Shown here piece by piece: positions 1 through 46,590 of a stretch of 46,590 nt of DNA (positions are counted from its first letter, which is position 1; the number at the start of each line of letters is the position of its first letter). The notes beneath the pieces are model-generated. The model ran no database searches and was not told where the DNA came from. It saw only the letters and a program-made list of their open reading frames with translations. The position numbers were made by a program, and so were the translations under genes. The stretch is from Porphyridium purpureum (taxonomy: Eukaryota), in contig VRMN01000032.1 of the NCBI GenBank assembly GCA_008690995.1, positions 1-46,590 of the forward strand, read 5' to 3'.

Positions 1-3000
1 CGCACAGTGTCGCAGACTCGGCAGACGGTCGCGCCACACGTCGGTCCGCACGACGACCGCGCCAGCGTGCGGGGCCTGCCGCACACATAGCGGTCAGGGA
101 TGCCGTGCTTGGCCACAGCGCATCTGTTCGCAGCTCTGCTCGCATGCTCCGTCCGGCGGGCTTTGACATTTCGCGACGCAGCGTGGCTCGGATGGCGCAG
201 CTCGAAGCGCCGCACGCATGTCCGGCCGCCGAGTGCATGCGACGCTACCAGAGTGCGGCTCAGCTGGGCAAGCACTGGCGTGCGGCACATCCGACGGAGC
301 CAGCGAGTGCCGAGCTTCTGTCCAGCCTGCACTTGAGGCGAAACGCGTGCGGATGGGCGGTGCGCGACGTGCAGCCCCAAGACGCGTGCCAGTGTCCAGC
401 GTGCCGAGCGCTGTGGAACGCGTGCCCTGTGGCAGGCTGTGAGGCATCGTGGTCCGAGCCAGCTGGGCTGCTGCGGCACTTGGCGGGCAGTAATCACTCG
501 GCTGAAACACTTGCCGCAGTGCCACCGGACGCGCTCAGAGCGGTTGGGCTGGCACGCCGGGCGTGCGGCGCGATGTGCCTGCTGCCTGCGCTGTCTGTGC
601 GCCACCAGCGCAGTCGATGCCGGGATCCTGCGCGTTGTGCCGAGGCATTTGAAGGGCACGGCGGTCGCGCAGTCTGCACAGCGAGCGGGCGCAAGCGGAG
701 CATGCGACGACACTCGCAGTGGCTCCGACACGGCCGCAGACACGCATGTGTCGACGGCGCGTCACGCCGCTGCGCATCCGCCGTCGCCGCTGCTCGACGC
801 CCCCATACTCACCATTCTTCAAACGGTAGATTGGGTGCTGGGGCTGCGCGTGCGCACGTGGAAGCGCGTACCGGCAAAGTTTGCGCCGGACGTTGCGCTC
901 GAGTTCAGCAGCATGCTCACGGAGCTGGCCGAAGCCGCGTCCGAGGCCGCACAAGTCCGCGCGCTCGGAAAGCTGTGGGTGTTTCCGACTTTGGTGCTGT
1001 GCCTGCCCATGGAGCGCCAGAGCACGCGCGCGCGGGCAAGATACCTGGCGACGCGGCTCAAGATGTGGCGCTCCGATGCGCTCGAGCCACTGCTCGACTC
1101 GGTGCCTGTGGTGGACGGTCAACACCTCAGACCCATACCACCAGAGGCCGTGGAGCACCGCATCGTGCAGCATGTGCGCGCCAACCACATTGGCGCCGCG
1201 GCGCGACTGGTCGAGTCGGCGGGTGTGCACGACGTCACGGACTCGGTGCTGGCGCGCTTGCGCGAGCTGCATCCAGAGGCAGGGGCTCGCAGCGGCAGCC
1301 ACGACGCAGCGCTCGTCGCACCAGTCGAGTCGGTCAGTATCGACCAGCTGCAGTGCATGCGCGTGCCGTGGGACGCGCAGGCGGTGCGCAAGTCCATTCT
1401 GGCCATTCCGCACACCAGCGGGTGCGGACCGTCGCGGTGGTCCATAGGCGTGCTGCAGCAGGTCATCCGCACGCCCGTGGCGGGTGACACGGCGCTCGGG
1501 GCCGTGGCTCTCGCGTTCAAGCGCATCGCCAGTGTTGGTCTGCATCCGCAAGCTGGCGCGCTGTGGAGCCACGCACGCCTCATCCCGCTCAAGAAGAAGG
1601 ACGGCGGCGTCCGACCGATTGCAGTGGGCGAGCTGCTGCGGCGCGTGCTGGGCAAGCTGGTGCTGGCACACCTGGGCAGCGACGCAGCCGAGTCGCTCCG
1701 GCCCGACCAGTACGGCGTGGGACGCCCGGCCGGGCTCGAAGGCGCGGTGCTGGGGACGCGCCTTGCCGCGATGCAGAGTCCAGGCACAGCCGTGCTGCTC
1801 GTCGACATTGCGAACGCGTTCAACTGCGTCGACCGGCCCACGCTGATGCGCATCGTGCAGGGCCGTTTCCCCGCGCTGTGGCCGCTGGTGCGCTCAACGT
1901 ACGCGCATCCGGCTCCGCTGCGAGTGGGCGCCCATGTGCTGGCCAGCGCGTGCGGCGTGCAGCAGGGCGACCCGCTGGGGCCCTTGCTGTTCTCGCTGGT
2001 GCTGCACAAGGTGCTGGCAGACACCGAGTCGCCGGGCTTGTCGTCGTTCTGGTACTTGGACGACGGCAGCATTGTGGGGCCGCTCGCGCAGCTGGAAGGC
2101 TTCCTGGACGCCTTTTCGAGCGACGCGGCCGTGCACGGCATGTGCGTGAACCGCACCAAGACGCAGCTGGTACTGCCTCCCGGAATGCACACGGCAGTCG
2201 TGCCCGCGGGACTCGCCGACCTGCCGCGTCTGGCGTGGGACCAAGCGCAGCTGCTCGGTGTGCCGCTCGACTTTACCGGCAGTGGCGAGTCGCTCGTGCC
2301 GATCACCAACGCGAGCGCGCAGGTGCTCCAGCTGGCGGAGCAGGTGGCCAAGCTCAGCCACCCCGAAGAGGCGTTCTACCTCCTGCGGGGCAGCGTCGGG
2401 CCAAAGCGCCTGATGCACCTGGCGCGCACCATGCCTCCGCCCGTCGTGACTCGCATCTTTGCCGAGTTTGACCGCGCGTGGCGCAGCATTGTCGCGCGCG
2501 CGCTGGGTGTGATGGCACACGAGGTCGGCGAGCCGTGCAAGGCCGAGTGGCGGCTGCCGTGCTCGCTTGGCGGCTTGGGACTGACCGCAGTGGCAGACAT
2601 TGCGCCGTTTGCGTTTGCCGCCGGCAGTCGTGCTGCCGCGCGCGTGGTGGACAACCCGCCCGCACGCGTGTACCCTCCGTCGCTCGCGCAGTGGTGGCGA
2701 AGGTTTGACGGAGACGCACACGCCGTGGCGCAGTGGCGCCTGGAGCCAGACGAAGATGTGGAAGCCCTGCTGGACTCGCAGGCACGTGGGAGCCGTCGCT
2801 TTTATCGACAATGGTGCTCAGATTGGTCCCACGCGCCGGCCCCGTCCGACCCAGACTTTCACCGACGTCGCAGCGTCAGCTCGCCGCACGCGCTGGCGTG
2901 GCTCGGGATGCCGTCTGCCACGCAGCTGGCCGGCACGCACGGAAGCGCGCCGCTGAGTGCAGCTGCATGGCGCGTGGCTGTGCGACACATGCTGGCCTGT

Positions 3001-3758
3001 CGTGAGCCACGCAGCGCGGCGTCCGTGTCCGGCGCTATCGGGCAGCTCGGATGCCGTCTGCGGGCCGCGCTGACCAGCACGGTCACCACGCGCTCGCGCC
3101 ATCTCGGCCGTCGCGGTAATGGTCGGCATCGCACTGGTGGTCGACGCCGTGGTTGCCTTTGCGCGCCGCTGGCTTGCCGGTGGAGCGCGAGGTGCGCCTT
3201 CCCGGCGCGGCGGCAGACTTGCGCTGGCCGGGCGACCTGCGCGGGACAGCACGTGGGTCGATGTGGCGGTGGTGGTGCCCGACCGCACCGGCACCAGGCG
3301 GTCCGACGGAGCGGCACTGGCGGCAGCGGCGCGTCGCAAGCAGGCCTCCTTCCAGGCTGCTGCGCGCACCGGCGACGCTGCTGGCGTGTCGTTCCAGGCG
3401 GTCATTCTGGACACGTACGGCCGGCGCGAACAGTGCGGAGCCGCGTTTCTGGAGACTCTGGTGGCGGCGTACATGCGGCACCGTGGAGTCAGCAAGATGC
3501 TGGCGAGCACGGCGCTCCACCGGTCGCTGTCGCTCGCGGTGTACCGCTCGGTGGCGGCGGCGGTGCTTCTACGGCACCCGGGCCCGACTCTGCCAGTTGC
3601 CTCGCAGCACTGGCTGGAGACGGGCAGGCGCCTCTTTGTAGGCGAGGTACTCTCGGAATCGGAAGCAGAGTCGCACTGACTTTGCTGATACATAGGTACA
3701 GAGCTTAGGCCCTTTAGATTTATAATGTAAAACGATTTCAGAGTAACCCTAGAGTAAC
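1..3758 (+). mobile_element. CRE-clade (SLACS/CZAR/Cnl1/MoTeR-like) non-LTR retrotransposon, family A copy 1; 5' end lies outside the window or is truncated
   Basis: Encodes zinc fingers, RT and REL endonuclease. The 3' UTR ends ...gtaaaacgatttc-AGAGTAACCCT-AGAGTAAC (3740-3758). The same 3' end recurs at 4694-4713 and partly at 26778-26782. Confidence 0.9.
105..3679 (+). pseudogene. Family A polyprotein (zinc fingers, reverse transcriptase, restriction-like endonuclease), split by frameshifts
   Basis: Frame 105: C2H2 fingers CPAAEC..LGKHWRAAH and CPVAGC..LRHLAGSNH. Frame 439: RT motifs GVRPIAVGELLRR, VDIANAFN, GVQQGDPLGPLLF, WYLDDG, LGGLGL. Frame 3119: REL tail VDVAVVVPD..RRKQASF..FQAVILDTYGR. 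Frame switches near ~650 and ~3000-3250. Confidence 0.85.
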
Positions 3759-4713
3759 GCTTTATCGACAATTGTGCTCAGATTGGTCCCACGCGCCGGC
3801 CCTGTCCGACCAGACTTTCACCGACGTCGCAGCGTCAGCTCGCCGCACGCGCTGGCGTGGTTTCGATGCCGTCTGCCACGCAGCTGGCCGGCACGCACGG
3901 AAGTGCGCCGCTGAGTGCAGATGCATGGCGCGTGGCCGTGCGGCACATGCTGGCCCGTCCGTGAGCCACGCAGCGCGGCGTCCGTGTCCGGCGCTATCGG
4001 GCAGCTCGGATGCCGTCTGCGGGGCCGAGCTGGACCAGCACGGTCACCACCGCGCTCGCGCCATCTCGGCCGTCGCGGTACGGTCGGCACGCGCTGGTGG
4101 TCGACGCCGTGGCAGCATTTGCGCGCGCTGGGTTGCCGGTGGAGCGCGAGGTGCGCCTTCCCGGCGCGGCTGACTTGCGCCGGCCGGGCGACCTGCGCGT
4201 GGACAGCACGTGGTCGATGTGCGGTGGTGGTGCCCGACCGCACCGGCACCAGGCGGTCCGACGGAGCGGCACTCGCGGCAGCGGCGCGTCGCAAGCAGGC
4301 CTCCTTCCAGGCTGCTGCGCGCACTGGCGACGCTGCTGGCGTGTCGTTCCAGGCGGTCATTCTGGACACGTACGGCCGGCGCGAACAGTGTGGAGCCGCG
4401 TTTCTGGAGACTCTGGTGGCGGCGTACATGCGGCACCGTGGAGTAAGCCAGATGCTGGCAAGCACGGCGCTCCACCGGTCGCTGTCGCTCGCGGTATACC
4501 GCTCGGTGGCGGCGGCGGTGCTTCTACGGCACCCGGGCCCGACTCTGTCAGTTGCCTCGCAGCACTGGCTGGAGACGGGCAGGCGCCTCTTTGTAGGCGA
4601 GGTACTCTCGGAATCGGAAGCAGAGTCGCACTGACTTTGCTGATACATAGGTAAGTACTTAGGCCCTCTAGATTTATAATGTAAAACGATTTCAGAGTAA
4701 CCCTAGAGTAACC
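3759..4713 (+). mobile_element. Family A copy 2, 5'-truncated, head-to-tail with copy 1
   Basis: Starts cgctttatcgaca, matching copy 1 at ~2797. Near-identical through the REL region and 3' UTR. Ends AGAGTAACCCT-AGAGTAACC (4694-4713). Confidence 0.92.
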
Positions 4714-5227
4714 TCCATCATGACAGCACACAAGCTTCTTCGATTTCACCTTTCCATACATTCGCGCTGCCACTTGCACAGCCACAATACGATCCAACGG
4801 CGCTTGGCACACTGCGTGATCGCGATCCAGAACGACACGCTCAACATGGTGCATTGGCATGCCACGCAGGGCATGCCGCTTGGTTCGGACTCAATGCATC
4901 ACCGACGCTATCAGCCGAACCGCGCGGACTTGAGCCACAGCCACGACACGAGATTCGATACCGTTCCCATCCTGCAAAGCGCTGCCGGACATCCGCGGCC
5001 CTGGTCCTCGCCGCGGCTACGAGATCAACGCGCGTGCATTCGTCTTCCGAGAGCTTCTGCGGCAAGTAGCGGAGTCACTGAAGCGCAAGGCGAACACGCG
5101 CACATGCGGGCGCTTTGCGTCGCTTGTGCCTCTTGTCGACTAACCCCAGCTCATCTCCGGCTGTCCCTAGCCCATCGCTCCCAGCCATTTCCCACCTCAC
5201 TCCCTGTCGTCCGTCCGAAACTATCTT

Positions 5228-5310
5228 CCCGCCGCCCGCGCCCCACCGCGCTCCACCGCCCGACTGCGCCCGCGCCCGCGCCTGCGCTGCGCCCGCGCCC
5301 GCGCCCGCCC
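5228..5310. repeat. C-rich low-complexity (CCCGCG)n tract
   Basis: Repeated cccgcg/cgcccg units seen directly; a similar tract lies at 5842-5920. Confidence 0.75.
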
Positions 5311-5773
5311 AACCTCGCCCCATCATTCGCGCCCCTCGTCTCTCGCCCCACGCCGGCGCCACTCTTCGCTCCCTCGCCGGCCGCACAACCCGCCAATCGC
5401 TCAATGCGCACGGCGTCCTCAGGTCGACTTGAGCCCGCACTTCATCATATTTCAATGCCAATTTTCTATGCTCATGCATACTAACAAAATGCTACTGTTT
5501 TACTATGCTTCTTCACAACCAACATGGGATGCCCATGTAATGCATGACCATCAATTATTTTGGGTTCGTTCTTCTATGCTCGATTTCTCATACTAACACA
5601 CTGGCATTTACCTATGAAAAAGCCAACTTTGGACACCAACCTCCAAGTATTTTCATATGACAACGATATCTTTTTACTATACACATCGTAATTTTGGACT
5701 TTGGACGATCTGGTCTACTTGTTTTTACACATGTATAACCATGTACTATAGTCCAACGCAACTGTACTGTAGC

Positions 5774-5841
5774 CCGAAGCAACTGTACTATGGTATGGCC
5801 GAACCGCAGGGCCCACCCTACCTGAAAAACGCCTCTAACCC
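5774..5841 (+). repeat. 68-bp dispersed repeat, copy 1 (identical to 22741-22808), ending in TAACCC
   Basis: ccgaagcaactgtactatggtatggccgaaccgcagggcccaccctacctgaaaaacgcctctaaccc is identical at both loci. Both copies are preceded by degenerate ~21-bp actgtactatagtccgaagca units. Confidence 0.92.
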
Positions 5842-5920
5842 CAGCCCGCCGCGCCCGCCCGCGCCCGCCGCGCCCGCCCGCCCGCGCGCCCACCGCGCTC
5901 GCCCGCGCCCGCCCGCGCTC
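5842..5920. repeat. C-rich low-complexity (CGCC/CCCGCG)n tract
   Basis: gcccgccgcgcccgcccgcgcccgccgcgcccgcccgcccgcgcgccc seen directly. Confidence 0.75.
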
Positions 5921-6448
5921 GACAACCATCCGGATCCAACCTTCTTCCCCTTCGCGTCGACCTCCCCTCCTTCGCCGCCGGCATGATCATAATTATAGCC
6001 TATCCTTCTATGCTTATTTAAATCATCAAACAGTGTCATTCTCATATAGTCCCGTGTCCTTCACATGGGATGACGCTGCAATGCATTACAATTTGTGATG
6101 TCTATGCAATACAAATTACTTTGCTGAGGATGACATTGAAATGGGCACAAAGCCTCTAAATACGTGCGTTTGAATAGTAAAATCAGCTCTAGTAAAGTAA
6201 TTTTTTTTCATAGTAACCGAATTTCATTTAGCAAAACGCACCTGTTTTGCGGACGCGCTTACATTAACTTTAGGGTTCCGCAGCGTACCCCCACAACAGC
6301 GGCATTCCATAGTAAAGTAACCTTGTTTTATGATTTTAAGTCACGTTACCCTACCGTTCAAGGCTAAAATTTCTCGCTGCAGGTATTTTTCGCCTATATA
6401 ACCGACGCGGAGGTGAGGTCGCTGGCCCGGGCGTCCGGCGACGACTTC

Positions 6449-8398
6449 ATGGTGCAAGGGATCCTGGGTCTTGCCCGCGCTCGAGCAGACGAGCTGATGC
6501 GTTCGTGGGGCCCCGCGCGCCCGCACGACGCGAAGACTGTGGCGCCGCCATTTCTTGGGTGCACCGATGCCGCTGCAGTGGAGATCGGCAGTGTGGCACG
6601 CGCGGCTGGCGGCATCCCCGCAGCGCTTCCCTCCGTCTCAGTGCCATCGGGCTCATTGTCGTGGGCGGCACGAGTCGCTCAAGCGGGGCCAGTCCCTGCG
6701 ACCGGCCAGGGTGATGGGCACATGGGCCGCACACTCACAGGCCGGGCACCTGTAGCAGCGCTTGCACAAACCCCGCGGGCCAGCAACCTCAAGGCTGCGT
6801 CTGGCAGCCGTGACGGCGCTGGATGGACCCAGACTGCACTGGGGATGCAGTCGTTCGAGTGGATTGTCCTGACAAGCTGCCACACCTCGGCAGAGCCGCG
6901 CTCCGTGCGCAAAGGCATCCGGGCGCTGGTGGCTTCGAGCTCTCCGCGCCGGCAGGTGGAGGGCAAACTTCCAGTGGAGGTCCTGTCGTTGCCGGGCGCG
7001 CCGTCTCCATCCTTCCTGGTGCTGGTGCCGGTCGGGTACGCCGAGGTGCTGGTGGACATGCTGCCGAGAGTGAGGGCAGTACATGTGAACACCATCCCGT
7101 TCTGGAACGGGACAACCCGCACGGCCGCGCTTATGCAGCGCCTTGGCGTAGACGTGGCCCGCTGGGGCCAGAGTCTGTCGGAGAAGGCCCGCACGGCTCT
7201 CGTACGTGACGCCCATACGCACACGGACCGCGTGGGTGCGCTGGACGCCCGCTCTTTCAAGAGCAAGCAGGCTGTGCTGGGACTTCTCCACCGCCTGCGC
7301 AAGACCCTGGAGCGCACGACGCCTGGGCCACCAGCTGCAAAGGTTCGCGCCACCACGTCGGGTAGCGCCGCACGTCCAGCCGAGTTGGTGCCAGAAACAC
7401 ACGTGCCCCTTCAGCCTGGGGCGAGTGTGGCTGAACCACCGCCGGTATCACCAGGCACCGCGAGTACTATGACCGACCGTGAGGCATGCGGACTGCCGGT
7501 GGATATGGGTGACAATGAAAGCCCAGCGGCGACCACGTCGGGTCACTCCGACGAGGAGAGCTCGACCAGCTCCGTCGCATTCTGCTCGGACTCGTCTATG
7601 CCGCTCTGTCCTGACAGTCCTCCGGGACCGGCCTCACAGTTCGTCGCAGGACCTTGCGCAGTGGTGCGCACGCCAGAGCGCTCACCGGCAGCAAAGCACG
7701 GTGCACCAGAGAAAAGCTCCCCGGAGCACAACCCGAAGCGACCTTCGGGGGCTCTCCGTGACGGGACACCCCGGGCGTCTCGCGCGCTTTTCGTGCAGCC
7801 AGCGGCGGGTACGGATTCGCAGCAGCAGACACCACCTGGACCAGACGGGCAGGTCGGGCCCGACGTCGACGCCCCGCAGGCCGCGCTTGCAGCCGAAGCT
7901 CCGCCGCATCCAGACGCGCGGCTGGTGGCCGACTACAGCGGCACCGCACCGGCAGGGAGCTTGGCCAGCTTGCCTGGAGCAGCACACTCGGATGCTCCTG
8001 ACGCGTTTGTTGGTGACCCGACACGCACAGACCAGGCTCTTCGCTGTCCCGCTGCGGATTGTGCAGCAGGCACGAGCAGCCACACCGTGCACGCCACCAC
8101 CGAGGCACTTGTTGCGCACATGAATGACGCCCACGCGGCTGCGGGCGCATTTCTTGATCGCGCGCGCCTGGCGCAGGCGGGCATCGGGGCGTACCCGTGC
8201 GGTCGCGTGTTCAAGCTGGGCACGTCCAGCAAGGCCCTCAGCATGCACCGCAGTCGGTGCGAGGGGGTCAGTGCGGGCTGCCCCCGTGTGGATGACGCCA
8301 TTTGGGGCGCATTCATCCAGGCCACGGCGCCAGCGCGCACGAGCCAGTCGCCGTCATCTGCACAGCCCTCCGGGGCTCATGAATACCATGATGAGTAA
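6449..8398 (+). CDS. Family B ORF1 (or the frameshifted N-terminal part of a single ORF): Pro/Ser/Ala-rich, with C-terminal zinc fingers
   Basis: ORF 6413-8398, first ATG at 6449. Motifs CPAADC..EALVAHMNDAH and YPCGRVF..LSMHRSRC. Directly upstream of and overlapping the RT ORF. Confidence 0.65.
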   Translation: MVQGILGLARARADELMRSWGPARPHDAKTVAPPFLGCTDAAAVEIGSVARAAGGIPAALPSVSVPSGSLSWAARVAQAGPVPATGQGDGHMGRTLTGRAPVAALAQTPRASNLKAASGSRDGAGWTQTALGMQSFEWIVLTSCHTSAEPRSVRKGIRALVASSSPRRQVEGKLPVEVLSLPGAPSPSFLVLVPVGYAEVLVDMLPRVRAVHVNTIPFWNGTTRTAALMQRLGVDVARWGQSLSEKARTALVRDAHTHTDRVGALDARSFKSKQAVLGLLHRLRKTLERTTPGPPAAKVRATTSGSAARPAELVPETHVPLQPGASVAEPPPVSPGTASTMTDREACGLPVDMGDNESPAATTSGHSDEESSTSSVAFCSDSSMPLCPDSPPGPASQFVAGPCAVVRTPERSPAAKHGAPEKSSPEHNPKRPSGALRDGTPRASRALFVQPAAGTDSQQQTPPGPDGQVGPDVDAPQAALAAEAPPHPDARLVADYSGTAPAGSLASLPGAAHSDAPDAFVGDPTRTDQALRCPAADCAAGTSSHTVHATTEALVAHMNDAHAAAGAFLDRARLAQAGIGAYPCGRVFKLGTSSKALSMHRSRCEGVSAGCPRVDDAIWGAFIQATAPARTSQSPSSAQPSGAHEYHDE

Positions 8399-11300
8399 GG
8401 ATACGTTTGTACCCACTCTCGGGGATGCCCCGAACCGGCAAGCAGCCGGTCGGGCAGGGTCCGAGTCGGACTCTGACTGGGCGGCCTGGGACACTCCAGA
8501 TGCCGGCGGGGACGTCGGTGTACGCACCGAGCATGCCGCAGTCTCACTCCGACAACGGGGCAGTCTGACTTCTGTGCGCGAGACTGGCGCCGAACGGACA
8601 TCCTCCGCGTCCAATGACGCGCCAAGTCGGCCCGCTCCGAGCACGGGCAATGAAACCATCATGGCGCCGGGACTCCGGCGACGGCGTCCGACGCTTTCCC
8701 GTGCACCGATCCTGGGCGATACAGAGTCGCCCACCGACAGCTCCTACTCGACCTCCGACTCTGGGGATGACTGGCTGCCCCAGCGTGAGCGAGCAGGCCA
8801 GCCATCAGATGACCACGGACAGCGGCCGCAGAGTCGCGGCGGCCTAGCACGGCCCCGGACACCGCAATATCCGTGCCCGGAGCCGCGTTGCCCGTTTGCG
8901 AGCAGCTCCATGGCCCACGTCGGCCGCCACTGGGGGCGCGAGCATCCCACGATCATGCCACCGGCGGACGTGTGGGGCGCGCTGGAACTGCGCAGAAACA
9001 AATGCGGGCTGGCGGTGCCACGAACCCAGGCTGACTCGGCATGTCAGTGCGGACCATGTACGACCGCGAAGCCCAAGTGCCCAGTCTGTGACACTCGCCT
9101 CGACCTTCGGTCCTCGCAGGTGCGCCACTTCTCGCGCCACTCTGCAGCGCAGGTCCGCGCCGTCCCGCCCGCGGTTCTGCGCACGCTGGGCGTTGGCCAG
9201 CGAGCGTGCGGCAAGATTTGCGAGGTCAACTCGCTGAACCACCCGCATGCCATCTCGCGATGCCTGGACCCAGTGCTTTGTGGCTCGGGCCTCACCCATG
9301 CCCAGACGCTGGCCGTCCGGCGCAACCGCGCAGCAGATGACCTGACTGGGCTCGACGACGTGTTTGCGCAACTCCGCAACTCTCCCTCGGAGTTCTTCGG
9401 TGCCGCCTCCACCCATACACTCGTCCGTTTTGTCGATGCGGTTTTGGCAATGCAGGTCAGAACATGGAAGCGGGTGCCGCAGCGGCTCAGTGCCACGGTG
9501 GCGCTCGAGCTCGCAGCCATGCTGGAGGACTTGGCGCGGGCGCCGTCGGAACTGGAGCAAGTGCGCGCTCTGAGCCGGCTGTGGACGTTCCCGACATTGG
9601 TTCTGTGCCTGCCGCCCGGGCGACAGCCGTCCCGCGCACGAGCGGCCTTCTTGGTGGACCGACTCCACAAGTGGCGCGCGGACAGCATCACTGAGCTTGT
9701 TTCGGCCGTCCCGGTAGACGCTGCTTTGCCAACGGGTACGCTGACTCCAGACCTGCTCGCAAAGCAGGTTCAGAAGCACATGCGCGCGCACCACATTGGG
9801 GCTGCCGCGCGTCTTCTCGAGTCCAGCGGCATTCATCAGGTCACTGATGACGTGCTTGCCAAGCTGCGCGCGCTGCATCCGTCAGCCGCCGACACCAGCT
9901 CACTGCGCCACGATGCGCACGGGCCTGGTCAAGACTCCGCATCCGCAGCTGACGTTCCTTGGGAGGGCGACGACATTCGTCAGCTCATCCTCGCCATTCC
10001 CCACACCAGCGGGAGCGGTCCGTCCCGCTGGTCGGCAAGTCTGCTGCACCAAGTGCTTCAGACCGAGGTGGCCGGCTCCAAGGTCCAAGTGGCTCTGCTG
10101 CGAGTGTCGCAGGCGCTCGTTCGTCGTGGCTTCGAGGGCCAGGCCGGAGCGCTCTGGAACCACGCCCGCCTTATTCCTTTGCGCAAGAAGGATGGCGGCG
10201 TGCGACCCATCGCGGTGGGTGAGGTGCTTCGTCGCGCGCTCGGCAAGCTTGCGCTCCGCTGCCTCGGCCAAGCTGCCGTGGACAGCCTGCTTCCGCTGCA
10301 GTTCGGCGTAGGCCGCAAGTCGGGCCTGGAGGCCGCCATCATGGGTACTCGCATGGCCGTGCTCGAGCCAACGCAGTCCGAGCCCGTAGCGGCCCTGAAA
10401 ATTGACCTGGCGAACGCTTTCAACACGGTCAGTCGCCACACGCTGCTTCGCTTGGTGCACGCGCGCTTTCCCGAGTTGTGGCCGCTGGTGCGGTCAACTT
10501 ACTCAACACCTTCTCCTCTTCGGCTCGGGACCCAAATGCTGTACAGCGCTCGGGGCGTGCAGCAAGGGGACCCGCTTGGCCCGCTCTTGTTTTCGTTGGT
10601 CCTGCAAAACGTCTTGGCCCAGTTCTCGGCGCCGCAGGTGCACCAAGTATGGTACTTGGACGACGGCTGTGTCGTCGGCACGCCAGCGCACTTGGCTGCA
10701 TTCCTTCTGGCCTTCGAGCACGACGCGCAGGCCCATGGCCTGGCGATCAATCGCGCAAAGACCGAGTTTATCTTGACGGGCACGATGACGCGCAGCGATG
10801 TGCCGGACGGCCTGCAAGACTTGCTCGTCACTTCGTGGTCCGAGGCGGAGCTTCTCGGTGTGCCCCTGGACGCGACCGGTGCAGGCCGTGCACTGGCGCC
10901 CATCGCGCGTCTCTCTCGCAAGGTCCTCGACCTGGCTCGCACCGTGTCCGAGTTGCCGTGCTCCGAAGAGGCGTTTCACCTCCTCCGCGGCAGCGTGGGC
11001 CCGCGCCGCCTCGCGCACCTGACGCGCACCATGCCGGCCGATGTGATCCGTGCGGAGCTCGCTTCCTTTGACGAAGGCTGGCGGCACTGCGTCGCACGCA
11101 CAGTCGGGACTGCGCCGGCGGACTGCCTCGACGGCACCGACGTCCGACCCGAGTGGCGCTTGCCCTTGTCAATGGGGGGCCTCGGCCTGACCGCGCTCAC
11201 CGACGTTGCTCCGTTCGCGTTCGCGGCAGGCAGCCGTGCAGCCGCGCGTGCCTTGGACCAGGTACCCGATGATGTGGTGCCACCCACTTTGGTGCGCTGG

Positions 11301-12164
11301 GATGCTCGGTTCCACAGCGACCAGGCGGCTCTGGCTTGTCTCCCAGCGCCGGTCGCCGCTGACGATGCGCCTCCCGGAACACTCCTGTCGTCCCAGACGC
11401 AGAGTTGCCGTCGCTTTTTCCGCAAAATGCAGACAGACTGGCTCTCTGACCAAGGCACCACGACGTGGGAGTTCCACCGAAGGCACGGCATCTCCGCTCC
11501 GTTTGCGCTGGCTTGGCTGAGCATGCCGAGCGCTATACCTCTGGCAGGTCACGCGACTCGGATGCGGCCGCACGTGTGGCAAGCTGCGGTGCGCCACATG
11601 CTCGGGCTCCCGACGCGCCTGGCCCAGTTTGCTTCGCAGACTCGGTGCCCGGCCATTTCGGCCACGACCGGTGCCATTTGTGGCGAGCGCCTGGACGCTC
11701 TGGGCCGGCACGCGCTCGCTTGTGTGTTCGGGCCCTCGCGCTACGGGCGCCACGAACGCGTGGCAGAAGCGCTCCGGGACTTTGCCCACGCGGCGGGTCT
11801 GGTGACCGTGCGCGAGCCCGCGGTGTGCGACACCAGCACGGCTCGGCGGCCGTACGACGTACTGATTGGCACGACCGGCGTCGACGTCTCGGTCGTCCTG
11901 CCGGACAAGGCAGGTGCGCGGCGCACGCCCGGCTCCGCCATTCGCATCAAGACTGCGGCCAAGCTGTCGGCCTACACTTCGCTCGTGTCGGCTCGTCCGG
12001 GCCCGCTGGCAGTCAGCGCCACCGCTCACTCTGCAGCGGTGGCTCCGACTTCGTTTTGCCCGCTGGTGCTGGACATCTTTGGGCGCCTGGGCGACGATGC
12101 CCGACCTTTCCTGGCCTCGCTCGCGGGGTCATTCCAGATGGCAGGCGCGGCCAGGCCTCGATGA
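8379..12164 (+). CDS. Family B ORF2: zinc fingers, reverse transcriptase, CCHC knuckle and PD-(D/E)xK restriction-like endonuclease; extreme C-terminus frameshifted
   Basis: CPEPRC..GRHWGREH; GVRPIAVGEVLRR; IDLANAFN; GVQQGDPLGPLLF; WYLDDG; MGGLGL; C..CGERLDALGRHALAC; RHERV; RPYDVL..GVDVSV..AAKLSAY; FCPLVLDIFGRLG. The intact C-terminus is seen in the copy at 21801-22187. The ATG at 8379 is my choice within ORF 8124-12164. Confidence 0.9.
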   Translation: MNTMMSKDTFVPTLGDAPNRQAAGRAGSESDSDWAAWDTPDAGGDVGVRTEHAAVSLRQRGSLTSVRETGAERTSSASNDAPSRPAPSTGNETIMAPGLRRRRPTLSRAPILGDTESPTDSSYSTSDSGDDWLPQRERAGQPSDDHGQRPQSRGGLARPRTPQYPCPEPRCPFASSSMAHVGRHWGREHPTIMPPADVWGALELRRNKCGLAVPRTQADSACQCGPCTTAKPKCPVCDTRLDLRSSQVRHFSRHSAAQVRAVPPAVLRTLGVGQRACGKICEVNSLNHPHAISRCLDPVLCGSGLTHAQTLAVRRNRAADDLTGLDDVFAQLRNSPSEFFGAASTHTLVRFVDAVLAMQVRTWKRVPQRLSATVALELAAMLEDLARAPSELEQVRALSRLWTFPTLVLCLPPGRQPSRARAAFLVDRLHKWRADSITELVSAVPVDAALPTGTLTPDLLAKQVQKHMRAHHIGAAARLLESSGIHQVTDDVLAKLRALHPSAADTSSLRHDAHGPGQDSASAADVPWEGDDIRQLILAIPHTSGSGPSRWSASLLHQVLQTEVAGSKVQVALLRVSQALVRRGFEGQAGALWNHARLIPLRKKDGGVRPIAVGEVLRRALGKLALRCLGQAAVDSLLPLQFGVGRKSGLEAAIMGTRMAVLEPTQSEPVAALKIDLANAFNTVSRHTLLRLVHARFPELWPLVRSTYSTPSPLRLGTQMLYSARGVQQGDPLGPLLFSLVLQNVLAQFSAPQVHQVWYLDDGCVVGTPAHLAAFLLAFEHDAQAHGLAINRAKTEFILTGTMTRSDVPDGLQDLLVTSWSEAELLGVPLDATGAGRALAPIARLSRKVLDLARTVSELPCSEEAFHLLRGSVGPRRLAHLTRTMPADVIRAELASFDEGWRHCVARTVGTAPADCLDGTDVRPEWRLPLSMGGLGLTALTDVAPFAFAAGSRAAARALDQVPDDVVPPTLVRWDARFHSDQAALACLPAPVAADDAPPGTLLSSQTQSCRRFFRKMQTDWLSDQGTTTWEFHRRHGISAPFALAWLSMPSAIPLAGHATRMRPHVWQAAVRHMLGLPTRLAQFASQTRCPAISATTGAICGERLDALGRHALACVFGPSRYGRHERVAEALRDFAHAAGLVTVREPAVCDTSTARRPYDVLIGTTGVDVSVVLPDKAGARRTPGSAIRIKTAAKLSAYTSLVSARPGPLAVSATAHSAAVAPTSFCPLVLDIFGRLGDDARPFLASLAGSFQMAGAARPR

Positions 12165-12335
12165 TCTTACATCGGGCCCTTTCCTGGCCGTCTTCTGGTC
12201 GGCAGCCGAGGCCGTGCTTCTGCGGGTATTGGCACCCGCCATCCCGTGGCGGGACTGCAATGCTCTTCGGGCCTCCGCTCCTGGCGCCCACACCATGTCT
12301 CGACATCAGTCCGTGTGCTAAATGGCAAAAGAACG

Positions 12336-12592
12336 CCCGGAAAAACTCTTGGAAAAACTCCTTGCAGTGTCAGCACGAAAAGTACAGTGCTTTTTCCATT
12401 GTCTGTCTTTTTTGAGAAAACTCTAATAATAAATGGCAGAAAAACTCGTGGAAAATCTGTTCAGCCGCTGTCCTTTCAGAATAGTAGAGTGATCTGAGGT
12501 ATTTCAAACGCATCTTCGTGAATTTTGGAAAAACGTTTCTTGTACGAATTGAAAAACTCGGAGAAAAACAGCCGGAAAAAGCATGGGACTCG
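12336..12592 (+). repeat. Left subterminal repeats of the DNA transposon (GGAAAAACT-like)
   Basis: ccggaaaaactctt, ggaaaaactcc, gagaaaactc, gaaaaactcgtggaaaa, ttggaaaaacg, gaaaaactcggagaaaaacagccggaaaaagc. Confidence 0.85.
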
Positions 12593-12625
12593 CGTGAAAG
12601 GGGAAGTGATTCGTGTACCGCAACT

Positions 12626-15600
12626 TCAATTGTATGCTTGTACGCCCTCAAATGTGTTCGGGTTCACGAAGTAATACCATCGGCTAAGCTTCTGCGATGT
12701 ATCCTGGAATGCTGTCACCCTCCCTGTTATCATCGTCGCGTCTATCACTTGCACGGAGTCGCTTTGCAATCTCTGGTGGTGGAACACGGGCTCGAGACGC
12801 ATGCACTTGCTGGCGCACTGCGACTTGGAGGATTCTCCATCATGCCCTTCGAAGTCCTGAATCACTGCGACATCGAAGGTCTCGTTGTGCTCATCCGTAT
12901 TTATCGTGATCCGGGCGATTAAGATGCATTTCCCGTACGCGTACTGGTCCGGGTGGGTCGAGTGCTTTGAGTACTCGACGAAGTCCCATCGCGGATTCTT
13001 ATAGTGATCCGGATGCGCGACGATGCATTCGACAGTCTGCCTTCGGTGCTTGAGCTGCATTTGTCGAAAAGCCTCGAGTACAACTGATGCATGCGTCGCT
13101 TCAGCGCGGAACTTGTTCATCGCGAAACGTTTCAAAGCGCTATCCATTCTCGCCCATAGAGCTACCCTTTCAGCGTTGCTGTTTGTGCTGTTGGATGTAC
13201 GCGAAGCGTATGGGTTCCATATTTGTGGTTGCCATTCCAAAGCACTTCGAAACCCGTTCTCTCTGGTATATGTCCAGACGGTGCATGCGTCGCGCCAGAC
13301 ACCGAATAAAGACGATGAGAAATGTATTGACGATCCTCGATGCCGGTACCATGGGTGTCTTTGATTTGCTGTGTTCTCATTTGGTGCCGTGTTGGTGAAC
13401 GTCCGCACGTCTGATTGTTGGCCCTCATTCGAATACGCGTCTCGCGTTAGTTGCCAGAGCCAGCGATTCGAAAACGATGCAAGTTCGTGCTTAGCAGCGC
13501 GGCGTAGCATAGATTCATGCGGCTTCCAAGTGTCCGAACCAACCAGCGACTTGAACCAGACCTTGTCAACTTGGAAGGATTTTTCACCGTCCGTCGTATC
13601 CCAAAATTTCATCGGCCCGAAGTCCGCCAAATTATCGCCAAAGTGAGAAAGCGCATGGATCTTTGGAGCATTCCAAGGTAGATTAATGCGCTGTGTGAAT
13701 ATTCGAAGCCGCGATTGCACTTCACTTGTGAGACTTGGGATGCGAATCAGCAGGTCACGGGGAATCACTCGCAGATATAGTACGCCGTACAACTGAATAC
13801 ATCGAATTGCAAGATTGGTGAAGGCAATGCGTGCATGATCCTCGAGGATGTCTTCCTGTTGTATGAGTACGACCATTTGGAGAAGGTGACCAAGCGAGTA
13901 TGATTGTTCAGCGAGTTTTGTCAAGTCGAGTAAGAAGTTAGAGGAGCGAATTCGCGTGTACACAGCGTGTCGTCGGAAGCTGGCTTCATTCATGATATTC
14001 GTGGCTATTCGGCTCCATGCTTTTCCAGCGGCTGAGTCAATGATTCCGCGAAGCTGATCTGTTGCGCTGCCTTTGTGCTTTGGAGTTGCCGTCTTCAATG
14101 GGAGCGCACGGCCATGTGCACTCGAGTGTGAAAATCTCGTCCCGCTGGGCGGAGCGCTTGCTGTCTTTCGTTTCTTTGCGGGTGACGCTTGTCCAGATTG
14201 TGATGGTCCATCGATGTCAGACGCGCATTCGCTGTTGGATTCGGAACCATGTTCGCTGTTGCTCTCGCCTGCACTGGCACATGTATCTTCGCTTCTATCA
14301 AGCGATGCCATGGCACCGATTGCGTCTTCTTCCTCCCCATGCTTTGAATATTGCTTCGCGCGCTCTTGCGCTTCCGTGAGTTCAAAGACAACGTTTGCTA
14401 CTCGGTGGGTGACATTTGGCTTGCTCAGTAATGCCTTGAGTCCGGCAACGGTTATGCCGCGGAACCAGAAAGCCAAGAAACCGTGAAGCCCATCGATACC
14501 GGTCAGTTGGAACCTTCCACGATTAAGAAGCCTTATGTGTTCCTCGTATCCAGCTGCAAGTTCGTTGAAATCTTTGTCATCATTCTCGTCGAAGCGATTC
14601 CATCCGATCGCTGCATGTTCTCCGATGAACTGCAGAGAATGTGCCTTTCTCATCGAAGCTCCCCATTCGGATAAGTGTTGGGTCACAAGGTGTTCAATTT
14701 TCTTCTCTGATCGATACTGCAGGGGACGTCGTGTAACCCAGAACTCATCATTTTCTGTTTGATGTGGCGCCGCTGGTGTGCTGAGCGTGTGTATCGATGA
14801 TTGTGGAGCTTGTACCATACATTGATGACAGGGCATTTTCTGCGCGCGCCCACCGGATACAAACGATGCCTTGGTGAAAGAGCACTTTGACATCATTGGC
14901 ATGTCCATCGATAATTTGTACACGATGGGAAAGAAAAGCAGTCGACGCTGCTGCCATGTTACTGGGATGCCATGTTTGTTAGCAGCTAGCGTGTCGTAAA
15001 ATGTTTTGCTCATGATCGCGTGATACATCGACGATTCGAGCTCACGTCGAGCCAACTTTGCATTGATGTGGAGGTTTTGGCTCGCTCCGAATGCTCTAGC
15101 AACGCATTCAGTGTCCACCGCAGGTAAATACGCGACGACATGTGGCTCACGGTGAGCATCTGAGCAGAACATGCGACGATGGACGATACGGATCTTGAGC
15201 GGCGTCATTGTATGACGCCCGTTCTGTGTCATGTGCGCTTCGTCAGCGTATATCTGCAGCGGAAGTAGAACTGCCTCAGGTGGGTCCGGACCATATTTCT
15301 GCCTGACTTCGAATGCGATGCGACGAGCTGCGTTGACACACAGGTTACCATCTTGCGGGAAAACGAGGGACTTGCGCTGTTGGTCTTCGAAGAGATTGAT
15401 TTTCAAGGCGTCCAAACCGTATTCCCTGATGATGGAAACAACCGAATTTACTGCGAGCTCCATTGGCTCACGGAAGCGAATCTTTTGGACCACATTGCGA
15501 GGTAAAATCTTCCCATGCAGTGTCTTCCCTGCGCCGTATTCAATAATTGCCTCCTGAGCATCGATGACTGTGTTTCCGATGATATCCGATATGCATTGCT

Positions 15601-16540
15601 TAGATCTGTGGGTGAAAAGAAGGGTCGAAGCTCGCTTAACCAGACCCGCAGCTGATTCGCTGATACTTGTTTGCATCACAGAGAAGGCCTTCTCAAGTAA
15701 AGATGCATCGCAGGTCGATAGATTCCTTCTCAAATCCGTGAAGGCGCGCCTGATTATTCGAGTAATATACCGAAGAGTCGTGCGAGTAGTGATGCGTAAC
15801 AGCTGCATCTCCATCGACTTTAGTTCAAGTGCTTCGCGAGTGGAAATGGCGTGCTTGTGCATAAACATCTCCTGTTCACTTTTAAACCTTAGAACTTCGA
15901 CTGCATCGTCGATGTCAATGTTCTCCGATGAGCCTATGCCAGTCAACGTGCGCACGTACTTCGAGATGCTGTCGTCGCGGTGTTGTAGGCGCTGGCGTAA
16001 AGTCTTCTGGTCGAGTAATCTCTCAAAACGCTTTGCATAACGGGTCACAAGCGTTTCGACGTCAATCTCTCGACTAGGATACGCATCGCTCATCTGTGCT
16101 GCATCGTGTCCCATACGTTCTGCTTCGTTGGCTTCATCATTGTCTGCCGCGTCATTCTCTAGAGCAAGATCATCATCCGATTCAATCTGCTCTTCTGGGT
16201 CCACGAAGTCATCACCGCCATCATTGTCGCTGTCCCGTGCGCTGTCGTCATGATTGTCTATGCCGGCACTGACGTCAAAGTCAATTCCACTGCGTGTATC
16301 GTCATCGCATGGGCCACCGTACACAGCAGTCGACCGTCGAAGATTCGCGTATGGAATGCGCCCTGTGCGTACACGCAGTCTGCAGCACAGTTTGTGTTCT
16401 CGCATGACTTGGACCCGCGCAGTGTAAGATAAACCTTGTCCTTCAGGCGGTGAAAAATCGCAGTTGACACCATCGCATTGTAATCTTTTCTCTCGACGAC
16501 GATGCCACGGCTTGTGGGCGAGGCTCTCACGACTATCCAT
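12626..16540 (-). CDS. Plavaka-type (EnSpm/CACTA-related) transposase, ~1300 aa, intact ORF
   Basis: LLPLQIYADEAHMTQNGRHTMTPLKIRI, SMDMP..C, PCHQC, IDGLHGF, WNAPKIHALSHFGDNLADFGPMKFWDTTDGEKSF and C-terminal HPDHYKNPRWDFVEY match the motifs I recall for Plavaka/CMC transposases. N-terminal Cys/His cluster and acidic tract. First ATG at 16540 within ORF 12626-16621. Confidence 0.8.
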   Translation of the reverse strand: MDSRESLAHKPWHRRREKRLQCDGVNCDFSPPEGQGLSYTARVQVMREHKLCCRLRVRTGRIPYANLRRSTAVYGGPCDDDTRSGIDFDVSAGIDNHDDSARDSDNDGGDDFVDPEEQIESDDDLALENDAADNDEANEAERMGHDAAQMSDAYPSREIDVETLVTRYAKRFERLLDQKTLRQRLQHRDDSISKYVRTLTGIGSSENIDIDDAVEVLRFKSEQEMFMHKHAISTREALELKSMEMQLLRITTRTTLRYITRIIRRAFTDLRRNLSTCDASLLEKAFSVMQTSISESAAGLVKRASTLLFTHRSKQCISDIIGNTVIDAQEAIIEYGAGKTLHGKILPRNVVQKIRFREPMELAVNSVVSIIREYGLDALKINLFEDQQRKSLVFPQDGNLCVNAARRIAFEVRQKYGPDPPEAVLLPLQIYADEAHMTQNGRHTMTPLKIRIVHRRMFCSDAHREPHVVAYLPAVDTECVARAFGASQNLHINAKLARRELESSMYHAIMSKTFYDTLAANKHGIPVTWQQRRLLFFPIVYKLSMDMPMMSKCSFTKASFVSGGRAQKMPCHQCMVQAPQSSIHTLSTPAAPHQTENDEFWVTRRPLQYRSEKKIEHLVTQHLSEWGASMRKAHSLQFIGEHAAIGWNRFDENDDKDFNELAAGYEEHIRLLNRGRFQLTGIDGLHGFLAFWFRGITVAGLKALLSKPNVTHRVANVVFELTEAQERAKQYSKHGEEEDAIGAMASLDRSEDTCASAGESNSEHGSESNSECASDIDGPSQSGQASPAKKRKTASAPPSGTRFSHSSAHGRALPLKTATPKHKGSATDQLRGIIDSAAGKAWSRIATNIMNEASFRRHAVYTRIRSSNFLLDLTKLAEQSYSLGHLLQMVVLIQQEDILEDHARIAFTNLAIRCIQLYGVLYLRVIPRDLLIRIPSLTSEVQSRLRIFTQRINLPWNAPKIHALSHFGDNLADFGPMKFWDTTDGEKSFQVDKVWFKSLVGSDTWKPHESMLRRAAKHELASFSNRWLWQLTRDAYSNEGQQSDVRTFTNTAPNENTANQRHPWYRHRGSSIHFSSSLFGVWRDACTVWTYTRENGFRSALEWQPQIWNPYASRTSNSTNSNAERVALWARMDSALKRFAMNKFRAEATHASVVLEAFRQMQLKHRRQTVECIVAHPDHYKNPRWDFVEYSKHSTHPDQYAYGKCILIARITINTDEHNETFDVAVIQDFEGHDGESSKSQCASKCMRLEPVFHHQRLQSDSVQVIDATMITGRVTAFQDTSQKLSRWYYFVNPNTFEGVQAYN

Positions 16541-16595
16541 GCCTATGCGCCGAATCTCTTTAACTCCCCTCGCACGGCCCCCTCGCGCCGTCCAA

Positions 16596-16671
16596 TCGTC
16601 CCGTCCTATCGTCCGGCCCACTCGTCCCGTCCTATCGTCCGGCCCACTCGTCCCGTCCTATCGTCCGGCCC
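16596..16671. repeat. Tandem repeat, 3 x 26 bp (ctcgtcccgtcctatcgtccggccca), just upstream of the transposase
   Basis: Three essentially perfect units read directly, ~55 bp 5' of the transposase ATG. Confidence 0.95.
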
Positions 16672-17507
16672 TTTCTTCGCGTGCGTCTAAGTTGACGCTA
16701 TTTTCTTCAAGTTGTTGGTGTGCATTACATCACCGCACTATTCAAGTATTATTACTAAAATGGCGTAGTTTCACAATACGTGCAATATGGGAATGCTTGG
16801 CTAGACTTTAAGATTTGAAAAGGGTCAAATTTATGATGGATGCAAAGGATCAGACTGAGCCTCTTGAGCTGACCAGCACTGATGGTGTAAGTGCATAGCA
16901 TACGAAGCGGCAGAGTGGGGCTTCGAATACAGGGCCGCGGTGGTAGAGCAGGTTCCGGCGAGAGAGCCAGTATTTGGGCGCGGCGGCTGGGCATTGGGTT
17001 CGAAAGGAAGCCACGCTTAGAAGCAGTCACAATCTGGGAAGTGTCATTATTTCTCGACATTTGACCCAGGAATCGGGTGGAGAAGTAGGGCGCTTCCGTC
17101 TTTCCGTGTGATCTAGCTTAGAATCATACTTGCAGTTATCGGCGTGTATTTACTGGGAGAATACTTTTTTCCCGCGCATTTGATTCCTCTTTTCAGTTGT
17201 GGGTATTTGGCAGTAGTATTAGTGCACAGTGGTGTATAGCGTCCACACTCTGTGTCGCGGTGAAAGAGAAAAGAAAATCGCTGAGAGTGAAGCATCAAAA
17301 TCAGCCCTCGGCACAAGTGCAACGCATGAGAAAACGTCGTCGTCTGAGGAGAGCACCTAGAGTGTGGAGGCCAGCGGTTCTGGAGAGGAGGAAAGTAGCG
17401 ATGCAGAGGACTAAGCGAATGCCGAGGGATCTGAACCGCGAACTGCTCCGGCGTGCAAACATCGCTGGTTTATGTGACGTTGAATGGAACGTAAATGTTC
17501 CATATCG

Positions 17508-18461
17508 TTAAAGGCCATGCGTTGCCTGAAGTAAGTAATCGTGCGCACATCTGCAATCAGTGATCAAGTCGGCCGCCACGCGGCCGCGTCTGCGACAGGA
17601 TCCGCTGACACAGTCACGCGAGCACGCCAGAGGAGCATCCATAGCTGCATCGGCAGAGCGCTTCGATAATCCAAACCTGATACAAGCAGAACCGTACGTG
17701 GCCTCGTAACATTCGAACACTCCGCGAATCTTATCCTGAGCAACCCACGAATAATCAGGCCAAGGATAACGGCACGAACCTTTGATATTCCAGCGGACCA
17801 GTAAGTACGATGACAATTTGCTCCAGATCACGTTGACGTCTGGCAGAGCACGAGCCCCAACAAGCTCAACTGCCAAGGGCCGACCTTCGAAGCGCACATA
17901 CACGCGACTGATCCGATGGTTTTTGGTTTTCAATCGCATATCGAACGCCGGATGTTCCAATAGAATTGCCTCGGGGATCGGTGATTGTACATCGTCGATG
18001 CGCTCAACCCTCGCTGGCCAACCGTCCGCATTCTTCTCTGGCCATTCCACCATCACCAGCTCAGGTACACTATGCTTCTCCTTACATCCCGTGTACGCAC
18101 AGTCGACTCCAGCCAAGAAGCCAGTCAAACCTTGCTGTGCATTGACCATCGATGCACGTAGCCAGACCAGTTCTGCGTGAAAGCTTGACTCGGTGGGATA
18201 CTTTACACGGGGCTCCATCGGAGGCGTCGGAAGCGATACACGCTGCCACTCGCACTGCTTCAAGATATCGATGAGTTCATTGACATCGTTGCGCAGACTA
18301 TGCAGTTCTGCCTCAACACGCGCAAGCTTGGAGTCGGTGATCATCGCGTGCAGCGCATACTCGCGTGCCTTTAATTCGCTGGTATTTTGCGCAATAATAT
18401 TGGCGTTCAGCGCCATCGCGAGCTGCATCCGCAATTGCTCCACTTCCTCTCTATCCGACAT
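17508..18461 (-). CDS. Transposon accessory protein, 317 aa: N-terminal coiled coil, putative PWWP/chromo (Royal family)-like region, C-terminal Cys cluster
   Basis: ATG-initiated ORF inside the TIRs. Heptad-rich N-terminus; VMVEWPEKNADGWPARV and YLLVRW..DYSWVAQDKI resemble PWWP/chromo aromatic motifs; CSRDCVSGSC..DCRCAH. The domain call is tentative. Confidence 0.6.
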   Translation of the reverse strand: MSDREEVEQLRMQLAMALNANIIAQNTSELKAREYALHAMITDSKLARVEAELHSLRNDVNELIDILKQCEWQRVSLPTPPMEPRVKYPTESSFHAELVWLRASMVNAQQGLTGFLAGVDCAYTGCKEKHSVPELVMVEWPEKNADGWPARVERIDDVQSPIPEAILLEHPAFDMRLKTKNHRISRVYVRFEGRPLAVELVGARALPDVNVIWSKLSSYLLVRWNIKGSCRYPWPDYSWVAQDKIRGVFECYEATYGSACIRFGLSKRSADAAMDAPLACSRDCVSGSCRRRGRVAADLITDCRCAHDYLLQATHGL

Positions 18462-19170
18462 GACTGAATGGCGTAAAGGACGGAGCCTTCTCAGCGACTA
18501 CACCACCGTTGATCTAAACTGCTCGCCTTCGTCCAACTTGGGCACAGACGCCAATACATCAGACATGCATACAGTAGTTAGCCGTTCACCCTGAGCGAGC
18601 ACTTTCTAGTAAAACGAACGTGCTTTTATGTGATGCCCCATAAACCCACACGGCAGACCTGTTACACTACACGGAAAATGCACATGAAAAATTCGCCGCA
18701 GGATCACATTTCCAGCGTAGCGCGCCAAAAATGCTCAAATACAAGAACCGCACGCAAGGTGGCGCTCACACTTGACATGTCAAGACAAAGCTGAGAAGCG
18801 GAAGAGTTGGTGGTGCAGCGTGTTGCCGCTTGCGAAACGGGGTGTGGAGCGGCTTGTCGAACGGTGTGCGGCGGGCAGTGCTCGGCGGTTTGCGGCGCGC
18901 AGCGATCGGCGTTTCATGCTGTGGCTCGGGTGCGGGATGTGTTGCTGAGGAAGGTGCGGGTTGACGTACAAATACGACGATTCATCACGAGGAGTCATCT
19001 GGCGAGCCGCGAAGTCTGGGTGGCCTGCGTGTAGTCGATGACGCGACACTTTGGCGCATTGAACGACACACGGATCGGAGACCAGCTTGTGGCATCGACG
19101 AAATATCTGCGGTGGTTGCGATTACACGTGCATATCAGCTGCGAAGAGAACTGGAAGAACTCGCTCTCAC

Positions 19171-21345
19171 ATGGGACCAAACCCGCGCCCTCCAGGTCTG
19201 CGCGGACGCGCCGGAAAACATGTTGCTAGAAAGAAGTGTCGAGCTGGTGAACGCAATTGCGAAACCCGAATAGCACCGACGTACGCACAAACAGCAGCGA
19301 TGAATACAACGACGGAAGTCGAGGAACAAGATCCATTCATAAGTCTGAAAACTGGCGCGGCAGCATCGAACACGTTCCCGGACAGTAATGTGGATGCTTA
19401 TGTTACATCCATGGAAACCGTTGCGTCGTTTTTGTATGAAAGCGAAACCACCGTGATGCAGCCAACGACGACTGGCGAAGGCCTCAATGCACAGCTGCCC
19501 ATTAACCCCGTCGATCGCATATGTTTTACGCCATCGGATGCGACTCAGGACATCAGCTTCGAAACAGTTTACCCGACGGCAACCACTGCGCGAATAGTAT
19601 GCCCTGAATCAAAAAGCCCCACCGGGATCCGCGCAAAGACCTACTCGATGAATATTTCGATGAATACTTCGATGACCAAGCAGACATCTAAATTGAAGAA
19701 GCGCAACGTGACACAGAAGCCGTATACCAAAGGAAGTATATGTGATCTTGACCTCGTGAGATTTTTTCGACAAGGGACGGCGCCGCTGATGCCTTTGACA
19801 ATTACGGAAGAGTGTTTGGCAGCGATGGATTCATTTGCAGCGATGCGCGACCCCAAGCGCGCGGCGCCCAACCATGTCGACAATGATCATCCGATGGGAA
19901 TCCGAGATACCGCTCTCAATGAGACGCGCGGTACGGACCATGGACGCAACGTTGTGGTACCACAGACACAACAGACGAACGCATGGTATACGGATTACTA
20001 CACGTCTAACACATCCCCGTCCACCAATGGCTTCGCCTTCGCGTACATTTCAAAGTGCATGACTAAGCTGAGTTCATCGCACATCCTCGAATTGAAAGCA
20101 GCGCGTGAACGAGCTTTGACGTTGACCTACACTACGATCCGGCGATACTTATTCATCGGCGTCTCGCTTATCGCCCCGCTGGCTGGCAATGATATGCTAT
20201 CACATGACTTCGCTGGACAATTGAAGGATACAGCATTTCCAGACGACGCAGGTGCTTGCGCTGACTTGACTTACGATTTCCTGAAGTCCCTCGACGCAAT
20301 GAATATGTCACCAGAGCTACAAAGAAAAATCCTTGTTCGAAGCATGACACGATGTCTCATCGGGCATCAAGCTTGGTCCGTTTTCCTGAACCCAGCGGCG
20401 TTTCCCATCAAACATATTCCGAATGCGCTCAAAGACCTGGGCGTCATCGATATCAGCGAGTTCAAGGACGTGCATTCCTGGGTATTCGTCGAACTGATCG
20501 CAACCGGATTGCGCATATACGCAGTGCTATATGCGACGATCTGCTCGCTCCAACCCATAACGTCATGCGAAAATGACCAATCAGAGGAACGATGGACACC
20601 GGAACATTTCGAAAGCATCTTGATATCCGAATCTGCAGCGAATCGACACTTCGAACAAGCGACGTCGACTATTCTCTCGTATATGCTGTCCTGCAACCAT
20701 GCTTCCAACGAACCGGCATGTTTGATTAACGAATCTCAAGTCGAAGACAGTCCGCTGCATTTACGGACACGTCGATTGCTGACGCACTTCCAGACACTCA
20801 AACCCATGCGACGAACTAACTGCGTTTTGCATCCCAACAAACCAGCGCTCTTTACCGACACATACACAGGCATCATCGACTTTCTCAAGTCCATGCAGCA
20901 ATCAAGTATGACGCTGCACAGAGCGATGAAGACGCTGAATTCGGGATCGCTACCAGGTCAGTGGGGAAAACCGTTCCCATCGTCGGCGATTTTATACACC
21001 CGCGGCTCTAGAAGCGATGGTTTTGATCCATGTCTCGTCGACGACAGCAAGCGACGACTGCTCGAGCAACGAAAAGCCTTATTCGACGCAAACTTTCTCA
21101 GACTCTATCTCCGAAACATCATCGCCGCTTTACCGCAGATTCTGCCACAGTACAAGATGGCATGCACGAATACGGATACGGACGACGTCGAAGTACTTCG
21201 CCGAGGCATATGGGAAGCCGTGATAGCTTTCGGGAAGCAAACGCTGATCCATGTCCTCACTGATAAAGCGTTGAGCATTCCCTTGCCCTCGAAGACGCGC
21301 AACGAATACGACGACGACGATGACTGTTTTGCAAATTTCCTTTAG
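19171..21345 (+). CDS. Transposon accessory protein of unknown function (~680-725 aa)
   Basis: Long uninterrupted ORF (19087-21345) inside the TIRs, divergent from the other two ORFs. Candidate ATGs at 19171 and 19300. Thr/Ser-rich N-terminus, helical core, acidic tail. No family recognised. Confidence 0.7.
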   Translation: MGPNPRPPGLRGRAGKHVARKKCRAGERNCETRIAPTYAQTAAMNTTTEVEEQDPFISLKTGAAASNTFPDSNVDAYVTSMETVASFLYESETTVMQPTTTGEGLNAQLPINPVDRICFTPSDATQDISFETVYPTATTARIVCPESKSPTGIRAKTYSMNISMNTSMTKQTSKLKKRNVTQKPYTKGSICDLDLVRFFRQGTAPLMPLTITEECLAAMDSFAAMRDPKRAAPNHVDNDHPMGIRDTALNETRGTDHGRNVVVPQTQQTNAWYTDYYTSNTSPSTNGFAFAYISKCMTKLSSSHILELKAARERALTLTYTTIRRYLFIGVSLIAPLAGNDMLSHDFAGQLKDTAFPDDAGACADLTYDFLKSLDAMNMSPELQRKILVRSMTRCLIGHQAWSVFLNPAAFPIKHIPNALKDLGVIDISEFKDVHSWVFVELIATGLRIYAVLYATICSLQPITSCENDQSEERWTPEHFESILISESAANRHFEQATSTILSYMLSCNHASNEPACLINESQVEDSPLHLRTRRLLTHFQTLKPMRRTNCVLHPNKPALFTDTYTGIIDFLKSMQQSSMTLHRAMKTLNSGSLPGQWGKPFPSSAILYTRGSRSDGFDPCLVDDSKRRLLEQRKALFDANFLRLYLRNIIAALPQILPQYKMACTNTDTDDVEVLRRGIWEAVIAFGKQTLIHVLTDKALSIPLPSKTRNEYDDDDDCFANFL

Positions 21346-21493
21346 ATGCTTCATTTCTGCAGCGAAAATAAAAAGTAACCGTTGAGTATTTCGGTTACAA
21401 AGTATGGGAATTCTCACGTGTAATTTATGGAAGCTTGAAATGGCTGTCAAAAGAACTTCCAGATCTTGGAATGCCGGAATGTAATGAGAGCCG

Positions 21494-21610
21494 TGGAAAA
21501 AGTCCTGGAAAAACTACTGGAAAAGCTCCCGGAAAATCTCTTCTCCGCCCGAAAGCTGGTGTAAGCAACAGAAAATAGTTTTTCCAAGAGCTTTTCCAGT
21601 AGTTTTTCCC
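21494..21610. repeat. Right subterminal repeats of the DNA transposon (direct, then inverted, GGAAAAACT-like)
   Basis: gtggaaaaagtcctggaaaaactactggaaaagctcccggaaaatc is followed by the inverted set agtttttccaagagcttttccagtagtttttcccgg. Confidence 0.85.
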
Positions 21611-21658
21611 GGTCGTATCCTAAAGTCGAGAGGGGACCAAATTTCAACACGCGGACTG

Positions 21659-21746
21659 ATTGGCCACTGCTCCGGTACAGCGGTAACACAGTAGCGTTGC
21701 AGTTTATCTTTAGGTTAAGGATCCGACAGTAAAATCGTAACCAGAG
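21659..21746 (+). mobile_element. Displaced 3' end (last codons and 3' UTR) of the long family B element
   Basis: Matches 22160-22248 and ends gtaaaatcgtaaccagag. Confidence 0.9.
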
Positions 21747-22255
21747 GCAGGTGCGCGGCGCACGCCCGGCTCCGCCATTCGCATCAAGACTGCGGCCAAG
21801 TTGTTGGCCTACACCTCGCTCGTGTCGGCTCGTCCGGGCCCGCCGGCAGTCAGCGCCACGGCTCACTCTGCCGCGGTAGCTCCGACCTCGTTCTGCCCGC
21901 TGGTGCTGGACATCTTTGGGCGCCTGGGCGACGATGCCCGACCTTTTCTGGCCTCGCTCGCGGGGTCATTCCAGATGGCCAAGCAGCTGCGGCGCGGCCA
22001 AGCTTCGATGATTCTCCATCGGGCCCTTTCCTTGGCCGTCTTCCGGTCGGCAGCCGAGGCCGTGCTTCTGCGGCATTCGGCACCCGCCATCCCCGTGGCG
22101 GGACTGCAATGGCTCTCTTCGGGCCTCCGCTCCCTGGCGCCCACACCATGTCTCTCGACATTGGCCACTGCTCCGGTACAGCGGTAACACAGTAGCGTTG
22201 CAGTTTATCTTTAGGTTAAGGATCCGACAGTAAAATCGTAACCCAGAGTAACCCT
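21745..22255 (+). mobile_element. Family B copy 2, 5'-truncated, head-to-tail
   Basis: Starts aggcaggtgcgcgg (matches ~11908). Carries the intact REL C-terminus (ORF 21801-22187). Ends GTAACCC-AGAGTAACCCT. Confidence 0.92.
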
Positions 22256-22510
22256 GTCGTCCCCACCTTGCGGATCACGTACCCACCCTGCAAATCACGT
22301 ATCCATTATGTTTCGCGTGACTGTACACATGCTGCGGCTGGCATGCCCATTATAAGCGGATACCGCGTCCCCAGTATGAAGATACTGTACCTCTAGGGTA
22401 GAAGTTCTGCTGGCACCCGTGATTTGAGGGGTTCAGCATATGCGGATGCCGGACCCATGGCCGCGGATCATGTACCCACCATTGCGAATGGCGTACCCAC
22501 TGCAAAGGTA
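22256..22510. repeat. Degenerate ~20-bp tandem repeats (gcggatcacgtacccac-like)
   Basis: gcggatcacgtacccaccct, gcaaatcacgtatccatt, gcggataccgcgtcccca, gcggatcatgtacccaccatt, gcgaatggcgtacccact. Confidence 0.6.
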
Positions 22511-22740
22511 CTTACAGTCATATATCTCAGCAATACAAGCACCGTTTCACATGCAAAGCACATCGTTGTGAGCGCGAGAGCAAGGGCTATCATTCAATAT
22601 CCAATTTGAATGACAAATTTGTAGCATACTTGAGTAAACAATTTTGTAATGTTTTTTAACATCAACCTACCATATGGACCACACATCCTTCCCAAAACGC
22701 ACTAACCCAATACTACAGTCTGAAGCAGCTGTACTAGAGT

Positions 22741-22808
22741 CCGAAGCAACTGTACTATGGTATGGCCGAACCGCAGGGCCCACCCTACCTGAAAAACGCC
22801 TCTAACCC
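22741..22808 (+). repeat. 68-bp dispersed repeat, copy 2 (identical to 5774-5841)
   Basis: Exact match; ends ctctaaccc(t) directly against the truncated copia fragment. Confidence 0.92.
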
Positions 22809-22816
22809 TGCGAGCG

Positions 22817-23605
22817 GTGAAGTCACCCGGCGAGAAGATGAATGCTGACGCTATATTGGATGTTCAAGTCGAACATGGGCATCTGAAAATACGCGAGCAT
22901 GTTGGGAGGCTGCTGTGGTTGGCCAGGACGGTCAGACCGGATATATCCTACGCAGTTGGAGTGGTGGCTCGGTATGTGGATAGCTGGAACGTCGCAGCTG
23001 AGAGACTCCTGGTTCGCGTCATGCAATACTTGAAGGTGCCTCGTGAGCCACTTGAGTATTTGCGGATGACGTCATTGAAGATCAGCGACGTAAGCGTCTT
23101 GGGCTATGCTGATGCCGACTTTGCTGGATGCCCGGAAACGCGCAAGTCAACGTCTGGGAGAGTGACGTACTTGGTCGCGGGTGGAAACAAGTATCTGGTC
23201 GATTGGAGCTCCAGAAGGCAACGCTTTGTGAGCTCTTCGACCTCTGAGTCTGAGATGGCCGCTCTGGAAGAAGCGGTGCAGTTATCTTTGTTTCCGGCAT
23301 TGTCGTTTCTTCGAAGCGTGCAAGAGGGGGATTATGCGTTGACCCTGCTTTGTGATAGTCAAGTTGTTCTCCGTGCGGTCGAGATGGGCTACTCGCCAAA
23401 GTTGCATCACATGGCAGTGACCAGAGCCACGGACTTGGCGTGGATACACCAAGTTTGCGAGAAGCAAAAGCTGGTGAGATTGGAATATGTGAGGACGGGG
23501 GAAAACGTGTCCGACTTGATGACAAAACCTTTGTTTCCGGAAGGTCATATCAGGTGTTGGACTATGTTACGCGTCCCTCAGATCGGAAGGAGGAGCATGG
23601 ATTAA
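22817..23605 (+). mobile_element. Ty1/copia pol remnant (RT C-terminus and RNase H), 5'-truncated
   Basis: VGRLLWLARTVRPDISYAVG, GYADADFAGCPETRKSTSG, DWSSRRQRFVSSSTSESE, LLCDSQ and YVRTGENVSDLMTKPL are canonical copia RT/RNase H motifs. Confidence 0.92.
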
Positions 23606-24338
23606 AAGTGTTCCGGTCCGAGAGACGCCCTGGGTGTACACCCGGAGGTACGGCGTCTCGGAATTGTTTGAGGTACAGGGGCTTTTTCGCCCGCGTGGTT
23701 TTTTACCCTGTACCTCTGGTTTTGTGTATTGTTGTCTTTCGCCCCGAGGAGCCGCAGTCGCGTGTCCGAGGGAAGCAGGAGCCGCTTGGCGGCCGGCCAG
23801 CACCCATTGAGCCGCTTGCTGACGTGGCTGGCTGTGGCTTCGTTCTGTGGAACGAACGGAGGAAAGCCCAGCCTTTTGGGAGAAATAATTTCTCCCTTCC
23901 GCGTCAAGGACAGCAAGGACGGCGGGGTATATAATGGGCGCGGGCCCGTGCGGTTCCCCGGATTTCTAGAGAGCGGAAGAAGTAGAGGCAAGGGAGAAGG
24001 ACACAGAGAATAAAAGAGGAGTTGGTTCTTTGGTGTCGGTGCCTGGGCGTGGTCGTTGGAAGGCGTGGGGCCTTTTGCTGAGCCTGTGTAGCAGAGCCAG
24101 CAGCACATCGTGTCTGGGGGGTTTCGGTGCTCTTAGAGCACTGAAGGCAGACGGCGGCTTTGTCCGTTACGACACCCTGCCCCTGTCGAGACCGGTGCTG
24201 TCTGTGCCGACGCGAAGGGCAATAGTAGAGGCCCTATACGTTGGATTTTCCACGCCCCGGGTATTCGTCGTCTGTGTTGTGTGCGTCGTGTGGTTGTGTT
24301 CTCTGTGCTGTGTGCGTCGTGTTGCTGGGGTTCGGTCA
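23598..24338 (+). mobile_element. Probable 3' LTR of the copia element
   Basis: Polypurine tract GGAAGGAGGAG (23585-23595) followed by TG; internal TATATAA (~23928) and AATAAA (~24008); a candidate end ..TCA at 24338 where the neighbouring ORF is cut. There is no second LTR to confirm the boundaries. Confidence 0.5.
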
Positions 24339-25520
24339 TCTGAGAAGGGTTGTGTCATCCGGGTTCGTGCGCTTGTCATCATCAAGCGTGCGAGAATTTA
24401 AAGAGGATTCCGCGGAAACACAGCCCGACAGTAAAGTCGTCTTCGGCATTGAGTAAAACGCATTCCCTTCAAGGGTACGAGCTAGCGCCGATGCTCGCAA
24501 GAGCCACAGTTGACTGGCTGAAAAGCTTACCATTGTAGACGCACTACGCAGTCGAACGATGCCATCATCGAATCGACCTACGCAATGCGCTCGCAGAAAA
24601 TCCACGGCCACGTACGATTGTTTCTCCAGCTTCGCTGGGGCATGGTCCAGCACCACGTTCATCAAGTTTTGCACCGCATGTACAACCCCGCTTGGATGCA
24701 TTCTAACATATTCCGACAAGGAAATGCCAATTAGTCTTATACAGTAAAACTCTAGCGCCCGCGCCCAAGTTTTGCGCCTTGCACGGATCGTGGCCTCTGC
24801 TAAACATGTAAAATGACGATTGGCAAAAGGATTCACGACCTCTGAAGCCATCTCTTGAGAGTGGCCTTGCACCGGAAGCATCAAGAGGTCTGGTCGGTGA
24901 GTATGCACAGTGCGAATACACGCACGAACAAACTTCACATACGTATCCACAACACCAAGAGATAGCTCCGCACCCGGACAAACATCTTGCAGATTACAAA
25001 AGAATTCTCGGTCGCCCTCGTCTGGATACCAACGGAGTTTCAGGGCCGTCGCCGCTTGTACTGTGTTGCCATTGTCATCCATTTCCTCCTCACCGGCATC
25101 AGCACGTGTAGCGAAATACTTGGTCACATGGTCTGGAAAAGGAAGGCTGCTTGTAACCACCATGCGCGACACCTTCTGCTCCTCTGATTCGATGTGATAT
25201 AAATGTCGCAAGCGGTTTAGCCCTTGCTCAAACCATACACAGTCCTGCGATACGTAAAACTTTGCAAACTCGGCAAATCTCTCTTGGACATATGCCAACG
25301 CGACAAACTTGTGCACTTTTACACAGTGTCTTTGCAGACGCTTCCGCGCAGCTTTTCGTGACGCAGCACTCTTCATGTCAACACTGTACGCGTATGTGCA
25401 AAGATGGCAGCACAAGCCAACTGCGTTGATCCCAGTGTTGATGCAATTGTTCCCATGCCGCATGACGTTGCTCTTCTTCGTGAACTCCTGTCAACAACCA
25501 CTCCCGCACTTGTAGCCCAT
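24336..25520 (-). pseudogene. Zinc-finger protein pseudogene, 3'-truncated, of uncertain family (possibly transposon- or telomere-linked-helicase-associated)
   Basis: Extending ORF 24336-25463 upstream gives MGYKCGSGC*QEFTKKSNVMRHGNNC (stop at 25491-25493), then CCHLCTYAY..RLQRHCVKVH. The ORF ends at the putative LTR boundary. Confidence 0.5.
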
Positions 25521-25840
25521 ATTCCACTCATTAGAATCTCCTTCACCTGGTCCCCAACGTTACTCGTGCGTTCCCCCGAGCCCTTCACATCGAACAAAAA
25601 CTTCAATCGCGCATAGCACCTAAACGCGGCTGAATTAGCACTAGATGCTATCAGAAATTACTATAAAATTTTTGTCAGGGCTATCAGACGTGCTGCTCAG
25701 ATGCGCCCGTATCCGTACGGTTGAGCATAACGAGCAAGAAAGTGGCGATGTCGGAGGTACAGTTTCCCACTGTACACTAAACTGTACTATACGTTGCTGT
25801 ATTCACCTGTAGCACATCAGCATCATTTTACTAAGCTTGC

Positions 25841-25943
25841 TCTTCGAGGCCCCCAAAATTTTGGCGAGGCCCCCTCCATAGCTCCTCGAGGCCCTTTCCA
25901 TAGCTCCGCGAGGCCCCCCTCATAGCTCTTCGAGGCCCCCCTC
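25841..25943. repeat. Tandem repeat, ~5 x 21-22 bp (catagctcttcgaggccccct-like)
   Basis: Five cgaggccc cores at ~21-22 bp spacing. Confidence 0.85.
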
Positions 25944-26114
25944 AAAAAATAGAAAATTTCAAATATCTGATGAACGGAGGAAGGTTTCGAGCACGTAAAG
26001 ATTGGAGCGGGCGCAGAGCGACAAGCTGCATCGGACGATGGGTGAAACATATTTTCAACACACATAGGAGCCGAGATATGTAATAAATAAGACACTCGTC
26101 ATTCACCACGTCTA

Positions 26115-26782
26115 TGGACCAGCACGGCCACCACGCGCTCAAGTGTCATCTCGGCCCGTCGCGGTACGGTCGGCATGCACTGGTGGTCGACGCCGTGGCA
26201 GCCTTTGCGCGCGCCGCTGGCTTGCCGGTGGAGCGCGAGGTGCGCCTTCCCGGCGCGGCAGACCTGCGCCGGCCGGGCGACCTGCGCGTGGACAGCACGG
26301 GTCGATGTGGCGGTGGTGGTGCCCGACCGCACCGGCACCAGGCGGTCCGACGGAGCGGCACTCGCGGCAGCGGCGCGTCGCAAGCTCCTTCCAGGATGCT
26401 GCGCGCACTGGCGACGCTGCTGGCGTGTCGTTCCAGGCGGTCATTCTGGACACGTACGGCCGGCGCGAACAGTGCGGAGCCGCGTTTCTGGAGACTCTGG
26501 TGGCGGCGTACATGCGGCACCGTGGAGTAAGCCAGATGCTGGCAAGCACGGCGCTCCACCGGTCGCTGTCGCTCGCAGTATACCGCTCGGTGGCGGCGGC
26601 GGTGCTTCTACGGTACCCGGGCCCGACTCTGCCAGTTGCCTCGCAGCACTGGCTGGAGACGGGCAGGCGCCTCTTTGTAGGCGAGGTACTCTCGGAATCG
26701 GAAGCAGAGTCGCACTGACTCTGCTGATACATAGGTACAGAGCTTAGGCCCTTTAGATTTATAATGTAAAACGATTTCAGAG
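26115..26782 (+). mobile_element. Family A copy 3, 5'-truncated (REL region and 3' UTR)
   Basis: Near-identical to 4031-4697. Retains HGHHALKCHLGPSRYGRH (knuckle and RH motif). Ends aaaacgatttcagag and joins unique DNA. Confidence 0.92.
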
Positions 26783-28563
26783 CGCGCTGGGCGGTGCGCG
26801 GCATCATATATTGCATGCTACAGAAGGTTGGTCGCATGAGCATTGATGCGCCGCCGCTTGTAAAATTGCCGAATGCCGTCGTGCCACTGTGTGACAAAGC
26901 CGAGGCTACCGAAGCTTGGTGTGACCTCTTTCTGCCTCTGAGGTGCGGCTGACCATTTCGCGCTGCTCGTACTATGCCTGCGGGTATTTCAGCAGCGGAA
27001 TTCGCCTAGTCGGTGCTGGCACCGTCCAGCGAAATGCGCACACGTCGAGCAACCACGGGAAAGACAATCGCACAGAATTAACTATCGCGATGGTCTTTTC
27101 GCAAGCCGCTCAGGCCGGTGCGTCACGAGGACAGCCGGGCAGAGCCATTTCCGACGCCACAGAGCCGTGGGCCGTACAAATGAGAATTGAGGTAATCGTG
27201 CTCCCGAATACCCATGTCGCGGGCTCTACCCGACACTCCGGTCAGTGGAGCCACCGCGTCGTGCGTGAGGTACTCTGGCGGGAGAATTGGAGCTGCGGCA
27301 TGCACCGCGGCAAGGCGACACTGGCGCTGCGTGCAAGCATGAAGACGGCCGATACCCTGTCACCATGAACGCCTTCTGCATGCGCCTCGTGTCAGGCTGA
27401 CGCAGCGGCAAATAAGATCTGGGCTCCTCGAACGACCACCTGAATAGCTGGCGTGGACACGCAAAGGCGTGCAGTGTGTCGTCGCGTTGCTGTATACTTG
27501 AACGGGTGAGACTAGGCCTATTCCGTCAAGCTGTGGCCCGTACCCGCACCAGCGCTAATTGTCATGCAAAACACACAATGTTCAGGCTTTGCAATTCTCA
27601 CGAACGACGGTTCACGGACCGACGTTCTGCACATTAACTACAGACGTCGGCGAGCACCACTTGTCTACGCATGCTTTTCGTGAAAACCTTGCCAGTAATC
27701 TTAGCTAGGCTTTCTGCTACGCGCCTTGTCTGACACGGCCTGCAACGGAGCTTTGCGGCCATGCGCACAGAACAGCGTGTTTGTCGACAGTCCAACACGC
27801 CGACTAACTTACTCTCCGACACTCGCCATCCGTACTGGCGAGCGCCGCAACAGCCGCACCAGTGGCCGAGTGCGGGCTCCGCCCACGATCTGTGTTCCGT
27901 ACGTACGCCTCTTTCGGCCACGCACGCCTCTTGACCTGGGAACCGAGCTGATGCTTTCAATGTATCAGCGAGTATACAATTTCTGTCGCGTTGCCGGCTC
28001 CTTGTCCGCGCTTACCTCGATCTCTTGTCGCAGAGTCTCCGCAGAACCACGCGCGAACAAACGAGAGGTCGCATGATAATCGAATCCAGTCGATCGTTTG
28101 TGCTTGGCCCACACAGACGCGTACCTTCGCGGGGACAGCAGACTTTTCTGCTTCCCCTGCATCCTCGCGCGCTAAACCAAAGTGTTCGACTGCCAAACCG
28201 CACAGAGCCGCTGTCGATGTACTCGCCGCGAACGCGCCGACAATTTCCTCCAGAACGGGTTCGTCGCGGCGCATGCGCGAACAAGCGACAATGCGCCACC
28301 TGGCACAATAATCTTAGCCTCGAAGGCTCACCGCGGTCTCGCCTCAGTTCAGGTGCATCGGAATAGAAGGACGCCGGTGAATGAGGAGCGCAAGACTCTG
28401 TTCTGCTAGCACGGTTTCTGCGTGATGGCAGATCGGCCACCTCCGCACTTGGATGATCATGCAAAGCGGGAGACTTCGGTCTGGTCAGGCCTTAGATCTT
28501 CACGTTTGGAATACGTACAGGAAGGCAGTAGCGTCTTTACGTACATTTCGCCTTGCGCAAACG

Positions 28564-31546
28564 CTAATAGCCTAATTTTTTCAACCTACTTTGCGCGTTT
28601 CCGTTTTCCTGTTTTGCGGCCTTGCGGTACCACTCGACCGCCGCGCGCTTGTCCTTGCGCAGCCCGCCGTCCCCGTTCTCGTAGCATACGCCCAAATTAT
28701 ACTGCGCGTCTGCGTCTCCCTGTTCCGCGGCCTTGCGGTACCACTCGACCGCCGCGCGCTTGTCCTTCGGCACCCCGCCCAAACCGTTCTCGTAAAAATG
28801 GCCCAAATTGAACTGCGCCACTGCGTCTCCCTGTTCCGCGGCCTTGCGGTACCACTCGACCGCGGCGTGCTTGTCCTGTGGCAGCCCGCCCTCCCCGTTC
28901 TCGTAAAAATGGCCCAAATTAAACTGCGCTCTTGCGTTTCCCTGTTCCGCGGCCTTGCAGTACCACTCGACCGCGGCGCCCTCGTCCTGCACCAGCCCAC
29001 CCAAACCCATGTCATAAAAATAGCCCAGCTTGAACTGCGAGTAGGCGTCTCCTAAGTGCGCCGCCTTGCGGTAGCACTCCATCGCTGCCGTGAGATTCTT
29101 GTTGGTGAACTCCTCGGTCTGGCCACGTTGCTGCCAGTCTGCGGGGTCGCGGCGCGCCTGCTCCGCGGCGGCGGCGGCGCGTTGGGCGGCAAGTTCCCGC
29201 TCCTTCCGCGCCGCGCTTGCTCCGCGGCAGCGGCCTCTCTTCACGCTTCCGCGCAGCAGCAGCTTCCGCTTCGCGCCGCGCGGCAAGGTCGCGCGCCTCT
29301 TTTTCGAGGCGCTCGTGCTCCTCCGCGAGTGCACGACGAACGGCGGCTGCGTGCTCCAGAGCCTGACGATCGCGCTCCGCTTTCTTCTTGTCGTCCTCGA
29401 GCCGCCTCTTCTCGGTCTCATTCTGTTGCCGTCTCAGCGCTGTTTGCTCTTCGGTCTCCACCACCTTGAGCCATTCCGACCCCGCGGGGCTGCCGAGCTT
29501 TGCGGCCTTGGCATACCACTCCTTCGCCAGGCTCCAGTTCTGCGGCACGCCCCGCCCAGAGTGGTGGCAGCGGCCATACTCAATCATGGCGTCCGTGCGT
29601 CCTTTCTCAGCGGCTGCGCGCACCCAACCGGCGCCATGTTCCAAGTGCTGGCTCCTGCCGTGCGAGCCGTCGAGCAAAATCTTGCCCAGCCGGAATTGGC
29701 CTTCCGCGGCACCTGATTCCGCTGCTAGCTTGAAATACTCATACGCGTGCGCCATGTTCCCTGCTTTCTCCCATTCCTCTGCGTAGCGGAGCTTGTCATC
29801 GGCACTCAGTACTTGCGCTTGCACAGGCCGGGATCCACTTGGCCCCGCCGAACTGCCTCCGGTGCTCGACACTGCGGCTCCTGACCGACCAGATGCCACC
29901 GTAACGTGCGAAACGCGTGCACCCAACGCACCAACCTCTACCGTGCTCGCGTCAGAAGAGGACGCAATGGCAGAGACACAGGCCTGCTCCTTGCAAAATG
30001 CCACCGAAATTTTCGCCATGCTCGGGCGCTCTCGAGCATTCATTCTCAAGCATGCTTTAGCCGTGTCTACTAACCACGTCGGCCAGGCGTTTGCGTATGT
30101 ACTTTTCTTCAGTCTGTGCCACGGCACGCCCTTCGTTGGATCGCTGAGCGTCCTGTCGATTTCCGCCGATGTCGCTGAGCCAAACATGGGCTCGCCCAAT
30201 ACCATCTCATACAACATGACTCCGAACGACCACACGTCACAAGTCCGGTCATACCTGTCACCACGCATGACCTCTGGCGCCATGTACGCATCCGTTCCAG
30301 CCTTTGTTTTCGCTTGTGACCCCGTGTTCTTCACGGTTGCCAACCCAAAGTCGCTGATCTTGGCCGTGTATTCCTCCGTGAGCAGAATATTCTGAGGCTT
30401 GATGTCTCTGTGGATCAGTTTCGCAGAATGCAGGTACTTGAGACCATTCACGATGCCAACAAAAATGTCCAACAGCTGCGCGCGGGGCAGCACTCCTTGA
30501 ATTCCATTCCGAAACATATGCCTGTCCAGTGAGCCTTTCGCGGCGTACTCTAAGAGAATGAACGACGCCCGACGACGCTGCCCATCACTCTCGAGCATGT
30601 AGAACCCGCCACGCGTCTGGATAATGTTCGCGTGAGCTAGCCGCCACATGGTCCCAAGCTCGTTCTTCAATTCAATCAGTGCATTCTGCGTTGGCGTCGG
30701 TACTTCCTTAATGGCCACCCTTAAGCCTAAGCACATGCCTCTGTAAACAGTTCCAAAACCTCCAGAGCCCAGCATAACGTACTCGTCGAATTCGTCACGC
30801 TCTTTTCGGACATGCGACACGTCGACATACCATGGCTCCGTTTTCGTGGGTCCCGTCGACAAGCCGCTAGAATTAGAAGCGTCTGTGTACGGCTTATGGA
30901 TGTCCACGCGGAGACTGTGCATCTGAAGAATAGCGCTCTTTTCTGGTCCGGAACCAAGTTGCTCTTCGAGCTTGGGTCGATCATTGACCCTGTCCTTCTC
31001 CAGAGCCAAAAGTATTTGCTGGTGCCTATGTTCTTGCACGTGTGTGCCTCGTTTGTGAGAGTCCGCAAGCTTGAACAAAACGATGCGCGACAACTGAGCT
31101 TCGAGCTTGTCCAGCGTATCGCTGCAGGTCTGAAATTCGGCCTGGTAGTTCTTTGCCCTCATCACGCGCCAAACCTTCTCATTCCAGCGGTCTGCGGACG
31201 AGAACTTTTCCACAAGTGAGCAGGTGGATTCGAGCGCGGACGTCAGATCCGCCAGGCACTCGAGCAGGCGACCGTGCTGCACCTGGTCTGTACCCGACCT
31301 CATCTTTTCGCCTTGGCCACCAAAATAATCAAGCAGCACGCTCTCAATGCCGGCGGCCTGCTTTGCCAGCTGCTTACATGTGTCGTGCATGGCTCGCGCG
31401 GCCTGCGCCAGCTCCACGATGACCTTGATGACCGCGTACGCCGCCGCAACGTACGGCAAAACCTCGCCGACATCGTTGGCGATCGTGCCTCCGACTTTGA
31501 GGGCTTCCTCAAACGCCGCGCGCTCCGCTGCGCGACCTGCCGCCAT
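28564..31546 (-). CDS. MLKL/HeLo-like four-helix N-terminal domain, TKL-type protein kinase, coiled coil and Sel1 repeats; one frameshift near 29230
   Basis: N-terminus EVLPYVAAAYAVIKVIVELAQAARAMHDTCKQLAKQ..LESTCSLVEKF..WRVMRAKNYQAEF. Kinase motifs LGSGGFGTV, VAIK, HRDIKPQNIL, DFG, YMAPE, DVWSFG. Sel1 repeats in ORFs 29012-31717 and 28564-29421. ATG at 31546. Confidence 0.85.
28600..29050 (-). repeat. Four highly similar 111-bp (37-aa) Sel1 repeat units
   Basis: gcggccttgc(g/a)gtaccactcgaccgc at 28616, 28727, 28838 and 28949 (exact 111-bp period). Protein unit GDA.AQFNLG.FYENG.GG.P.DK.AAVEWYRKAAEQ. Confidence 0.95.
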
Positions 31547-32410
31547 GACACCACAGACAAGCCGCAGCGAGCCGCACAGAATCCGACGTTGTTCTCGCCG
31601 CTTGCGAGCGTGTGAACCCGGCTTTCCAAAGACAGTGCAACATAGATTTCCCCGTCCACTCTGTGCGCAACCACCACGCGCACCGATAATGCCAAACGGT
31701 CTCAACCCCGTTTGCACTTGCTGCTTGATTTAAGCCGCGACGCAGGTGTCACGGGAGAAGCCGAAGCGATTCATGCTCTGCTCAGGGCACAGCGCTCTAC
31801 TCACCGTTCACACTGCGCGTAGCCAGAGACGCATGCCACCAAAACAACGGCATGCAAATCAGCCGCGCAACTCGGACACGCGCAACAGAAATCGCATTCT
31901 GCTAGTCCAAACAGTGCCCAAAACGGCCCCGCTCAGGGCAAAGCGCCAACGGCGCGTGTAGAAACGGTGGCCACCGAGCGGAAGCTGCCGCGGTGTATCG
32001 CAAAAACCGGGCACTTTAGTAGAAGCGCGCTCGCTCACGCAAGAACGCGCCAGGGGCGCGGGAGGGAATAAACGACGCGTGTCAGCCAGCGGCGAGGCGC
32101 GCGTTTCGACGTGATGCGGCTGCCCGCGCGGTTGCGTACCAGCGCGGCGCGGATTCGCGCGTGTAGAAAATCGGGGTGGGCTAGCGAGGTGGGGTACACT
32201 TGTGAGCGGTGGCGGGACAGCTCTTTCGCGGTGGCAGCAGAGTCCCGCATCACGCACAAGCCGCTTGCCGCGCAAAGGTCTTCGGTGGTCAGCCGGCAGA
32301 ACACTCGGTGCGGCATGGTTTGCTCCTTGGAAGCGGCTGTCCGAAAACTCAGACGCATGCGCCCAACGCTTTTTAAACGCCTTTCATATACACATGCCTG
32401 CAAACATAGT

Positions 32411-34050
32411 CTAGTCCTTTACGGACGCGTCGATGGATACTTTCAACAGCCGCCAGCGGTTGATCGCGGCCGCGAGCTCGATGGGGCGCGGCCGCGAGTA
32501 GTAGCCAATGCCTTTCCACCCGCTCGGAGCCACGGCGTCCAGACCCTTCGCGTCCAGCGCAGCCTCAACACGCGCAACCAGCTTCTTCATGCCTTGCACC
32601 GGCGCGGTCTGCTTGCTCACCATCTCCACATACTGCATGGCGTCCGCAATCAAGCGCGTCTGTCCCAATTCAACGAGCTGCTCGAGCGCGCGAAGGTTGA
32701 TCGCAAACTCCTCCGAGCCATACTGAATTCGCCCCATGTCACGCACATACACCTTGCTACCGCCGGCGGGTGCCAGCGAGCACAAGTCGATCTTCCTGTC
32801 CGAATCCAGCGAGGCAGACAGCCCCGCGTCACTGTCCAGCACGGCCGTGCTCACCTGGTGCGCGCCACCGCGACTTTGCGCACACGAAATGCTTTTCGCT
32901 TCGTCTGAAACGCCATAAGCTTTGTAGCAGTCCATCATGATCACGGTATCGGCAACATCAAAGAACGCACCGCAGCTGCCCACTACCCAAAGGCTCGAGA
33001 TCCCATGCGATTCGTACAGCACGCGGACACGTTCCAAAAAGGGCGTGATTGGCTCCTTGTGCTTACTTGCTAGCGTCGACATGACCTCATCTTGATACAT
33101 AAAGTTGTCGCGCCCGTGTCCTCGTCAAAGATAAGCAGGTTACATCCCATTGCCAGCGCTTAGGCGATATTCGCCGCTTAGCTCGTACTGCCAGATGCGT
33201 CGGCAATGAAAAAGTCACTTGTGGCACGCCCGAATGGCAGGTTTGAAATAAACGGCGAGATGTCGAGCGACGCCACCGCGCGACCATCTTCAGCGCGCAT
33301 TTTCGACGCAAAAGCCAGGCACGAGACAAACTCTCGCCCATCGCCGGGCACATGGTCATATACGCCTAGCTCAATCGCCTGCAACAGCGTCGACTTTCCG
33401 TGAAAGCCGCCTCCAACAATGAGATTCACTCCCTTTCGAATGCTCATGCCGGTCAGCGTCTTGCCGCTCGGCAGTGCCGCGCTGACGCGCAGCACGTCTG
33501 GCGAGGAAAACGGGAGCGCAGACGCTGAAGGCATCGGAAGCTCACTCGCACCATGCAGTCGCGGCAAGATGGCGACATCCGGAACGAAAGCCGCCATGCC
33601 AGCCGGTTCCAGCATGCCTCGCAGGGCGGCTTGATCTTCCGCACAGATCACATGCTCATGCGCGGCCAGCGCGCTGTACTGACGCTTGGTCTGATGGTCA
33701 TTCTCCTGCTCCAAGCTAAGCTACAAAAAGCTTTGCTGAACAAGGCGCAGAACAGTCTCGCTCAGGATCGTAAGCGCCTTTCTTCCTTCGATTGCACGAC
33801 CCGATGCGGGCAGGCCGAGCTCAAAGCGTGCCCCCGACGTCCACTCTGATAAATAATCGGCGCACACAAGCTACGGGGACGACCGCTCTAGAATACACGC
33901 GCCCGGATGCGCCATCCGCAGATCGCTACCCTTGGACGCCGCCCAGCCAGAACCGGACGCGCTTGGCGCTTGGCCATAGCTGGTAAAGCGTTGAGCTCGC
34001 TCTTCAAATTGATGCATTATTATACGTAGATATCCGCTGCCAGATGGCTA
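32411..34050 (-). pseudogene. Predicted ABC-class ATPase (PF09818-like) pseudogene
   Basis: GVNLIVGGGFHGKSTLLQAIELGVYDHVPGDGREFV, RAEDGR, DISPFISNLPFG, SGSTS*AANIA*AL..LIFDEDTGAT, KEPITPF, ELAAAINRWR; upstream ARFELGLPASGRAIEG. Stops at 33178-33180 and 33160-33162 and a frameshift near 33105. The 5' limit is approximate. Confidence 0.85.
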
Positions 34051-34371
34051 GAGGAAAAGATTCTGCGCCTGTCTACGATATAAGTGCACGAGGCGAGACA
34101 TCCTCGCTTTAAAGTCACGCAAGTTTTATATTTTACCAGCAGGAAAAAAAAAAAAAAGGACGAAAAAACACGACACTAGACGTCAGCAAGACAAAAGCAC
34201 TTGGACATCCCATTTCGGCTCATCTCAGAGCGCGGGTGCGGAGTACCGAACCGGGACTGCATAATGAAGTGCTGCAAAGAACACACACAGTTTCAAGCTC
34301 CAAAAATCTCATACTTCTTATAAACCAAACCATGCTGGACAGCGACTGGATGGCTCTGCAAACCATCCCGC

Positions 34372-37300
34372 CTAGAGCACCGTCATCAGGGTGAACGCAA
34401 TGTAGTCTTCGTAAGTGACGTTTGCTTGCGAGACACAAATGGTTGGGGCACGCACCATCATGCCGCCGCGATCATATGAGTACTGACCGATATACTCGTG
34501 CAGCACGGCGAACTCGGCGGGGAAGAGCTTGACGCGCAAATACGTCCGTCCACCTTCTCCAATCAACTGAAGTGCATCCGGCCAGCTGATGCCTTCGTAC
34601 GGTAGCGCGTCCCACCGACCCACTCCATCTCCAAGACCCGCCACGCCCAAATCAACATTGCCATCCACGTTCAAAAAGTCCACACTCAATGCCTGCTGCT
34701 CCTGCTCCGCCGACGTTAGTCCTTCGAACGTAAAGTTGCATGTCATGCTCGGTTCGTTCAAAACCGCATCATACACACCTTCGAGGCGGAAGATCTGCAG
34801 GCTCGGCTTGCCCTTCTTGATTTTTTCTACCGTAAACGTTGGCAGGAGCGAGGTTGCATCGTAGAAAGCTTGCGGGTACCTTTGGTGCACATCACTCGCC
34901 TTAGGTGCCTTGGCGCTGATCACATCACGACGGAACTCGAACCGGAACGCTTCAATGCGCTGCACCGCCTGATTTGCGTTACACACGCGATCAGCCACTT
35001 CAAACGCCCGGTAAAATCCAATCGGACAAGGCGGCTGCATACGATCTTCATCATTGTACGTGAGCAAGGATGCCGTGACCTCCAAAGGATCGCAGTTGTC
35101 TTCCGCCATCGGCAGCCCGAGCGACGCGGTGCTTATATCAGCTCGACACGACACAATTTGAATTTTCGGTACGCTCACCCACTCAGGCTCATCGTAGTCT
35201 GTGCGAACCACAAGCTGATTTGTCGTATCTGTTTGGTCGCACTCATCCTCGATGGTGTACAAGCGCGGTACGTTCCAACCCTTGATCCCTTGTCCAGAGC
35301 AAACAAATCGAATATCCGAGTCGGAATATGACACACTTAGATCATCCGAGCATGGTGCGTTCACCGAATTGAGGTCAAATATTGTCGCCGGCGCATTGTA
35401 CCCATCAGCCACTGGCTCTTCACAAGCAAACATTTGTGGAGCGATACGTTCTGGTGCAGACACTCCCACGGCTTTCTTGGTGATAATCATTTGCACCGGG
35501 TCCGCTACCTGCCCGCACGCATCCGTGTACCTGAATGTGCGCCTGATCTTCTCTTCTCCGCAGCCATCATCTTCGAGGAGTTCATCTGTGGCACCGATCG
35601 GATTGCCGCCTTGGCATTCCACATCAACCACAGCCACGCGCGTTGTCACTCGCGCAAGCGAACTGGTACACGGCACCTCGATATCTCGCGGTCGCTCCAG
35701 AACAGGCTGCACTTTCTCCCGCGGTTCTTCCAACGGCGGAACTGGGTTGTAAAACTCCCCGCTGAATTTGGCCGCCGCCTCCATGTTGGTTTTGGTCACG
35801 ATGCGCTCTTCCGAAGCCCGCAGCGTTGCATCATTTGTCGCGTCCACTATGTCTGTTCGTGAGAAAGAAACTTCGACAAGCTCGGTCCTGGAAATAAATC
35901 TGACCGTCTTGCACTCCACTTGCACTGTAATCTGATTGTTGGCACCGACTTTTGCACTTGTGTACTCACAATCTGTGTTTTCCTCGATAATCTTTAGCTT
36001 TTCTTCTGGAGACAGACCGAAAAATTCCAAGTCCTTGGCCGCCGTCGCTTCGAAACTTGCCAAATTCAACTGGGCGTCCTTCATTTGCTCGTACATGTCT
36101 TCCGCGTTCTTGTATTTTAGTGCATGGTCTTCACCGCATGCGGGATCCTTATCAATCCGAATCACCTCCTTGCACGGTTTCCCCCTATAAAGGCAAGACA
36201 GTCCTCCGCTTAAAATGGCCAGGAACTTGTCGCACGTATCAACATACTCATACACTTCCCATTGTCGACATCCAAACTCATCCCGTCCAATCTCCACGGG
36301 AGGGGAGAGTATTTCGCGAGAACTCGGGATCAAATTCTTTACCCACTCACAACCCGTCTTGAGGACTGACTTGAACTTGTCTGCAAAGTATGCTTCGAGA
36401 TTCTCAGGATTCACCTCAAAGAGTTGCTTCCACAGGCTCTCAAAGTTGTCGAGATTGCATTGCGGCTGACGTAATTCAAAAAAGGATTCCACAAGCTCCA
36501 CTGAACACTCAGCAATTTCACCGATTGCGCCTACAAAGGCCTCCGCACCTTTCCGGAAGGACTCCTCTCTGTCAGCAAGATAATTAAAAAGGTTGTCCTT
36601 CTCCTCCTTCACTGATTCGCCAGCCCGATCCACGGCATCGACGATTTCTTCTGGCACAAGCTTCTTCAAAGGAATATTCGGCATATTGATCTGCCAGTTC
36701 CAAGCCGTCCACGGATCAGTCAATTGACCATCCACAGATATTTCAGCTGTGGCAGGCAAGCCCAGAACGATGACGGCGAGGTCAACCGAACCGCTCACAC
36801 GGCCACTCTGAGCACCGAAGCCCAACTCCAGAACCCCCGCCACGCTCGCCAGGCTGGCAACCGTTATGCGCGCCGCAATGCGCGTCAAAAAGTCACCACC
36901 AAATCCAATTGCATAGAAGAAACCGCAACTTTCCACCTTCAAAGATAAAAGTGATAGCGCTTTCAGGTCAAGGCATGTGTCAGTAGTGCCAACGCTGAAC
37001 AAGATTGCGCCTGTTGAGCCAAATGCCGCCGCAATCTTCTGCTTGAACGGATCATCGTAACCTTCTAACGCAGGCGAAGTGCCACACCCACTCAAATCGC
37101 TTGAGGTACGCAACTGGATCTCGTCCGGATTGAGAATTTCCAATAAGATATTACCATTAATGTCGAGCGCATTGAATATCTTGCACGTGAGCGACAGTCT
37201 CCACGAAAACGCCCTCAGGTTCCTATCGTCCCAAAGCACGGCAAAATCTTGCGTGACTGCCAGCGTCTGGTCTCCCAGCATGTCTTTAAGCACGCCTCCG

Positions 37301-38547
37301 GAGCCGCCCATCTTGAAATTAAACCCTCCAGAATCCAATGTTGCAAACACGCCCCGCGGGCTGCACTCATCTTGTGCTGGCTCAGTGTGCCGCAAGAAAA
37401 TGCCGCTCTTTGGACTGGGCAGCTCGAACTTGTACACTTCATCTCCACCACGGTACGTGGTGATGGTCATGCTTGTTCCTTCCACGGTTTCCGCCAAAAG
37501 ACTCTCACGGTCCAAAGCCAATTCGACCATTAATTCCGCACCAACCGTAAAACCCGACTGCCTGTCGTCGAAGAACTCTAAACCGCCTAGGATGCGTCCA
37601 CGAATCCAAAAATTGACGTTCGGAAGCAAAACCACGAAATTGGAGCGTCCTGACCAGTACCTTGTTTCCGACTCTTGTCCAAAGCGGCCTTTAAACGAGT
37701 ACGCGATTCCGAGCGGCTTGAAGGTGAGGAAAGGCGGAAAAAGTGGGATCGTCAAAATCTGTGCAATTTTGCCTTGTCGATCAATGTGTAACGCGAAGCC
37801 GTCATCCCATCCACCGCACACCGACGTTGCAATACAGACGCGCTCTCCCGCGAATTCGGTTGCTTCGCCAGGAATAACCTCGCCCACGCTTCCCCCACTG
37901 CTCTGCGCGTCCACGAGATTGCGCACGACTGGCGGAAGTTTTTCGAGCACTGGGAAATCCAGCTGCAGCTCATTGGTAAATGTCAGGTCAGCAAAGTAAT
38001 ACACTTCGTCGTCATCCAGTGGAAGCTTGTCGCAATTTGACGCACCGTCACCCCTCGCTCGCAGCTCGCGGCCGAGAAGTACATCCTCTGGGCCTTGCAA
38101 CAAGTCCGTCGTAATATCCACGAGACCTAGATCTTTCACTCGAGCCAAGAATGGCACTTGCTGCTCAAGGAACGCTTCAAGTACCATCAAAAAGCCCTCG
38201 CACTGGTTAGTGCCCGAGACGCCCACATCCGCCTTCACGGTCATCGCGCATCCCGCGGGATAGTCGACCTGCACGAGCCCGGGCACCTGCACGCGCGTCA
38301 CGGCCGAGCTCGCACACCCGCCGGCCGACGGTGCCCAGCCCGTGGAGCTCGAAAACACCACATCCTTATCATTGCACTGCGGCGCGTTCCTCCGGAGCTC
38401 ATTTGTCGAAGAACACTCTTCCGCCCTCTGCACGCCCAGAATACTGCGGTCAATGGCTACCGATGGAACTGCTGCCACGCACGTCGCACCCACCACAAAC
38501 AGCAACGCCAGCCAAGCCACATACATCCTTCCTTTAGTGCCCACCAT
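34372..38547 (-). CDS. Large secreted or surface protein (1391 aa) with signal peptide, beta-rich N-terminal half, coiled coil and C-terminal Cys-containing HYR-like repeats
   Basis: Signal peptide MYVAWLALLFVVGATCVAA. Three repeats of the type IRRTFRYTDACGQ..QMIIT / RLYTIEDECDQ..NQLVV / AEDNCDP..YRAFEVADRVCNANQAVQRI. Uninterrupted ORF. Confidence 0.8.
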   Translation of the reverse strand: MVGTKGRMYVAWLALLFVVGATCVAAVPSVAIDRSILGVQRAEECSSTNELRRNAPQCNDKDVVFSSSTGWAPSAGGCASSAVTRVQVPGLVQVDYPAGCAMTVKADVGVSGTNQCEGFLMVLEAFLEQQVPFLARVKDLGLVDITTDLLQGPEDVLLGRELRARGDGASNCDKLPLDDDEVYYFADLTFTNELQLDFPVLEKLPPVVRNLVDAQSSGGSVGEVIPGEATEFAGERVCIATSVCGGWDDGFALHIDRQGKIAQILTIPLFPPFLTFKPLGIAYSFKGRFGQESETRYWSGRSNFVVLLPNVNFWIRGRILGGLEFFDDRQSGFTVGAELMVELALDRESLLAETVEGTSMTITTYRGGDEVYKFELPSPKSGIFLRHTEPAQDECSPRGVFATLDSGGFNFKMGGSGGVLKDMLGDQTLAVTQDFAVLWDDRNLRAFSWRLSLTCKIFNALDINGNILLEILNPDEIQLRTSSDLSGCGTSPALEGYDDPFKQKIAAAFGSTGAILFSVGTTDTCLDLKALSLLSLKVESCGFFYAIGFGGDFLTRIAARITVASLASVAGVLELGFGAQSGRVSGSVDLAVIVLGLPATAEISVDGQLTDPWTAWNWQINMPNIPLKKLVPEEIVDAVDRAGESVKEEKDNLFNYLADREESFRKGAEAFVGAIGEIAECSVELVESFFELRQPQCNLDNFESLWKQLFEVNPENLEAYFADKFKSVLKTGCEWVKNLIPSSREILSPPVEIGRDEFGCRQWEVYEYVDTCDKFLAILSGGLSCLYRGKPCKEVIRIDKDPACGEDHALKYKNAEDMYEQMKDAQLNLASFEATAAKDLEFFGLSPEEKLKIIEENTDCEYTSAKVGANNQITVQVECKTVRFISRTELVEVSFSRTDIVDATNDATLRASEERIVTKTNMEAAAKFSGEFYNPVPPLEEPREKVQPVLERPRDIEVPCTSSLARVTTRVAVVDVECQGGNPIGATDELLEDDGCGEEKIRRTFRYTDACGQVADPVQMIITKKAVGVSAPERIAPQMFACEEPVADGYNAPATIFDLNSVNAPCSDDLSVSYSDSDIRFVCSGQGIKGWNVPRLYTIEDECDQTDTTNQLVVRTDYDEPEWVSVPKIQIVSCRADISTASLGLPMAEDNCDPLEVTASLLTYNDEDRMQPPCPIGFYRAFEVADRVCNANQAVQRIEAFRFEFRRDVISAKAPKASDVHQRYPQAFYDATSLLPTFTVEKIKKGKPSLQIFRLEGVYDAVLNEPSMTCNFTFEGLTSAEQEQQALSVDFLNVDGNVDLGVAGLGDGVGRWDALPYEGISWPDALQLIGEGGRTYLRVKLFPAEFAVLHEYIGQYSYDRGGMMVRAPTICVSQANVTYEDYIAFTLMTVL

Positions 38548-40061
38548 CCTCTGCGGCGATCTGCTCTCCCCCTCTTTCTACCCACCTATGCCATGCACCA
38601 GCAATTAGACGTGAACACGCCGACGCGGCCGGCGAGGACTTTATATATTCATCGCTGCCTTGATTTGGATATGTGCGCGTCCCGATGTGTCCGTCAATGC
38701 GGATGCAAGATAGCCCACGCAGACAGAATCACAGTTCTGTGCCACGAGAGATACCTCACAAATCCACGGCTTGCGTGACAGGCGACACGCTGTCCGGAAA
38801 AACAGCTGCGCGTCTCACTAGTCACTTGCTCATTCCTGATATGTAATCGAAAGCAAATTTTATTCCCTCCTGCGTTTTTCTCTCTTCCAAAGCAGGTCGC
38901 AACGGCGCGCTTTCTGCACGCGCGCAAAGTGCCTATTCTTCGCGGCGCCACGAGTTTCGAGGGGACTTCGTCTGAAATTTATCACAGCAGCGCCGTTTCG
39001 CGATTTTCGGGCAGCGAGGTACAGCGCGTCGCCAGTGCGCGCGTGAAATGAGCAAGCACGGGTGTAGTTGAACGGCGTCGTTTTGATAGGTTGCGAGCGG
39101 CCGTGTGAATTGAAGAAAGAAGTACAGTGAATCCGTTAAAACTTGTTGGGGTCTGAACTGAGCGAGCGTCTCGCCGCGGGAGAATTGCAGCGGTCCGTAC
39201 TCAAGAAGCGAAAGCTTGGGGAAGAATGTTCTGAGTCACTGATGGGTGACCGGGGCTGATTCCCGCAGCTCAGGGAAGAGAACAGACCGTAAATTGGAAG
39301 ACCTCTGAGGGGGGTTATATAAGTGTAGGACTAGTGAGGCTGGTTCTTTTTTTGACTCCTTTTTTGGGTAGGAGCGTCGATGTAGGGAGAAGATAAAGTC
39401 ACTTTTTCTGGAACCTTGCGGTGTCGGCGCTGCTCGTTGGTTGGTGTTGTGACTGCTCGGGAGGAGCTAGAAGGCGGTGGGTATCGCTAGGGGTGACTCG
39501 TTTGGTTCACGCGTGCCCATCGAGTAAGTCACCAGCGTCTTACATTCCGCGGTAACAAACTTCACACTTCAATTGCAGAACGATGTACCTCAGATGTTAA
39601 TTAATGCGTGGGCTCGCGTAGTTTAACACTGCGCAGATCTCTGCAGCGCACAGCTTTGGTGCCTTGAATTGGGGAGCGTGTGCTTGGCGCGCTTGGGCTG
39701 TCGTGGTGCTGTGGCTGCATATCTCTGGATGCTCACGCGGGTGCTAGGTATACGTCCGCTTTCGGTGTCACAGCGACCCTGAAATCTGTGTTGCGGACTG
39801 GCGGTAATTCCCCTCGACGCATCCGTGCAGCTGGAGCTCCCGAACGCAAAAAACGGCTTGCTGGGTCGCGCTTGACACGCTGCCACAGCGCCCGTGTTTA
39901 TGACTTCACAATTATCGTTCTGCGAGTCTGTCACTGGTCGTGATGCCGAGAGGAGATCTGGGTGTCGCGCGAGTGATTCGAAAGGTGCCAAACAAACGCC
40001 GCCAATCCGCTAGCTTCTCAGAGCGCAAGCGGAGCACACCAGAGGGCTCCTCAATCTGCGC

Positions 40062-40707
40062 ATGCTATCGTACAACGTGGCTGGGTTCCAGCGGTCTGCA
40101 CAAGCACCACCGGGATGGAACGCTGCTGACTCTAATGCACACCTTGCTGGACTCATACATGCGCATCCGGCAGACTCCGTACACATGCAAAAGGTTCCGG
40201 ATGGCGGGGCTCAATTCCATGTGGACAAGCATCGCGCAGGAGACGCATCAGTTGTTAGTCATCATGCGCACAATGTGACATGTATTCGAATGGAGTCCGA
40301 AGAGGCTCTCGTTGGGCCGTCCGATCAGTTCGTCAAGCTGCAGCTTCCAGAGCAAGCAGGCTTCGAATATGGGTTTGGGCTTGCGTTGCAATTGAATCTA
40401 GAGGAGCGTGTACTTCTTGTAAACGTGCGCTTGGAACCTTTCAAGGAGGGTTGCAATTACGCAACACGAAGAGCTGTCACTGATGAGCCCGCTGCTGGGA
40501 CACAAGGCAGCGAATTATATCTTAGGGGATACGAACACGCAGGAGCCTGTAGCTCAAGCTCTTAAACAAGGCGCCCTCGAACGAAACTCCGATTACAGTT
40601 CTTCAGATCATGCCCGACGTGCCGTCTCTTTCACCGCGATCTGCCCGCAAGAAGATGCCTCGGGAGTCACGTCGTCGTACGCCTCACCTGCCGGCCGCAC
40701 AATGTAA
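40062..40707 (+). pseudogene. Degenerate endonuclease/exonuclease/phosphatase (EEP, TDP2-like) gene
   Basis: EEP motifs in the expected order: LSYNVAG, PADSVHMQKV (D..xQE), LLVNVRLEP, then in the next frame YILGDTN and SSDH. Key residues are degraded and there is a frameshift near 40480. Confidence 0.55.
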
Positions 40708-41686
40708 GCCGCGAGAACCGCACTCTCTTCACCCACCTAGGTGCCCATAACGACATGTGCGCTTCTCAATAGCGTCTGTAAAGGTGACGCTCTTGCCGTC
40801 TCCAGTGCTACCGTAGCGCCGTCCTTTTTCAGATGCCGGTGTGCTTCCTGCCACGTCGGCAAACTCATTCTCTTCACCAGTCACGGCTTTAGGCGGAGCC
40901 GACCAGAAGCCCGTGAAAGAGGCTCGATTCAGAAGTCAAGGTAGCGGCAGCAGTCGGTATGTCAGGAGCGACGACAGTACCGACTGACTCTGATTCAACT
41001 GCCACTTTCGGCGCCCTGGCCGGGTCACATGGAAGAATAGGGAGTCACTTCGACAGAAAGCAGCGGTTCGCCTTCCTAGCTCACCGAGCCGCCCTCCTTT
41101 TTCAACGTCAGTCAGAATCACTTCATCGACCTCAGGCTCATAAGCACGCAGGACGGTTCCAATGCCGCCCATCTTTCCACATTCCGTGGATCGGCCGTCC
41201 GGAGAGTCATCCAAGGATTACTCCGTATCAACCTCCGCAGCTTCGAGAAAAACGCAAATGGGAACACCCGCAAATTGCTGCACCCACGCGGCACAGGTTT
41301 CATCTTGCACGCTTCCGTGCGCCCCGGATGCGCCACATCTGGGTTGCTGTCCTTGTTGTCTGTCGCATCTCGCTCCCCGGTCTCTGTAGCTATTTCCGGA
41401 AGCGCACGAGCCGACGACATTGAACTCCCACACGACTCCTCACCTACGCCTTCCTCGCGTTGCTTTCTGTTGAAAGTGGCTCGTCGTTCGCGCAATTCGC
41501 CACTCGGCCTCCGTGCCCGGCGCACCGCGCAGGCTCTCTGCCTTCGCCGGAGATTCCCTCAAGTAAACGAATGGAGCACCGTTTACTTCTATACCTTCAG
41601 CCAAAAGCCTCTGCCTCTATCTCTCTTGCTTTTCGCGTCTTCCGTGCGCCCCACTCGCCCCTTTATGCTCATCGTCTTTACGGGAC

Positions 41687-41782
41687 ACCGTGCAATCCGA
41701 AACCGTGCAATCCGAAACCGTGTAATCCGAAACCGTGTAATCCGAAACCGTGTAATCTGAAACCGTGTAATCCGAAACCGTG
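41687..41782. repeat. Minisatellite, ~6.4 x 15 bp (accgtg(c/t)aatccgaa)
   Basis: Units read directly with 1-2 substitutions. Confidence 0.95.
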
Positions 41783-43283
41783 CCACCTGCAACTGTGCCT
41801 CTTGAGTTGGAGTGGGTTGTCGAATTCCGACACAAGCTGGTATCTGAGCGCATCGAGCGATTTTCGGCGCAGATGCGCCGACCGCTCCGGGCTTACTAGA
41901 TGACGGGACGCAGCTGCACGAAGCGTGCGTGCACAACGTTGACCGAGCCCCAACGCCCGCCGCATGCGCGCACACCTGTACGTGAATGGTCGTGGCGCAA
42001 ATCACACTGCAGCGCTTTCTAAAGATGCCGCTGCTGCGTGATTGCGAAACGGTGCCTTTCCACTATACTCGTTCGAGCCCATACGCGAGGATGGCCATGC
42101 AATGCATCACCACCCATTTCTACGCGCGCCCGCGTTTCTGCTCGCCACGCGGTGCATGCTGAAACAGGCCAATTTATTTGCGGGAAAGCGGCGCTGCACG
42201 GACTGGAGCGGCGTACATCAGGCTGGTCGCGAGGCTGGCCACGTTGCGAAGCGCGAGGCGGAGTAGGGCTCAGGGCAATGACCATGTAGGCTGCTGTTGC
42301 TCGGGCCGTGCCATTCTCATGCGCAGTAGTTCAGAGGGCGATGCCGAGCGCGTCAAAATATACAAAAGTCGGCGAGCACCACGTGCCTGCGCTTGCGCGC
42401 CGTGGAAACCTTACCGCTGTTCGCAACGCTGCTTGCTTCTCTACATCTCGTCTGAAACGGCCTCGCAACAGAGCTTCCCGGCCCTATGCACAGAACAAGG
42501 TTTTGGCAAACTTTCCATTTCGCACGCGCACACACCCTCCGATACATGTAATCTGCATATGTAACCCTCGCTACAATCACAGCATCGACCAAACGCGAAT
42601 TCCGTCAACGTCCTGCGTCTGGTACGTACATCTTTTTCGGCCATGCACGCCTCTCGAACTGGTAACTGCGCAGGTGTATTCAACTCAGCAACGATCATGT
42701 CAAGCATGTCGCTCTGTCCGGCCTTGTCCGCATTCGCCTCCTCCGCGCTCGCCTTGATATTACGCATCGAAGAATTCGTGCAGCCCTGCGTAAGCTGTCA
42801 AAAGACCGAAACATGATCGGATCCAGTGGATCTCTTGTGCTCGACTCATACGACGCGCACCTGTGCGGCGAGAGACGATTTTACTGCTTGTCCTACATAT
42901 TCGTACGACAACGTCCTGGTGCTCTGTAGTCAAAGCGTTTAGAGCCGCTGTCAACACACTCACCGCGACCACATCGATGCTTTCCAGTAGAACAAGGTCA
43001 TCGCAGCGCATGTGCAAACAGGCTAATTTGCTTCGTCTCGCACAACAAGCTTGGCCTTCCAGACTCGCCGAGGTCTCGCTTCAGTGCAGGTGCGTCACAA
43101 TCGAAGGACGCCGGTAAATGAGGAACACAAGCAGGACTCTGTCCTGCAAACACGCATGTGCGTGACAGCAGATGGGCCACATCCGCTAATCGGATGTCGA
43201 AACAAAACGGCAGACTTCGGTCTGGACATCCCTTCGATCTTCACATTTACGATAAACACGCGAAAGTGGTCGCGTCTTTACAT

Positions 43284-45674
43284 TCATTTCGCCTTCGGCA
43301 AACACTGATAGCCTAGTTCTTTCAACCTATGTTGCGCGTCTGTGTTTCCCTGCTCCGCGGCCTTGCTGTACCACTTGACCGCCGCGCAGCTGTCCTGCGG
43401 CAGCCCACCCTTCCCGTCCTCGTAACAAGCGCCCAACTTGTACTGCGAGTCTGTGTGTCCCCGTTCCGCGGCCTTGGTGTACCACTCGACCGCCACCTAC
43501 CTGTCTACAGGCAGCTCATCCCGCCCCTCCTCGTAAAAATAGCCCATTTTGTACTGCGCGTCTGCGTGTCCCTGTTCCACGGCTTTGCGGAACCACGCGA
43601 CCGCTGCGCTACTGTCCTGGCGCAGGCCGCCCAATCCCTTGATACAAAAGCAGCCCAGCCGACACTGCGCGCAGGCGTCTCCCTTTTCCACCGCCTTGCG
43701 GTACCACACCAGCGCTTCCGCAAAATCCTCGTTGTCCTCGGCAGTCCGACCACGTTTCTGCCAGTCTGCAGCGTCGCAGCGCGCTTCCTCGGCGGCGGCG
43801 GCCTCTTCTTCGCGCCGCCGCGCCTTAGAAAGTTCTACTTCGGGTTGTGCGGGAAGATCTCGCGCTTCTTGCTCGACATCAGCACGCTCATCCGCGGCTG
43901 GTTGAATTATGGCGTTTGCTGACTCACCAGATAGAACCGTGACCTGTGAAATATTTCCTGCCAACGCATCGACCGCTGCTGTACTGGGGCCGGATGGGAA
44001 CGCGGTATACTGGGCGGTCTGTGACTTTGGAGCCGCAGTGGCGCTCTCCGCACCCATGCGGTCATAAAACTCCCACCAGATATCCGATACTGTCGGGCGC
44101 TCCTCGGGCGTCGTCCGCAGACACGCCCTTGCTATATTCACAACCCAGGCCGGCCACTGTTTTGCGTACTCCGACCTGTTTAGTCTGTCCCACAGCACAC
44201 CCGCTTTCGGATCTTCGAAAATCCTTAAAATCTCGATTTCCGAGATTCAGGTCCCATACACCTTCTCGCCGAGCAACATTTCAAACAACATGACGCCGTA
44301 CGACCAGACGTCACTGGCGCGGCTGTACTGGATACCACCGAGCACTTCTGGAGCCAAGTGACCACAAGTGCCAACAGACGCGTCCGTGCGCGAAAAGAAC
44401 TTTCCACACCAGACAGTCCGAAATCGCCAATCTTGGGTGTCAAGTCCTCCAGGAGAAGAACATTCTGTGGTTTCATATTGCAATGGATGATATTATTTCC
44501 ATGCAAATACTTCAACCCGTCTACAATGGATCGAAAAATCGTGAGCAGCTGTTCAGGCGATCGTAATTCCTTTCCGCTGTCGAGAAACATGTGCATTTCC
44601 AACGAGCCCTTCGCAGCGTACTCGAGCACAAAAAGGGCATTCAGCGTTATGCATATCCATCTGCGTCCGCGGGTAAAACCCGCCACGCGTCTGCACAATG
44701 TTTTCATGTGAAAGCCTCCATATGATCCCCGGCTCGTTTCTTAGCTCAGCCAGCGCTTTGATCCCTGCCAACTTTATCTCCTTGATTGCTACTTCAAGTC
44801 CCATGAACATGCCCTTGAAAACGTTCCCGAAGCCAACGGCGCCGAGAGGAGATAGTATGATCCTCTCGCCATTCACATTCGTAAGCTTCTCAGCAATTGC
44901 CGCCTCAACATACCAAGGTTCACTCTGATCAAGCACCTTTGAATCAAGCCCCGAATCCGCCGCTTTCAAGTATGACTCGGTGACTTTCACTTCCAGGCCG
45001 TGCATACTGAGCACAGCACTTCTCTCCGGACAGGATCCAAGCTCGTTCTCCAATGTTTTTGTGTTGCTTAGCCCGTCGTCTTCGAGAGCGCGAACCATCT
45101 CGTCAGGGCCGGTTTCCAACCTGCGCAGAACGGCTTCCAATTCACCAATCACAACTTGGTGATCCCGGTTCTCTTGTCCACGATTTTGCGCTTGCTCGGA
45201 CGTCAAATGGAATACGAAACTACGCGCCAATCGCAACTCGAGCTCGACAAGGCGTGCGTCGCACGTCAGGAACTCACCCTGAAAGTTTTTTGCCTTCAAT
45301 ACGCGTATCGCGTGTTCGATCCCCTTCTCTGAACCGGAGAATCGCTTCAAAAGGGCGCACGCGGACTGCACTTTAGACTCTAGCTCGCTCATGCATTCGA
45401 CCAAGCTCGTGTCTTTCATATCACACGCGCCGGTCGTGCAGTTTTCGTCATTCGTGTCAAAACACGAACGGAGGGTGTTCGAGATGCTCGAGACCCGCTC
45501 CGCTAGCCTTGTGCACGAATTGCCATATGCCTTCGCGGTCAGCGCACACTCTACCAGAACGTTGGTCAACGCGAAAATGGTCTGTGCAAACGGAATCAGT
45601 TCCCCGACGTCACCGGCCACGGCGCCACCTAATTTGAGGCCGTTCGCCGCCTCGGTTCCAATGACAGTTGCCAT
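43284..45674 (-). pseudogene. Paralog of the MLKL-like/kinase/Sel1 gene, disrupted
   Basis: Same domain order: DVGELIPFAQTIFAL..CTRLAERV, GAVGFGNV, VAIK, LEYAAKGSL, HCNMKPQN, DFG, APE, Sel1 repeats. Two compensating frameshifts (~44640 and ~44400) and in-frame stops at 44247-44249 and 43497-43499. Confidence 0.88.
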
Positions 45675-46590
45675 GTTTCATTCCCGTGACTGCTCGCTCC
45701 GCAAAATCTCGAGTGACAACCGCGCACTGTGCCACGACGCACTTACGCACAACCCTCTGCAAGCACGCAACAAAGACAATCCGCGCGGCAATGAGCAACT
45801 GTCTGGACGGCAGCCGACTCCCAGTGGTCACCCGCACACGCGCCTCTACCCTTCCCGCTCGGCTTTGCTCTCTCCCCGACAGCAGCTCCGACCGGAAAAG
45901 GCCAGCTCTTCAACCAGATGTAGCAAGTCACACATGCTTGTTGCATGACGCACAACGCACGCAGCGCAGCATCGCGCAAACACACCATCTGTGCCGACGA
46001 ACACATCACAAAACGCCAGCGATTTGTCAAAGCACAAGGGCGCTGTGCCCAAAGCACACTTCCGGCGCGCGCCGCACCGGTTTATGCGGGCTGCTCATTC
46101 TCGGTTTACGCCTGGAAGAAGATCCCCGCATTCCCGCATCTTCTCCTCATCGAAAAGACGTGCCGCGCGCGCGTTATGCGCGACGTGCGTCCACGCCAGC
46201 GTGTCGCTTTGGCGCTCGCGCAGACGCGCCGCGAGCGTTCGTGATTTGATTTATTACTCAGCCGCGGCGCTTTACTAGAAAGGCCAGCCGCCTTGACGCA
46301 CACGCGCATCGCGAGACACGCGGTGTTTCATATCAACGCGGCACGGATTCGCGATTTTCACGAGTGGTGAGGTACAGCCGCGAACACTGGCGGCCACCAT
46401 GAACAGAACCTCCAACTCTCTGTGTTCAAGTTTACAATGTCATACGTAAAAGGCAGTATTTTAGTATGAAAAGCGTTGACAAGGCGAAAGTCACGGTCGG
46501 AAAGGGACCGAAGTGCGCGTCGGACAGGATACGACCCGGCCAACGTTGCGGGTGCGATGACGCAGCAAGGCGAAGGCGACATCGACTTGC

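Follow-up and report, generated by a model that had tools for sequence, protein, structure and literature searches.

The contig of the unicellular red alga Porphyridium purpureum analysed here (VRMN01000032.1, 46,590 nucleotides, hereafter the window) carries a young, multi-copy, well-delimited transposon, inserted in a non-LTR retrotransposon (LINE). With good confidence, we read it as a complete red-algal element whose Plavaka-type DDE transposase, a member of the CMC/CMCT (CACTA-RAG-Transib) clade, likely mobilises it by cut-and-paste. The original prediction, made from the letters of the window, had assumed a non-fungal host, as is indeed the case.

Both junctions of the element are exact (Table 1). 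On the left side, CGACAT is followed from position 12307 by CAGTCCGTGTG, while on the right side CACGCGGACTG ends at 21658 and is followed by ATTGGCC; an uninterrupted paralogue of the host LINE reads CGACATTGGCC at 22156-22166, with one AT. The terminal inverted repeats are imperfect, being identical at 13 of their first 16 positions (under a binomial model, two fixed points would agree in 13 or more of 16 positions with a chance of 3.8e-6). As AT is self-complementary, the window alone equally allows ATCAG..CTGAT ends with no duplication. We chose CAG..CTG ends with a duplication because contigs of other insertions in six public DNA runs (X1 to X6) stop matching at 12306/12307 or at 21658 and continue into different flanks, so that the limits and the AT duplication originally proposed both stand. 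The same ambiguity would let the AT lie in a palindromic end of some mobile unit of unrelated origin, for instance a tyrosine-recombinase element or a piece of an endogenised virus, and both genes besides the transposase are orphans; however, the other copies terminate at CAG/CTG, the predicted transposase fold is RAG1/Transib-like, and we found neither relatives in viral contigs nor any significant match in a viral fold library. This reading is largely refuted, and we regard it as extremely improbable.

Table 1. Positions of the transposon, its genes and repeats, and the surrounding LINE copies in the window
Feature	Position	Strand	Remarks
Host non-LTR retrotransposon (RVT_1), 5' part	8124..12306	+	transposon inserted near LINE 3' end
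AT target-site duplication, left copy	12305..12306	+	single AT in paralogue and in empty-form contigs (joint 12301->21659)
Whole DNA transposon, CAG..CTG	12307..21658	.	9352 bp; public DNA runs show its ends with different flanks
Left terminal inverted repeat, 16 bp	12307..12322	+	13/16 match
Left subterminal GGAAAA(A/G/T)C-type repeats	12335..12583	.	5 forward + 1 reverse
Transposase	12626..16540	-	1304 aa from Met at 16540; open frame 12626-16657
Predicted C-terminal BAH-like domain	12656..13321	-	P0001 about 1113-1334
Tandem repeat, 13/26-bp	16588..16671	.	directly upstream of transposase start
Accessory ORF2	17508..18461	-	317 aa; open frame 17508-18497; in other copies too
Accessory ORF3	19171..21345	+	724 aa; open frame 19063-21345; divergent from ORF2; in other copies too
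Right subterminal repeats	21491..21613	.	4 tandem, 12-bp period, + 3 inverted; together a 42-bp inverted pair
Right terminal inverted repeat	21643..21658	-	partner of left 16-bp repeat
AT target-site duplication, right copy	21659..21660	+	junction reading
Host LINE 3' end beyond insertion	21659..21746	+	junction reading
5'-truncated paralogous LINE copy with uninterrupted site	21745..22248	+	

Left flanks readable in the DNA runs end in AT, GT, GA and GT (purine at -2 in 4/4), and readable right flanks begin with AT, GA and GC (purine at +1 in 3/3); insertion apparently takes place at purine-first dinucleotides. When flanks were paired across runs, leaving out mixed two-contig consensus (the right flanks of X1 and X2 and the left flanks of X6), one pair (GA) was compatible with a 2-bp duplication and none with 3 bp, the GA pair joining contigs from different runs and possibly being due to chance. 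A 2-bp duplication was thus seen with both flanks once (AT, at this site) and hinted at once (GA). The comparison of other copies that had been proposed as a check therefore gave the same ends and, for the one cross-run pair, a fit to 2 bp.

The two ends are also rich in GGAAAA/TTTTCC, which occurs six times in the first 300 bp of the element and seven times in the last 300 bp, as against seven times in the 8752-bp interior and 14 times in the remaining 37,238 bp of the window (13 in the terminal 600 bp versus 21 across the other 46 kb). Subterminal repeats are a CACTA trait, and these counts bear out the CACTA-style repeats of the original prediction; the repeats are likely candidates for binding sites of an element-encoded protein. 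The GC content of the element is 0.51, versus 0.67 for the host LINE, and a search for Rfam families over positions 11000-24000 found none.

Judged from the paralogue, the insertion point lies about eight codons before the end of the LINE ORF. The paralogue is a separate, 5'-truncated LINE copy with 10 mismatches to the host LINE in 235 nt. It does offer the single-AT, uninterrupted site that had been put forward as an empty-site control, but as the site of a paralogous copy and not as a pre-insertion allele. The second LINE copy is stacked behind the first, as in the family A stacking at 337-4712. The empty form with one AT was found in contigs of three of four runs, and likewise in X1, although such contigs may also be paralogues. 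None of the contigs among the matches listed bridges either junction of this insertion, the paralogue matches the 84 bp 3' of the element without a difference (the part upstream of the element being 96% identical), and the contigs of all three runs covering window positions 12227-12279 lack five small indels present there. All this would fit an assembly product, in which a filled and an empty LINE were merged during long-read assembly or the junctions were drawn from very few reads. Yet the breakpoints fall exactly at ends confirmed by other copies, and a clean 2-bp duplication is unexpected from a mis-join. We consider such an artefact very improbable for this insertion, and the family is real regardless.

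Indeed, all five members of the 90% identity cluster of the transposase are P. purpureum genes, located on five contigs, including this one. One member is identical to the transposase across 1304 aa, and the remaining four, each on a different contig, show 99.1-99.6% identity, which points to a young family and agrees with the recent insertion originally suggested. ORF2 and ORF3 have three other members each (some of them with truncated or fused gene models), and the locus tags of these members adjoin those of transposase copies, indicating that the three genes travel together. Gene model P0018, from another copy, passes through the right end found here and continues into sequence resembling a Copia RNase H. 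Both identifiable targets, the LINE in the window and the Copia RNase H region of the P0018 copy, are retroelements. Summed contig depth is 190-307 for the element versus 17-22 for the LINE in X1, and 547-760 versus 58.7 in X2; this excess of about 10 times is compatible with a multi-copy family, depth being no copy number. Among the differences listed between the window and the runs, we classed at least 19 inside ORFs (9 silent, 10 residue-changing and no stop) and one more outside ORFs; the three frames described as open in the original prediction are open. No internal-deletion derivatives were seen as joints in the six DNA runs, whose short contigs could miss one. Searches of viral contigs, metagenome contigs and prokaryote genomes found no related loci, and the left-end pattern led to no related locus in metagenome contigs.

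All three genes are weakly transcribed, with RNA on the sense strand of each ORF at a depth of about 0-11 in two RNA runs, which were sampled to 20-25% and tied to the element by species label, so that the reads may stem from any copy. No spliced joints were seen within the element in these two runs. As regards the activity that the original prediction thought possible, the sense RNA, the open frames, the low divergence and the flanks differing from run to run are indirect signs. We placed the transposase start at Met 16540, because the sister protein P0005 begins there and sense RNA is zero at 16614-17014. For the same reasons, we doubt the annotated 1441-aa model, which has an upstream exon near 17060-16758. 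Pfam and PDB sequence searches found no family for ORF2 or ORF3, nor did the ESM Atlas for ORF3. Two candidate assignments were rejected: ORF3 as a fungal Zn2Cys6 factor, for which the Atlas match (0.88, 124/256) is under the tool's own bar, and ORF2 as a Tudor/chromo-like protein, an impression gained by eye to which Pfam and PDB sequence searches gave no support. ORF2 and ORF3 are cargo travelling with the element, and one may guess at a helper or anti-silencing role for them.

The accessible part of Kojima 2025 (PMC12730594) places Plavaka within the CMCT clade, which it characterises by CA..TG ends, duplications of 2-5 bp and a set of three acidic, two cysteine and three histidine residues. 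All of these have counterparts here: the transposase motif residues are D472, D585, C610/C613, D722/H725, H1001/H1005 and E1025 (P0001 numbering), which include a DDE triad (D472/D585/E1025) together with C610-x2-C613, H725 and H1001-x3-H1005, the termini are of the CA..TG type (as CAG..CTG), and the duplication (AT) is within 2-5 bp. In an alignment of 14 rows, D585, C610, C613, D722, H725, K999, H1001 and E1025 are invariant (14/14), and D472 and H1005 are conserved in at least 90% of the rows.

Assignment to a family within the clade is indirect, as there is no direct Pfam match. At E up to 10, the Plavaka profile (PF18759) matched none of P0001, its parts, P0005, P0006 and P0011, no transposase family of Pfam matched the proteins of the element or their parts, and the Transposase_21 profile missed the transposase, so that the HMM comparison suggested in the original prediction failed with both profiles. 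The transposase matched no unrelated family either. PDB sequence searches with the element proteins returned one weak unrelated match or none, and word-based protein searches Porphyridium proteins only, or nothing. What supports the Plavaka-type transposase of the original prediction are the ESM Atlas, distant relatives and motifs. The top Atlas match (0.97, 213/256 features) lies in a cluster of which 38% carries PF18759 (100% in a later cluster), and the 10 best family-bearing matches all agree on Plavaka. A profile HMM built from three Porphyridium proteins and run against 1.84 billion proteins gave 17 matches, 13 of which form a close lineage of P. purpureum families and metagenome proteins with no meaningful Pfam match. 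When 15 matches were scanned with Pfam, a meaningful family was found only in the four with the weakest scores (E 2-5e-4), of which two come from mushrooms; all four are labelled Plavaka (three above the cut-off and one just below) and none Transposase_21. Aligning the lineage with the Plavaka-labelled proteins in hhalign gave 98.7% (E 2.6e-16), and in a reverse test the HMM of the Plavaka-labelled relatives scored P0001 at 79.5 bits versus 0.1 for the highest-scoring of 100 shuffled sequences, both results being partly circular because the comparison set was picked by this protein's own profile search.

The same mechanism could also be at work in a CMCT lineage distinct from Plavaka, either its sister or closer to EnSpm, ESTA or Lanisha, an alternative which we judge unlikely. 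It would account for the lack of a PF18759 match in all 13 close relatives, for an identity to Pfam-Plavaka proteins of only 15-18%, and for the CAG..CTG ends, which obey the clade-wide CA..TG rule and match neither Plavaka subgroup; moreover, EnSpm families resembling Plavaka proteins appear in the accessible text of PMC12730594. Against it, no distant relative bears a family label other than Plavaka, and the PKxH, DT..GE and DxxH motifs align with Plavaka column by column. A quick tree of 16 proteins cannot show nesting inside Plavaka, since EnSpm, ESTA, Chapaev and Lanisha outgroups are absent from it and long branches meet. By every feature tested, the element is a CMCT member; it is most likely Plavaka, and belongs to neither fungal subgroup.

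Predicted structure is consistent with a Plavaka-type enzyme. We modelled the fold from 14 sequences (mean pLDDT 63), an earlier model from three sequences (pLDDT 32) having been discarded. In a search of 48,161 chains, the top five matches were RAG1/RAGL (Z 10.2-11.9, rmsd 4.0-6.8, 334-351 residues aligned), and HzTransib matched the catalytic core with Z 9.5. Model residues 722-943 were covered by BAH matches, to the ORC1 BAH (Z 9.7, rmsd 3.5, 130 aligned) and to DNMT1 BAH1 (Z 9.3, rmsd 2.6, 111 aligned). Foldseek gave no match at E<=0.001, its RAG1/Transib- and BAH-type matches having E values of 0.014 and weaker. The C-terminal BAH-like domain predicted by the model agrees with a frequent Plavaka feature, a BAH domain being often present in Plavaka transposases.

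Judging from RAG1/Transib and CACTA, the enzyme would bind the subterminal GGAAAA repeats as well as the CAG..CTG termini and bring the two ends together as a pair. The D472-D585-E1025 triad would then cut the ends, with zinc presumably held by the cysteines C610/C613 and the histidines of the H(3)H motif. The ends would be joined to target strands 2 bp apart, and repair would leave the 2-bp duplication. The predicted BAH-like domain may contact chromatin. A more far-reaching view, which we think rather improbable, is that Plavaka has a third lineage with this element as its first delimited member, that the element is still mobile, and that its BAH domain reads repressive histone marks and so lets it land in silenced retrotransposons. 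This view takes in the CAG..CTG ends, the 2-bp purine-first duplication, the invisibility to Pfam and the presence of several other transposase families in the genome. The P. purpureum genome belongs to the 20-Mb class.

The original prediction took a defined element in such a host as an argument for placing Plavaka with CMC/CACTA. This placement is correct but already in print, as the accessible parts of PMC12730594, bioRxiv 10.1101/2025.02.11.637652 and the Spirogyra genome show; the classification point being settled, the element is one further example and does not amount to a discovery. Delimited Plavaka elements, 2-3-bp duplications and red-algal hosts also all appear in the accessible portions of published work. 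What is new here is modest: the host, the CAG..CTG ends, a divergent lineage missed by Pfam and two orphan cargo genes. With this unicellular red alga, the range of the Plavaka-type group widens, a point relevant to the published restriction of red-algal Plavaka to Bangiophyceae and Florideophyceae (see below), and Pfam scans overlook an entire lineage. The element is intact, intron-free (no spliced joints seen) and low-copy, with exact ends and a culturable host, and therein lies its practical value. As no transposition assay for any Plavaka transposase was found in the accessible literature, it could serve directly as the substrate of such an assay, and of a test whether the BAH domain steers insertion. 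We found no published report of Plavaka in Porphyridium, in a survey whose scope excluded subscription journals, Repbase and the supplements of the Bostrychia and Spirogyra studies.

Transib duplications are 5 bp long. RAG1, BbRAGL and HzTransib (PDB 6cij, 6b40 and 6pqn) provide the best structural matches of the catalytic core, although identity to them is about 9-10% and the Porphyridium transposase has a BAH-like tail. With EnSpm/CACTA, the element shares short inverted ends opening with CA, subterminal repeats, more than one gene and the CMC motifs, but its transposase has no Transposase_21 match and its ends are CAG, not CAC; its duplication is 2 bp long, versus the 3 bp given for fungal EnSpm in the accessible part of PMC12730594.

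The same source (Kojima 2025, PMC12730594), in its accessible part, delimits two fungal groups, PlavakaA with TGT..ACA ends and a 2-bp duplication, and PlavakaB with CATCA..TGATG ends and a 2- or 3-bp duplication. As far as this text describes them, both resemble the Porphyridium element in the D-D-E, C(2)C and H(3-4)H motifs, a 2-bp duplication, short inverted ends and a similar size. The Porphyridium element differs in its CAG..CTG ends, the lack of a PF18759 match, a long acidic insert between DxxH and PKxH, and its two orphan cargo genes; no TET/JBP gene was found in it. The terminal inverted repeats of a Marasmius Plavaka were described in 2021, and polymorphic EnSpm-Plavaka insertions are on record in Auxenochlorella.

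Among red algae, the accessible text of Petroll et al. (bioRxiv 10.1101/2025.02.11.637652) assigns the Plavaka of the red seaweed Bostrychia to EnSpm/Plavaka on the basis of the transposase, the terminal motifs and the length of the duplication, and reports Plavaka only in Bangiophyceae and Florideophyceae; Porphyridium is not named in the main text as available. The Bostrychia elements likewise have a red-algal host and carry accessory genes, but according to the same text they are 17.4-19.1 kb long and mostly degenerate, whereas the Porphyridium element is 9.35 kb long and intact. In the florideophyte cassette, as described there, PAG2 combines a methylase with SET and PAG3 a ParB-like domain with a 2OG oxygenase, PAG1 and PAG3 themselves being without InterPro hits and PAG1 without a known domain. 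Compared with the PAG genes by domain alone, ORF2 and ORF3 show no methylase, SET or oxygenase Pfam domains. Finally, the Spirogyra genome papers (PMC13519894; bioRxiv 10.1101/2025.10.09.681428), in their accessible parts, report Plavaka in red and other algae as a cluster within CMC; they contribute proteins and trees, while the Porphyridium element contributes delimited ends.

At least four additional transposase families of the same lineage as the transposase of the window transposon are present in P. purpureum (proteins P0005, P0044, P0006, P0025, P0026, and P0023, all encoded outside the window), and several of them are multi-copy. Some of their gene models are fused to a Copia gag-pol, and these wrongly bear the label 'Ty2-B Gag-Pol'. 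A Copia-type stretch also occurs in the window (see table), sharing 39% identity with the Copia part of P0018, the gene model of another transposon copy. At the nearby repeat border, RNA depth reaches ~10,000-54,000 on a single strand (RNA runs X21/X22) and DNA depth is likewise very high; positions 5736-5841 match 22703-22808.

The two non-LTR retrotransposon families of the window, which show 65% likeness in the RT region, each have a 5'-truncated copy directly behind, in tandem. Both end with the same AGAGTAACCCT motif, which suggests a specific target or tail common to the two families. In the host LINE, small indels are clustered immediately left of the transposon insertion (12143-12306), causing a frameshift and a premature stop at 12164. 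These indels are absent from the contigs of the runs, and are probably long-read errors left unpolished. The contig depth of the host LINE family relative to that of the transposon differs strongly among isolates: in DNA run X4, it is 3,800-6,200 for the LINE (window 12200-12306 and 21659-21745) versus ~200-300 for the transposon, whereas in X1/X2 the LINE has about one tenth of the depth of the transposon.

Features of the window
Feature	Position	Strand	Remark
Two non-LTR retrotransposon families	337-4712, 8124-22248, 26115-26782
Repeat border	22808-23000
Copia-type RNase H-like stretch	23183-23566
Pair of paralogous kinase genes	28567-31729 and 43300-45677	-
Open frame, 1401 codons	34372-38577	-	no more than a weak HYR_4C match
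Tandem repeat, 15-bp unit	41687-41782		6.4 copies, 96% matches

In both paralogues, a protein kinase domain is combined with Sel1 repeats, which correspond to a 111-bp period, and with an MLKL-like helical bundle at the N-terminus; the pair is reminiscent of immune-type kinases.

Follow-up and report, generated by a model that had tools for sequence, protein, structure and literature searches.

A candidate MLKL-related kinase–Sel1 repeat receptor in Porphyridium purpureum, a unicellular red alga

A gene (P0003) on the minus strand of a 46,590-nucleotide stretch of the Porphyridium purpureum genome (contig VRMN01000032.1 of assembly GCA_008690995.1, referred to here as the window) joins a helical N-terminal domain, a protein kinase and a split set of Sel1 repeats. 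On sequence evidence it belongs to a real, expanded and diversifying family with a credible MLKL-related head. The gene may encode an intracellular immune sensor in which the N-terminal domain, once set free by the kinase, would form oligomers that damage a membrane, a proposal that we rate at slightly under an even chance.

Results

Domain organization of the gene

The gene begins with the ATG at 31546 and runs for 844 residues in one frame, and its C-terminal part lies in another. The first frame encodes an all-helical N-terminal domain of about 165 residues, followed by the kinase and then Sel1 repeats, with Pfam matches to Pkinase (E 1e-52, residues 257-513), Sel1 (residues 652-686) and, below threshold, MLKL_N (residues 81-156). 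In the second frame, Pfam finds a TPR-like cap and four Sel1 stretches (Sel1 E 6e-55). An earlier interpretation made from the letters alone (the sequence-only reading) had proposed a helical N-terminal domain, a kinase and two Sel1 blocks split by a coiled coil, and the open reading frames, Pfam and composition all agree with it; the tripartite domain layout is genuine.

Table 1 Features of the gene and of a broken paralog in the same window.
Feature	Position	Strand	Basis
MLKL_N-related helical N-terminal domain, aa 1-165	31052..31546	-	Pfam MLKL_N below cut-off, hhalign, AF2 model helices
Extra leading helix, aa 2-26	31469-31543	-	AF2 model, pLDDT 72
Hydrophobic helix, aa 29-47	31406-31462	-	Kyte-Doolittle 19-mer 1.84
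Helical brace-like linker, aa 166-235	30842..31051	-	helices in AF2 model
Predicted self-association surface	aa 149-165 + brace-like linker; predicted interface aa 149-183	-	complex model
Protein kinase domain, RD-type, Ser/Thr-like catalytic loop, all catalytic motifs	30008..30778	-	Pfam Pkinase E 1e-52, motifs located
Ser/Gly/Ala-rich linker	29807..29986	-	sequence
Sel1 block 1, conserved; roughly three units as judged by eye, one of which Pfam passes on its own	29456..29806	-	Pfam Sel1 E 4e-11
Ala/Glu/Arg-rich coiled-coil spacer (coiled coil judged by composition)	29147..29455	-	sequence
Frame break, 1 + 4 bases missing relative to short-read contigs	29199..29237	-	contigs, paralog read-through
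TPR-like cap preceding the variable array	29053..29146	-	weak Pfam TPR_8 match, alignment
Four tandem 111-bp / 37-aa Sel1 units, putative ligand-binding array	28609..29052	-	TRF, Pfam
Sel1 units individually	28942-29052, 28831-28941, 28720-28830, 28609-28719	-	
Capping helix and stop codon	28564..28608	-	sequence
Broken paralog P0005: N-terminal domain, frameshifted kinase, three Sel1 units with an in-frame stop, no Sel1 block 1	43284..45674	-	

Sequence relationship of the N-terminal domain to MLKL

The relationship of the N-terminal domain to the MLKL/HeLo group is supported by sequence profiles and language-model features, in line with what the sequence-only reading had suspected. First, all 12 aligned N-terminal domains of the family match Pfam MLKL_N at E<=1, every one of them below the cut-off, the best reaching E 7.6e-6 and 25.9 bits against a cut-off of 27. 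Next, HMMER run in full over 1.84 billion proteins returned ten of them, namely seven family members, P0012, P0013 and P0014. Of these P0012 was discarded as a chance match from repetitive sequence, and the non-family P0013 and P0014 are MLKL_N proteins above the Pfam cut-off, to which the family profile aligns in hhalign with 96.9% and 95% probability. P0014 also matches the human MLKL N-terminal structures (E 2.8e-6), and since this bridging homolog matches both, it links the algal domain to human MLKL. Finally, the top match by ESM Atlas features (0.94) is a cluster with MLKL_N in 36% of its members. The top row of the Atlas structure comparison is a chordate MLKL with a TM of 0.58, which lies below the tool's naming bar, and PUB2_N has a TM of 0.55; relatives in the superfamily also include the PUB N-terminal (PUB2_N, PUB10_N) and MCAfunc domains. 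Direct PDB searches, with the N-terminal domain in phmmer and with the family profile in hmmsearch, did not find MLKL, a word-seeded search with the N-terminal profile gave four family proteins and nothing else, and no relatives were found in JGI metagenome and viral contigs.

The MLKL-matching part begins near residue 30, behind the extra helix. A leading helix of this kind is also described in fungi, in Goodbye-like domains and in the MLKL-like domains of basidiomycetes, for which a role in killing is left open (10.1101/2022.03.16.484565). The first bundle helix is hydrophobic, with a mean Kyte-Doolittle value of 1.84 over residues 29-47, and a 19-mer with a mean of 1.5-2.0 is present at this place in 10 of 14 family sequences; the helix is weak in P0007, P0011, P0018 and P0014. 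As a membrane-active element it is only suggestive.

Predicted fold and self-association

Two modest AF2 models were obtained, one of 240 residues (pLDDT 58, pTM 0.34) and one of 165 residues (pLDDT 72, pTM 0.52), the alignment for the latter taking in P0013 and P0014. In the second model residues 29-74 are fused into one helix, which may reflect an open or a wrong arrangement. No match at E<=0.001 was returned by Foldseek for either model, and no fold search of the two named MLKL, RPW8 or HeLo. The best VIA-align matches are generic bundles (Z 10.3, rmsd 3.2, 128 aligned residues; Z 11.1, rmsd 2.8, 108 aligned), values within the tool's noise for helical models, and MLKL is absent from the best 50 VIA-align rows of either model.

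A four-copy model of residues 1-210 scores 0.57 against 0.34 for the best control, the three runs giving 0.00, 0.66 and 0.57, with at least 10% of contacts shared between runs, a pLDDT of at least 55 and an interface at residues 149-183. The N-terminal domain is thereby predicted to self-associate via helix 4 and the brace. The mark for the complex score is passed by 21 of 30 solved homo-pairs and none of 23 single chains, and its microbial calibration covers two copies only, so that four copies fall outside it. One of the three runs gave 0.00, and long helices can pack as meaningless coiled coils. Since Arabidopsis MLKL tetramers also assemble through the bundle and brace, into a form described as auto-repressed (10.1101/681015), the four-copy score may have passed because the model resembles solved structures or because helices simply pack as coiled coils.

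The kinase

The kinase motifs are all present (GxGxxG, VAIK, the alphaC Glu, HRDIKPQN, DFG and APE) and are intact in all full-length paralogs checked; the kinase with complete catalytic motifs that had been read from the letters is thus borne out by motif location and by the Pkinase match. The nearest kinases outside the family are about 27-43% identical and, among the matches listed, mostly plant receptor-like kinases. None of the 100 kinase matches listed is named as Glomeromycota, and one is a Mortierellaceae kinase-Sel1 protein at 32%.

The Sel1 array and its variable positions

The C-terminal array is detected by TRF as 4.4 copies of a 111-bp period with 81% matches (28592-29079), and identity among its four units is 72-88% at the DNA level and 60-84% at the protein level. 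The sequence-only reading had described near-identical 111-bp units that vary at recurring positions; the tandem units and the recurring positions are present in the sequence, but the near-identity does not hold. In each of the eight arrays scored, units agree with the majority sequence of their array at a mean of 0.73-0.83 (0.83 for the gene's own array, which has four units only), a measure that approximates Psim and is inflated by small arrays. All eight exceed the value of 0.7 that serves as a mark for internally conserved repeats, which are described as enriched among NLR-like proteins (PMC13449251).

Pooling 45 units, the most variable unit positions are 3, 10, 1, 13, 6, 14 and 7; the pool leaves out P0113, P0019, P0114 and P0010, and the third unit of P0006 is partly garbled. 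In TPR repeats, positions 2, 5, 6, 9, 12 and 13 touch the ligand on the concave face, and a variable concave face is described as general to TPR-type repeats (PMC1261162). Given a register in which the unit position equals the TPR position plus one, a mapping made in this analysis, six of the seven most variable positions are TPR concave positions, and they probably mark a binding surface. Across the four units of the window alone, pN/pS is 0.95 at the concave codons and 0.53 elsewhere, and after adding three pseudogene units the values are 1.01 and 0.66. In this very small sample the concave codons appear relaxed and not clearly positively selected.

The paralog family

A survey of family size, which the sequence-only reading had proposed, found P. 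purpureum to have at least 17 distinct annotated sequences (P0003-P0009, P0011, P0015-P0020, P0038, P0113 and P0114) and Erythrolobus australicus to have a relative, P0010, which has six units and keeps the full layout at 34-50% identity. The count derives from annotated proteins and is a lower bound, and the P0017/P0113 pair, as well as P0009 and P0005, each found on two contigs, may be haplotigs. Six members (P0005, P0007, P0008, P0009, P0011 and P0038) are truncated or devoid of part of a domain, through either pseudogenization or assembly error.

The Sel1 arrays range from 1 to 11 units across the family. The gene and P0004 have 4 and 11 units, respectively, although five of their seven segments share 93-97% identity, with 79% in the kinase N-lobe, the annotation of P0004 being devoid of most of the N-domain. 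P0019 and P0114 have 4 and 6 units, exactly two units apart, and show 2 differences in the first 740 residues. Sel1 block 1 is 72-97% identical in 7 of the 12 P. purpureum paralogs compared, and the other five are devoid of the whole or part of it; the coiled-coil spacer differs in length among paralogs in the alignment.

The identity between the gene and P0015 jumps from about 55% to 95% just past the Ser/Gly/Ala-rich linker, being 50-57% in the N-domain and kinase, 95% in Sel1 block 1 and 93% in the coil. The likeness in the coil is not from constraint alone, because the coil is only 12-70% identical in the remaining paralogs, with the exception of P0004. P0015 therefore appears to be a mosaic that arose by recombination between paralogs. 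The trees agree weakly, grouping P0015 with the gene in block 1 at 85/87 support when midpoint-rooted. The sequence-only reading had envisaged sensor repeats that are shuffled, and of this idea the variation in repeat number among paralogs and the clustering on the concave face stand, whereas the four units give no clear sign of positive selection (pN/pS 0.95). The variation in repeat number is seen between paralogs, as none of the short-read contigs extends across the array.

The frame break and expression

The frameshift that had been placed at 29230 is present, but in the form of two small deletions relative to the short-read contigs, one base at 29236/7 and four bases at 29199-29206. About ten codons between them lie in a third frame; frame A ends near KREE, and frame B then resumes. 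The extra base at 29236/7 is in all of the contig depth there in 5 of 5 public contig runs, and the four extra bases are in all 4 runs covering that stretch, the contigs over the break deriving mostly from paralogs. In run X1, a contig that differs at 1 letter in 215 has the four extra bases, and other contigs of this run show 0 differences to neighbouring stretches. Adding the five bases gives a continuous frame of 995 residues, which matches the paralogs P0004 and P0015 that read through, and the break is very probably an assembly error. The published P. purpureum assembly, from which the window may come, is described as a Nanopore-Illumina hybrid (PMC6811547). We do not accept the annotated 133-nt intron (29367-29235, in a 949-aa model) and regard it as a patch in the gene model: it matches none of the nine joints listed, in a bin with a depth of 8-10, and paralogs translate the stretch.

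Raw RNA reads come from the sense strand of the gene along its length in all three runs, and the majority of them (810/1217, 944/1584 and 897/1388) are 90-95% alike, with the depth falling to 1.5-10 over copy-specific stretches. The family is expressed from the sense strand; expression of this copy is weak at best, and the strain sampled carries fixed differences.

Discussion

Relation to known systems

The protein has no NTPase and its kinase motifs are intact rather than dead, so it is not an NLR and not MLKL proper either; it would work as a blend of the two ideas. The sequence-only reading had likened it to an NLR with a kinase in place of the NTPase; the order of effector, switch and repeats is indeed found, but it is not an NLR in the proper sense, as NACHT or NB-ARC had no Pfam match in P0003 or its paralogs. 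The algal N-terminal domain is homologous, by a transitive sequence link, to the four-helix bundle of animal MLKL and Arabidopsis MLKL1-3, which also share the brace, the kinase fold and the brace-mediated oligomer, the last predicted in the alga; in contrast, they are pseudokinases with no Sel1 array, and the extra leading helix is algal only.

Among the tested proteins the closest is wheat Pm13, which likewise carries an MLKL-like bundle, a brace and a catalytically intact kinase in one chain and gives disease resistance (PMC10951266). The description of Pm13 gives it two domains but no repeat sensor, and its immune role is proven, whereas that of the algal protein is only proposed. MLKL-family homologs with Sel1 repeats have been noted, only in silico, in Glomeromycotina, and within that fungal survey they are described as restricted to this group (PMC8778642); these resemble the algal family in combining an MLKL-related part with Sel1 repeats and in their lineage-specific expansion (PMC8778642; PMC8647823). 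In the algal family the Sel1 region is split. An ENA metagenome protein of 609 residues, P0111, has MLKL_N (E 1e-19), intact kinase motifs and TPR/Sel1 repeats in the same order, but with a short Sel1 region and no coil; its N-terminal domain is matched by none of the nine GTDB loci found. The domain order MLKL_N, kinase, Sel1 is by Pfam common to it and the algal family, and with P0111 and the Glomeromycotina mention the architecture is seen outside the alga too.

The effector-switch-repeat layout, conserved repeats, repeat-number variation, paralog exchange and broken copies recur in fungal NLRs whose repeats are internally conserved (PMC13449251) and in the brown-algal ROCO and NB-ARC-TPR candidates, which among algae are the closest earlier example of candidate families that shuffle repeats (PMC3341825). 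The algal family differs from them in having no NACHT, NB-ARC or ROC and a kinase in the middle, and its Sel1 units are less alike than the HNWD repeats (80-100%) (PMC13449251).

The architecture had been regarded as uncharacterised, and this holds, though the in silico mention for Glomeromycotina exists (PMC8778642). The accessible text of a 2025 review mentions HELL-kinase fusions with no occurrence of Sel1 (PMC12881547), the accessible parts of PMC12115072, PMC13126933 and 10.64898/2026.04.11.717937 do not describe the family, and the open-access literature searched yielded no account of it, nor of any MLKL-related system from red algae. As far as these searches reach, an MLKL-related system is new for red algae and a variant on known layouts.

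Proposed function

In the proposed mechanism, the concave face of the C-terminal array would bind, through unit positions 3, 6, 7, 10, 13 and 14, a protein that is foreign or has been modified, and ligand binding would cluster the receptor via the coiled coil and the conserved Sel1 block. The clustered kinases would then phosphorylate each other, one chain doing the job that RIPK3 does on MLKL, and the phosphorylation would free the bundle to oligomerise through the brace. The hydrophobic helix would subsequently enter the membrane, leading to ion flux or death of the infected cell. Some features sit less easily with such a sensor-executor: no family member reaches the Pfam MLKL_N cut-off, an extra helix leads the domain, and the hydrophobic helix is weak in some members.

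The main rival is a receptor kinase for non-self or stress, the MLKL-like bundle of which merely oligomerises, autoinhibits or recruits, so that its output is the phosphorylation of other proteins and not membrane damage. We consider it somewhat unlikely, if clearly the strongest of the alternatives. The extra N-terminal helix, the superfamily relatives PUB2_N (TM 0.55), PUB10_N and MCAfunc, and the intact kinase motifs in all full-length paralogs checked would suit it. Plant MLKL immunity is separable from cell death and the Arabidopsis tetramer is auto-repressed (10.1101/681015), and the Pm13 paper leaves open whether the MLKL_NTD kills or senses (PMC10951266). On the other hand, 10 of 14 family sequences have the hydrophobic 19-mer where the first bundle helix lies, and HeLo-plus-brace fragments of plant MLKL are cytotoxic (10.1101/681015), both of which count against this rival.

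Third comes a lineage-expanded general signalling kinase akin to the kinase-Sel1 families of mycorrhizal fungi, with the turnover and swapping of repeats a neutral by-product of a repeat- and transposon-rich setting, which seems rather unlikely. The look-alikes of the whole protein are large kinase-Sel1 clusters from Mucoromycota and Parabasalia (0.95-0.98), such families are high-copy in Rhizophagus, where a role in environmental perception is proposed (PMC8647823), the window contains retroelements and broken genes, and pN is not in excess of pS. However, Erythrolobus retains the full layout at 34-50% identity, the arrays pass the internal-conservation mark enriched among NLR-like proteins (PMC13449251), and pN/pS is 0.53 at the non-concave codons. 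That the gene is a pseudogene, with a real frame break and a Sel1 array not translated together with the kinase, is improbable. In its favour, a broken paralog and a broken ATPase gene lie in the same window, RNA depth is low at copy-specific stretches with most reads only 90-95% alike, and no single near-identical contig spans both deletions; against it, the near-identical X1 contig carries the four extra bases, the extra base and extra four recur in 5/5 and 4/4 runs, and the five bases restore a frame like those of P0004 and P0015.

Returning to the immune sensor, a broader and more tentative proposal is that unicellular red algae hold kinase-switched NLR-like necroptosis receptors, each a single chain in which an MLKL-like killer and a RIPK-like kinase are joined to a sensor array, diversified by repeat turnover and domain swapping. 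A transformation system exists for P. purpureum (PMC6110788), and the receptor idea is therefore directly testable. Should the N-terminal domain prove to kill, then in a unicellular red alga a variable sensor would control regulated lytic death in the absence of an NTPase switch, which would bear on the origin of necroptosis and on why mycorrhizal fungi have large kinase-Sel1 families. If the necroptosis-receptor reading is true, the algal family, together with the fungal and metagenome examples, would represent a widespread and unstudied class of receptors.

Family copies in the window and elsewhere, and a protein of like domain order

The main gene, which encodes an MLKL_N-kinase-Sel1 protein, shares the window with a broken paralog of its own family, the first fragment of which is annotated as protein P0005 and is recorded on two contigs. 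The 3′ flanks of the two copies (28419-28974 for the main gene vs 43159-43715 for the broken paralog) are 76% identical. In the C-terminal arrays of two further P. purpureum family proteins, P0019 and P0114, the usual Sel1 consensus is gone, yet a change of two whole units is seen. A protein of the same MLKL_N-kinase-Sel1 order, P0111, is encoded on a 125,889-base contig in an ENA record.

Genomic surroundings

No clear ORF was found in the plus-strand transcript converging on the main gene, and the broken ABC_ATPase / MRB1590_C gene is likely a true pseudogene. The 1401-aa ORF looks like a large secreted protein. The 1343-, 760- and 384-aa ORFs gave no Pfam matches at E<=0.1, and the first of these may be transposase-like. 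Fragments akin to the two RVT_1 elements recur near 3818-4702 and 26139-27005. The motif in the plus-strand remnant, to which Pfam gave no RNase H name, is one that we take to resemble Copia-type RNase H.

Features of the window around the main gene
Position	Strand	Feature	Remarks
337-3708	+	Reverse-transcriptase (RVT_1) element 1	Pfam
8124-12164	+	Reverse-transcriptase (RVT_1) element 2	Pfam
12626-16657	-	1343-aa ORF	
19063-21345	+	760-aa ORF	
22793-23605	+	Remnant, Copia-type RNase H-like	Motif likeness
24336-25490	-	384-aa ORF	
27800-28500	+	Transcript converging on main gene's 3′ end	RNA depth to ~200 (run X22)
32400-34000	-	ABC_ATPase / MRB1590_C gene	In-frame stop codons and changes of frame interrupt the coding sequence
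34372-38577	-	1401-aa ORF	Signal-peptide-like start, weak HYR_4C match
43284-45674	-	Broken paralog of the main gene's family
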